Source of the DNA: Setoptus koraiensis
Taxonomy: Eukaryota; Animalia; Arthropoda
Length of the DNA: 64,000 nucleotides
NCBI GenBank assembly: GCA_048013815.1
Contig: CM106586.1
Coordinates: 10,292,001 to 10,356,000, forward strand
Direction: 5' to 3'
The position numbers and the translations under genes were made by a program. Position 1 is the stretch's first letter, and every line of letters starts with the position of its first letter. Positions 1-64,000 of this stretch are shown piece after piece. Under the pieces are notes generated by a model. That model worked only from the letters and a program-made list of their open reading frames with translations. It had not been told where the DNA came from and ran no database searches.

Positions 1-1396
1 ATTAATCAACAACCGAAAACAATTACACGAATATTGTCTGGTTACAGATATGACAACGAATCAGATTATAGATTGGTCTCAGCGGAAGATGACGAAAGTA
101 ACGAAAGAGCAGTTTTATCGCTAGCCTATTGCATCACTGAATGCGAAAAAGACACACATTGTTCTTCGTTGGCATTCTGTCGCGAAGAAGATGAAAATTT
201 GTGCCTCATAAGCAATATTAAAAATTTCACCTCACCTGATGCACAAAACAACAAGAAAAGCACTGATAAAACCACGGGTAAAAAGTCTATGAAGATGCAT
301 CTGATTGATGGACATCAACTGAGGCGAGACTCAAGGTGTGAGATACACATCAAGAACTATATGGAATATTTTGATGCAATGCACGGTACGGTAGCCACCA
401 TTGAGTCTATCGCCAATTGGAAAATCTACAAAGGTGTTAAGCAAGCAAATATTTGTGCCAAGAATTGCATCGAGATGCAAGAAAATTCAGCAAAGTCAGG
501 ACAAGATCGAGCTCAGATTAAAAATGATTTCTCACTATTCGTGTATTGCAAACAATTGCAAGAATGCCTGGTTAGGATAGAGAATTCTCCCAAAAACGAG
601 GAAACATCTCAACGAGAAGATTTAACAGAGCTTATTGAGCAATCAAGTAATTTAACGCGACGATACAACAGATTCGATTGCACAACATACAAATGTAAGC
701 CGACATTGCTCAATAACTTTAGCAAACAAATTTCCTACCTAATATATATGTATATCACTGAATCAATTTTCTCAACTTTCTTCCGATATCTCTTTAGACA
801 AGAACAAATTTCTATATGTCCCGGTAGAGCAGCGTCTCAAGAATTCAAAACCGTTCACAAGCATCAAGAAATATACTCTTGGGGCATGTTCAGAGAGATG
901 TGCTTTTGAGGAAGATTGTGTCTCGTTTGATTTGTGTCAGGTTGTTAAAGAGAAGATAGACGATCATGAAATTCCGGAAAAGACAACATCATTAGATTGT
1001 CATCTCTATAATGTTAGCATGTACGATGATAATGTCGATTGGACTAACGATAAGCAAGAGCTAGATGAGTGGCTCGAAAGCCCGACGAAAAATGGAGAGA
1101 GGCTCATTAGCAGAGATTGTAAGCACTACGAACGAAAACAGGCGATCAATATGGGCAAGCAAATGAGTCAAATCAAATTAGAAAGATTAGATTCATCAAA
1201 TTCGATCATGTCCAATGGTCTATCTATACTAGCAGCTGCTTTCATAGGTATTTGTTTGGGTTTGTTGATTGGAACAGGAACTAGAAAAAGCAAAAATGAC
1301 GATAGGTATCGAGGATCGCTTGACATATCATACACCATGGAAGAAGAGAATCGACGACAATCGAGCGCATCTATCAGATCTGCGATGGTTGCATGA
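1..1396 (+). CDS. PAN/apple-domain type I membrane protein, paralogue 1 (5' end outside window)
   Basis: Frame is open from base 1. Exons <1..694 and 798..1396. The intron 695..797 (GTAAGC...TCTTTAG) joins the two track ORFs in frame (...TYK-Y-KNKFLYVP...CSERCAFEEDCVSFDLC). Repeated C-x3-C-x5-8-C-x2-F/L-x2-C PAN-like motifs, then a TM helix (ILAAAFIGICLGLLIG) and a short cytoplasmic tail. Confidence 0.8.
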
Positions 1397-1656
1397 TTGA
1401 ACTCACTAGACCAATCACTCGATTCTTAACTAATAAAATCGACCCAGTATTAAAATCTAATCTTGACCTTGAGTTAGTTTTTCAGTCGTGTAACGAAGAT
1501 GTAACATCTTTTGATTTATTTATTTTCTTGGCGGTTTACTGTTCGCGCAAGCTACTGACAAACTCTCATATCTCAAATGTGCTCGAATATACGTCGATGA
1601 GATATAAGCCAGTTTGTTTCGATTCATTCTATGTGTGGGTCTTGAATTGTTGCTAA

Positions 1657-4600
1657 CTCGATGAAGCTCTGCGGCATGTCGGCAGAATCAGATATTTCCG
1701 TGTCATTCGTTACGAAGAATGGGCATCATTTAGGACAGGCGAATTTCGACTGGATTTGGTTACAGTTGAAGAGCGCAAGACATACATAATTTACGGTGAA
1801 ACTGGAGAAATATTTCGTTATCAGCCATTCAGTTGTGTTACAATGAAAGATCATTCAGATGATCTTGGTGTTATGGCAAAAATGTTCAAAAAGTTTAACC
1901 TCAATCAGCACAACAAAAATTTTCATGATACATTCATATTCGGTCTAGGTCCTCTTTGGATGTTGTCTGATACTTGTCCGACTAAACGGTACTTGAAGGC
2001 CAGAGAGATTCCAACTAAAACACGTCCCGAAATGTACAACTATCATAGATTCACAGTTTTCATCGATCAAGATTCGAGTGATAAGGATGACTTCCCTTTT
2101 GATCTGAATTTCTATTTCTCTGTGGATGATAAAGGTCAGGAAAAATCTAGATTAGAATCAAATCAGAATATTGGACCAATTGAAATGTTTGAATGGGTGG
2201 ATGACAGCAAAAAAAGTGTCGCAAGAGCTAAGGTGATATATCTAGATACATCTATCAGTGATGAGCAACTATCATCGTTGTTTAGTATACCAAAAGGTTA
2301 TGGATGCATACGTAATAATCTAGATCAACAATTGGGTAAGAGTCCTAATTTCATACCCATGGGGTTCGAGCCGTCTCATCAGATGTCTATTGAAGTGTCA
2401 GCATCAGTTCCATCGGGGGATATCACTCAATTGACTACTCACATTGCAATGGTTAAGTTTGTCAGGGGTAGCTTAGGTACCGATGGTACTAGATACCAAA
2501 TCATGGAAACACAGGAGAGGGATGACGATGTTGAGCCGCCGCTAATAAAACGAGTCAAGAAGATCTGGGAATATTTGGACTTGAATCGCATCATACTTTA
2601 TGTCATAGATGAGGAAACAAATGAATGTACCCTCTCCAAAGAGTTCAACGACAATGATGCCACAGTGAAATTCGCCTCAACTACAGATACGTTTCCCAGC
2701 GAGATAAAATTAGATTTGAATACTCTTAATGATTTATTCAAAACTAATGATAACGATTATCACCTCATCAAAACTTCTATTCAACCTGATGGTCAATCTG
2801 TAGTCTATGTTCATGAGAGATCCCTCAAAAAATTCACTGCAGGATCTCTATCTGGTCCGGCTTCAATAGTGAGAACTAGTGTTCGTATGATCGTAAATGA
2901 AGATTCGAACAATTCGCCACCGAGTGGATTAGATTCATTTCCGGTGCGCCAAAATAAGAATACAGCCGTCATTTATATTTATAACGATGACCGTAGAAAG
3001 TTGTTGGGCAAGTTAACATTTAAATTGTTTGACCATAGATTGGTTGACTCTGTCATTTTACATAAACAATTAAACATAAAAAATTGTTTGGAGGAATCAA
3101 AAGGTCAATACGCCACGATAAAATATCCAATGGAATCGCCTAAAATCTCTGGTTTTATAGCAATGAAAACCAACTTGATCTATGATCAGTTCCTAACGAA
3201 AATGCTGAATGTAATGCATATGACACCAACAAACCTAAATCAATTAGTTATCAGTTTCGACGATTATTACATGTACATAAGGATGTTGATTTTGGACTCA
3301 CCCAGTAGGTTACCAAGGTATACGGAGTATCCTGGCAAGACTATCGATAACAACTATATGCCACAATCACAACAAGAACTTGATGCTGTCGATATTAAGA
3401 AGCACATTGCAGGTAGCGCCGATAAATGTGCCAGCGTCTGTGATACATATCAATGTAAAGCATTTTCCTATTGCAATAATAGAAAATGCATCATATATTC
3501 TAAACTGTCAGGTACAGTCGACAACACATTTTATGGTATGCTTAAAGACGATCAGAAGTGTCACACATATGTCGACGACAACAACCTTGTTAGGCATGAC
3601 AACAGACCCCATCATGTAATTGAAAGAATGAGAGGGATCATCAAGAATGTTAATGACTTGATTGTCGTTAATGATCAGTATGAATTGACTGATCCCGTCC
3701 ACCAGTTATCTATTCGTGTGCCTATCGATAGCCTACTTGAGGAGAACATTGATAGATTAGAGTCGGTATCTTTGACACCAGTCGCCATAGAAACCGATAT
3801 GACGGATATTGATGACTACTTCCAAGATTTGCAACACAAAGAGAATCAACTTTCTTTGTTAAATGGTCCTATCTCCACTCAAAACTGGTTAGAGGATGAA
3901 TTAGTTCATGCTGAATACACATTGGAATTGGAAGCTAAAAAATTCAAGTTACCTATTGTAGACGTTAAAAACCAATACTCTCAGGAAAGTCATATAACCT
4001 ACGAGGATTGTTCAATATTCTGCCAGTCCAATAATTGTCTCTCTTTCTCCTATTGTGAGGCTGATCAATCTTGCGTCACAAGCAAACTGCACACGATCGA
4101 TATGATTGAAAAGGAAGCCCACGATGATCCTCATTGTAACGTATTTATTCGGGACTATCTAACTAAATTTGAGAAAATTCCGCACGTAAAGCGACCCTAC
4201 AAATCCAAATGGTACCTCAGAGCCAATTCACCAAGAGAGTGTGCGATGAATTGTATGGATAGTACAACTAGAAATTGTTTGTCGTTTGAGTTTTGTTCTA
4301 GCTTAGATGAAAATAAGGCAAATTGTTATTTGCATAGCTTCCATGGAAATTTAATGACAACTGAGCACGAAATCAGCAATGATGTTGTTTCTTTGTCTGA
4401 CAACGCCAAACCAGTTAGGCCAGCATGCCACCGTTACTCAAGTAAGTTTTCAACTGGGTTTATTCGAAAAGCTCCTCAATTTCTTTTCTTATTGGTGAAT
4501 ATTTTACTCACTATAAGAATAATATCGTTTTCTATTCGGCTGAAATCCAATAGGGAACTACATTGCGGACTTTGACAGATTCTCAGGAATGGAGTTGGAT

Positions 4601-5098
4601 AAGTCTGTCAAGGTGGAGGCTGCCAACCAGCAAAATTTTATCATCGATATCGATACCGAAACTTGTGCAAAATTGTGTATCGATAACGATAAATGTTCGG
4701 GATTTACTACCTGTTTCGACCCGTCTTCTTCAATCAAGCTCTCATGCATGATAGCTCAGACCACTCTGAAAAGAGACTATCTTAACAAAAATCCGACATG
4801 CAATACGTATTTATTGTCTATGAAGTCTGAATTTAATACTCGGTTACGACACATTATGCCACCAATGAAAACAGATCAAGTACCATCTGAAACGGCACTA
4901 TCTCAAGACAATCTAAATGAAGACGAAATATTCAGCGACAATGATCAAAGCCCAATAAAGGCTGATGATACTACCTCGGAGAAGAGTGATTTTGGCTGGT
5001 TCGGCAAAATTATAATCCTATTGATAGGTGCGATCATTGGTTGTATCTTTGTTCATGGTTACAAAAATAGATCGCGATTATTACAAGTTATAGCTTAA
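1657..5098 (+). CDS. Large PAN/apple-domain type I membrane protein, paralogue 2 (start codon or first exon unresolved)
   Basis: Frame is open from 1657 to the donor at 4442 (A|GTAAGT). The acceptor TCTCAG at 4586 gives an in-frame join to ORF 4589..5098. Four PAN-like motifs (CASVCDTYQCKAFSYC, CSIFCQSNNCLSFSYC, CAMNC...CLSFEFC, CAKLC...CSGFTTC) and a C-terminal TM (IIILLIGAIIGCIFV). The beta-rich N-terminal region is possibly LolA/ependymin-like (inference). Confidence 0.75.
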
Positions 5099-5269
5099 TA
5101 AACAAAGAGATCTCAGTAGCTGTAGCTCGAGTGACTTGGTGGTGAATTTCCGCTGCTGGCGCTTTTGCTGTACCTGCTGTAGAACTAATTGCTGCTTATA
5201 GTTTTAGGTTGTTCATTGGGCGTCTCGGCCCGGTTCTTCCGCTGCTAGCCTACGAGCTGTGTCCAATCG

Positions 5270-5740
5270 TTTCCTGTATGGACAAGAGCAATATCGCAAT
5301 CATAAGTCATAACCGACTTAATTGGGCACAAGTTTTACTTCAAGTAATTCACCTAATTTTGCAATAATCCTGGATGGATAATGTCGGCCGATTTTCAACT
5401 GATGATTTCATAGAATTCAATTTTTTGCTTGAAGCTTTGTGAACCGACCAGTGACACATTCTTAACGATAAGTAGTACTACATTTTATAAATTTAGTCAT
5501 AGTGCTCGTTGTAATATCTCTTAGAGAGGCATGATTCAGAGCCATTGACTATAGCCCGTACTGTAATTATTTCGGCATATGTCACATGAATGCGGTCTAC
5601 ATGATGAATGATTCTTCTTTAGAAGGGTGGCAATTGATTGATAGGAGTGTTTAATTATTATCTCGCTCTACTAATAATGTGATGGCGATTTCAGAGTCAG
5701 TGTATGTGTAGATATATACATATATATATATTTAGGGTAT
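5270..5740 (-). pseudogene. Decayed 5'-half copy of the adjacent zinc-finger gene
   Basis: Aligns by eye to 6446-7110 with an internal deletion. The start reads ATG TAG (2-nt deletion versus ATG TCT AAA of the intact copy). Confidence 0.8.
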
Positions 5741-5799
5741 TTTGGGTTTGCGTGTAGTTTTATTATTCTTATGTGTCTGGTGTGTCTTGTGTTTTTCAA

Positions 5800-6978
5800 T
5801 CAATCCCTTAATAATGCAGAACAAAAATCTAGTTGAGCTTTTACCATCATTGATTGTTTATCCGTTTTAATCATCAACAATAACTGGTTGAATCTCTCAG
5901 ATAGTTCCTGCCTAGTTGGACAGTTATAGTGTAGGTCAATAAGGGTTGTTGTATTCAATGATTGCTGCATCATTTGTTGATGCTGGTGTTGTTGTAATGT
6001 TTGAATCTTTAATGCTGAGTTTGGTGCTATTACTGCAGGAGCCAGGACGTTGGAGACCGTTAGAGGGCCTGCACCATTATTGGAGGTGGTCGGTGCTACA
6101 AGACCCGAATTGGTCAATCTTGTTTGATTAGCGGTGGGTTGTTGGAGCTGTTGTTGTACCTGCTGTTGTTGCACCTGCTGCTGCTGCACTTGTTGTTGCA
6201 CTTGCTGCTGCTGTATCTGTTGCTGTTGTACTTGCTGTTGTTGTACTTGTTGTTGCTGTTGTTGTACCTGCTGCTGTTGTTGCTGTTGCTGTTGTACTTG
6301 TTGTTGTTGCTGCTGTTGATGCTGTTGTTGTTGTTGCTGTTGTTGTTGTTGCTGCTGCTGTTGCTGTACCTGCTGCTGAACTAATTGCTGATGATGGTTA
6401 TTCGTTTGTTGGGCATTTGAGGCCGCTGCCGCGGATGCGAGCCTGCAAGCTATGTCCAATCGTTTCTTTTGTGACAGAGGTAATTTGGCGACTTCACACT
6501 CATGACCAACGTGAGTGGGCACAAATTCAACTTCAACTGACTCATCTGTTAATTTTGCAATAATCCTGGATGGACAATGTCGGCCGATTTTAACTGATGA
6601 TTTCATAGAGCTCAATTTTTCGCTCGAAGTCTTTGGTAAACCGGAACGGTGACATCTGTAGTAACGATAAGTAGTACTACAGCTACGTTTTATAAATTTA
6701 GTCTTTGTGCTTGTTGTTATATCTCTCAGCCATGATTCGAAATCATTAATATTTGAGAAACTAATTTGTTCCGTTCTAATATCCAAATAATGATCATGTG
6801 TTAAATGTGTATCTAGGGCTTTGTATCTATCATAACTTTCTTCACAATTTTCAAACGGGCAATATAACGATTCGGTTCTATTCGTATCATGATTGTGTAC
6901 CTTTCTCATATGCCTATAAAGACTATAGCTCGTACTATAATTGTTCCGGCATATGTCACATGGATGCGGTTTAGACAT
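5800..6978 (-). CDS. Two C2H2 zinc fingers + MULE-transposase-type (WRKY/GCM1-like) DNA-binding domain + polyQ tract, 392 aa
   Basis: CDIC...HMRKVH and CPFENC...HLTHDH fingers. The YRCHRSG...KIGRHCPSRI...THVGHEC motif is typical of the N-terminus of arthropod Mutator-like transposases. A ~90-residue Gln-rich tract follows. No DDE core or SWIM domain. Intronless. Confidence 0.8.
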   Translation of the reverse strand: MSKPHPCDICRNNYSTSYSLYRHMRKVHNHDTNRTESLYCPFENCEESYDRYKALDTHLTHDHYLDIRTEQISFSNINDFESWLRDITTSTKTKFIKRSCSTTYRYYRCHRSGLPKTSSEKLSSMKSSVKIGRHCPSRIIAKLTDESVEVEFVPTHVGHECEVAKLPLSQKKRLDIACRLASAAAASNAQQTNNHHQQLVQQQVQQQQQQQQQQQQQQQHQQQQQQQVQQQQQQQQQVQQQQQQVQQQQVQQQQIQQQQVQQQVQQQQVQQQQVQQQLQQPTANQTRLTNSGLVAPTTSNNGAGPLTVSNVLAPAVIAPNSALKIQTLQQHQHQQMMQQSLNTTTLIDLHYNCPTRQELSERFNQLLLMIKTDKQSMMVKAQLDFCSALLRD

Positions 6979-7119
6979 GATGAATGATTCTTATTTTAAA
7001 AGGGTGGCAATTGATTGATAGGAGTGTGTAATAATAATCTCGCTCTATTACAAGTGTTATGCGATGGCGATATCCGTGTCAGTATGTGTAAATATATAAA
7101 TGTACATATATTTGGGGGA

Positions 7120-7560
7120 AGGGTATTGTGGGTCTGCGTGTAGTTTTGTGGATAGTCTCAAGTAAATGTTTGATGTGCTTGTTTATTATTAATTCAATCC
7201 CTCTGTGGTGCCGAACAAAGATCTAATTGAGCTCTTTTCATCATCGATTGTTTATCCGTTTGAATTGTCAACAATAATGAGTTTGATGTCTCGTGTGTGG
7301 TTCCTGACTATTAGGATCTTGGACTGTAAGTGTCAACAATAATATTTTGTGTATTCACTAATTGCTGCATCGTTTGTGGGTGATGGTAATAATGTGATCT
7401 GCAATGATGATTCTTGGAAGCTCAATTAGGAGTTCTTAACGCGTGATCCAGCACACCAGAGAACGTTAAGGAGCCTGCAGCATTATTAGAGGTAGATAGT
7501 GCTTAAAGACCAGAATTGGTCAGTCCTATTGTGGTTGGCGGTGGGTTGTAGAGGCCGTCG
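7120..7560 (-). pseudogene. Decayed 3'-half copy of the zinc-finger gene
   Basis: Aligns by eye to 5745-6150 (e.g. GATTGTTTATCCGTTT, ATTGCTGCATC, GAATTGGTCA) with many substitutions and indels. No long ORF. Confidence 0.75.
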
Positions 7561-8294
7561 ATGTAATTGTTGTTGTTTAATATGCCGTTAGTGCACTGTG
7601 TTCACTCAGGATAGACTGCTAGGCGATGGGATTCTCTTGTGCAGCTGATTGAAATTTATGCATAAATCAGATATCTTCGGATGGTTGTGAGGAACAGAGA
7701 GGCTGAATATTTACCAAAATTAATAAACGGTAGTCATTTTGGCGCCTGGTTAAGATCAATGCAGTCAATGAGGATGATTATTGGTAAATACAAACCAGAA
7801 TAAGACGATGGTTGATTGGACGCGGGATCAATAAAGCGTACCTCGATAGTCAATGATGACATTTATTCTATGTACTAGCATAATATAGTAACGCGAATTA
7901 TCGAAACGCGAATTGTGAGCGCGAGTTTCAAATTACAAAGAAAAAAATCCTCAAAATGCACATATCCGTGAATAGCTTGCTAAATATTCACGTTTTTCGT
8001 TATTATTTTTAGAATTTCGCGCTAGCCAATTCGATACTTCTAGAGGCTCTTTTTCATTTTGTTAGTTCATTTAGTAATCCGATCTTAGGGCCCGGCGGGT
8101 CAATTCTGAATGGGGAATGAACCGCGTTAACTGTTTTCTGCTGAAAGAAAAATTCAGAATCTGCTCCGCCCCAAAAAATCCGCGTTACAGTGCGAGGACT
8201 CCGTGCATTGTAAATATCGACAAAGGATTCTTTTTATTATTTGTGGTGAATTCTATTTTCTGTGCTGCTCAATATCAAGTACATTCTGCAACCA

Positions 8295-8308
8295 CCAGTA
8301 GGGGGCGC
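8295..8308 (+). promoter_or_regulatory. CTCF-like motif CCAGTAGGGGGCGC
   Basis: Exact match to the core consensus CCASYAGRKGGCRS, in intergenic DNA. This is a motif match only; binding is not shown. Confidence 0.4.
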
Positions 8309-9300
8309 CCCCACAACGTACCCTGTACATGCTGCACCTGTGCTAGTTCCAGACTTTCACCGCTAGGCGACTATTTACAAAATTAGTTTTCTTTTGTGTT
8401 CTGGCGAAGTTATTTGTGGTCAGAATTCAGATTTTTTTGTGTCGTTGTTATTAGTCAGACGAGGATTATCGATTTAACCATCCTTTAGTCAATTGGAATG
8501 AACAACAATAGCATAGAACCCCATAGTCTTCTCGTGAAATTTTTGCTTTCGCGCCAATTTCGGTCCCTCAGTATTATCCCCTCAGACTAAAAGTATCATC
8601 ATACAATAGAACTATTCAAGACGCTTTCATTGATACGAAAATTGTCGTAAGAAAACCGAGACTAAGATCAAAAATAGACAAACAGGTGAATTACTGTGGA
8701 TGATCCATGATCACAATGGTGTAATCTGGGTCTAGCTAGCCAAAACACTGTAGGATCTGTTATTCCTTGTTTTCATCTCTTGAATCATGATCAAAATTGT
8801 TATACGACTCGGGATTCTTCGATATTATTATTCATGACAACTTTATATTAATAGTATGATCAGGCTACCATGAAATTTTGGCTGCATTTTGCAGCAAACA
8901 CATTTGTAGGAAAAAACTAAGGCGACCATCCGTGATCATTCTTATCACACATCACAAAAACCTCCACCAACCAAAGCCGTTCCTTCAAACATCTTGAAGA
9001 TCTTTGTATTATAAAAAAATTTTCACAACAAAAAATAATATTTTAATACCACAATAATCTGATCTGATATAATATCTGATACGACAATAGCCAAAAAACT
9101 GAATGAAACCACTCATTTGAATACAAAATGGATAGATTGTAAGTAGAAAATCAGAGCATTGAGATTGTATCGAACTGTTCATACATATGGTCATTAGAGA
9201 TAAATTCAAATTTTCTTTCATTCATCTATCCCCCCTCTAAAATACTTCCAGAGGAAGCATAAGTAGCTACAACAGTCAAACTAGTGATCAAGATATCGGT

Positions 9301-10056
9301 AGGGCTACTGTAAAATTAAATGTCTATGATATGGTCTCCATGGCTGGTCTTAACCAGTATTCGTCACCCATCGGGTTCGGAGTATTTCACTCAGGAGTAG
9401 AGGTGTTTGACTGTGAATACGCTTACGGTGGCCACAATTTTTCACATACTGGTGTATTTGAAATAGCACCACGCGATGTTCAGGTACTTGGTGAGGATAG
9501 TTTTAAATTTCGTGAAACATTATTGATTGGTTATACCGACTTTGATTCAAACGATGTCAAACAGATTGTTGACTCTCTAGGGAACAAATTTCGGGGAGAT
9601 AAATATCATCTTTTACATCAAAATTGTAACCACTTTACCGACGCATTGACTAAGGTTTGTACAGTTTATTTTTTTAAATTCACTACTGTTGATAGAATAT
9701 TGTTATATTATATATCTAATCTAATATTTCTATTGTCTACATATCGTACACAAATCGCGTCTCAACATTAGGTTCTATGTGGTCAAGGTATACCTTCCTG
9801 GGTTAATAGATTAGCATATGTGTCATCCAGTTTGCCCTTTATTGAAAGGTGGTTGTCAAGATACATGCCTCTGGCTCCTGGCGATCAAGACCTTTCTAAC
9901 GACGCCAAAGATGATGAACCTAGTTCAACTCCACCCACTCCTCAGAGTACAACCGATTCGAGAGTCAGTGCTCTCGGAAATTTCTGGCGATCAACCAGAT
10001 CCCTTAATAACGGCCCTGGTACCAGCAGAAGTGGCGATAGAACCACAAATAGATAA
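9301..10056 (+). CDS. DESI2: PPPDE-family desumoylating isopeptidase (DeSI2/PPPDE1); 5' end uncertain
   Basis: VKLNVYDM...GVFHSGVEV (catalytic His) and YHLLHQNCNHF (catalytic Cys). Intron 9655..9771 (AAG|GTTTGT...CATTAG) joins to VLCGQGIPSWVNRLAY. Frame is open from 9241 after a possible acceptor at 9251, so an upstream exon is possible. Confidence 0.93.
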
Positions 10057-10395
10057 GGCTTCGAGTCCCATTGTTTTTTCTATACATGAAATAACTTACA
10101 TCTTATCGTGTAATGTTTGTGTATGAAACTCATGCCAGACCAGCAGAGATAAGGACACATCCTGTATTAAATCTACTCCTCGGAATAAAAATATGAGCTA
10201 CGACTTGGACAGATGATTATTTTATAATCTGACTCAGAGCCTGTCCAAATTACTCATCCGAGTGAGCTCATTCCGACTACATAATTTAAATAAATTAAAG
10301 TCAATATCTTCTGGTTTGTGTCAATTTATTTTCGGTATAAATTGATCTTGGATACGTCATTTTCTATTCTAACGAAGTCTACTAATACCTTCACG

Positions 10396-10856
10396 TCTCA
10401 GAATGAAACATATTATTTCAGCGACACAAACTTCGAATTAATTTTATATCTACCCGATGCTGCTCTCCAAGAGTTGAAAAAGAAATGTGGTCCCGGAAAC
10501 TCGTTTTTTTCCAACAAGATCTATTCTGGAGTAATTGAAAGTGAATGAAAATGGCTGTGCCGCAATGTATATGATCAAGCCCGGACTGTTCAATGCATAA
10601 TATACAGTTTCACATCATTGAGATGTTCCACAGCATTCCTCGGCTGGGTCATCGATGACCCAGCCGAGGAGTTCGTGTCGCGAATTTGAAACTCATTTTC
10701 CTCAGAAACCCGGCACTTAGGGAGCAATTTTTTTCGTATAATGATCTACCTTGAGACTTTCGACAAGACTGAAATCAAGATTTCAAAAAATCCGAGTGTC
10801 ACAGAAACATATGTTTCCTTGTTAGTGTAGTAAAAGAACTGTCGCTCATTTTGAGA
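10396..10856. mobile_element. Putative small non-autonomous insertion with short imperfect TIRs and an internal palindrome
   Basis: Absent from the paralogous flank at 14120-14145. Ends are TCTCAGAATGA...GCGACA and TGTCGC-TCATTTTGAGA. A perfect 34-bp palindrome lies at 10637-10670. Confidence 0.45.
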
Positions 10857-11345
10857 TAGATCGATTGAAGAATAGAAAAGCATCAATGAGAGTTGCGGCC
10901 TGGTCTTTATGGTATCATTCAGACTTCAACACTATGACTCGATCCTCTCTTGTAAAACCTATCCATTGTTTCTAAAATGAGTTCAGTATCTAACTCTTCT
11001 CTTTGTTGAGACACATTCGTTTCAGAATTGTCTGACAATTCTTGCGAAATTGTATGCGTTGAGGGTTCACAAAACGATGATGACTGAGACTCTTGCAACC
11101 CGACCGCGATCTGATTGTCCACGATTACAGATTTCGAATCACTGTGAAACTCATCATTTGCCTCATCGTAGTTCACATATTCCCCTGAGATATTCGCAGT
11201 GCATCTGGACAATCGTTAGATATCGGTCCCTTGGAAGCAAGGGTTTCTTCGATCAGGTCATAGTTTGGCTCATGTTCGTTGGCCCATCGCTGTAGGTTAA
11301 ATTGTCATCATCGTGGCTCAAAGTGCGACCATCACTCCGACTGAT
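10857..11345 (-). pseudogene. Truncated, frameshifted 3' copy of the mini-Kibra gene (no WW exon)
   Basis: Matches the C-terminal part of 14206-14710 and 27964-28480 (TLSHDDDN, FCEPSTH, EELDTELILETMDRFYKR). A deletion near 11270 and a 1-nt loss near 11185 break the frame. Upstream sequence is unrelated. The 3' flank similarity resumes at 10329-10395. Confidence 0.85.
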
Positions 11346-12572
11346 ACGCGAGTTTGCGGCTGGCAGTGGCGATATCTTGCCAAATCTGGCACCCGATGAA
11401 ATTGAAGAATTTCTGTGATTATGTAAATAAAAAAGTGATCTTGATCGAGATTCAAATCTCTTCTCGCTGGCTGGACGCAAGCAATTCATTATCACGAACA
11501 CAAGTTGCCGGGTGGCTGCGTTTGGCCGGTTCCGGGTGAGCGAATATGAGCAAGCGAGCAATGGCTGTGAATATCGAGCAATGTGTATGTGTGTTGGCTG
11601 TGAATATCGAGCAATGGCAGCGAAAAAGCGTCTCGAGATAACATTTGATTAATGAGCGCCTGTTGATCGCCGATAATAACGGTAATAATGATATAATGAA
11701 TGGCCGGCGAGTTTGCCTAGTTTGTTGTTGCTGATAATGCGAGCGACGGTTGGCTAAAATGTGTCCGCCGCCGCCGACGACGACAACCTGTTCCGTTGCG
11801 TCCTCTGGCCAGCTAATCAAACGTTAACGATCAGCGAGCAAGCTGTTTATCCGGCTGAATATGGCAGTCGGCGCTGGCACACTTGCCGGCGCTCATTAGC
11901 CGACTACTACCGCTTTCACTGTTAATTCCAATTTCAATTTCAATTTTGAATCTAATTCTAATTTCAATCTCGCCATTGCCACCAGTGCTACCCGATGATC
12001 ACGACCTGATCACGATAATCGTCCAGCTTGATTCATGTTGACTCTCTCTCTCTCTCGCTCTGCCTCCCTCGCTTGGCAACAATCGGGCGTTATTATTTGT
12101 GCGCGCTATAATTGTGTTGCAATAAAAATATTAACCGTTGCAATAACGGTTAACATGTTTATAAACATTATCGACTCGCCGGGCAGCCCGCGACAGGGAA
12201 ATGACTCGTTGATGGCGTTGTTAGTGGCAGCGAGATCGATTCAAAGCCAACGGGAACAGCAAGTGGATCGGAAGTGGGCAGGCGCGACAGGATGAATATT
12301 TAATAGTCACGGTACTCACACAGGTGATGTGGTCACTTATCAATCTGTTGCTCTGGGCCATTACGTATATTGTGCATATTGTGTGTATTATGTATATCGT
12401 GTGTATTATGTATATTGTGTATATTTGATTATGACGACAACGCATTACGTAACGCCGGCCAGTGACAGCAGCTGATAAGCGTTACGGTATTGCTACTAGT
12501 GCAACATTGTTGTGCCGTGATACTGGCGTGCGCATTACACAATAGTGTTGCTGCCATGTGACCGTCGCCATA

Positions 12573-12656
12573 CATTCGAATACGACGGCCATCCATTCGA
12601 ATACGACGGCCATCCATTCGAATACGACGGCCAGTCATTTGATTACGACAGCCAGT
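12573..12656. repeat. 21-bp tandem repeat x4 (CATTCGAATACGACGGCCATC), last copy degenerate
   Basis: Read directly from the sequence. Confidence 0.9.
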
Positions 12657-13126
12657 GGGAGGGCGAGCCGCGACAACGCTCTCACCTGTGCTGTCGCCAA
12701 TCGCCGATTGCCACTCACCTGTCGCCCGTCGCCAGCTGCCTGTGGCCTGTTGCGCACCCTTGCGCTCCTCACCTGAGCTAGCCGCTAACTCATCTATTTA
12801 GCTCAATTGCTTCTCACTCATGATTTCCTAACGTTGAACGATTTCCTGCCGTTGGCCGGCCCCCATCGGCAATGCGAGATGGCGAGATGGCGCTGCCAAG
12901 TGGTCAACAAGCACCAATATAAACAATATTTGTTGTCCGACCGCCGATCACTTGACCATTAGTCCGCGTTGCGCAAACATTGCAGAGGCAAAAGTAAACA
13001 GCAAACAGTAGCAAACATTAAGCAAACAGCAACCAAATAACAACAGCAAGTGCCCCAATTCATCAGTGCAATAGCAGCCGCAAGTCCGCAATATCCAGCC
13101 GGGAATCATTAGTGTGTATAAGCAAA

Positions 13127-13535
13127 ATGAGGTCATTTAAAGTGTTCACCCTTTACGCCCTCCTCGCGCTCGTCTTCATGTCGGCCATATTTCACACAAA
13201 CCAAAACAGAGGTGTCGAGGCCGGCAAAAAGAAGATAATGAAAAACATTTTCATGGCCGCCCTGCTGCTAAATGGCGGCAAGAAGATCGTGCTACCGCTG
13301 CCCATTCCGCTGCCCGTGCCGTAAGTATTTGGCGCTCCCGAGAAAGCCAACGCATCACCATATATCTACTACATATATATACAGACTTTGAATGACTTTA
13401 TCCATGTCCACTCTCTAAAATAAATCTCTCTACAACTCATGGTCCTGAAATCTGAATTCACTGTGAATCAGCGTGCTCAAGCAAACCCAGCCAGTCTACT
13501 ACCAGCAACAGTCTTACCAGCAATCCTACTATTAG
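13127..13535 (+). CDS. Small secreted Lys/Pro/Tyr-rich peptide, 85 aa
   Basis: Exons 13127..13320 and 13472..13535, intron GTAAGT...AATCAG. Product: MRSFKVFTLYALLALVFMSAIFHTNQNRGVEAG-KKKIMKNIFMAALLLNGGKKIVLPLPIPLPVPVLKQTQPVYYQQQSYQQSYY. Signal-peptide-like N-terminus. Confidence 0.75.
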
Positions 13536-14205
13536 TCGACTATTAGACTACTATTGGAGACTCGACCAACCGAGACTCGCTATTGATGGCCGCACAAGCT
13601 CACAAGCAAACAGATACTTGTTAAGAGAGACACTTGTTGGTCAATCCCACCACAATTCCCACACCGTTCCCAACACTGATCGGTCAGTGCATCACACTAA
13701 TTGCAGCCAATTGACAGTTCCCCCCCGACAGAAATTCAAATTCAGTCACATTCACAGGATACCTCAAGCAGAACGAAGAGCTAATTGGTGCAATGTAAGG
13801 CGAAACGAAGTTGCTGCTGTAAATGGCATTTTGTCAGCAACTTGTTCCGTCGACGCCACTCTTGGCCCGGACTATATAATCTAAACTATAAAATATACAA
13901 CTGGAATCAGTACCCATGCCAGCCATCGTTAGCATAATTAGTTACTATTAGATTGTGTTATTTGGTGCATCATCATTATAAACTAAGAAGAAAGATATAG
14001 TAATAATCAAGTTTCTGTAGAACGCATTGTGCAAATAAACACGAGCTCCTAACCAGTGTATAAATTGATCTTGAAAACGTCATATTCTATTCTAACGATA
14101 TACTGTCTAATAGCACCTTCACGTCTTAGTCTAGTTGAAGAGATAGATCGATCAAAGAATGGAAACGCATCAATGAGAGTTGCAGCCTGGTCTTTATGGT
14201 ATCAT

Positions 14206-15473
14206 TCAGACCTCAATACTATGACTCGATCTTCTCTTGTAAAATCTATCCATAGTCTCTAAAATGAGTTCAGTATCTAATTCTTCTCTTTGTTGAGACA
14301 CCTTCGTTTCAGAGTTGTCGGACAATTCTTGCGAAATCGTATGCGTTGAAGGTTCACAAAACGATGATGACTGAGACTCTTGCAACCCGACCGCGCTCTG
14401 ATTGTTCGCTGTTTCAGATTTCAAATTACTGTGAAACTCATCATCGTAGCTCACATCTTCCTCCTGAGATATTCTTTGTACAGCTGGACAATCGTTAGAT
14501 ATCGGTCCCTTGGAAGCAATGGTTTCCTCGACCAAGTCATAGTTTGGCGAGTAACATGGATTCGAAGCTATTTCATTCTTACACAATTGATTGTGTAACT
14601 GATGGCACATAAGCGGTTTGCTAGCAGAATCAACAAGTCTCATGTTTGTTAGCCCATTGCTGTAGGTTGTATTGTCATCATCGTGGCTCAAAGTCTGACC
14701 GTCACTCACTGATACGTGTTCGTGGCTCCACCTGATTTCTTTATAGTTGGAAGGGACCGTTCTCTGTATGGATTTTCCCTGAGCTGTCGACACAGTATCT
14801 GTCTTATGGTGATCGCCGAGAACGTTGTGAGTAGTCATATCGTTCGGTAACGAAGAGATAGAACTGCCAATCGCGTTGGGAGGTTTAAATTTATTTATCT
14901 GATAGGAGCAGCTCGTCATGGTGGTACATTGTCCAGAACAATCTGTATAATTGCTAAAAGTTAAATTTGGCCGGCTAGAAAACTTTGGAGCTACATTGTG
15001 TTTGGGTGGGCTCACTTCGAGGCATGACTTGTGATGGTCCGAACATTTCGTTTGGTAAATCTGATGATTGTTGGTGTTACCGGCTCGCTGGAGATAATTA
15101 TTCAGCATTTGTAGTCGCTTATTTTGCCATTCTATTCTAGGGTCTTCCAGTTGATTCTTCCTTTCTATGTGATTTGCGAAATAAAAACCTTTTCACACCA
15201 AATGAGATGTTAGAGGTTGAGGTTAGTTTGAGTGAGGATTCCGATAAAAATTATTCCTCAGTATTAGTGTTGATGCTTACCTATCTTCGGATCATACAAT
15301 TTTTCCCAACCGTAGGGCAGTTGATCGCCAGAACAATCCGCAAAAGATGCTGGCTTGGTGATGAAAGGATGAAGCCATTGTGTTGTCTTTAGTCTATGGT
15401 TTACCCAATACATTCTTGAGTCCGAATCAAGTGCTGGCTCCCATTCTTTGTCGTCGCCAATATCCGTAGACAT
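14206..15473 (-). CDS. kibra: Short Kibra/WWC-like protein, copy 1 (391 aa): tandem WW domains + low-complexity tail
   Basis: Exons 15473..15281 and 15188..14206, 92-nt GTAAGC...AAAG intron, in frame. WEPALDSDSRMYWVNHRLKTTQWLHP-FITKPASFADCSGDQLPYGWEKLYDPKIGFYFANHIERKNQLEDPRIEWQNKRLQMLNNYL parallels KIBRA [59 protein letters not shown] (recalled), including the atypical WW2 lacking the second Trp. Confidence 0.85.
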
Positions 15474-16243
15474 GACGACTATGTCAGATGAGGAAATTTA
15501 TTTTGATGATGAAAATCTTTGAATATCCGAATTATATTTACACATAATTACATCAGTAATGAGAACCGATCTTTTATGCGGTCAAAAAACCGTCATTGAA
15601 TCAGACTGGTCATCTGTTGATGCGTGCACCATTCTACGCTGATGCGCGCATCAATATTGTCGTCCAACTTGAACGGTTCAAGTAGCCGTGTAATTTTTGT
15701 TGTTGTACTATGATTGTTAGAAACATTGTTTGTCAAGTAAAAGATCGGTTGTTATAGTTAGCAATTTATTATTATTTCAAATTCTGTCAGTTCAACAGTT
15801 TATAAATGTTGTTGTCAATCATGGATACAATAACTATAAGTCTTTGTCGTCTGTCTCAAGTTCGATACTCATTTAATATCGATTGGGCATCAACGTATTG
15901 GCCGGATGGGTAACTTTTCTTGATTTGTCTTCCATTTATCCTGATCGTCCCTTCTTGCTTCGGGTGTTAATTGGTTCCTCAAACCAACGAGAACGTTTTG
16001 TGCACCTTCCGTTACGGATATAATTGGATTTAATAATGTAGACGGTATGTGACGAACTAATTCACCCATAGCGCCGCGCATATCATCGGCCTGCATACCG
16101 GCGGCCACATTTCGAACAGTGTCATTGAAACCTTCTCTCATTATCGTATAAGCTTGTGTCATGCCCTCGCAAAAGTTCCTCGGTTGATTCAAAATCATAT
16201 GATGGTTATTACTTGATCCTCGATGCCTTCCATTCTGCATGTT
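14206..16243. repeat. Segmental duplication copy A (pairs with 27964..30010, offset ~13.77 kb)
   Basis: Near-identical sequence over ~2.04 kb. Identity ends abruptly after CCATTCTGCATGTT (16243/30010). Confidence 0.95.
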
Positions 16244-16273
16244 AGCGAGAGAACAGCAGTGTCTTGATGTCAT
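15890..16273 (-). pseudogene. Duplicated ATG2 C-terminal fragment (last ~117 codons) fused to a fortuitous upstream ATG
   Basis: The 127-aa ORF is MTSRHCCSLA followed by NMQNG...PIRPIR, identical in protein to the end of ATG2 at 29657-30010. Expression is unknown. Confidence 0.8.
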
Positions 16274-16895
16274 CTATTCTTTATCTGGCGGGCGCGTTCT
16301 TCTCGAACGCACATTAACATAGTATAAAGAGCAGCGCTCTGTGTGCGATGGGCGGCAGTAATGAAAGAGTTTATACTCAATTTCGATTCAAGTGTGAACA
16401 ACAATACAACAATTACAACAACAGCAATAACTACAACAACAACAAATGCTCAAATGAATAATGGTTCAACTTTATGTATTGCGCTTGCGAGCATCTAGCG
16501 ACTATGCGAGCTGATAAACACGGTTAATAATTACGTAAACGGTACACGATACAACGGTGCGGCGTAGTTTGTGCTCGTGTTAGGGTACAATTTATAGTTT
16601 ATAGTGTTGTGTTATAACAGTTTCATATTGTTTTATAGTGTTGCTTCCATCCGTCGTGTTTGCCCTGCGCATTTAACGTTTTCACTTCTCGCCAGCGTCT
16701 AACGGCCAACAGCTTGATTTGGTTGATTTTTTCCAAGTTAAAACGCGTAGTCGCAGTGAGTTAGTCGTAAGCAGCAAATTCGCGAGCAAATTCTCGCCTC
16801 TCGCAATACGCAACTCTCAACAGTAGCTCACAAATAGCAGGCAACTCAACACGCAAAAATAGTGTTACCTAGCAAAATAGTTGCTACTTTTAGTG

Positions 16896-17033
16896 ATGGA
16901 CAGTAGCGATAATAGCGACAGCAGCAACAACAACAACAGCAAGAATCCAGCCAGTTATTATGTCTCGACGATCGACATGGATGGTCAGTTGTTTCAGCAC
17001 GAACAGCAAGCTTGCGAAGCTTTGTTATTTTGT

Positions 17034-17064
<31 letters not shown>

Positions 17065-20000
17065 AGCAATTGCTAATTGGCCAGCAGCACCTAGATCAGC
17101 ATCAATATCTAGACGAAGATCCGTCATGCAACGATTCGGCCGCAATACTATTGCAACAGCAACAATCCGTCAGTTTACAAGCAACGATTGATACCATTTC
17201 AGGCGCTGGTTTGTACCAGCAACAGTACGCAATAGCCAGTAATCATCATCACCAGCAACAGCAGCAGCAGCAATTAGTTTTAGATGAGGCTGACAATATC
17301 AGTTTTTGCCACAATCAGAATCAGATTGATGCACCAAATCATATCGACGACAATCACAGTGATGAATACAGTAACAATGGTATCATATTGCCACTGTTGC
17401 GAAGCGAACCGTTTAGTGTTGAGCAACTTAATGACAACAGTGTCATCATCAAGTATTACCGAGACGACGATCTTAAGCAATTGATTTGTGATCATTTTAA
17501 ATTGTCGCTGAGTAGCCTGACGCTGCACTCCACCGAACAACAATCGTCGTCGCAACAGCAGCATCATCAACTACAACTACATCAGCAATGTAGTGGAACA
17601 GCAACAACGACAACTACGAAAATCATCAGTTGTCCGTCATCTTCGCAACTCGATCAACAAACGAAACAATCAACGTCTTCGCCAACGAGCCTTGCCCATC
17701 ATCGAGCCAACAAGACGAGGAGGCCGAGACAGCAGCAGCAACAGAATCAAAACGTCAGACACAGACAAGTGAAACAGGAACCACAAGCGGTAGCAGTGGC
17801 ATCTCGACTGGATAAGTGTGAGTATCTCATCGAATCACAAGCAAAACTAATCACCAAGAATAATCCGAATGCGAATGATATCCGCTGCTCGTTTGCTCGT
17901 TTGCATTATTATTATGGCGCCATTATTACTATTTGTGGCACCGTGTTCTTGACTATTTAATCCTCTTCGATTTGCTAACTTCATTGTTTGCTCTTTTGGT
18001 TAGCCGGCGGTGATGCAGTCTGATGTAGTAGCTTCGATGTAGATGTAGTAGCTGTTACAACTGTGGGCTACTGTTCGAATTCATTGTGCTGTCACATAAA
18101 TAGATATATTTTTTTTTTCAGATTTCAAGCACCGTCACTGTCTGCTATTAACCATTATGATCCGCCGTCAACATCACCACCAACAACGACGACAACAACA
18201 AGTCATCGTGACATCATAACGTTTTGGCGTTATGTCTTACGTTTTGTTTTGTTTTGTCTTGTCTTGTTTTGTCTCGAGTGTGCGGCGGCGCCCGCCGAAT
18301 TGAGAGTCAGACAAGAGTGACAGACAGAGGAACACGTCAAGATGGTGAACAAACAAACAAAGAAACAAAGAAATAAAAACAATGCAATCAATTACAACAC
18401 ACCAAATGGATAAATAAGCCATTGAGATGATCGCGCGACAACGACAACGATGATCATTGTCGTCCATATGTGAGCTAATGTAGCAACTTCATGATAAATT
18501 GAACAACGTATAATTACATAATGATACAGCGATAAAACATCATCATCATGATCATATACTCGTGTTCGTGTACCATCTACTCTAGTTATCACAGTGTTAC
18601 GCCATAACAGCTTTACATGAACCATACCACTACTGTCGCTGCTGTTGTCGCTGTTGTCGCCGTTGTCGCCGTTGTTGTTGTTGTTGTTGTTGTTTGTTGT
18701 TGTGTCTCGGCGTAACGTTATTTTAGACGTTTTTTAGTGCGACTAGTTTTTTAGCGCCAGTCAGTCTAGTTAGTTAGTTGTCAAAGAAGCATGACGCTCT
18801 GTTATGAGCTGTTTAACTTTTTACTACTATTTGCCAAATTATGCTCATCATCGTTCTCGCTCTCTCAAGACAAGTATCTCTGCAAGACACGATTTAATTT
18901 ACTAGTTGTTACTTTTGAGTTGTGCACCATACAGTATACTAATAGTGACGCATTTCTTCTTATTATATTTTTAACCCTTTTACGCAACCTTTATCGTCAC
19001 CCTTTCACTCTGTCATGCTCTCATTCGCCGCTAATCAATTTAGCTGCCTACACGACGACCCCAACAGCGCAACAATTACAATATAATCATTCGCAACAAG
19101 CACGCCAACTAGGTGACAACAATAACAATGGCAACAATACATGTAATAATAACATTAACGGGCCATCGGACTATGGCGACCCTGTTGATGCCAGCGGCCG
19201 GCTAGCGCCAACGGTCTTGGCCCCCGCCGATATTTGCAGCGGGCCAGCCGATATTTGCAGCGGGCCAGCCGATATTTGCAGCGGGTCAGCGCCTGATGAA
19301 AATGATGCCATCATGAGCGAGCCAGACGCCGATCACAATGGGACCACTATTATCGAAGCGGCCGGCTCCATCAACCTGGCGGGCGCCCCCGACGGCTACA
19401 CCAACAAACCACATCCACAGCAAGCCACCGGTCAGCACCATTACGGGCCGGTGCATCGGCTGCCGGCGGGCGACGGTCAGCCATTGCCATCGATTAGGAA
19501 CCAACAACAGCAACAGCAGCAGCAGCAGCAACTTTGCGGGACGTTGCTGTTCTCCTGCCAGCAACAGCAACAACAGCAACAACAACCGCTACATAACCAA
19601 CACCTCAGTGCTCATCAGCCGCTAGATCATCATCTAGATCAGCAGCATAATGATCCGAATCATAATGAGCAACAGCAATATTTGAATACGCACGATTACG
19701 TGCACAATTGTGGCCCATTTATCGACATTGTTCACCGGTTGGATCAAAACAATCAGCACCATTTGAGCACCAGTCACAATGAGTCGCAACAACAACAAAA
19801 TCACCACTCGATCTACAGCAGCAGCCAAAACAATGGCTGCCCCTTGAACGAGCTCAGCAGCCTGACTGTTTCAGAGACTGTACAACAGACCACAACCACC
19901 AGTCTGCAAACAACAATTGGACCCTATCACCTTCACGATGACCAGCACCAGCAATATCATGCACCGATGTCGGCCAACGAGCAGGCCTACCAGCAACAGC

Positions 20001-20413
20001 ATCACAGCTTCCATCGTCAGCAGCAGCAGCAGCAATATTTAGACGATGATTATTCGCACAATTGCTCGCCATTCGCCCTCAATTCCGTCCGTCTTGGTCA
20101 GCAAAACAATCACCATTTAAGCAGCCACGAATCACAGGAACAAAATCATCATTCGATATACACCAACACCAGTCCGTTAGTGGACAGTGTCCAGCCTGTG
20201 GCCGCACACACAAGTAGCGCTGGCCCGGCCGTCGATGGTCACTATCATCACCATCAACAGCAACACTATGGCGCCAGTATGGCAAGCGGCGAGCAGTTGC
20301 TGCTGGACAATGGCGACGCCAATATTTGTCACCAAAATCAAGGTGCAATTGTGTTGCAAATCAACAAACCAACGGACGGTGGTGCGTACAGGTTCCCCCC
20401 GTACACTTCATGA
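16896..20413 (+). CDS. Gln/His/Asn-rich intrinsically disordered protein with internal repeats (tentative two-exon model, ~763 aa)
   Basis: Two long ORFs (16881..17960, 18791..20413). The phase-1 donor GTGAGT at 17818 and the acceptor GCTAATCAATTTAG ending 19043 join in frame. The two ORFs share motifs (QYLDE/DD..C, LD..D.N..CH.Q). An alternative acceptor at 18121 is possible. No folded domain recognised. Confidence 0.45.
19226..19288 (+). repeat. 21-bp coding tandem repeat x3 (ADICSGP)
   Basis: GCCGATATTTGCAGCGGGCCA x3, read directly. Confidence 0.9.
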
Positions 20414-22042
20414 TGTGATATTGTGAGATTGAGCAGCAACCACATTTGCGCAATTAAATCACCGGTGGCTCTCATGACCATCGGCCATCCTCATTTGCCT
20501 CTTCTGGCCTCTTTTCTGTTCGCTGCGCGTCTGCATTTCGCTCGCCGTTTGCATCTCGCTCGCGGCCACTAACCGTCGCCGATGAAACCGCTCCAGTTCA
20601 TCGCCCCCGGCCGGTTGACCGTCCGTCCGTCCGTCTTGTGTTCGGGGCCCCATTTTCGCGTAATCGATCGGCGTCATACGACAGCGCGCGATCGATACGG
20701 GTACGTGTTGGCGCGTTGTTGCCGGCTGCAGTATAGGCCAGACACTCAATCTGACAGTGGCACCAACAACGACAGCAGCAACAACGACAGCGGCAACAAC
20801 AACAGCAGCAACAACAACAGCGGCAGCAACCGGGCAACACCAAAACAACGACAAACTGACTTGTGATATCGGCCCGCTGACACTGTCACACTGATATTGA
20901 CACTGACAGGCAGCAACTTGCGCGCAATCAAAAAATTCAATATGTCATACATGGCCAACATGGCGCCGCTGTCCGATCGGTGCAACCACTTGCCAAACAA
21001 CTAACGTCTCGCGCCCGGCGCGTGCTCACGATGATGATCAATAATAATAATAATAATAATAATAGTCAAGCGCGATAATGAATTTTGGCGCTGATGAAAC
21101 AAGCAGCCCTATAGTTATCGCATTAGTACACGGGTGCATGATGTAGTTGTTGCTGTCGTTGTTGTTGTTGTTGTTGTTGTTGCTGCTGCTGTTGTGCGTC
21201 GGTGTCGTGTGGCCGGCCGCAATGGCCGTAGATGCCCTGTCGTCCGGGCGTTCGTTGTTTGCTGTCAGACGGGCAACAGACTCGCTCTGTAGTCTATATC
21301 TGGGCCAGTTCTTGAAAGAACCGCCACCACTACCGACAACAACAACCGATATTAATAACAACAGCGCCGACGACAATAACAATAATAAAATTGCCCCTAA
21401 GAGTGCTAGATGCAACGATATATGATATCATTTGATTCTGGCCCCTCGCACGCACTATCGCTCGACGTTGTCGCTGTCGCTGTTGTCTCCGTCGTTGTTG
21501 TTGTTGTTGTTGTTTTGGCCCCAACTTTCCGAGCGGTAGTATCTATAATACAAGTCGGCGCTCGTGTTTTTCATTGTGTGTATTCGTACGTCCGCGCTTG
21601 TGTGTATACAAGTGTGTGCGCGTCAATCTATTACGTAACCTCTGATAGTGGCCTCACCGCCACTATCACTGTCGCCTCCACTGGAGTGTCGACACCGATG
21701 CAACTGACTTTGCTGCTGCTGCTGCTGCCTCAATTGATAGCAATAGTTGAACATGGCAGTAGTAATTGATTATTGTGCGCATCATTGCCCCGTGCAAGTG
21801 CGACCCGCCAGCCAGCCAGCCATCGTGTTGTCGCCAACAAACACACAAATTGCGCAATACCCAAACCTTTGCAAACTCCCATCCATTGGGCACCCCATAA
21901 TAACTTGTAAACAATGGAGAGTCAAGCGTGTAGGTGGCTCAGCCAACTATATCATTTAATTTGGCCCCCTGTTTGACGGTAATTTGGGCACCGCGAAAAC
22001 AATTAATGTGCGCCGCCTCGGCTTGTGTTTGCACCGGTCACA

Positions 22043-22170
22043 AGTAGCTACAACAGCGGTCAAACTAGCGATCAAGATATCGGTGGGGCCACTGTAAAAT
22101 TAAATACCTATGATATGGTCTCCTATGGCGGCTCTTGACAGTATTCGTTACCCAACGGGTTCGGAGTATT
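22043..22170 (+). pseudogene. Orphan decayed fragment of the DESI2 5' coding region
   Basis: AGTAGCTACAACAGCGGTCAAACTAGCGATCAAGATATCGG...GGGTTCGGAGTATTT matches 9263-9386 with indels. Confidence 0.85.
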
Positions 22171-23084
22171 TATAATTAAATTTCAGAAGATTCTGATGAG
22201 CTTAAGCCAAAATTGAGCAAGAGTTGAGCGAAGCCGCAACAAACTAGTGATAAAAATTTTCGCGATCTGTTCGTTCAGGAACGCGAAAGAGTGAGAATGT
22301 AAGCGAACGAAGGTCCAAATAGAGTGTTGAATCGATCGAACACATCAAAGGCTCTGTGTCGAAGAGAACCGTTTGTTGAAATAAGCATTCATTAGAGTTT
22401 GAGAACAATTTAAGTCCAGTCCACTTTTGGACGCATCACATCTTATTTGATATCATCCTCCACAATGGTGACTATTGCGAAAATCGATTTCTTATTGATA
22501 AACCCTCAAACATACAATCACTGTATGCTATTTGAAATTGGTGTAATATGTTGGCGCTACTACAAAGAGTCCATTTCATTTATTTATCATATTAAGAGCA
22601 ACAATCAAGCCCACATGCAATTGCTAACTGCACCTAGAACGAATAAACAAATTATGCCAAGCGGATTCGTTGATCAAGACACCTCTGAATAGACGGGAGG
22701 AGGGGGAAAAGCTTGAGAAATCCAAAAAGATGGCCTCCAAGCTCGTGCAAACACGCAGAGATGTACAAATTCGATAGTACATAAACCGAGAGAGCTGAGA
22801 AACTTTACGATGATTATGTGGAGAGTGGCATCAATCCGTTATGGATAATGAAGTCGTCATGCAGGATACATCAGGGATCCAAAATCGGTTGGTTTCGATT
22901 CTCTTTTGTTTTCTACTTCGGTTTACTACACAAAAATTATGAGAGCATTCTAAATTTATCTCTGTCTGTTCCTTCTAGACACGACTGTATATCGACTAGA
23001 AATTCAACAATAAATATGATACGATAACAGTTATTCTTTTAGCAAAGGCCAAGCTAACTAGACGATGTTCCGTCGCGATCACAT

Positions 23085-23321
23085 CTATTTAGACTGCGAT
23101 TCTTGTGAAATCTTGGCATCTTCCATTTCACGGTGCTCCAAATTTATCAATTCTTCGGAGTTGGTCAACCCCATTGCTCTGAGCGCACTGTGTTTCATCT
23201 CATTCGATGTCGGATTAAATACGCTGGTCTGAGTGAATACTAGATAAATAAATGTAGGGAAAGCAAAATAGATCAATAACTTCGATCTCTCAAACCGGTG
23301 GCGAGGCGTTCTTACGGGCAT
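23085..23321 (-). CDS. PET100: PET100-like cytochrome c oxidase assembly factor, 78 aa
   Basis: FERSKLLIYFAFPTFIYLVFTQTSVF aligns without gaps to recalled human PET100 LEIFRMIIYLTFPVAMFWVSNQAEWF. Single TM, charged C-terminal tail, matching length. Head-to-head with the ALT gene. Confidence 0.7.
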   Translation of the reverse strand: MPVRTPRHRFERSKLLIYFAFPTFIYLVFTQTSVFNPTSNEMKHSALRAMGLTNSEELINLEHREMEDAKISQESQSK

Positions 23322-23816
23322 TCTCGTGCTCCAGTTGTAATTACGAGGATTCTTCGATCGACAGTGTTAGAGATTAGCCTAAAATACCAAGTTACTGTTG
23401 CATTGAGTCCAAATATTTGCTTATTGGAGTGGATTTGGCGAGTTGGGGTCAAGCTTTCGATCTTGGATTCTGTGTTTACTCGAGAATAGAAAAAACATCT
23501 GTTTTTGGCACCAAAAATAAAGCAAGCGCACGCACTCCGTGCAGCGGATAAATAGTGTAGCTATAGTGACATCATCGTGATAATTTTAGACTCTTAACCT
23601 TCGTTGCTGTTGTGGGCAGAAAACTAAAAAATTGCGACTCTGTTCTTATATCCGTCTTTAGCAACATTCATTGGAGTGTAATCTCAACATTAATCATAAT
23701 CTCAAATTCTATCCAGTAACTGCCCCAGAAACTCAAATTGTATTTGGAAATTAGATTTGGAAAGATAAAAAATAGTCCGGGTATAAATTCAAGTGCAATT
23801 AATCTCATCCTCAAAA

Positions 23817-25253
23817 ATGGCACCAATATTATGTCCTGACAATATCAATCAAAATGTTCGCAATCTGGAATATGCTGTTCGGGGACCATTGGTCATCAGA
23901 GCCGTGGAGTTGGCGAAAGAGCTCCAGAACGGAGCGGAAAAACCATTCAAGAGTGTAATTCGAGCAAACATTGGCGATTGTCATGCCATGCAACAACATC
24001 CACTAACCTTCTTTCGGCAGGTAGTTTCGTGCGCTGCTAACCCAGAAATTATGGACAACAACCCAAACATACCCGATGACGTCAAGGAACACGTGAAAAA
24101 AATTCTTTCCAGTTGTGCTGGTGGCTCTGTTGGGTCTTATTCGGACTCGTGTGGTTTAGAAGTCATAAGGCGGCAATGTGCTGACTATATTACTGAAAGG
24201 GATGGATTCCAGGCCGATTGGCAAAATATCTTCCTCACAACAGGGGCCAGCGAAGTAGTTAAGGTTATATTATCGCTCATCAATAACTCGAAAAAGCCAG
24301 GTTTGCCAGTGGGAGCCATGATACCAATACCTCAATATCCTCTCTACTCTGCCACTCTTTGCGAATTTGGAATGTATCAAGCCAGCTACTATCTAGATGA
24401 AGAGAACGATTGGCGCCTACAAATAGAGGAGCTCGAAAGATCTTACGAGGCAGCCAAAGACAAATGTGACCTTAAATTGATAGTCATTATTAATCCCGGA
24501 AATCCCACCGGAGCTGTTCTTTCGAAGGATAACATTGAAAAGATAGTCCAATTTGCTCAATCACATAACCTAATGATCATTGCAGATGAAGTCTATCAGC
24601 ACAATGTTTGGGCGGAGGGTGCTCAGCATCATTCATTTAAAAAAGTTATGCGTGAGATGGGCGCTTCTAATGAACTAGTATCCATGATGAGTGCCAGCAA
24701 AGGCTACATGGGTGAGTGTGGTCTACGTGGAGGTTATGGCGAACTTCACAACTTTACACCCGAAGTGAAGGCCATATTATATAAGTTATTGTCTGCCAGA
24801 CTCTGTTGTTCCGTACTTGGACAGGTAACAATGAGCTGTGTTGTGGATCCACCAAAAAAAGGTCAACCCTCCTATGAGTTGTTTGAGAAAGAACGGCAGA
24901 AAGTACTAGCAGATCTGAAATATAAGGCAAAACTGGTGGCAGATACGTTCAATTCTATTGAAGGCATCAAATGCAATAAAGTGGCTGGAGCCATGTACGC
25001 TTTTCCCAAGATAGATTTGCCACAGAAGGCCATAGAGGCGGCCGAGAAGGCCAATCAGAAGCCTGATTTTTTTTATGTTATGACACTGCTTGAAGAGACC
25101 GGCATATGCGTTGTCCCTGGTTCTGGGTTTGGCCAAATTCCTGGTACTTATCATTTCAGGACAACTATTCTGCCGCAACCTGATACTTTCGCAGACATGA
25201 TGAACAGATTCAAACAGTTTCATGTGAGATTCATGCAACGCTACAAGCAATAG
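23817..25253 (+). CDS. GPT: Alanine aminotransferase (PLP-dependent, class I/II), intronless
   Basis: EYAVRG, ANIGDCHAM, IIVINPGNPTG-like segment (IVIINPGNPTG), ADEVYQ, SASKGYMGECGLRGGY (PLP lysine), CVVPGSGFGQ..GTYHFRTTILP. First ATG at 23817. Confidence 0.96.
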   Translation: MAPILCPDNINQNVRNLEYAVRGPLVIRAVELAKELQNGAEKPFKSVIRANIGDCHAMQQHPLTFFRQVVSCAANPEIMDNNPNIPDDVKEHVKKILSSCAGGSVGSYSDSCGLEVIRRQCADYITERDGFQADWQNIFLTTGASEVVKVILSLINNSKKPGLPVGAMIPIPQYPLYSATLCEFGMYQASYYLDEENDWRLQIEELERSYEAAKDKCDLKLIVIINPGNPTGAVLSKDNIEKIVQFAQSHNLMIIADEVYQHNVWAEGAQHHSFKKVMREMGASNELVSMMSASKGYMGECGLRGGYGELHNFTPEVKAILYKLLSARLCCSVLGQVTMSCVVDPPKKGQPSYELFEKERQKVLADLKYKAKLVADTFNSIEGIKCNKVAGAMYAFPKIDLPQKAIEAAEKANQKPDFFYVMTLLEETGICVVPGSGFGQIPGTYHFRTTILPQPDTFADMMNRFKQFHVRFMQRYKQ

Positions 25254-25615
25254 ATGGCGATAGATGTGACCAAATAGATGTTATGATTTATCTAGACTGT
25301 GCATTTGTTTGATTGGGAAATTAATAGTATTATTATTCAAAAAGTTATCTCCAAGAGATGATTTCTTTCAATTAATAAAAGTAACAATAATATATCCCTG
25401 CGATGTCCATTCCATCACATATATTGCCGAGATAATCAGTATCACGGTCTCGCCATGGAAGTTCTCTTTAAAGAGTATCTCTGGTCATATTTTATATTCT
25501 TTGGTATTTGTTTATATTGTTGTTAGATCGTAGGGAGGTTACGAACGGAGATCTCTATCTATATTTGAATTTTGATTGAAATTTTCTCAATTACTTTCTT
25601 TGAGATGTCGACTGA

Positions 25616-26280
25616 CAAGGTAAAGCCTTATATGGGGTACAAGAGATTCCAACTGACTATAGGGTTGTTACACACAACAATGAAAGAGATGTTTTAATCG
25701 TTATTTTTCTTTGTTAGCCGAGCCAGATTCCAACTGACTATAGCCTAGATCTTCTCTCCTGATCAAGCTGAGCAAGAAAGGGTATATAAAAACCTCAACT
25801 AAAGTCTAGTTTCTGGAATAATCGTGATAATTTTCAAAACTCTATTGTTTTGCTTCTAATCGTCGTAAGAATATAGTATTAGGTGATTTGAGTTGAAATA
25901 AAGTGTAAATTTTGACAATTATTATTAATTATTAATTATTTATTTGTTGAAATACGCCCATTTACTACTTTACGAATACGCTCGCTGTACTAATTACGCT
26001 GGGAATTACCAACCAACCAACCAATCAATCAAAATTTTCATTATCAGCCCTGATATTTTCTGAAATTTATCTTCCACCCCAAGCACCATCCGTAGATGCT
26101 TGAGGGACTATTGTGGATCCAAATACTTGGTCTAATTTCAGAAAATACGAAGAAAAGTCTAGAATTATTTTGGCCGAAGTTGGGAACGAGACTAGCGTAT
26201 TCTTGTTCTCGGTACACTGGAGAGTCCAGAAAGACTATAGTGGGTGTACTCTGAGTGTCCACCCGAGGAGGTTAACCTTG
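25616..26280 (+). mobile_element. MITE copy 1 (~665 bp), degenerate TIRs CAAGGTAAA.../...GGAGGTTAACCTTG
   Basis: Reverse complement of 27342-27921 along its length. Carries an extra segment flanked by a 19-bp direct repeat AGATTCCAACTGACTATAG (25644 and 25725). No transposase ORF. Confidence 0.8.
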
Positions 26281-27059
26281 AAAGTTGAACGAGTTGACAA
26301 AATAGCCAAACGAGACCAAATCAAACCAAAGAATTTAACCAACCTACCAAACAAGCCAACATAGTCAACACAGCCAACACAATCAACACGGCCAGCCAAC
26401 CAGACAAACCAAACCAACCGAACCAACCAACCAACTAAAGCCAGCAACCAACCAACCAAACCAACCGAGAGAAACATGTATCGACGTAGAAGATGTCAAG
26501 GACGACAGTCCAATGGCCGCCCATTCATTGCACCAGACAGTGATAAAAAAGACGCTACTCGAATAGACAGAGGTTACAGGCCGACCTCAATCTATCAAGT
26601 TAGTAGATTGTGCGTGTCGAAGATTGCGACGCAGCTAATTGACGATAATACTGATGTCGCCACGCAAACTAGTCTACAAACGTCTGAAGTCTAAAATGTA
26701 CGGGTATCTGATCTCGATGATCATTTCGGTGATGTTCAGTGGTCAGTGAGCGATGGCTCAAGCTACGACTCCTCATAAATGGAACAATACTACGACATTC
26801 GTAAATTCCACTCGCTAAGGATGGTAACCACGTGTCATGCGATTTGCACCACAAAGAATGCTCAATGAACGTATGTTTTGTGCGCTACTCGCATATCGAG
26901 CACACATGTGAATAAACTTGAAACTAACAATAGCTACTAAAGATATCTTTGATTGCCTTATCTCATCTATATTTGATCCTTATTGACATTATTCAATCTG
27001 ATGAAATGGTCCTTTTTAAAATAGTATTAGTTGTTGGTATGTAAGAAAAATGGTTTGGT

Positions 27060-27335
27060 ATCGTTTGCTCGAATATCATAAGCTCGACTTTTTAGAAGCT
27101 CGACTTCGTTTGCTCGAAACTTGTATGCTCGAAATCGAATGCTCGACTCATTTGAAGCTCAACTCTCAAAATGTCGACAAAATTCATATTGAGCAGCTAT
27201 ATATTTAGCAAATAGATCAATGTTTTATCTTATGTTGAAGTTGGTTGGTTGGTTGGTTTGGTTGCAAAATAATAAAATGTTATGATCAAGAGAGTCGAGC
27301 TCGAAACAAGTCGACCTTTTAATAAATCGAGCTTT
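27060..27335. repeat. Cluster of GCTCGA/TCGAGC subrepeats plus (GGTT)n, probably part of another decayed element
   Basis: About six GCTCGA in 27065-27150, reverse-oriented TCGAGC at 27295-27332, GGTT run at 27240-27262. Confidence 0.55.
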
Positions 27336-27341
27336 CACTGA

Positions 27342-27921
27342 CAAGGTAAACCTCCTAGAGGTGACACTCAGAATACGCCCACTATAGTGAACTCTCCAGT
27401 GTACAGAGAACAAGAATACGCTAGTCTCGTTCCCAACTTCGCCCAAAAAAATTATAGACTTTTCTTCGTATTTTCTGAAATTAGACTCACTATTTGGATC
27501 CACAATAGTCCCTCAAGCATCTACGGATGATGCTTGGGGTAGAAGATAAATTTCTGAATATATCAGGACTGATAATGAAAATTTTGGTTGATTGGTTGGT
27601 TGGTTGGTAATTCCTAGCGTAATTAATACAGCCAGCGTATTCGTAAAGTAGTAAATGGGCGGATTTCAACAAATTTGTGGATTTTTTGGTGTCAAATAAT
27701 TGTCAAAATTTACACTTTATTTCAACTCAAATCACCTAATACTATATTCTCGCGACGAATAGAAGCAAAACAATAGAGTTCTGGAAAATATTACGATTAT
27801 TCCAAAAACTAGACTTTAGTTGAGGTTTTTATATACCTTTTCTTACTCAGCTTGATCAGGAGAGAAGATTTAGGCTATGGTCAGTTGGAATCTTTTGTAC
27901 CTGGAAAGGAGGTTTACCTTG
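27342..27921 (-). mobile_element. MITE copy 2 (580 bp) with perfect 15-bp TIRs CAAGGTAAACCTCCT / AGGAGGTTTACCTTG
   Basis: TIRs read directly. The right end is followed by TA (Tc1/mariner-like; the left flank is GA). Internal (GGTT)n microsatellite. Inverted relative to copy 1. Confidence 0.85.
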
Positions 27922-27963
27922 TAAGCTTCCTCCGCTATCATGGCGTCGTCTCTATGATAACTT

Positions 27964-29240
27964 TCAGACTTCAACACTATGACTCGATCTTCTCTTGTAA
28001 AACCTATCCATTGTTTCTAAAATGAGTTCAGTATCTAATTCTTCTCTTTGTTGAGACACCTTCGTTTCAGAATTGTCTGACAATTCGTGCGAAATTATAT
28101 GCGTTGAGGGTTCACAAAACGATGATGACTGAGACTCTTGCAACCCGACCGCGATTAGATTGTTCGCAGTTTCAGATCTCGAACTACTGTGAAACTCATC
28201 ATTTGCCTCATCGTAGCTCACATCTTCCTCCTGAGATATTCTTTGTACAGCTGGACAATCGTTAGATATCGGTCCCTTGGAAGCAATGGTTTCCTCGACC
28301 AAGTCATAGTTTGGCGAGTAACATGGATTCGAAGCTATTTCATTCTTACACAATTGATTGTGTAACTGATGGCACATAAGCGGTTTGCTAGCAGAATCAA
28401 CAAGTCTCATATTTGTTAGCCCATTGCTGTAGGTTGTATTGTCATCATCGTGACTCAAAGTCTGACCATCACTCACTGATACGTGTTCGTGGCTCCACCT
28501 GATTTCTTTATAGTTGGAAGGGACCGTTCTCTGTATGGATTTCCCCTGAGCTGTCGACACAGTATCTGTCTTATGGTGATCGCCGAGAACGTTGTGAGTA
28601 GTCATATCGTTCGGTAACGAAGAGATGGAACTGCCAATCGCGTTGGGAGGTTTAAATTTATTTATCTGATAGGAGCAGCTCGTCATGGTGGTACATTGTC
28701 CAGAACAATCTGTATAATTGCTAAAAGTTAAATTTGGCCGGCTAGAAAACTTTGGAGCTACATTGTGTTTGGGTGGGCTCACTTCGAGGCATGACTTGTG
28801 ATGGTCCGAACATTTCGTTTGGTAAATCTGATGATTGTTGGTGTTACCGGCTCGCTGGAGATAATTATTCAGCATTTGTAGTCGCTTATTTTGCCATTCT
28901 ATTCTAGGGTCTTCCAGTTGATTCTTCCTTTCTATGTGATTTGCGAAATAAAAACCTTTTCACACCAAATGAGATGTTAGAGGTTGAGGTTAGTTTGAGT
29001 GAGGATTCCGATAAAAATTATTCCTCAGTATTAGTGTTGATGCTTACCTATCTTCGGATCATACAATTTTTCCCAACCGTAGGGCAGTTGATCGCCAGAA
29101 CAATCCGCAAAAGATGCTGGCTTGGTGATGAAAGGATGAAGCCATTGTGTTGTCTTTAGTCTATGGTTTACCCAATACATTCTTGAGTCCGAATCAAGTG
29201 CTGGCTCCCATTCTTTGTCGTCGCCAATATCCGTAGACAT
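27964..29240 (-). CDS. kibra: Short Kibra/WWC-like protein, copy 2 (394 aa)
   Basis: Exons 29240..29048 and 28955..27964. Same WW1-WW2 as copy 1; differs only in the last ~90 residues. Ends ...ETMDRFYKRRSSHSVEV. Confidence 0.85.
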
Positions 29241-30010
29241 GACGACTATGTCAGATGAGGAAATTTATTTTGACGATGAAAATCTTTGAATATCCGAATT
29301 ATATTTACACATAATTACATCAGTAATGAGAACCGATCTTTTATGCGGTCAAAAAACCGTCATTGAATCAGACTGGTCATCTGTTGATGCGTGCACCATT
29401 CTACGCTGATGCGCGCATCAATATTGTCGTCCAACTTGAACGGTTCAAGTAGCCGTGTAATTTTTGTTGTTGTACTATGATTGTTAGAAACATTGTTTAT
29501 CAAGTAAAAGATCGGTTGTTATAGTTAGCAATTTATTATTATTTCAAATTCTGTCAGTTCAACAGTTTATAAATGTTGTTGTCAATCATGGATACAATAA
29601 CTATAAGTCTTTGTCGTCTGTCTCAAGTTCGATACTCATTTAATATCGATTGGGCATCAACGTATTGGCCGGATGGGTAACTTTTCTTGATTTGTCTTCC
29701 ATTTATCCTGATCGTCCCTTCTTGCTTCGGGTGTTAATTGGTTCCTCAAACCAACGAGAACGTTTTGTGCACCTTCCGTTACGGATATAATTGGATTTAA
29801 TAATGTAGAAGGTATGTGACGAACTAATTCACCCATAGCGCCGCGCATATCATCGGCCTGCATACCGGCGGCCACATTTCGAACAGTGTCATTGAAACCT
29901 TCTCTCATTATCGTATAAGCTTGTGTCATGCCCTCGCAAAAGTTCCTCGGTTGATTCAAAATCATATGATGGTTATTACTTGATCCTCGATGCCTTCCAT
30001 TCTGCATGTT
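27964..30010. repeat. Segmental duplication copy B (source locus, contiguous with full ATG2)
   Basis: Near-identical to 14206..16243. Continues directly into the intact ATG2 reading frame. Confidence 0.95.
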
Positions 30011-33000
30011 TTGTGGCGGCGTTACAATATCATGGGCAAACATCGCAGTGCATTGAACCAAACTTACAAATCTATTTGTTAGATCAATAGCCGCCATGGC
30101 TGTGGAAGAGGAAAATGAAGAGGCTCCGCGTTGTATTCCTCTAACGAGACGTTTGTCCTTGCGGTATTGATCGATGGGCATCCAGACAAGGTCACGTACT
30201 CCTTGGACTGATTTTAAAGTATATATTTCAATTAATAAGTGCTATGGTAAGGTTTCGCCGTAGATTAGTTCCCCTGATCGAGGATGTAGAACGCAAATTT
30301 CGATGCGGAAATACTTACATAATTGAATGAAACTGTGCATTGGTCCAACACCACCTAGTAGGCACGGTAGTTGAGTTCGTTTTATGTCGGTTATCCATGT
30401 ATTTAACACGTACAAAAGAACACGATCTATACCTCTCATACCGTGTTTGGCATGGACCTTTTTCAATTTCAATTCACTATGATCTAATTGCGCTAGACCC
30501 ATCAATACACCAGCTAAGGCTCCCTATAGTGAAATAAGAGGACATTGTTAGAATGCTGCAAAAGGTCAAGCTTTCAAGTTCGGATCTGTTGCATCATGAA
30601 CTTACCTGCTCAAAATCGACACGTTTACCATGGTAATCCAATCGAATGGGTAGGTCTGGGGAAAACGAGAAGGACTTAATGTACAGCGGTTGAACTGCAT
30701 TACCAGTATTACATTGGAGCATAATTGTTGTATTCGCAGAAGGTAGAGAAATGGAAGATGATCTTGACAATGATGGGGGCGATGGAGACGATGATCCAAA
30801 TGAAAAACTGGCATCACTACTCTCACTAACTTGTCTCTGTCTGATTTTAATTCCTTTTTTATCTGAATTTGTTCTCTGACTTTCGTATTCTTGTGCAGTT
30901 GGGTTAGCTGTTGCGCGAGGATCACTTGTTTTGTCAGAATCAAGCTTGCTATCGGTGAAGGCTTGATTGGTTTTGTTTGTAGATTTTGAAATAGAAGCGC
31001 TGCAGGCAGTGAAGAATTCAACAAGAAAGATTAGAGTGTCTTGATCAATGTTCAAGCGCAGAGGCTTAACTGAAATCTTTAAATCACATTCTTCACAATT
31101 GTCGGTAGGATTTTTGGTAGCTATCAACTTAATGCTGAGCATATCTGTATTGTTACGTTTCGGCATAGTTCCAGTACTGTATTCATACAGCATCTTGTTA
31201 ATATTTGAGGCAGCCAATTTGTCTTTTACCTCAATCTCTTGAATGTGCAATAAAAATCTCCAAGCAAATGGTCCTTCATGATCGCATATTTCATATAAAA
31301 ACTTGACTTTAGATAGACAGAATTGAACGCAAACATCATTTTGGCGCCAAGGTCCTCCCTGGTTTTTAAAATCTGCGTTAGGAACAGGATGACTACTTCT
31401 ATGGGTAAGTATATCTGGAGAGGACATTAGATCTAGGGACTCCCATAAATTTACAGCTCCGTCACCAAATCTAACTCTCGGTTCTGATGTCAGCGTGTGA
31501 TCATTACTCTCGCTAGCGTATTTACGGCGACTACTTTTCTTTGGACTCCGTTCAGAGGGGTTGCGTATGTGATAGCTTTCTTCTATCAAGTTGGTTGTCT
31601 TGCGCGGGGTTGAGTTGGGCTTGTTGCTGGAAGATTCATTTGTTTTAGTATCATGTTGTGAAGCAGTATCATCGTCATCGAAATCTCTACCGCCGAAAAG
31701 ATTAATAACTATAGACATCTCCTCTAATACATATCTCTCGAAGGTACTAGCAAGCATGTCAGGGAGGGTTTTTGGTTTGGTCAAATTGAAATGGTTTTCA
31801 ATTATTTTAACTGGTGCTTCAATAAGTTGTCGCACGACTGGCTCGCACATTTTGTTATCTATTATACCCGCTCCAACATCATCGTCACCTAAAATGAAGA
31901 ATCCACTCTCCTCAATAGTTTGTCTGGACAATGATGAGTTTAAATCTTTAGAGCCACTCATCATTGAACAAGAATCTTGATTGGCACTGCTAGTCAGAGG
32001 ACATCCGAATATATCACGCGGTAAATCATCATGGTCACTTTTGACTTTCGTTGAATTATAGTTGTTTTGATCGGTTGAATCATAGTCCTCGCTACCCAAA
32101 TCGTCGATAGCGTCTTGTAGCAATGTGACCTCGCTTTTCGTCGAAGAGTTCATATCGTTGCGGTAATCCAGACCGGGAATAAATTCTCCATTTAGAGGAA
32201 CCCCGTTATGGAATGGAGGCTCTGGCGATGAACATGATCTTTCAACATTGCCCACGTCTGGTGATGAACATTGAGAGGATGCACCAAAATGTGACAAATT
32301 AGATGTATTTGCATCACACTGTGTAAGCTCATTATCCACTTTCTTGCTCTTCGTAACAGAATCTATGAGCTGGAATAGAGCAAATAATGAATCTTGACAA
32401 ACTCTACTAGTTATCATGTTATTAGTTAGACCAAACTCAATTTTACCATCATCAGAGAATTTAACATTCAGGTCTATAAGGCCAGAATCTATGACACAAA
32501 TGTAGTTCTTGAGTGTTTCAAGACCTTGTTTGTTTCTTTTGAGATATAGCGAAGCTTCATCTGCGATGAGACGCAGCATAACTTGACTCGTTTTCGCTAC
32601 GACCATAGAGGTTACATACAATTCATCCATAGTGACTAATGATGGCCTGACACCATCTTTGACTAGCGACAGGGCGGTGTTTACAATATCCAGATGAACT
32701 TCAGTTACTATCCGGGGAGGTACATAGCCCAGAACATCTTCGTCGATCAGATTAATCGCTTGCCACAATTTTTTGTAAGTGTCCATGTCGAAATCTCTAA
32801 AAAACGTGTTCATCAATCTTGCTGAAAATTTAATTTCTTTCAACATACTCGATGGTCGCTTGATCTCTACGGCTAGTCCGAGTTTGGAGTTTTTGTCACC
32901 ATAGAAGTTGCCTTCTAGAACGTTGATTGAATTTGCCTTGAGCTCAAAATTATCTAATGCCAGACATATGATTGTACAAGGCTTACCCCTCAAATCGAGC

Positions 33001-36000
33001 ACAACACCCAGCAAAACTTTTTGTCCATGAGCCTCATGCTCAACGGATGTATCATCGTTAACTTGTTGATTAAAACGAATATTTATATCGCCAACTGTTA
33101 TCTTGCAAGTAGCTTCGTTGTGGTAAATATCAGAATTATTATCCAGTGATAATGAATGGAAAGAAACTTCAGATTCCGAAGACGATTCATTCATGGTTGG
33201 TCTACAAGAGAAGTAAGATGCGGCAACCATTCCTGGAGCATTGATGGGCATGCCTACGTCTTGAGTGAATGTTTTGCTTCGAGCTCTTGACATGAAAGCT
33301 GTTTGACCTTTCAAAGATACACCACTTGTTTGTTTTTTTAGGATATTGGGTTTCCAAAATACAAAATCATTGCCCAATCTATTGTAGATTATCTCTAGTT
33401 GATTTTTATCCTGGAACTCCATCTCACAACGGGGAAGATATAAATTAAGACTAAACTTCGTACTCATAAAAGTTCGATCCAAGTAGTCTAAAAGATGTTG
33501 GCGATCACCAGGTGCGATAATCTTTTCGCTATCACATTCGTTTTCGTTTTCTAGATCCTTACTCTTTGAAGAATTTCCTCTAACGACCTTGCGCTTAGTT
33601 TGAAAGACTTCTGTAGGAATTTTGGATTCGTTTGCTTGACCCACATATATTGAATCATACATGGATGCTTCGTTGAGGGCATTTTCTACTTCATCATCTG
33701 GGAAATCTTTATCTAGATTGGATGGGGACGGCTCCAAAGTTAAGGATATTTTTTCTCCAGCGTTGCACATAGAATCTAAGAATCGAATTGCCTCCAAATC
33801 ACTTTGATTGGGGCTATGTTTCATAGCGACTTGTAAGCGCCTCGCTGTGACGTTGAGTTTACCTGAATACCAACTGAGCATGAAGCTGTTCAGATTGATA
33901 ATAAAACTTTGTGGTCTCAACTGCGTTTGAGCTTCATCGGCCTCAGATCTGAGATCTGGGACTGGACATAAAAGCTCTAACTTGATCTGTTCACCTGTGA
34001 CGATAACATTGAGATTCCCGGCTCCATAACTGGATGAGGTTGATAATAGAGTCTGTGTTTTTGTAGCCGAAGATCCAAGTTCTACAGGCTGGTTCTGATT
34101 GCTTGGATGACAGTCATTTGAGTGGGCAAGCTCCTCGAATAAATCCTTCAAACCGTAGTCGGTCATCAAACGATCAATCAGGGTGGGATCGATAGTGAAT
34201 TTTGTCTTGGCAAGCAGATCTATTGTCAGTTCCTTATGCTTGCTAGATATATGGTATCGTGAATTTTCGACTAGATGGCCACTTGTATCACTCAATACTA
34301 TTGGTATCTTAGAATTGACTTCGTTATTTGGACCACCAACGTACTCTGTAACTTGTATATCTCCCAGAAACGCATCTAGAAAACTAGAGACATTCAATGA
34401 GACGCGCGAGGCCAATGCTCTGATATGTGGTACTTTGATATGCCTATCGAGAAACTTATTTACATTTGCAAAAGAACTGGTGGAATCTGCGTAGGGACAT
34501 ATCAAATTTGAGTACTCTTCATTGAATTTCAGGATGCACAACCAAATACCAGGAATTTTGAGCTCACAATTAAAAGTATTCTGACGTTTACCAGCTATAG
34601 TGTGCTGGGTCAATCTATTTAAGTCGGAGTAGACGTTTTCACCTATCTTCTTTGGGCCCATAGTTGACTCAGAGTTTATCACGGAAGCTGATGCTTGGTT
34701 TGAAGAATCAAGATCGTTTCTGCTAACAGGTTGTTGCCTGATAGGCCAAAATTGTGTTTGATTAGAATTGAGAGAACCAACGTTTCCAACAGTCCAACGC
34801 CGACCAGAAGTTAAAGATGATGAGGAGGCAAATTCAGTATTGAAATTATCTTCTTCATTGTAACCTCTACTAAAACATTTCATGGCTCCGTTAGATTCCA
34901 TTTGTAACAATTGTGTTTCAATCTTTGCGTAGTCCTCAGACCGCATCACTTTTTGCATACCGTCTTTACTTGCGGCATCAACATCTGGGTTGGTGTTCGA
35001 ATCATTGAAAACATGCAGAAATGTATTCAATTGCTGACTACTGATAACTGCCAGCAAGGGAGAGCCTAGATAAATGTGCATGTCACTTTTTTGACCGTCA
35101 AACTTGATTCTGATAGTATGTCGACCTGGGAGATTAGATACTGGCTTTCCATCTATACGCATTTCAATATCTTCAAGAGTTAGCAGCTTTTCGATCATTT
35201 CCGGTAACTGTTTTGTCGAGCCGTTGGATTTATTTTGCTTGCTTTCTGAATTTCCGGTACCTCTGGCAAAATCTTTTCTTTGATTACCTGTTGTATCCGG
35301 CACAGAAGGTGTAGATATAGTATTGTTCTCAACTAAAATTTCTTCGCATCTGAAGTACCGTACGTGATATTCAACCGTTGGAATCTTACTAGATCTGTCA
35401 TCACTATAAGCAGAGTAGTTTGGGGGACGGTCAGAGCTGGACGAAATGTTTGATGCATTAGAATTATTCATATAATCATCTTCTTGGCTAGTTTTTGTTC
35501 TAAAGTCTTGCTCATTTACACGAGGGGAGGCTTGAATCTGGAAGGTTGTGTTAAAGGCAGTTAGTTTTGTTCTTCGAAGCACTGAATCGATGAGTTGAGC
35601 GAACATCTCAAGTCCTTCGAACATTTTGTTGCCCTCATTCGAACTTGCATCTTTCATACCTAAATCTTGATTAAAATGGTGATCGCTCGAATGAGAATGT
35701 GCCTCGTCTTTGCAATCATTTCTTTCATCTCTACTTAGTCTCATCCTGTAGTGGGATGGTGATGGCGAATCAAAGTCGTCATCATCTTCGGTTGTAACTA
35801 TTTCTTCGGCCATTTGCATCGACGATGTCATCAAAGAGCGAGTCAAAAGAGTAGATTCATTGCAGCTGGTCTTGCACATGTCCACTTCATTTTTGCGACG
35901 ACAAATAAATTTCGCACCTTCAAGTTCTACTCGACATGCGTCAGTTGATAATGAACTCCATGGAACCTCCACGGATATTTGTCCTATCGAGCATCCCTCG

Positions 36001-36212
36001 AGGAATTTGAAAGGTAAGAAATCAAGTTCATCGTTAAGACCATTTACATCCAAAGCCAAATCCTTAATAGAGCCTTTCCCCTCATATATATCAACGCTCA
36101 GTTGTTCCAAAGTGAGCTTTTCGTCAAAGAAGTGGCCTAGGTAATGATGGAGAAGATACCTGACTCCTCTCTTTTTGATAGTTTCGGAAAGCCAGGGTAT
36201 ATAGAGTGGCAT
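29657..36212 (-). CDS. ATG2: Autophagy-related protein 2 (lipid transfer protein), ~2120 aa
   Basis: Exons 36212..30606, 30523..30319, 30207..29657; introns of 82 and 111 nt, GT-AG, in frame. N-terminal chorein motif (RYLLHHYLGHF..EKLTLEQLSVDIYEGKGSIKDLALD), LIR-like GFFIL, PLRLNIDQDTL, PIRLDYHGK, LGGVGPMHS, FQGVRDLVWMPIDQYRKD (ATG_C region). Confidence 0.96.
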
Positions 36213-37852
36213 GGTGATTCTTTGTGATTCCTCTCGAAAGTTGTGAATTTAAATGTATTTGAGGTCATTAAGACGGTCCGAGCTCTCTGATCCTATACGG
36301 TGGATGCACGTAAAATAAGTGCCCTGAGATAATTGTAATATGATGTTTTTGTTCCCTGACAGGGTTGTGCTCAATGGTGATGTGTATTGTCTTGTGGCTC
36401 AGTTAGTTCACTAGCTCTTGCTCGTTACTTTTAATTTATTATTGAAAGGAAGTTTGGTTGTCTAATTGGCGTATGATTGGGGCATTGATGCAGCAATCGA
36501 TTAATAGTGGCTACACTTTGGATATGGTTGGCGATAACAACCACATTGCCCGTTTGTGATGATCGCAGCAAAACCAGCAAGTTATCCTTCGAGCTTTTAT
36601 CTTCCAATGTGAATATTTCTGTAGATCATCGAATTTGATCTAAAATGAATACAATATTAAAAACTTTAGATCCTATCTAGTGTGTATACAAATAGTTGTT
36701 GCCAGATCCAAATAACAGCGATTGAACTCTGCGTATGTAAATCCGATAAGCAGGAATAGCGATAATTTTGCCTGACTATTCAACACGCACAAAACATAAA
36801 CAATAGTCAGTTGGGCACTATTCCACGCATTTCTTGTCTAATGGAATTCTATCACCAAAAGATTTTACGGGGAGTTGAAAATTTTATTGAAATAGTTTGT
36901 TAGATATTCAATTTGGAATACAATATTCGACTTCACAATAGTATCTTGAATGTGGTAGAGTTTAGATTATCATAGTGGTATCAAAGTTGAGCATATCTCG
37001 GTAGTGTGATATTCGTTTGTAACGCTATTGATGTTGATATTGTTGTTGTTTTTGTTGTTGTTATGCTGTTGGTATTGCAAATACACTCTCTGTTGTGACG
37101 ATGTGTTGATGCAGCTGTAATCCACTGTGTCCTTTAAATTGTTAACTTTATCAGTGGTGTACGACTGCGGAAAAACGAAGATAAGTTTTGTTACGCTCTG
37201 TACCAAAATAGTGTTGATTGATAACAGACGAATTTAGTACAAAACACAGTCGTGAAGGGGCGCTCGCAATAGTTTAGAAATGCACAGTCAGGCCCGAAAT
37301 GTACCTTTTTGTTTCGAGACATTCAACAGAGCACAAGAAACAACTTTTCTGAACCCTGAGTGACCATTGATTCATACAATATTCTGTAGATCGACTACTA
37401 ACGAAGCTAACTGATCTACTAAGGCTGTATAAAACAAAGCAATGAAGCGCCGCCCTTGCGGACATTTTGCGCACTGTTGGCGTGTGCAATGGAAAAAAGG
37501 CGTACAGAGTAAACAGTGCTTTGGCTAGCTCACTAGCTCTTGATAATACTATTGGGAGTTTTTTTTACATCATGCATCGCGTCATAAGCCCACGTCTTAT
37601 CAAGGATTGAGACGTTCATATTAAACAGCAAATCGAATACACGTTCTTCCTCTTGCTTGCTACAGCAAAAAGTGTAAATTGCATTCAAAATATTACGTAT
37701 CATTCTTTAGAATGGCTGATTGCGTTTTATTGGTAGACGTACGAGGGCGCGCATGACGCTTTAAGTTACAGTCTACAACGTAGTGCACCTCGATAAATAA
37801 ATTTTAGTTTTCTTTATCGCCTTTGAGGCTACTGTTTTTCAAATTTCCATCG

Positions 37853-38738
37853 TTAGTCAGCGTGTGAGTCCTCTAAACGCCTGCCTCGACCCCAATTGTG
37901 ACCACTGCTTGATGTGGGGGTCCTGTTTGCACCAGGTGCGGTGAATGGTGTTGTTCTTGGTGGCTGAGGTGCCCCAGCTGTTGCGTTATTATTATTACTG
38001 GATGGAAAGTATGAGTGCAATATTTGTGGAGTTTCTACTAAAGTAATTCCTTGGTCCTGAGGATATCTGATCGTTACAAAGTAATACAGGTGGCCAACTA
38101 TAATACCTAACAGTTCTGTATGTCCACCTCCACCCAAGACAAAATTCATTCCAAATAATACCCACGGCAGATATCTGGCCTTGAATTGAGTTCCAAACCA
38201 GAATTGGACGATCTGGTCTTGATTCAATATGCAGTACACGTAAATAACACTTAGTACCATTGGATCCATCAGTAGGTGAATGTTTGCATTGAAGAGAAAG
38301 CTGAGCATCTGACATAAAAACTATAGATAAGTTTCAAAAAAGGGATTAAGGTTACTATATGTATGCTGTATATTATATATTAATATGTCAGGATTGTATT
38401 TTACTACTTACGTTCAGTGAAAACCAATTGAACAGTAGCATAAACAAATAGTCGGCTGGTCTACTATAAAAATGACCATTCTCTAGTCGCTTTGAATAAT
38501 TATAAATAAAGTATAAGTTCATGAGATAGTGGAAACCTTTATTGCCGGTAAGGGGATAATAAAGCAATGCAGTGACAGGTCTCCATAATTGCATTTTGGT
38601 TAAGAAATCATTTGTCAATATCATGTAAAAGGGATTTAGTAGACCAAATCTACTTAATAAAGGTACAGCCAACGATGCCCCGAACCAGTACCGAGTGAAA
38701 AGGGGCATGTTGTTGAAAAATTCGCTGACTTCTGCCAT
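37853..38738 (-). CDS. DERL1: Derlin-1 (ERAD rhomboid pseudoprotease), ~264 aa
   Basis: Exons 38738..38412 and 38320..37853, 91-nt intron. MPLFTRYWF, QLWRPVTA, YNYSKRLE...RPADYLFML, FWFGTQFKARYLPWV, GIIVGHLYYF, C-terminal SHP-like HNWGRGRRL. Confidence 0.94.
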
Positions 38739-40907
38739 CTTGGTGTCATCTGGGTTGTTTCGTTTCAATAATTAATAATATATTATTCTGATGGAGTTCA
38801 TAAAGTAGAGTAGAGAATTTTACAATTGTTAGTAGAAATAAGTCATGGCTATAATGACGTGCCGTAGAGACAGCTGTAATGCGAAAGTAGCTTAAATTCG
38901 AATTATTTTCTCTGCGCGTGCGTACTAATAAATGATGACTTTTTGAATTCTCATGAAGTCAAACTTTAAAACTTTTCAATTAAAAGTCTAGCTTTAAATA
39001 AAAGTTACCTCATTGCAATGAAAGTTGTATTTTTGTTGGCTACAGTGAAATATTCATTCTCTCATAATATGATTACAAGATATTAATGACTAGTTTGTTA
39101 ACAACGTGTATGTTTTTCAACAAGGCGGCCAAATGATAGATTGACAATTGTGAGTCAATGATGAGAGCCTTCATACTTTGTTGGGTACCTCCGTCGATCA
39201 GATCTTATTATTGAATAAATGTCACGATACTGGTCAAACTTTTCTCGTCGGCTGAGATTTTTCTTTCTCTTTGGTTTTCTGGACATTTGTGACTGTGGGC
39301 GAGGAAGTACTGGGGAGTATCAAATCAATAGCACACTCTCGAACTTCGATCTCCTCGCCCCGGTCCACTGACTGAAAGGGGGAGATGGTAGGAATTTGTT
39401 CATGCTGGAGCCTTGTTTAGCATTAGGCATGCGTCCGTTTTTTTGCAAAATTTCGCAACAATTGCCAATGGCCAATTTCCTATTTCCTGCGCTTGCCCAG
39501 CCTCATGAATACATGAGAGAACGCGCGTAATAATTTGCTTTAAGGCTAGATATCTCAAAAATAGAGGATTTTCCGGCATAACGTACCTACGGTATACTGT
39601 TTTCTTGCTACTCAGATACAGGAGAATTTGACAAGACCTGATCAATACCGGTTACACGCTCGGGGCTTTCCCTTGTCAGCACGCATTCTAACAGGTGAAC
39701 GTACGTGTTTCTTGTTTGACAAGTGGTAATGCACAGCCTGTTCATATTGTCGTACGCGATCCCGTAGATAAGCACTCCGCAAGATCGCTCGTTCACACTG
39801 CATAAGATGAATCAGGTGCGCCGCCCCCGCGGATTTGAAAAAAAGGCGGCCGGAAAGCCATTGGAAAAAACGCTCACAATACAGTATTATCACTCATTAC
39901 GTTTAAGTATTTATTGTGAAGCTCATTGGAATAATAAATGAGTCGATGCCCAACTCTTGAATAAACCACACGCTCTACACATGTATCATTTATGTTTATA
40001 AGACTTGCACTGTGCAATATCTACATCGACTGACTTTACTGTAATCATTGCAGTGTAATGTACGCGTCATATGGCAAGACAAGATACACTTTCAACTCAC
40101 TCTCGTAATCATAAAGACATAGAATGACATTATATAACGATCCTCTCAAGATGGCGCTGACGACTTTATGTTGCTGGTTAAAGGTTATGCGAACACGTTA
40201 AAGGTGATGAACCATCATCAATTACTGTGTGTGTCTATTTCAATGGCTTTCCGGTCTCTTCTTTTACTCCGCCAGAGGCGCAGCGGGCTCGCAAGAACGC
40301 ACAGCCAAAGGGACGGTGTCTGGGTAAATGTTTTGACTGATGGACGCAGGCCGGCTAAGGGCAGTTCAGCATCGGCAGTTTACATTCATCTAAACTTACG
40401 CTGCAACTCACGCTCATCATGAGCGATGAGCGGCTCATCGCATTGACACATTGAAATCTTAGTGCGCCGCCCTGACGGCCCAAGCAGCAGACCGGAAAAG
40501 CGTATACGAAGCACACACAAAGCGGAGATGTGTTGATGTGCGATAGTAGACAAGTAGTATTTTTTTTTATTTGTACTTTGCGTTACATTGAGTATAAAAC
40601 TTTAGTGTAAATCAATACACAGATAGGAAAAAATCTTACACAGGTAGTGCAAGTCAAATGTATATAGATTTGTCCATTGCTGACAGAGGCAGAGAGCCAG
40701 ACGAAGCTAGCCAGAGAGTCTAGTTGGTGTGTGCCATCGCTGCAAGCGCAAGCCGTATCGCTGTTGGTGTGTGAGACAGGCAAGCAGCCAGAAGGTATAT
40801 TTCCTTCAAGGAAAATGAGATCTTGCTAGCGAGATCTCGGTTGCTGGCGCACACGAATAGGCAGGCAGACGGACGGACACACACACTGTGAGTGTGTGTT
40901 AATCGAT

Positions 40908-40908
<1 letters not shown>

Positions 40909-40940
<32 letters not shown>
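40909..40940. repeat. (GT)16 microsatellite
   Basis: Read directly. Confidence 0.9.
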
Positions 40941-40942
<2 letters not shown>

Positions 40943-41768
40943 CAAGCCGACCAACGAGATACAGTCGGCGAGTATGAGGAACATCAACGGCTGTGGTGCA
41001 AGTACTGCAAGTATACATAAGTAAAATTATCATTATTTACTTGTTGGCTAGCTTACATTTGTTAGGTGGTGCGAGCGTCATGTTTGCATCTTGGCTCACG
41101 GCCGGGAACACCGGGGGCACAGCGCACAGAAGTGGTTTGGAATTGAATGTTTTTCCCGACTATCATGGTTTGACGATGGCGATGGCATGATGGTGTGCAT
41201 GCGCATGTGCTGTCACGCTGGATAACATCACAATGCAAATTATCACTGCACTGCACTGCGGTGATATGGCTAACAAGAGGGCTGTATAAGATGCGTTGCG
41301 TAACACTCACGGGCGAGCAAGATTAGCTACGCACAAAGGTCGCACAGAGGACAAGATACAGTGAGCCGAGTAAGCACACGGTGAGCAGCGCTGCGAGTGT
41401 GTGTTTTTTCGGCCAAGGAGCGTGTAAGAAGCGCAAGATTAAATCAAGTACTGCTATATATAGCATAGTATATGAATGAACCAGCAGGACAAATTTCTTT
41501 TTTTCACACAAGCGTCTAATCTAATAGACTGCACTACTGTTGTGAACACATCACCCTAAACATCGTTACTACCGCTACTTAACGCCACCATTATTATTAT
41601 TATTGCTATTATTACTATTATTACTATTACCACTATCACTATTACTGTAAACACACACCATTATTATTAATACTATTAATATTATTACCACTATTACTAT
41701 TATCACTATTACACAGTTAGCATTGATACAATAGATACATTTCAGTTGGCCGCAACATCCAAGGTGTC

Positions 41769-44700
41769 ATGTCATCAAAAGCCATATATGAAGCAACGGG
41801 CAAGCGAATATTAAATTTGAAGCCCATTGCCGTGCCATGCAAATTTGTTAGCGTCAACGAGCAAACAAATTTCCAATTGTTAGAACAACAAAATCCCTGG
41901 CTTACCCAATCTAAACTGGTTGTGAAACCCGATCAATTGATCAAACGAAGAGGAAAATTAGGTTTAATCAAGGTCAATGCCGATTATAATGATTGTAAAA
42001 AATGGATTCTGGAACGTATGGGTAAAGAGACCAAAGTTGGTCAGGCCATAGGAAAATTGAAAACGTTTATTATTGAACCATTTATACCTCATCAACCAAA
42101 CGATGAGAGTTATGTTTGTATACATTCCCATCGTAATGCGGACACTATTATGTTCTATCATGAGGGGGGCGTCGATGTTGGCGATGTCGACGCAAAGGCC
42201 TCATCCATGGACGTTGCCGTTGATGAACAATTAAACAATGATAGTTTATTGGAAAAAGTTAAAAAACAATTATTACAAAAATTGGATCCAAGCAAAATAC
42301 AAGTTGTTGCTAAATTTATAGTAGACCTATATAATTTATATGTAGAGTTATATTTCACTTATTTAGAAATTAATCCATTGGTTGTGACACAAGATTCAAA
42401 AATATTTGTCTTAGATTTAGCTGCCAAGATTGATTCTACAGCGGAATTTTTATGCAAACAAAAATGGGGCGAATTTACATTCCCGCCACCGTTTGGTAGG
42501 GACGCCTATCCAGAGGAGGCATACATTGCAGATTTGGACACAAAAAGTGGCGCTAGTCTTAAACTAACAATACTTAATAGAAATGGACGCATTTGGACTA
42601 TGGTCGCTGGTGGCGGTGCTTCGGTTATATATGCTGACACTATTTGCGAATTAGGTGGCGCCTCACAATTGGCCAATTATGGCGAATATTCTGGTGCACC
42701 TAGCGAACAACAAACCTACGAGTATGCCAAAACCATATTGGGTTTAATGGTTTCAAATGAGAAGCATCCCGAGGGTAAAATACTATTAATAGGAGGTGGT
42801 ATTGCCAATTTTACCAACGTTGCAGCCACTTTCAAGGGTATCATTAAGGCATTACGCGAATATCAAGCTCAATTGAAGGATCACAATGTTTCAATTTATG
42901 TTAGAAGGGCTGGACCCAACTATCAAGAGGGCTTACGCTTAATGAGAGAGGTTGGCTCCACATTGGAGGTGCCCGTACATGTATTTGGACCTGAAACGCA
43001 CATGACAAGCATAGTGGCAATGGCTCTAGGTAAAAGATCTATACCTGAACTACCTGTGCAATCTGCAACAACTGCCAACTTTTTGTTGCCCCTCAGTCTA
43101 GATAGTGGAAATTTTACGCAATCTGACGTAAGTGCTAAATCGAAATTGTTGAATAGTATCGGATCGGTGTCGGGCGGTGGAAGTCAAGCATCGACACCTA
43201 CTACAGAACAGTCGCCATCAATCTGTAGTCGATCACCGGGAACAAAGGGTGATCAATTCAGGCCATTATTTGGCCTTGAAACAAAAGCAATAGTCTGGGG
43301 TATGCAACAAAGAGCTGTCCAAAGCATGTTGGACTTCGATTTTGTTTGCTCCAGAAAGGAACCATCGGTTGTGGCATTAGTCTATCCATTCTCAGGTGAC
43401 CATAAGATTAAATTCTATTGGGGTCACAAAGAGATATTTTTAAATGCATATAAACATATGAAAGATGCTATGCGCAAGCATCCTGATGCAGATGTTATGA
43501 TAAATTTTGCTTCGTTGCGCTCAGCCTACGAATCTACGTTAGAAACACTAGAGGAACATCGACAAATTCGTACAATAGCCATCATCGCTGAAGGTATACC
43601 AGAAAACATGACCCGTAAAATGATCAAGAGAGCTCGTAATAAAGGAGTTACCGTTATCGGACCTGCTACAGTTGGCGGTATAAAACCTGGCTGTTTCAAG
43701 ATTGGTAACACCGGCGGTATGACCGACAATATATTGGCGTCGCGTTTATACAGACCTGGTAATGTTGCTTACGTAAGCCGAAGTGGAGGTATGTCGAACG
43801 AGCTTAACAATATCATTTCCAGATCAACTAACGGTGTCTACGAAGGTGTTGCTATCGGTGGTGACCGTTATCCAGGAACAACATTCTTAGATCATTTACT
43901 TCGTTATGAGCGAGATCCAGAGATCAAGATGATTGTCCTGTTAGGAGAAGTTGGAGGTGTTGAAGAATATGAGGTTGTGAAAGCTATTGAAGAGAAGCGT
44001 TTAACCAAACCATTGGTGGCTTGGTGTATCGGAACATGCTCGAACATGTTTTCGTCTGAAGTGCAATTTGGTCATGCTGGAGCATGTGCCAACAGTGACA
44101 AAGAAAGGGCCTCAACTAAAAACGCCGCTCTCAAAGCGGCTGGCGCTCACGTTCCAAACACTTTTGATGATCTTGGTCAGGTCATCATGAGCGTTTATGA
44201 AAATTTGGTAGATACCGGTATTATTGTGCCAAGAGAAGAAGTTCCACCGCCGACAGTACCCATGGACTACAGCTGGGCAAGAGAATTAGGATTAATTCGA
44301 AAACCTGCCTCATTCATGTCATCCATTTGTGATGAAAGAGGTCAAGAATTGATGTATGCAGGTATACCAATTACGCAAGTAATTCAAGAAAACTTGGGTA
44401 TTGGTGGTACACTCAGTTTATTATGGTTCCAGCGTAGGCTACCTGAATACGCTAATAAATTCTTGGAAATGACACTTATGATTACTGCTGACCATGGACC
44501 CGCTGTTAGCGGTGCCCACAACACAATAGTGTGTGCTCGTGCTGGAAAGGATTTGGTCTCGTCATTAGTATCTGGTTTGTTAACAATCGGTGAAAGATTT
44601 GGAGGCGCTTTGGATGGTGCTGCAAGACAATTCACCGAAGCCTATGATTCGGGTATGCATCCTCACGAGTTTGTCAACAAGATGAGACAAGAAGGGAAAT

Positions 44701-45104
44701 TAATTATGGGTATAGGTCATCGAGTAAAAAGCGTAAACAATCCAGATATGCGTGTAAAACTAATGAAAGATTACATTAGGCAGTCATTCCCACAGACACC
44801 GATATTCAACTATGCTCTCGAAGTTGAGAAAATAACCACATCAAAGAAACCAAACCTGATCCTCAATGTCGATGGTATCGTGGCTGTAGCTATCGTTGAC
44901 CTACTACGAAACTCTGGTTGTTTTACTCGAGAAGAGGCTCAAGAATACGTGGACATAGGCATATTGAACGGTTTGTTTGTACTTGGACGAACAATTGGTT
45001 TCATTGGGCATTATTTAGACCAAAAGAGATTGAAGCAGGGTCTCTACAGACATCCATGGGACGACATATCATATGTATTACCAGAAACTCAAGGACCTCA
45101 ATAA
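41769..45104 (+). CDS. ACLY: ATP-citrate lyase, 1111 aa, intronless
   Basis: [60 protein letters not shown] (phospho-His), [29 protein letters not shown]. Confidence 0.98.
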
Positions 45105-46370
45105 TTCTTTTCTTCTGAAATATAATATAAGACCAACACAAAAACGTAAAAATAAATTGGGAAAACTGGCACATTCTATCAACCCTTGTTTGAGGACCAT
45201 TAACGAAGACCTTCAGTGTAATGGTTATTATTATATATTAATAATTAGGCAAAAATATCTATCAGCATCTATGCTGCTAAGCGATGGAGTTTGTCTTTGG
45301 GTTTCTTTTTGTCCGGCATTTATTCGTGACGCCTTCGCTGTACAATGACTGCAAGCATACTTGCACCCAACAGCGTTGCACTTGCAGCTTCAAGTGTCAC
45401 ACTGTTTAATGTCATTCTCTCTAACAACTCTATTATGGAAGTCCATCTCTGGTCTGCTTTTCTCGATTTCCACAGTGTGGACTTAAAAAAAGAAAGTTGT
45501 AATTATCAGGGAATTATGCACGTCGTTGTTAGCGCTAAGTTAGCACCACTAACTGCACTTTCCAGAGGCATCCACCGAGGGATTATTGGTGGAGCGAATG
45601 TTTATTGCAAAGTGTGCATCATTCTTAGCCAAGATGGCAATAATGGAGGCTGAGAGAAGTGGAAAAATGATAGAGACGTATAAATAAAAAAAGCAATAAA
45701 AATCTTACCAGCACTTGAGTTGTGCGTTGGTTCGTGTTAGTAAACATATAGATGATAAAGTGGGCTTGCTTCATCCCATCCACCATATAGATGCATATAA
45801 GCTTATATGAATATATATATATATATATTGGTGTGTATAACGTTGTGGCAAAACTATGTCCACCTTTCTGCCATCGCAGTGCCATCTCGACTTGATCTTG
45901 TAGGCCCTGTAAACTCTGCGAAGCAAATTATAAAGATAAATTTTGTCTTGCGAGCGGCAATCATGGTCAACACATTACAGTTGAATCGCGTGTTGAACTT
46001 GAGACGCATGTTAGCCAATTAAACGGATGGAAGGAGAGCATGAGGCAACTAATCTAATCTTTTGTTTATAGAGGAAGGCCGGGTTTGTAGTCGCGCGCCC
46101 TCCCTCTAGATTAGCATGGACAGTTTAGAGTTTGAAGTTTAAAGTACACACACATTTACACACAGACACAGTAGGCATAGTAGATTATTTCTATAGAATA
46201 GAAGAAAAAGAAATAATTGACCAAAAACAAAACAAGTGCTTTAAATCGGGACGTCCAATCTAGTAATTGGACAGTGCAACAAGTCGCAAGTAAACCCAAG
46301 ATGGCGTTGAAATAAACAACCTGTCTACTGCCAATGAAAGATGAGCGTCACTTTGGTTGCACTGTAGTAT

Positions 46371-46404
<34 letters not shown>

Positions 46405-49053
46405 GGTGGTGGTGGTGGTGGTGGTGGTGGTTGTAGCGGCAGTGGTAGTAGTAGTAATACTGCATGTATATCATCATGCTCATGCTCATCCTCGAAACAC
46501 ATTGGGCGAGTGTGCAGGCCTAAAAGTTTGATACTTTCGGTTATTGAGGGTCTTCATTATTTAGCAATCAACGAGATGCGACCAACAAAGTATTGCCTGT
46601 GAAGGCAAGCACGCTTTTGTTGGCTCGCTCGAAGCCTATTCGCGGGCACCGCAACACTCGGATCACATTGGCACGGGACTGGCATAGGCATTAAACGAAA
46701 CGAAACTCTCGGCAGCATACGGCAGCATCACCGATGGCATCACCAGAAGCCGAATCAGGTTCATCATCTAAAACGATTGCTAAAAAAAGAACTGCGCTAA
46801 AAGAACGCTAACGAGCACTGGTAGTGGTAATGATGGAGATAGTCGTAAGTCCAGTAGACAACAGGGCCGTCAGACAAGAAGACTGGCAGTGTTTGTGCGT
46901 AGTGTTTGCCAGTGTGGCCAATAGTAATGGCAGTGATTAAGAATCGCTAATGTGCTGGTTACTCTCCATTACCACTGCTGCTTCATTTGGTTTCTCGGTT
47001 GGTCGCTCTTATATAAGAGCTTGTGAGCTCTGGCTGGAAATAAGCGCGCACTCGACTATGGCAAACTGGCTGGATTAATAGATAGCGGCCTAGGTTTCTG
47101 TTTGGCTGTTGTCTCACTCGGACACTGGTTAGCCGGTGCTGCGCTGTCTCCCTGTCCCTGTCCGTGGCTCTCTCTCTCTCTCTCTCTCGCTCGCTCTCGC
47201 TCTCTGTCTCAAATCAAATCAATTCAAAACAGACCAGACCAGATAACAACACATTACCTGTGACGTTGGACTTTTGTGCACAAAATAGCGCTTTTATCTG
47301 GGCCCGGACAGGTAAAATGGTAGTAATAGTGGTAATATTATAATCTAGCGAAGAAATAATAACAAGTGCATGTGTTATTGGCGTTGTACAGTACAGTGAA
47401 TCTATATATACCTTTGCACCTCCCCCACCGGCCGGCGCAAGCGTCCAACTGAACACTGTATTATACGCAGTCTGTATAGCGCAGTTGCTTGCGATTGCCC
47501 AGCAGCGAGTGGGTTTGCATCGGGCTTGGTCAAGCATGCACGAGTAAGAGGAGCAACAAGTGTTTGCGTTCGAACAGCACTCACACACAATCTATCTAGG
47601 CTTCGATTCGAATCACCATTTATATTGCAACTGTAGAAACCATTAGCTTGAATGATGACTTCCAGGCAGCAGCGCAACGCAACGCCACGGCAGCGAGCGC
47701 GGAGACACCAACCATGATTAAAAGAAACTATACACACAACAACGACAACAAGCGTCAACAAGAGACTCTGACAAAGAAATATTGACTGTACACTTTTTGG
47801 CACTTCATCTCGACTCTCTTTCTCTGCGTATATTTTTATACTTTCACGCAATTTGACGCCATTTGCGCCAAACCTAAACACACTGGTGCATGGTCAGTTT
47901 ATTTTCACTATTTTCGGTTGTTGTTTGGCGATGGTGGCCAATAATGAAGGCCGTACACACTTGTACTTGGTGTGTTAGAACAAATGGTGGGGCAAACAAA
48001 GCAACACACTGCAGAAGCAAAGAAGAGCGGACAACACTGCGAATAGTGTAATGACGGACGGCGAAGAGAAATGAAAAATGGCATTGCCATTCTAAGTGAA
48101 TCTAAGAGACTTGCATCACTTGCGAGCGGTCGGTTGGCGTTGCATCACAATGAACAACAACAAGCCCGACAATCAATGGCGTTTCTTGAATAGTCGCCAG
48201 TTAGTTAGTTAGTTAGTGTATGTTGTGCGTGTTGTCCAACATTAGCAACATGTGTCCGTGACCACCAATCGGGCACCACTCGCAAACACGTCGAGTCCCG
48301 GCGGCGCTCGATCGTCTGGCGCAATCGTGCGCACTATTGGCCATCGGTGCCCACTGGCCAGTTGTGAAATGGCCTGTCATTTCACAACACTCGCACCATG
48401 CCATGGGTTTGCTTGATGGACAGCGACACATTGTTGACACAGTTGCCGCTTTAATGAGTTTGTTTTGGGCCAATCATTATGAGTGTTGTGTTTATTTATC
48501 GTGCCGGTGGTTGGTGGTTGTTGCCGGTTGCCGGTTGCTGGTCGTTGGTGGTTGGTCGCTGGTTTGCACTTTGCACACACACCAAAGTAAACTCGTCCCC
48601 TGCGCACAATCGACAACTAAATTAAATCAAGTGCCTGCGAGAAAGTGACAACCGGCGCGGTTCGGCTCGACCGGATCCCACAACAGCCGGTGCGCACCAC
48701 TCGGCACAACAATAAATAAATAAATAAATTATCACCAGTGTGCACTGTTGGTGTTTGGTTAGTGGTTGCTTGGTGGTTGGCCGGCCGGTGGTTGTTGCAA
48801 GGTGCACACGCATATCACCTGTTTGTTGTTCAACTTGTTGTTCAGCTTGTTGTTAGTCGCACTCACAATTGTCCGGGCGCCGGCAAATTGCCGCTGCCGC
48901 ACCACGAGGCCGCACCACAAGGCCGCACCATAATATCTGACACTTGTGGGCCTTGCCAACGGCACCACGGCGAGCAACGCTGCACAGGGTGCCAACTTGG
49001 TTGCAGAGATTATCCTGGCGATATACGATGCCAGATTTGAGGCACCATCGGCG

Positions 49054-49150
49054 CGTATCATCGACACGCATCATCGATACGTATCACTGACGCGGATCAT
49101 CGACGCGCATCATCGACACGTACCATCGACACGTATCATCGATACGCATC
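49054..49150. repeat. Degenerate ~12-bp tandem repeat (CATCGACACGTA/GCAT-type)
   Basis: Read directly; about 7-8 imperfect units. Confidence 0.75.
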
Positions 49151-50362
49151 GGCGTGATACTGGCGATTCACGGGTCCATTTAATGATTGGTGCCACGATC
49201 GTTCGGTGCCGGGCCGTGTGAGGCGAGCGGCTGCGGTCACAGCACCAAGTGGGCAGTTCGAGCGAGGGCTTCGGCTCGTCGTCTGAACTGCGGACTCTGC
49301 CTCAGAGTCTCTGAGGGTGTATAGACAAATAAACAAACAAACAAAAAACATGACGCTATTGTTTGCTGCGGCAGACAATGTTATAACGTTGTGATGGTGC
49401 GAGAGGGAGGCCGGCTCACCTTTAGTCCGACGTTGGCTTCGAGTTGGCTCGCACACAGACGCAACACACACACACCGAGTTGGTTTATACAAAGGTCGAG
49501 AAGCCGCTGAGGAGCGACGAACCAGAGCCAAGGAGACGAGTTATCACCAGCGGCCAGTTCCAGCAACAATTGCACCGTGAGCAGCGCCAGCGACAACAGC
49601 AACAACAACATCAGCACCAGCGACAACAGCACCAGCAACAGCAGCAACAACAACAAAGACGACGACCATTTCCACAAAGAAGTAGGCGGAGACACTGCGA
49701 TGGTGCGCAGACAGCCAGAAAGAGAGAGACAGAGACAGAGGGAGAGAAAAGTCCCAGAGCGAGCCCCACAAAGCAAGTGGTCGCTCTGCATCTGGTGCGA
49801 ACCGGCGCAGTACGTGCAAACGTGCAAGGTGAGCGAGTTTGTGCACCAGAGAACGACGCCGATTCGGTGCGCGAGCAAGAGGAAGGAGCCAGCGAGGGGA
49901 GGAAGGTGCTGATTACAAGTTCGTGCGAACCCGGCAGCCTCAGTGTAATGCGGACTGTATCATTTGGGCTGTATTATCTGCACTGTGTAGCGTGCGGCAG
50001 TGCACTAAAACACGGTGCGCTTTTACGGTAGGCGTCTGCAGAGTGGCCGCTGCCGACCAGTCGCTAGTGACCAGTCGCTGGTCAGCAGTGGCCAGTGTCC
50101 AGTGGCCAGAGAAGGAGAGATTTCCCATAATCAACGACGTGCAACTAGGTGAGAGGCTCATTGTGAGCCGGCGGCCAGTTGCTGCGCGAGCTCACGGCTC
50201 ACGGTGCCAGCTCACAGCCCACAATGCGAGCTCAGGTAGCAGCCGAGCGTCTGGTGGCCGGTGCCAGCCTCAGGTGGTGCGCTGGCAGTTGTTGTGGGGG
50301 CATTCATCGGATTCTTTGTTTGCTTCTTGCGCGTTTTGTGTTGGCCATTCTTGAAATGCACA

Positions 50363-50452
50363 GCATACGACGAATACGACGCATACGACGAATACGACGA
50401 ATACTACGAATGCTGCGAATGCTGCGAATACTACGAATGCTGCGAATGCTGC
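50363..50452. repeat. 9-bp tandem repeat x10 (GAATACGAC grading to GAATGCTGC)
   Basis: Read directly. Confidence 0.9.
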
Positions 50453-50482
50453 CACCGCTGCACGCACCTAGCGCGTACACCA

Positions 50483-50550
50483 TTCGCCAGTGTGCACCGT
50501 TCGCCAGTGTGCACCGTTCGCCAGTGTGCACCGTTCGCCAGTGTGCACCG
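50483..50550. repeat. 17-bp tandem repeat x4 (TTCGCCAGTGTGCACCG)
   Basis: Read directly; no spacers. Confidence 0.92.
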
Positions 50551-51828
50551 TGTGCCGCTCGTGTTACCGGCGGGCCCAGTCGTGCCGATGGTGTCGCGGT
50601 GCCGATGGAGCCGACGGAGCCGGTGAAGTCGACGGTGCCAATGGAGTCGGTGGTGAGCAAATGGGCAAAGGACGAGAGAGCGATTGGGGCACCGGTCGCC
50701 GATTTGCATCGCTGGCCACTGTTGGTTTTGCGAACGCGAGAGATGGCGCCACCGGCCAGCGGCCAGTGGGCACAAATCACGTGCTCGCGCTACGGCCGCT
50801 ACGCGACGCTACAGCCGACGACGCGACCCACTGCTGCAGCCATTGTTATCGATACTTGACGACGGTCATTCATTAGTGGCCGCTGGCAACCAGCGGACAG
50901 CTACTTGACTACTTGCAGGCTGCAGACTGCAAGTTGCGGGCCGGACAGGGACTTTTGAGTGGTGCACGTAGTGCGTGCACGACCTGTGCAAGCGAGCCGC
51001 TGCGGCAAATGCGGCCTCCGACAACTTGTGAGTAGCTGGCCGCTGGGTCTGTCTATGGACCGTCCATAATGGACGGACTGTCTATGATCACAATGACGGA
51101 CACGCCAATCGGTGCGGCTGTGGCTGCACCAAATCGCTAATCTAGAGACCGCTCTCTAGCAGAGAGCGCTGGTTGCTGGTGAGAGAGAGAGGGAGTATCA
51201 TTGGCACACGACAATCACTGCCGGACAATGGTCACCGATGGCCGGGTTACATGTGCCGACGCTTTACTCGGCGGCTTATGCAGCATTAGGCCCGGTGAGC
51301 AGTGTCCAGTTTGGACGGTCCACATGAGGCTTAGCGTCATATGTGATTGTGTGGGTCACGTTGCTGCTTACAACTTGCAGGTTACAGGTTTGTTAGAGGC
51401 TCTAACTTAGAGCCAGTTCGGCGGACGGCGAGCGAGTGCTTACGGGTGTCAGTTGGTGTTTGTGATTAAAGAGTGAAGGGCACACGATTGACGCCGTCCG
51501 GCGCTGTCTTTGGCCGCTCTCTTGTCAGCGACGGACGGCCGACGGACGGGCCAGGCACCGGCAACCGACACAGTGACGGGCAGTGACGAAACAAAAGTTA
51601 CTCTGGGGTTACCCGGCTCGCATGTGGCTCGCGTGAAAAGAGCAACGCTGCGATGCGGCTCGCCGATGCGACACACCGCCGCGCGCGTATGCAACCGGCG
51701 CTGCACGGTCGCCGACGATGACCACTGGTCATCGATATCGCATGCACGCCGATAAAATCTCCTTTGGCGCCTCGGCAGCGCACTGCAACTATGACTGCCA
51801 GTTTCCATGAGCGCTTAGCGGCTGGCCA

Positions 51829-51876
51829 GTTCGCAGGGCCGTTCGCAGGGCCGTTCGCAGGGCCGTTCGCTGGGCC
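51829..51876. repeat. 12-bp tandem repeat x4 (GTTCGCAGGGCC)
   Basis: Read directly. Confidence 0.9.
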
Positions 51877-53287
51877 GGTGCGAGCCGAACGGCGAGAGAA
51901 CGCGACGCGCGAACCCAATGAACTGGCAAACATCGCCTGGCGGAGAGTTCGACGTTCTCGCTGGTCGCTGTTGTACACACAAGCATGCACGCTCGCCTAT
52001 GCGCGTACAACTTATAACGACCGCTCTGAGCACGGCCGCCGATAGGCGCTGCTATAATCGCGGCAATCCCGGCCAGCGATGGGACAATCAAGGTGAGTTC
52101 GCCTTACCTGCTGCTGGCGCTGTCGCTGTTGCCGTCGTTGTTGCCGTCGTTGTTGCCGTCGCCGTCGTTGTTGCTGTTGCTGTCGTTGTTGCTGGCGCTG
52201 TTGTGGCCGCCGCCGCTGCTGCGGCCGCGGTTGTGTCCGTTGCAGCGCGTCTCGTGCTGCATCATGGCTGCGCTCGCCCATGGCCGCGGCCGGGCCGGCC
52301 AGCGCCGTGGAGGACAAAGAGCGAAGCACAATGACGAAGATTATTGCTTCTTCTGCTTCTTATCTTCGTTCTTTATTTCGCTGCCACGCCAGCTCCACAC
52401 TGCAGCAGTATAGAGGCCAGGTAAGCCAGTTTGGCCGTTTAGTGCCGCGCTTGTACAACGACCGCGACTCTCGGCGTGCGCGCACCGACCAACAAAGAGC
52501 CCTCCATTGCTATGCGCTCCGTGCTACTCACTGTGCGCCACTTGCGGGCCAGGGGAGCTCCCTTTGCCCCGGTGCCCGTCGCCCGTTGCCCCGTTCCCGT
52601 GCGCCCGTTCGCCCGTTCGCGCTGCCTCCCCTCGCAACCTGGGCAGTTATTGCCGCAAACTGCGGCCCGCCGGCAGCCAGCGCCGATTGATTCCGACGCG
52701 ATCTGATTCGGATCGCTCGGACCGCTCGGACGCCGCGCGCGAGCGCGCCCCCCGGCCGGCCGTTGCCAGTGGCTGGCAGCGACTCGCTAGCAGCCAGTGT
52801 CAGTGGTGGCGTCCATAGACGACGATATTGGCATCGACAGTAATAATGGCACACTCACACTACAAACAACAACAACAGCAGCAGTGCGCCGCTGCCACTA
52901 TGCATCAACTGGCAATCATAGTGGCGCTGTTAGTGGTGCTGCTGCTGCTGTTGTTGTTGTTGTTGTTGTTGACGATGATGATGACGTTGATGACGATTAT
53001 TATGACGATGATGATGACGAGCGAGTGACAGCCATGAGTCGCGCTGCCTGCGAGACGTTTGGGCAAACTAGATTAAGCTAGCAAAATGAAGCTAGACGCG
53101 GCGCGCCAGCAAGCCAACGAGCGAGCGGATCAACAGTGCCCGTAGACTCTACTGACACTGTTGTGAGTAGAGGTTACGCGCTGTTGTCGTGGATATGGCA
53201 CATATATACACACCGCTGTATTGCGCTATACCGCGCCGTACCGTACGGCGGGGGCGCACGCATCATGCAAAGCGCACCGTGTGCACG

Positions 53288-53401
53288 GTGCGGTGCTCGG
53301 TGCGGTGCTCGGTGCAGTGCTCGGTGCAGTGTTTTGTACGGTGTTTTGTGCAGCGTTTTGTGCGGTGTTTTGTGCAGCGTTTTGAACGGTGCACCGAGCA
53401 C
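53288..53401. repeat. 12-bp tandem repeat drifting from CGGTGCTCGGTG to CAGCGTTTTGTG, ending in an inverted copy
   Basis: Read directly. GTGCTCGGTGCA (~53316) is the reverse complement of TGCACCGAGCAC (~53390). Confidence 0.75.
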
Positions 53402-54597
53402 AGTGTAAACAGGGGGAGATATAGCGAAAATTCAGATCTGACTGTTGCGAGTCGGCCAGCGAGACAGCCAGAGCCTGGCAGAGACTCCGGCGGAGAGACG
53501 TTCGCATGAAACGTGTGTGTGTGTGTGTGTGTGTGTGCCGAGTGCAAAATAACTGAAATAAACACTCTCCCCAATATAACACTGTGTCTCCGCGCGTCCA
53601 TGTTATGTTATTGTCGTCGTCGTCGCCGTTGTTGCTGGCGCTGTTGTTGTTGTCGCTGTTGTTGCTGTCGCTGTTGCTGGTGTCGCTGTTGTCGTTGTTG
53701 ATCCCAATAATGATGATAGTGCGTTCAGCAACACTGTTGTCTACGGCAGCGGCACACAAACAGTGCGTTTAGAAACAGTGTGTGTATGAACAGTGTGTGT
53801 ATATTAACACTATCACTTAGACGCTCCTAGGCAGCTCTCAACTCTACTTTACAGCTCTATCGCCATTTAGCACACACTGTTGTTAGCTCACTGTTGTTAG
53901 CTCACTGTTGTCGGCTCGCACTCTGTTGGCACACCGCTGGCGCACTGCGTAACACTCCGCACTACGCCGTAGTGACTACGGAGTTTGCACGGTTGCTTGT
54001 GGGTAAGCTTGTACAATTGTATAATAATTGTTGTACAAGCGGCTCCACACTATATGCAGTCCGCAGCGAGTTACGGCAAGTGTGAGTAGTGATATTTCTG
54101 GATAATTGTACGCGTATAGCCAGTGTCTATACTACACACTGACAGTACTCATACATGGCACTGTCGGCCGTGTACTGGAGCACTGTCAGCAGCGCCGTCA
54201 GCATGAAGCCGCGATCCCGAGTGCGAGCAACAGCGACTTTTCCATTATTACCGGTAATAGGCGACTGATTCAGTCGGACTGATGCCGAATCCTATACTGC
54301 TGCAACACTGCCGCATTATGCTGCACCGTACTGTACTTTCGCGTGTACAGTACGTTGCCCGTACTCAGTACGGCGTACTGTACACTGTACGTAGTGTACA
54401 GTCAGTGCTCACAACAGTCAGCAGATTGCTGGTACCCAGGCTGGCGCTGCGGCGTTAGCGCCAGTTAGCGTGTAGTGCGCGTTTGTTCGCTCGCTCTCTC
54501 TCTCTGTTCGACAAACACACACGCACGCACACACACACACACACGCGCAAACACACACGCACACACGCACAGGCCAGCACTGTACTAGTACAGTAAT

Positions 54598-54640
54598 AGC
54601 AGTATATGCAGTATATGCAGTATATGCAGTATATGCAGTA
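54598..54640. repeat. 9-bp tandem repeat (AGTATATGC) x4-5
   Basis: Read directly. Confidence 0.85.
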
Positions 54641-55435
54641 TGCAGCAGCACAGCGCACAACGCTCATGTGCTGGCGTGCCCGTAGCGCCGCTAGAGCTGC
54701 TAGCGCTGCTGCGAGCAGACGAACGGACGGACGGACAGCGAACTATTATCAGAGTAAACTGTTGTAAGAGAGAGCGAACTATCGCAAGAACTGCCGCTGC
54801 CGTTGCTGCCTATCGCTGGTACGCTGGCGTACAAAGAGCACAGCCAAAGAGAGCACAACAACAACCAAAAATATCGTGTATCGGTGTATAAAATCATCAC
54901 ACACACGCACACGCATGCACAAGCGCGCACACACACACTCACACAGTGAGAGAGCACAAGCACGGACTCGCAGTATATCAATTCGCTGGCGCTGCAGCTC
55001 AATGGTTCAGCAGTTCGGTTAGATTCGGTTTAGTTCGGCTCGGCTCCCGTCGGCTCGACTCGTCGTCTCTGTTCCATCTGACTGGCTCATCTATCGACCT
55101 ATCGATCTCATCACACAAACACACACACACACACACGCATCGCACTATCCGATCCCGACGTGTCCATTGTTGTTCAACCCCACCACCAATCGCCCCACCA
55201 CAACACGCATACTACCGCATACTACCGCATACTACCGTATCGTCCGACCACCACAACGGTAGCGGCAGCGCCGAGCAACAACAACAGCCAACATTTACAC
55301 CAGAAACCAACAGCGAACGTTTACGCCACAAAACGACAGCGAATATTTGCACCCGAAAACAACAGTTCGCTGCCGCCGCAGCAACGGTCGCAGCAAGCGC
55401 GCAAAACGAATTCGTCCTCGCCACTGGCGGGTCGC

Positions 55436-55510
55436 TATTATATCGCCATTATATCGCCATTGTATCGCCACTGTATCGCCATTGTATCGCTATTGTGTCG
55501 CTATTGTGTC
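55436..55510. repeat. 11-bp tandem repeat x~7 (TATCGCCATTG)
   Basis: Read directly; ~230 bp upstream of the sd ATG. Confidence 0.85.
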
Positions 55511-55736
55511 AGCGTCATCACCGTTGAGCACACGAATTATTATTATATTAAATTATATTCAATAATTACAATTATCGCCCCCAATTATAATTATCGTCGA
55601 TTGGGGCGCAAACAGCAGCAAATTAGCAACAAACATTAGCGAATTAGCAACATCGGGGCGCACAAACCACTAACCAGAAGCAAGCGAACGAGTATTAGCC
55701 AGAGCCAGCAACAATTTTGGCACCACCACCAGCAGC

Positions 55737-57324
55737 ATGTCGTCGGACGATCTGTCTGAGGACACAAACGGAGGACCCGACGGCGAGGGCGTCTGGTCGC
55801 CAGATATCGAACAAAGTTTTCAGGAGGCACTTCACATGTATCCGCCGTGCGGCAGAAGAAAGATTATTATTAACGATGATGCCGGCGGTAAAATGTATGG
55901 CAGAAATGAATTGATTGCTCGCTATATCAAAGTTAGAACAGGCAAAACACGATCTAGGAAACAAGTATCTAGCCACATACAAGTTTTGGCCAGGCGGAAG
56001 ATCAAAGAGAACAGCACCAGGGTATCGTCGTCGACAACAACTCACCTACCCACACTCACAAACAACAACAACAACAACACAAACAACAACATTATCACAA
56101 ACAGCAACAACAACAGCAGCATCGTCAGTGTTTGCAACGACAGTAAAAGTAATTTAAATTTAATTGACACCGTCTCATCAGCCACCTCCACCACCACTTT
56201 AGTGAACAACAACATTAACAGTAGTAGTACGCCAATATTAATTAATAGCACCTATGATAGTAGTGGCATAGCGTCACAAAAATTGCGACTGGTTGAATTT
56301 TTCGCATTCGTTAAACAATGTAAAATAAGTCAAAATGACAGTGGTAACTCCACCTATCCTCACCATCCTCCTCATCATCTTCACCAAAATGGCCACCATC
56401 ACCTCTATTACCATCATCAGCCTGTTTCTCCACTGCCTACCAATCATCTCATGATGATGCACCATCATCATCATCAATTCATAGATAATAATGATAATAC
56501 ACATTTTTTGATACATATAAATCAAAGAAGGCAAGCTATTCAATATGAGAAGGTTGATATTGCACAAATACAGGACAAATTCCCAGAAAAAGGAGGCCTC
56601 AGAGATCTTTATAATCAGGGCCCCAAAGATGCCTTCTTTCTAGTGAAATGCTGGGCAAATTTAAACGAGAATGAACTAGATGATCAGAGTAAGTTATTGT
56701 GATACATACAGCAGCAACATTTTTTTAAGCAATAGTAACTTCCTACATGATGATCCGCATGTCGCCCAATATCCGCCAAACCTCACTTTTTTTACTAGAT
56801 ATTACCGTTCGAAATACCCGCCGCGTACTCCATTACATGATCTATGAAACTATTCAATGACAAATAGCTAACTGACTCTATCTCTTTCTCTCTCTCCCTC
56901 TTACTCTCCCTCACATCGTTATCATCTCAACCATCATCACTATTGTCTACATACAGATTCCTTCTATGGTTTTTCAAGTCACTTTGAGAGCAATGAAGAA
57001 ATGACCGTATTTTGTGAAACAAAAGTATGCTCTTTCGGTAATGTAACTGCCGAGCTTGCCCATAGGCAAAAAGCTGTTTTTGCGCACGGTCGGTATCATT
57101 ATCATAGCCAACAACCCCTGTGTGAATACATGGCCGAATTCCTGGATAAACTAAGACATTTGCCGGAAATTGCGCTGATGAATCACGTTTTAGAGAATTT
57201 TACCATTCTAAAAGTTATTACAGATGAAAATACGAAAGAGACACTATTGTGCATTGCGTTCATTTTCGAAGTCTCAGAAAAGCATGGAGCAACCCACAAC
57301 ATTTATAAATTGAAGGGAATGTAA
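55737..57324 (+). CDS. sd: Scalloped/TEAD transcription factor, ~439 aa, divergent
   Basis: Exons 55737..56688 and 56957..57324, intron GTAAGT...ATACAG, in frame. TEA domain ([25 protein letters not shown]...[33 protein letters not shown]) and YAP-binding domain ([51 protein letters not shown]). The frame is open a little upstream, so a 5' exon is possible. Confidence 0.95.
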
Positions 57325-57397
57325 TAAAAACACAATTTTGTATAAAACGTTTACTTCATAGAAAGTTGCTGAGATCTTATTGACTTTCATACCAACT

Positions 57398-58453
57398 TTA
57401 AACAAATCTCTCCGCCATAGCAGAAACAATACTACCGGGAAGTTTTTGATTGTTGCGAATCAATTCATTTAGGGCATTGGCGGTCTTCTCTGCTACTTCT
57501 TCTGGGGTCGCGTTGGGATCATATTCAATTGGGTCTCCGATGAATGTCCTCAATTTAACAGGAAACCATCCAAATATAGGCAATATTGGTAATTTTGTTT
57601 TTTCATATATTGCACGAAAATTTCCACGAAAAAAAGGAAATGTCCGAAATGCCTCGCGTATATTCTGAGTGAAAACAGGTATTATCGGGGCTTTTCCTAA
57701 GCAAGCCACTTTGGCAAAACCTATTCGACCATTCCATACGAGCTGATAGTATTCGCTACTGAATTGTGCCTCTCTCACACCTCCTGGTGAGACAGCTATT
57801 ATTTGTCCATCCTCTAAAAGTTTGGCACATTGCTGTACATCTCCAGGAATGGCCTTAATAACTTCAAGCATCAAATTCCAACCAGGAATCTTGAAAAGAA
57901 AATTCGCGGCAATGGTCCACATAAGTTTTTTCCTATATAACAGAAATCTCGAGTTCAAATAGTAATAATCAACAGGGACTGCTCCATGATAGTAAACAAT
58001 AACGGCTGGTCCTTTCATTGGGATCTTATCCAAACCACAAACTTCGTAACTATGCCAAATCCAGCCATGGCAATCCCAAAGAAGAGCAACGGCTGCACGA
58101 CATTTGTCCCAGCCATCGGTGCCAGGTGCCAATAGATTGTTTAGTCCCAAGTATTGCCTAAGTTGATATATTCGAACAATTACTGCGCATATATACAATA
58201 GTACCACTATGAGTATGGGTAAAATCACAGTTACCTGTAGGGGTGAGAAAAGTTGTCAGAAATTAATAGTGTGACTAAGACTAAGAAGTTCTTCAATAGA
58301 TTCATCAGATAGATTACTTACGGCGAGCGGCCAAAATATCCATAACAAATAAGTCCTAAAATCTATCTCTTCGCTGTTTGATGCAGTTTGGGCCCAATCT
58401 TCATTTGAGGCGTAGAATAAATAGTTTACAAGTGAGGCCAAGTAGGAATGCAT
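57398..58453 (-). CDS. TMEM68: TMEM68 (DIESL) acyltransferase, ~322 aa
   Basis: Exons 58453..58322 and 58234..57398, 87-nt intron. WD.HGWIWHSYEV.GLDKIP..GPAVIVYYHGAVPVDYYY, SPGGVREAQF, W.GRIGFAKVA, PVKLRTFIG.PI.YDP. Confidence 0.92.
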
Positions 58454-60105
58454 TTTAGAAGTCTTTATCTTTCCTGAGGCCCTGAGGTGACTTGGTAAAT
58501 TTTTGACTATTGATGCAAAAGTAAAATGGTCGAAGTAGAGGTTACGATTCTTCGATATCTTTGCTTCAAGAATGTATCAAATTCCATCTATCTCCACGCT
58601 GGTTTACATCTTTTCTTTTTTGAGCTTAATGAGTCTTAGAAGGTAATCCACACATCTATCGAAAAAATTACAAGTTAATTTAGAAATATAAACTGCAATC
58701 AATAAAAGCTGCGCGACTACGTATCGAAAGTTAGGCTGATGTTGTTCCTCTTTCACTACTATTTGCTCAGGTTAGTGTTGATGATCACCTTAATGGGAGT
58801 GCTATAGGGAAATAAACGTGTTTTAGTGCTGGTAACCAGTTTAGCCATATAATAGATTGAAAGGATATGCTCAAGCAAGTTTTTTCGTTGTATCTTCAAG
58901 AAGATTTTCTAGCATTCCGTCATGTGCATGTGCTGTTAATGCTGATTGTAGTGATTGTTGTTGTTGTTTTTGTACGATAGTTGCTGGCAGCGACTTGCTG
59001 TAATGACGACAGCAACAAAATGTCAACGTGCGTCAGATGACTTTGTGGATACGTTCAAGAGGTAATATGAATGAAAGCTGGAGATAATTCAAACCGGTCG
59101 AATCTTACAAAACGAACGGTTGTATTGTGTTAGCTCGTGTTTTTTAGCAGCAGAAGTAGCCTCGTTCTGCACGTATAGTTGATCAAAAACGCTCAGCAAT
59201 CTTAACTAAAAGATGAGGTTTGCAGTTAGATTTTTCATAAAGAATGGTTCTAGGTAGGTTCAGCTGAAACAAATCATTATGATGATATCTTGAACTTGAT
59301 CAATGCTCTATGTTTGTGAGATTCAAGTTACTTGAGTATACGCAATGTTTGAAGCCACCAGGTTCTGTGGCATCTACTGCTTTCTCCACTCCAATACTGT
59401 AGTCTGACACTCATCTTCTGTTTAGCATCCTGTTATATGCATGTTGTCATATGCAACAATAATTGACTTGTAATATATAAATAAAATAATATAATCCATT
59501 TAGGGGAGGCAACGAGTCGGAGTCTAATCTGTTTAGTCGATCATAGACACATATGACTAGCGTGTGCCCTTTTTCCAACATAATTACGCTTAATGCGAAT
59601 AAAGTCTTGCAGGGGCGCTGGTGGCGTATATCCAATGTTCAGTCAACCCCAGAGTGTTTCATCAAGTGTTTTTTTAATTTTCGATTGCGTGATTGTGCAT
59701 GTATTCACGCAGGATGTGTTCTCTCTGACGCAGCGGGCTTGACTCACTCGAGAACCTGTAGACGCAACCACTTGCATAAATAAATTGTGAGAGCAGAGAT
59801 CATGCGTTGTCCCATGTGTGGCAAAGCATCACTAGAGAAAGCATTCAGCGCCCTCCTACAAGACTTCAGTGAACTACGAGACTGATGTCTGCTATAAAGA
59901 CACGCAGCACAACGCAGCAGCTGTAGAATATTTTAATGTAAATATTGATTCGCTTACGAGCTTGTTGAGCGATTTGCAATTTGTATAACAACTTACTGAA
60001 TTTGTGAATGTGAGCCCATCAGACAACACATCGATAGATTCTGCAGATCATAATTAAAAACATGCTTGAGTTATCTTGGGCTGATTTAAGGACGCGAGTT
60101 AGATA

Positions 60106-61217
60106 ATGTTTAAGGAGGAACCTGATGCGACTATTAATTGTGGGCAAGACTCCATAAGGGCTGTGAGATTAAACGGTAAGTTCTTATTCTCAGTTCCATT
60201 TGATTGCATAAAAAACTTGAACAAAGTAACTAATAACTTTTCAATCCCACACTGCCTCTATTAGCTGATTGTCAGTATGCTCTCACTTGCGGTAGTGATC
60301 GTACGATCAAACTTTGGAATCCTATCAAACAACTTCTTCTCAAAACATATCCTGGACACTCGAGCGATGTCGTAGATTGTCAAGCTGGTCCAGACAGTTC
60401 GAAGTTAGCCTCTTGTAGCAGAGATAAGAGTATTATCATTTGGGATGTTGCAACAGGAAAAATCTTGAGAAGATTTCGAAATTTGGCTCCATTCACATGT
60501 ATTTGTTACAATGAAGATGCAACTCTAGTGCTTGCCGGATCCGTTGATGGAACTGTTCGCATTTATGATCTAAAAGCACAAAACTCTTGGGAGCCAGTGC
60601 AAATCCTATGTGAAGCGAAGGATGTCGTCACTTGCTGCAGAGTTTATAAGCATAACATAATGACAACCTCTATCGATGGTTATCTAAGAAGTTATGATGT
60701 CAGAAATGGATGTTACGTGGCAGACAATTTCTGCGAACCATTGAATCATTTGTCGTCGAGTATGGACAATCGTTGTCAATTGGTCAGTAGTCTCAAGAAA
60801 CCAATCAAACTCGTCGACAAATCATCCGGCCAGATATTATCACTATTTTCTGGACACTGTAACAAAAGTTTCCAACTGGAGTGTCAGATGATTATGAATG
60901 ACTCACACATTATCAGTGGATCTGAAGATGGAAAAGTGAGTTCGATTCTAATGTACTCTTGCTCTTGATTTTTATAGTCAATACCCTAAATCACAAATTA
61001 AATAATCTCATTATTTGATATACTCCTACACTAGGTATACTGTTGGGATATTGTTACATCAGAGATCAAAGGAACTATCAATCATGGTAAAGCATTGGGC
61101 AGCGTCGTTCAATCCCTTTGTTATTGCCCTAAAACCAATAGATTACTGACTGCCTGCGGACCAACGATGTACATCTGGTCCCCAAAAGAAGCTCCAGTTT
61201 TAACAGATGACCACTGA
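60106..61217 (+). CDS. WDR83: WD repeat protein 83 (MORG1), ~307 aa
   Basis: Exons 60106..60175, 60265..60935, 61035..61217, GT-AG, in frame. CGQDSIRAVRLN-ADCQYALTCGSDRTIKLWNP, WDVATG, NEDATLVLAGSVDG, EPVQILCEAKD, SGSEDGK-VYCWD. Confidence 0.92.
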
Positions 61218-61860
61218 TTTTCACTCTTTGAGCTGCGTTAAGGATCAATTCTAATATATTTCCCTATTATAGCAGCGACATTTTGAGTTTTTATCGAGGT
61301 CTAGCCAATGTTTGTTGCCAGTTTTATGAATACTGTTGATCTCTTACATTGTAACTGTGTTATGTAGTTCTCAATTGAATGAACAGAATACTCATTAAAT
61401 TTTCTAGCTTACGCAATGCATACTCAATGTAAAGAGCCTATAATGTGCCTGTGCGAACAAAGGTGATTCAAAGAACCTGACAGTAGATGAAGTTTATAAA
61501 AAAGGAGGGCCTACAGTTTTACTTTGTTAAACAAAGAATTCTTTTTACACGTTACATATTGATGGTTGTTGTCGGCTGAAATGCCTCATTTGTTATGTAA
61601 GTGAAGTCTGGTTGTGCTGTGCGTTTTATACCTGGCACAGAGAACGAAAAATTTAGTGCACAGTTTTGATCGACCAGGGTTCTTCCCTACAAATCCCCCA
61701 CCTTCTCTGGTCTCCAGCAGCTGATCACGAGGTGTCATTTCTTGAAAACATTTCATTGGCTACGAATCGTATGAGATCATTTATTGAAAACACCCTTTGT
61801 GGCCACATTACAAATGTCAATCAACAACAACCAAGCAACCAACAAGTAACAACCTACAAC

Positions 61861-62277
61861 ATGGACTTGAGCAGAGTCGACGATGTTGAGAAACTATCTC
61901 TTTGCAAAAAATACTTTGTTGGTATGTCAGACGTTTTAGGTGGCAAACACTAACTCAACCAAGATAATCTAACTTAATTGACATCTCTTATAATTCTAAT
62001 ACTTATTAATTGTAATATTATTATATTTACAGGTGGATTTTTCGCCCTGCCGTTGCTGTGGCTTGTTAATTTTGTCTGGTTCTTCAAGCAAGCATTCTTG
62101 CGACCTCAATTCAAGCAACAAAACGCTTTGAGATTTTTCGTCATCGGCTCACTCGTTGGTTTCTTTATTTACATGGTACCAATTATTTCGTGGATAGTCT
62201 ACTATCAACTTTACCGAGTTGATCTAGGAAAATGGGGCCAATCAATAGCTTTCATGACTCCGGCCGGTCGACCTTAA
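61861..62277 (+). CDS. PSENEN: Gamma-secretase subunit PEN-2, 101 aa
   Basis: Exons 61861..61921 and 62033..62277, 111-nt intron. [42 protein letters not shown]...WG..IAF.TPAGRP; length matches PEN-2. Confidence 0.95.
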
Positions 62278-63267
62278 CTCTGCGATATCGTCGAGTGTTA
62301 TTCTAAGTAAGGTTCTCAATTTTTCTATATTGTATCCGTTGTGGCAACTGATGGGTAATATAGAACTGATGCCCTTCTTTGAGGGGAGCTCATTGAAATG
62401 TTCCAGAAATTGTGACAATTTTACATCCGACTCCTTCATATCCATCTTGTTCAGGATTACCACAGCTGGCTTTGAAAACAATAAATCATCATACAGTTCG
62501 AGTTCTTTTTGAAGCAAAATCAATGTCTCTATGGCACTCCTTTGGGGGTATGAGGGCCCGATATCGAAACCATTTATGTCTATCACGAAGGCAATCAACT
62601 TCGTCCTTGTTGTGTGCTTCAGAAATTTATGTCCGCAGCCTAAATTCTTGTGCGCCCCCTCGACAAGCCCTGGCAAATCGGCCAAACTTATACTTCGAAG
62701 ATCTTTGAATTCCATCATTCCGATATATGGCCTCAAGGTTGTAAATGGGAAATTGGCAACTCTAGGGTTCGCTCTGGTGAGTGTCTTGAGCAATGTAGAC
62801 TTACCGGCGTTTGGGAATCCCACAAGGCCTATGTCAGCAATCATCTTAAAGTCTAACCTTATCATTCTCCTTTGTCCTACTCCTCCAATACTATTATTAT
62901 ATTTGTCTCCTCCTCTCCCCCCTAGCGCGACTAGAACACGGTCATTGATCTGATTAATATCACCGAGTATTTGTTTATCCTCATCTTCTATGGTTACGCC
63001 TAGTGGACAATCTATAAGTAGGTCTGGTCCAGGGTCGCCTACTAATTGATGTTTGTTTGCATTAGATCCATTCTTGGCGATATACCTCTGATCTGTATTC
63101 TTTGTCAGTACTTGCTTCAAATCTGTTAGATCTGATCCTCTCACATAAACATCTCCACCTTTGCCACCAACACCGCCGAACTGTGGGAGACCATGCCCAC
63201 CTGAACCAGCTTTGCACAAAATCCTCAATGAGTCGATAAATCGTGATCTTGCACTTGATATACCCAT
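62242..63267 (-). CDS. GTPBP10: Obg-family GTPase GTPBP10 (ObgH2), intronless
   Basis: FIDSLRI...GSGGHGLPQFGGVGGKGGDV (short Obg fold). G1 GFPNAGKST, G2 FTT, G3 DLPG, G4 NKMD. First ATG at 63267. Confidence 0.92.
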   Translation of the reverse strand: MGISSARSRFIDSLRILCKAGSGGHGLPQFGGVGGKGGDVYVRGSDLTDLKQVLTKNTDQRYIAKNGSNANKHQLVGDPGPDLLIDCPLGVTIEDEDKQILGDINQINDRVLVALGGRGGDKYNNSIGGVGQRRMIRLDFKMIADIGLVGFPNAGKSTLLKTLTRANPRVANFPFTTLRPYIGMMEFKDLRSISLADLPGLVEGAHKNLGCGHKFLKHTTRTKLIAFVIDINGFDIGPSYPQRSAIETLILLQKELELYDDLLFSKPAVVILNKMDMKESDVKLSQFLEHFNELPSKKGISSILPISCHNGYNIEKLRTLLRITLDDIAELRSTGRSHESY

Positions 63268-63587
63268 CACTTTGTACTAATCTTGTCTTACGGTATAAAG
63301 AGCAGATAAAACAGAAAACCACGTTGTTGTTTGCGATCTTTTTTGTATAGCATAATCAACTTTTTCTACACACACATGATTTCTTTGCACGATCAGCACA
63401 ACAGCAGCACACGTCAACAATTCCTTTTACGCAAGATATACACAGTGTCTGCTTCTTTGACTACTTCGAAACAGGATGATGCTGACCAGTGTGTCTATCT
63501 TGATGCAATGTCTTTGGACATCATTCGGATAATTCTTGTCATCGGGACATCAGAATGCACCATAAGTTTATTGCTTGAAATTTAGCA

Positions 63588-64000
63588 ATGTCCACCGCAG
63601 GAGGGGAGAAAAACGATCGATCGATCAAAAGTGCCGGTCCATCTAAAGCAAAAAAGAAAATAAAGTCAACACAAGAAGATAGCACAAGCAATGGAGATGG
63701 CATATTTGGAATCTCGTACAAATTGATTGCTGGATTTCTTGCTTGCAGCGTTCTATTAGTAGCAGTTCATATACAATTGACAAAAAAAATAAGCCAAAAT
63801 CTAATTAAAGGCTCTATCAGGACCCAAAACAAAGGCCACAGTGACGAGAACAGAGTTCTCATTGTGGCAGAGAATGTGGAGGCAGGATATTTGGAACATG
63901 TCTTTGATGCATTTGATCTGTTTGAGTTTGGTATCTCGCAACAGTCTGAGCCTACGGTGCAAGTAGAGGATTTCTACAATGTTATCTGGTCGCACAATTA
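63588..64000 (+). CDS. 5' part of a type II membrane protein with a TTLL-15-like (tubulin-tyrosine-ligase-like) domain start; runs off the window; not in the ORF track
   Basis: Open from ATG 63588 to the window end: MSTAGGEKNDRSIK...ISYKLIAGFLACSVLLVAVHIQL (TM)...RVLIVAENVEAGYLEHVFDAFDLFEF...FYNVIWSHN. The GYL.HVF..F...W.H pattern is recalled from the invertebrate ttll-15-like family. Head-to-head with GTPBP10 (320 bp). Confidence 0.6.
   Translation, partial: MSTAGGEKNDRSIKSAGPSKAKKKIKSTQEDSTSNGDGIFGISYKLIAGFLACSVLLVAVHIQLTKKISQNLIKGSIRTQNKGHSDENRVLIVAENVEAGYLEHVFDAFDLFEFGISQQSEPTVQVEDFYNVIWSHN

Follow-up and report, generated by a model that had tools for sequence, protein, structure and literature searches.

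What kind of gene begins like Kibra and stops long before Kibra does, and why are there two of them, nearly identical, within one 64-kb stretch of mite DNA? Kibra, which is associated with memory in vertebrates, acts upstream in the Hippo growth-control pathway as a central scaffold, and different functions have been attributed to its WW tandem, coiled coils, C2 domain, aPKC site and PDZ ligand as separate modules. A protein with only some of these modules can be read in several ways, and the structure of the genes, the identity of what they encode, their relatives and the marks of selection on them each bear on the choice. The window below refers to the whole 64-kb stretch that was analysed.

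Both genes lie on the minus strand, each with two exons over 1.3 kb. In copy A, exon 1 (15281-15473; 64 codons plus 1 nt) carries the start codon, WW1, the inter-WW linker and the first half of WW2, with a Pfam WW match at E 8e-11. A 92-nt GT..AG intron in phase 1 (15189-15280, GTAAGC..AAAAG) separates it from exon 2 (14206-15188), which encodes the rest of WW2, an alpha-C helix, a polar region of ~260 residues and a conserved C-terminal block ending in SIEV and a stop. Exon 1 (29048-29240) and the 92-nt GT..AG intron (28956-29047) of copy B are identical to those of copy A, while its exon 2 (27964-28955; 330 codons with the split one counted) carries an insertion of 9 nt that A lacks and ends in SVEV and a stop. 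Splice reconstruction thus confirms the two intact genes of the preliminary description, with products of 391 aa (A) and 394 aa (B), both ending ...ETMDRFYKRRSSHS(I/V)EV as it had stated. The 92-nt junction, which it had put forward for checking, is spliced in one contig of run X7 (run type not on record, depth ~3), where a joint from 28953 to 29046, with CT..AC ends on the plus strand, omits exactly the predicted intron; expression of copy A and of copy B is not distinguishable from this run. The ~290-residue tail had also been called low-complexity, a label that does not truly fit: it is polar, with an entropy of 4.08 bits. Its spacer of ~260 aa holds a Cys/His-rich island conserved within this lineage, and a Pfam search of the tail in the exon-2 product (326 aa) and in protein P0001 returned no match.

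The N-terminal modules resemble those of Kibra more closely than those of any other family compared. When the exon products were searched separately against the PDB with phmmer, the best solved structure was the KIBRA WW tandem (WW12, entry 6j68) for exon 1 (E 3e-17) and for exon 2 (E 1.4e-3). KIBRA ranked first at 65 bits, ahead of MAGI2 (49), YAP (41) and SAV1 (23), and was the only match over the alpha-C region. A profile of the short family described below aligned to a vertebrate WWC profile with probability 100 and E 2e-46 (hhalign), and the top five Foldseek matches of an AF2 model of the family were all KIBRA WW12 entries. That model, of medium confidence (pLDDT 71), reproduced both WW folds and the long helix; its WW-WW packing was unlike that in the crystal structures (TM 0.35-0.48), and it therefore served for ranking only. 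A look-up of protein P0005 in the ESM Atlas gave generic WW clusters only. The first ~100 residues are accordingly a WW tandem of the Kibra/WWC type, linker and alpha-C helix included, in line with the KIBRA match of the preliminary description.

The match extends to individual positions. The WW1-linker-WW2-alpha-C region is 46-51% identical to that of Kibra/WWC1-3 (~1100-1300 aa) in the window proteins and 57-63% in other family members. Kibra/WWC and the short proteins have in common an atypical WW2 in which an aliphatic residue replaces the second Trp, a linker signature TKPxxFADCxxDxLPxGWE, and, after a spacer, a first helical motif AK.RV..LKR.L. The core residues of the KIBRA supramodule, I35, F47, L57 and W88 (PMC6744271), align to L34, F44, Y54 and W85 in the window protein; the substitutions are conservative, and MAGI2 likewise has Tyr at the L57 position. 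The inter-WW linker, whose length affects the affinity of WW tandems (PMC6744271), is 22 aa in this lineage against 24 aa in KIBRA and the other family members. MAGI2 and MAGI3, which as a family come second in the PDB sequence search and again in the fold search, resemble the window protein in linker and alpha-C, and in solved structures the MAGI and KIBRA tandems bind in the same tight mode (PMC6744271). However, MAGI2 falls below KIBRA in score, and the GuK and PDZ domains of MAGI are absent here, where Pfam finds WW only. Salvador/SAV1 is comparable in outline, being a small adaptor whose two WW domains precede a helical SARAH domain at the C-terminus. Its WW match is nevertheless far poorer (E 6e-4), its WW domains are adjacent without a long linker, and Pfam found no SARAH domain in the window products or the family members.

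Beyond the first helical motif, the short proteins lack the long coiled coil and the C2 domain of Kibra and, it appears, its aPKC-binding region. The Pfam model of the WWC1 coiled coil (PF25802), which vertebrate WWC fragments carry, had no match at E up to 1 in the exon-2 product or in family members. Pfam likewise found no C2 domain in the window products, whose open reading frame stops after (I/V)EV, and tblastn of WWC N-terminal fragments against the 64-kb window matched the WW exons only. These results, together with the unrelated flanking genes in relatives, uphold the earlier view that C2 and the long coiled coil are missing. The same description had likened the tail to the EKMAFFTR...DDV end of KIBRA, a comparison that found no support. 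Profile comparison places the conserved tail block at WWC residues ~156-178, the first helix after the Ser-rich linker. The same motif is matched in each of four different WWC sequences (P 6.5e-5 to 1.6e-2); the match is short, at 23 columns, and has a probability of about 50-64%. As far as profiles can tell, it corresponds to the start of the WWC coiled coil and not to the KIBRA C-terminus. The short protein stops ~25 residues after this motif, in V/I-E-V where KIBRA ends in ADDV; the end in the window is hydrophobic-E-V, not acidic, and a terminal (A/S)-V/I-E/Q-V is near-invariant in, and specific to, the short family. What the family keeps of a Kibra/WWC protein amounts to no more than its first ~180 residues: both WW domains, of which WW2 is atypical, with the structured linker between them, then the alpha-C helix and, after a spacer that varies, the first WWC helical motif.

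One of the two readings offered in the preliminary description was the sole, radically shortened Kibra of a streamlined genome. The shortening is not peculiar to this genome: the same plan recurs in three acariform lineages and on many arthropod contigs. In the databases, about 27 protein entries (143-495 aa) combine the WW tandem with a linker that varies, a helical block that is conserved and a V-E/Q-V end that is nearly invariant. The named members, from Leptotrombidium deliense (RWS27743.1, 218 aa), Oppia nitens (XP_054163539.1, 182 aa, 'protein kibra-like') and Blomia tropicalis (KAJ6215949.1), all come from acariform mites. Membership was taken as an N-terminal WW tandem with alpha-C in a protein of < 500 aa, as found in alignments A1, A2 and A4, and Pfam on family members reports WW only. 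The C-terminal block reads SL..(S/A)K.RVAQLKRELD.N..LL..ID(K/R)Y... and ends in V-E/Q-V and a stop; the window product fits it in the family alignment, including invariant columns at V296, L303, D304, L309, E325 and V326. In all examined loci (L001-L007) the gene stands alone, and exons for C2 or a long coiled coil are absent.

From module order, C-terminal block, V-E-V end and small stand-alone gene, the window genes are assigned to a conserved acariform-mite family of short Kibra-like genes, within which their lineage is the most divergent found. It differs in a linker two residues shorter (HPFITKP against DPRDKLTKP), a WW1 without the LPxGWE start, a degenerate helical block (KVSQQREELD against RVAQLKRELD, with Ile at -2 in copy A), the Cys/His-rich island in the spacer and the duplication of the gene. 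What is new is the recurrence of the plan in ~27 entries, by which it is to be regarded as conserved rather than as an oddity of one genome. Members carry only automatic database names ('protein kibra-like', 'hypothetical protein'); the searchable literature on Kibra and mite taxa held nothing relevant and does not describe the short family.

The explanation we favor, and consider probable, is that a stand-alone short Kibra-like gene has recently been duplicated in the window, that both copies are functional, and that the product would act as a compact PPxY-tethering bridge at the cell cortex. Proteins bound by the KIBRA WW tandem carry two PPxY motifs close together. By analogy and from conservation, the tandem of the short protein, locked together by the alpha-C helix, may bind double-PPxY proteins such as Pez/PTPN14, Expanded, Angiomotin and Warts/LATS. 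The short helix may permit self-association, and the invariant hydrophobic-x-hydrophobic C-terminus could dock on a PDZ or similar end-binding scaffold. Such a bridge would tether PPxY proteins at the cortex while dispensing with the functions of C2, aPKC binding and the long coiled coil. Both the PPxY and the PDZ partners are putative, suggested only by conservation and by existing knowledge of KIBRA.

A rather less likely reading, which still has something to recommend it, is that a full-length Kibra exists elsewhere in the genome and that the short protein is a paralogue that mainly competes for the PPxY ligands Warts, Expanded and Pez. A protein that keeps the ligand-binding tandem while missing the C2 domain, the long coiled coil and apparently the aPKC-binding region would suit such a decoy; it would soak up ligands without scaffolding and so tune Hippo output downward. 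The name 'kibra-like' given by NCBI to the O. nitens member also leaves room for a separate canonical gene. However, a pure decoy has no need of the helical block and C-terminal end that are conserved across ~27 entries, and no full-length acariform Kibra appeared in our searches, which were bounded by length and word matching. An exhaustive HMMER search with the exon-2 product against a library of 1.8 billion found no canonical long Kibra, the ~35 aa in common being too short for significance. The sole long match in that search (P0007, 888 aa) is an unrelated protein, repetitive and of bacterial type.

The history of the two copies can be read from their surroundings. A block of 2.06 kb is duplicated (14190-16243 and 27948-30010; 98.1% identity over 2063 nt in self-blastn) and takes in the gene together with 416 nt of intergenic DNA upstream of it and the final ~115 codons of ATG2. 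The copy at 27948-30010 lies directly downstream of a complete ATG2 gene, whose ORF at 29657-30181 has a Pfam ATG2_CAD match (E 3e-30). The block at 14190-16243 carries along a truncated relic of the ATG2 C-terminus, from its last exon (15890-16243, minus strand), where ORF 15890-16273 repeats the end of the ATG2 ORF. Because it bears this useless relic, copy A is the derived one. Copy B thus stands at the ancestral site after ATG2, an order also found in a related species (L001), and copy A came from a segmental duplication of 2 kb in which the promoter region was included. Just 3 sites differ across the 5' 1.38 kb, and this near-identity of ~1.4 kb, whether kept or made so, suggests gene conversion between the copies. 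A third copy, C, is a 3' fragment (10853-11348, minus strand) that lacks the WW exon, bears a deletion of 91 nt and a frameshift of 1 nt, and is open only over its last 97 codons. A MITE copy (27342-27893; inverted partner 25725-26280, 90% identity) sits beside the 3' breakpoint of block B, and read depth is very high on this side of the block (27700-27972). Alanine aminotransferase is a neighboring gene.

Selection on the gene is evident from both comparisons available. In the orthologue of the related species, the position after ATG2, the position and phase of the intron (86 nt) and the length are all the same. Against it, dS is 0.90, dN 0.19 and omega (dN/dS) 0.21, falling to 0.06 in the WW part, with an identity of 70-90% over residues 101-180. 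Copies A and B differ by 14.5 synonymous and 8.5 non-synonymous changes (omega 0.14), where neutrality expects 80% non-synonymous (binomial P 2e-5). Both copies are real, open and under purifying selection, which bears out the earlier suggestion that two open copies imply selection.

This synonymous bias also bears on whether only copy B works, with copy A a young, redundant duplicate too recent to have decayed. Copy A is derived and carries a useless relic, fragment C documents the decay of this gene's copies here, and so few differences in the 5' part would suit a recent origin. We nonetheless consider this improbable, given the bias, an indel between A and B that is in frame, the retention of the whole upstream intergenic region in copy A, and A-type 3' variants in a contig of run X7 (type not on record), the same run that yielded the spliced contig.

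We give very little credence to the view that the two exons merely open a canonical long Kibra gene whose remaining exons lie downstream: canonical Kibra does begin with these modules, but the VEV-type end is directly followed by a stop in 3/3 window copies and in the orthologue, as in every family ORF examined except P0009, which reads past VEV, five other loci have an unrelated opposite-strand gene 150-700 nt downstream, and the tblastn search matched WW exons only within 64 kb. The B. tropicalis database model (625 aa) that continues past VEV does so into an unrelated Cys-rich protein, and its underlying 470-aa ORF stops after VEV. Equally slight is the chance that the 98% identity of the copies reflects an artefact of assembly, for instance a haplotype left uncollapsed, as the block is only 2 kb with different flanks on both sides, depth in DNA run X1 (which may be the assembly's own sample) is twice that of the flank (208 within the block, 110 outside), and X1 contigs fork exactly at the block ends into both flanks, one of them at 30010 into the exact copy-A flank 16244-16273.

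The short family offers a natural dissection of the Kibra scaffold, indicating which of its parts stand alone under selection, and its members of 143-151 aa are very small proteins suited to structural and binding work. This genome also documents a recent duplication, gene conversion as a probable event, and a third copy that has decayed. It is tempting to speculate, though we hold this as tentative and somewhat doubtful, that acariform mites as a clade have no canonical Kibra and that a protein of 143-495 aa, with the WW tandem, a single helix and the V-E-V end, is their only one. If so, their upstream Hippo module would work without C2, aPKC site or long coiled coil, and the members of ~145 aa would mark a natural minimal functional core of Kibra. 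Mites lacking a long Kibra would mean that the pathway can be rewired without its C2 and aPKC modules.

The main new result of our analysis is that the two near-identical minus-strand genes, copies A and B, belong to a family of short Kibra-like proteins. With the exon-2 product as query, an exhaustive HMMER search recovered an orthologue on L001, a contig from a related species (Logan), and a group of short proteins; profile and region searches raised the total to about 27 entries of 143-495 aa. In all of them WW1, linker, WW2 and alpha-C are followed by a spacer ranging from a few to ~300 residues and then by a conserved block with the consensus SL.DSK.RVAQLKRELD.N.NLL.IIDKYYKK (alignments A1, A2 and A4). 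A few residues beyond this block the proteins end in A-V-E/Q-V and a stop. The named members are a 218-aa hypothetical protein of Leptotrombidium deliense (RWS27743.1), a 182-aa 'protein kibra-like' of Oppia nitens (XP_054163539.1), and Blomia tropicalis KAJ6215949.1 (P0042), deposited as a 625-aa model; with Trombidiformes, Oribatida and Astigmata all represented, the family extends across Acariformes. The B. tropicalis model continues beyond VEV into an unrelated Cys-rich protein, and the 470-aa ORFs in its 90% cluster end after VEV. Since the underlying 470-aa ORF stops there, the deposited protein is probably a gene-model fusion. We found no paper describing the family in the searchable literature, and databases hold only automatic names for it.

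The possibility that exon 2 is spliced on to exons encoding a coiled coil and a C2 domain, which the preliminary description had named as fatal to its proposal, is very unlikely. At five loci in other organisms it is a stand-alone gene, the next one being unrelated and lying on the opposite strand 150-700 nt downstream, and tblastn of the window with vertebrate WWC N-terminal fragments and family members matched nothing but the WW exons of copies A and B.

The exon 1 product matches Pfam WW, and its best PDB sequence match is the KIBRA WW12 construct 6j68 (E 3e-17, 65 bits), against 49 bits for MAGI2, 41 for YAP and 23 for SAV1. For the exon-2 product KIBRA WW12 is the sole PDB sequence match, which takes in the final part of WW2 together with the alpha-C helix. 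The window proteins also resemble Kibra in the linker signature TKPxxFADCxxDxLPxGWE and in carrying an aliphatic residue in place of the second Trp of WW2. In KIBRA the linker and alpha-C make the WW tandem a rigid supramodule, whose nanomolar affinity for two PPxY motifs lying close together requires residues I35, F47, L57 and W88 (Lin et al. 2019, PMC6744271). Alignments of the PDB sequence matches place L34, F44, Y54 and W85 of the window protein at these positions, with an inter-WW linker two residues shorter in the window lineage. Across the family, the position of KIBRA W88 is Cys or Val in several subgroups (P0002, P0009, P0016-P0020, P0022-P0025); the Trp is kept in the window genes and in the O. 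nitens, L. deliense and B. tropicalis members.

Profile alignment of the WW region of the short family with vertebrate WWC fragments gave a probability of 100 and an E value of 2e-46, and one family member is 57-63% identical to these fragments over this region. The C-terminal block alone aligns best to the WWC motif (D/N)P.ILKAEI..AKSRVNKLKR.L, at about residue 156-178 and directly after the Ser-rich linker of WWC. This match, obtained with a WWC profile and with four individual WWC sequences (P 6.5e-5 to 1.6e-2), is short but collinear and reproducible. The family thus amounts to about 180 N-terminal residues of a WWC protein, followed by about 25 residues that are its own. The tail had previously been likened to the extreme C-terminus of KIBRA, a comparison that is not supported. 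The short family matched neither the Pfam WWC1 coiled coil (PF25802), which the vertebrate WWC fragments carry, nor Pfam C2. An AF2 model of a 147-aa member (pLDDT 71) comprises two WW sheets and a single long helix that extends from alpha-C across the conserved block. Foldseek placed KIBRA WW12 entries first, then MAGI2 and then SAV1, with low TM-scores because the model lacks the crystal packing of the tandem. Overall, the interpretation in the preliminary description is partly supported.

The window genes are the most divergent members of the family that we found. Unlike the rest, they have a shortened linker (HPFITKP), a WW1 without the usual LPxGWE start, and a degenerate helical block (KVSQQREELD...MDRFYKRR). 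The tail was earlier called low-complexity; the spacer, ~260 aa long, is polar but not truly of low complexity (entropy 4.08 bits). Residues 101-180 (window 14650-14890 and 28420-28660) are 70-90% identical to the L001 orthologue, which suggests a lineage-specific functional addition. They include a Cys/His-rich stretch, KCSDHHKSC...DCSGQC, that is absent from other family members and may be an added module of this lineage.

Reconstruction of exons and introns confirmed two intact two-exon genes encoding 391 and 394 aa, as first described. In copy A (391 aa), exon 1 spans 15473-15281 and exon 2 spans 15188-14206, on either side of a 92-nt GT..AG intron (15280-15189); copy B (394 aa) has exon 1 at 29240-29048, its intron at 29047-28956 and exon 2 at 28955-27964, all on the minus strand. 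In both copies the intron interrupts a Gly codon within WW2, which is continuous after splicing (...DPKIG joined to FYFANH...). The predicted 92-nt junction reappears in a contig from sequencing run X7 (type not on record; depth patchy, 2-6), which joins 28953 to 29046 with exactly 92 nt left out, CT..AC ends on the plus strand and 0 mismatches. As this joint matches the predicted GT..AG intron, the contig is best read as a spliced transcript. The joint region is identical in A and B, so that the copy of origin is not distinguishable there; the same run also contains an A-type 3' end.

On L001 the same gene lies directly after ATG2, has the start codon, intron position and intron phase of the window genes, and encodes 391 aa with an intron of 86 nt. 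Nei-Gojobori comparison of this orthologue with copy B gave a dS of 0.90, a dN of 0.19 and an omega of 0.21 for the whole gene, with omega values of 0.06 over the first 100 codons, 0.30 in the middle and 0.18 over the last 40 codons. Copies A and B differ by 14.5 synonymous and 8.5 non-synonymous changes, even though non-synonymous sites make up 80% of the total (omega 0.14, binomial P ~2e-5). The window gene is real and under selection; it was duplicated recently and belongs to a conserved family of short Kibra-like genes.

Self-comparison of the window showed that the duplicated blocks, 14190-16243 and 27948-30010, are 98.1% identical over 2063 nt and contain, besides the gene, 416 nt of the intergenic DNA upstream of it and the final portion of its neighbour. 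Next to copy B this neighbour is ATG2 (Pfam ATG2_CAD, E 3e-30). Because a complete ATG2 precedes copy B and copy A has only a truncated relic, copy B is the ancestral locus and copy A is derived. A third piece, fragment C (10853-11348), matches the 3' part of the gene at 89-91% identity; with a 91-nt deletion, a 1-nt frameshift and no WW exon nearby, it is a decayed copy. The 3' breakpoint of block B is adjoined by an inverted MITE-like pair (25725-26280 and 27342-27893, 90% identity). Read depth at this pair reaches ~20x the single-copy level, indicating that the element is abundant in the genome. A dispersed 130-nt repeat (88% identity) also occurs at 9258-9387 and 22039-22171.

A simple assembly artefact is argued against by DNA run X1, in which assembler depth rises from 110 immediately outside the block to 208 within it. 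The X1 block contig forks at 30010, with one branch matching the copy-A flank 16244-16273 exactly, and at 27948 into an A/C-type 3' flank; X1 may be the assembly's own sample, so this support is not fully independent. In run X4 the block has a depth of 112, ~4.4 times the flank value of 25, where X1 shows a 2-fold excess; the X4 block contig has 13 differences from copy B. Block copy number may differ between strains or samples.

Divergence between the copies is mosaic (14206-14860 compared with 27964-28627 and 10853-11348). Copies A and B show 3 differences (0.2%) in the 5' 1.38 kb, and 23 substitutions and an in-frame 9-nt indel (28203-28211 in copy B) in the last 650 nt. Most of these, including ~20 of the substitutions, fall within the last 250 nt, which are ~9% different and where B is often like fragment C and unlike A. 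This pattern suggests gene conversion among the copies. The likeliest history would be either that the duplication is older and its 5' part was later converted, or that a 3' end was acquired by conversion from a further copy.

Between copies A and B lie two long plus-strand ORFs of 359 and 540 aa (16881-20413), rich in poly-Gln, His and Asn, for which Pfam gave no match. Alanine aminotransferase at 23793-25253 (+) is one uninterrupted 486-aa ORF, and ATG2 on L001 is nearly intron-free, a single ORF of 1871 aa. Both indicate a genome poor in introns, in keeping with a compact one, and placement in the short family points to an acariform mite.

Because the supramodule residues are intact, the protein is predicted to bind tandem PPxY partners as KIBRA does. 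A hydrophobic-x-hydrophobic C-terminus is typical of class II PDZ ligands or other end-recognition ligands, and the near-invariant end of the short family could serve as one; the helix may permit self-association. A pure decoy would have no need of a conserved helix or an invariant end. We therefore favor the view that the short protein may act as a compact bridging adaptor. The finding would carry more weight should the short form prove to be the sole Kibra that acariform mites possess.
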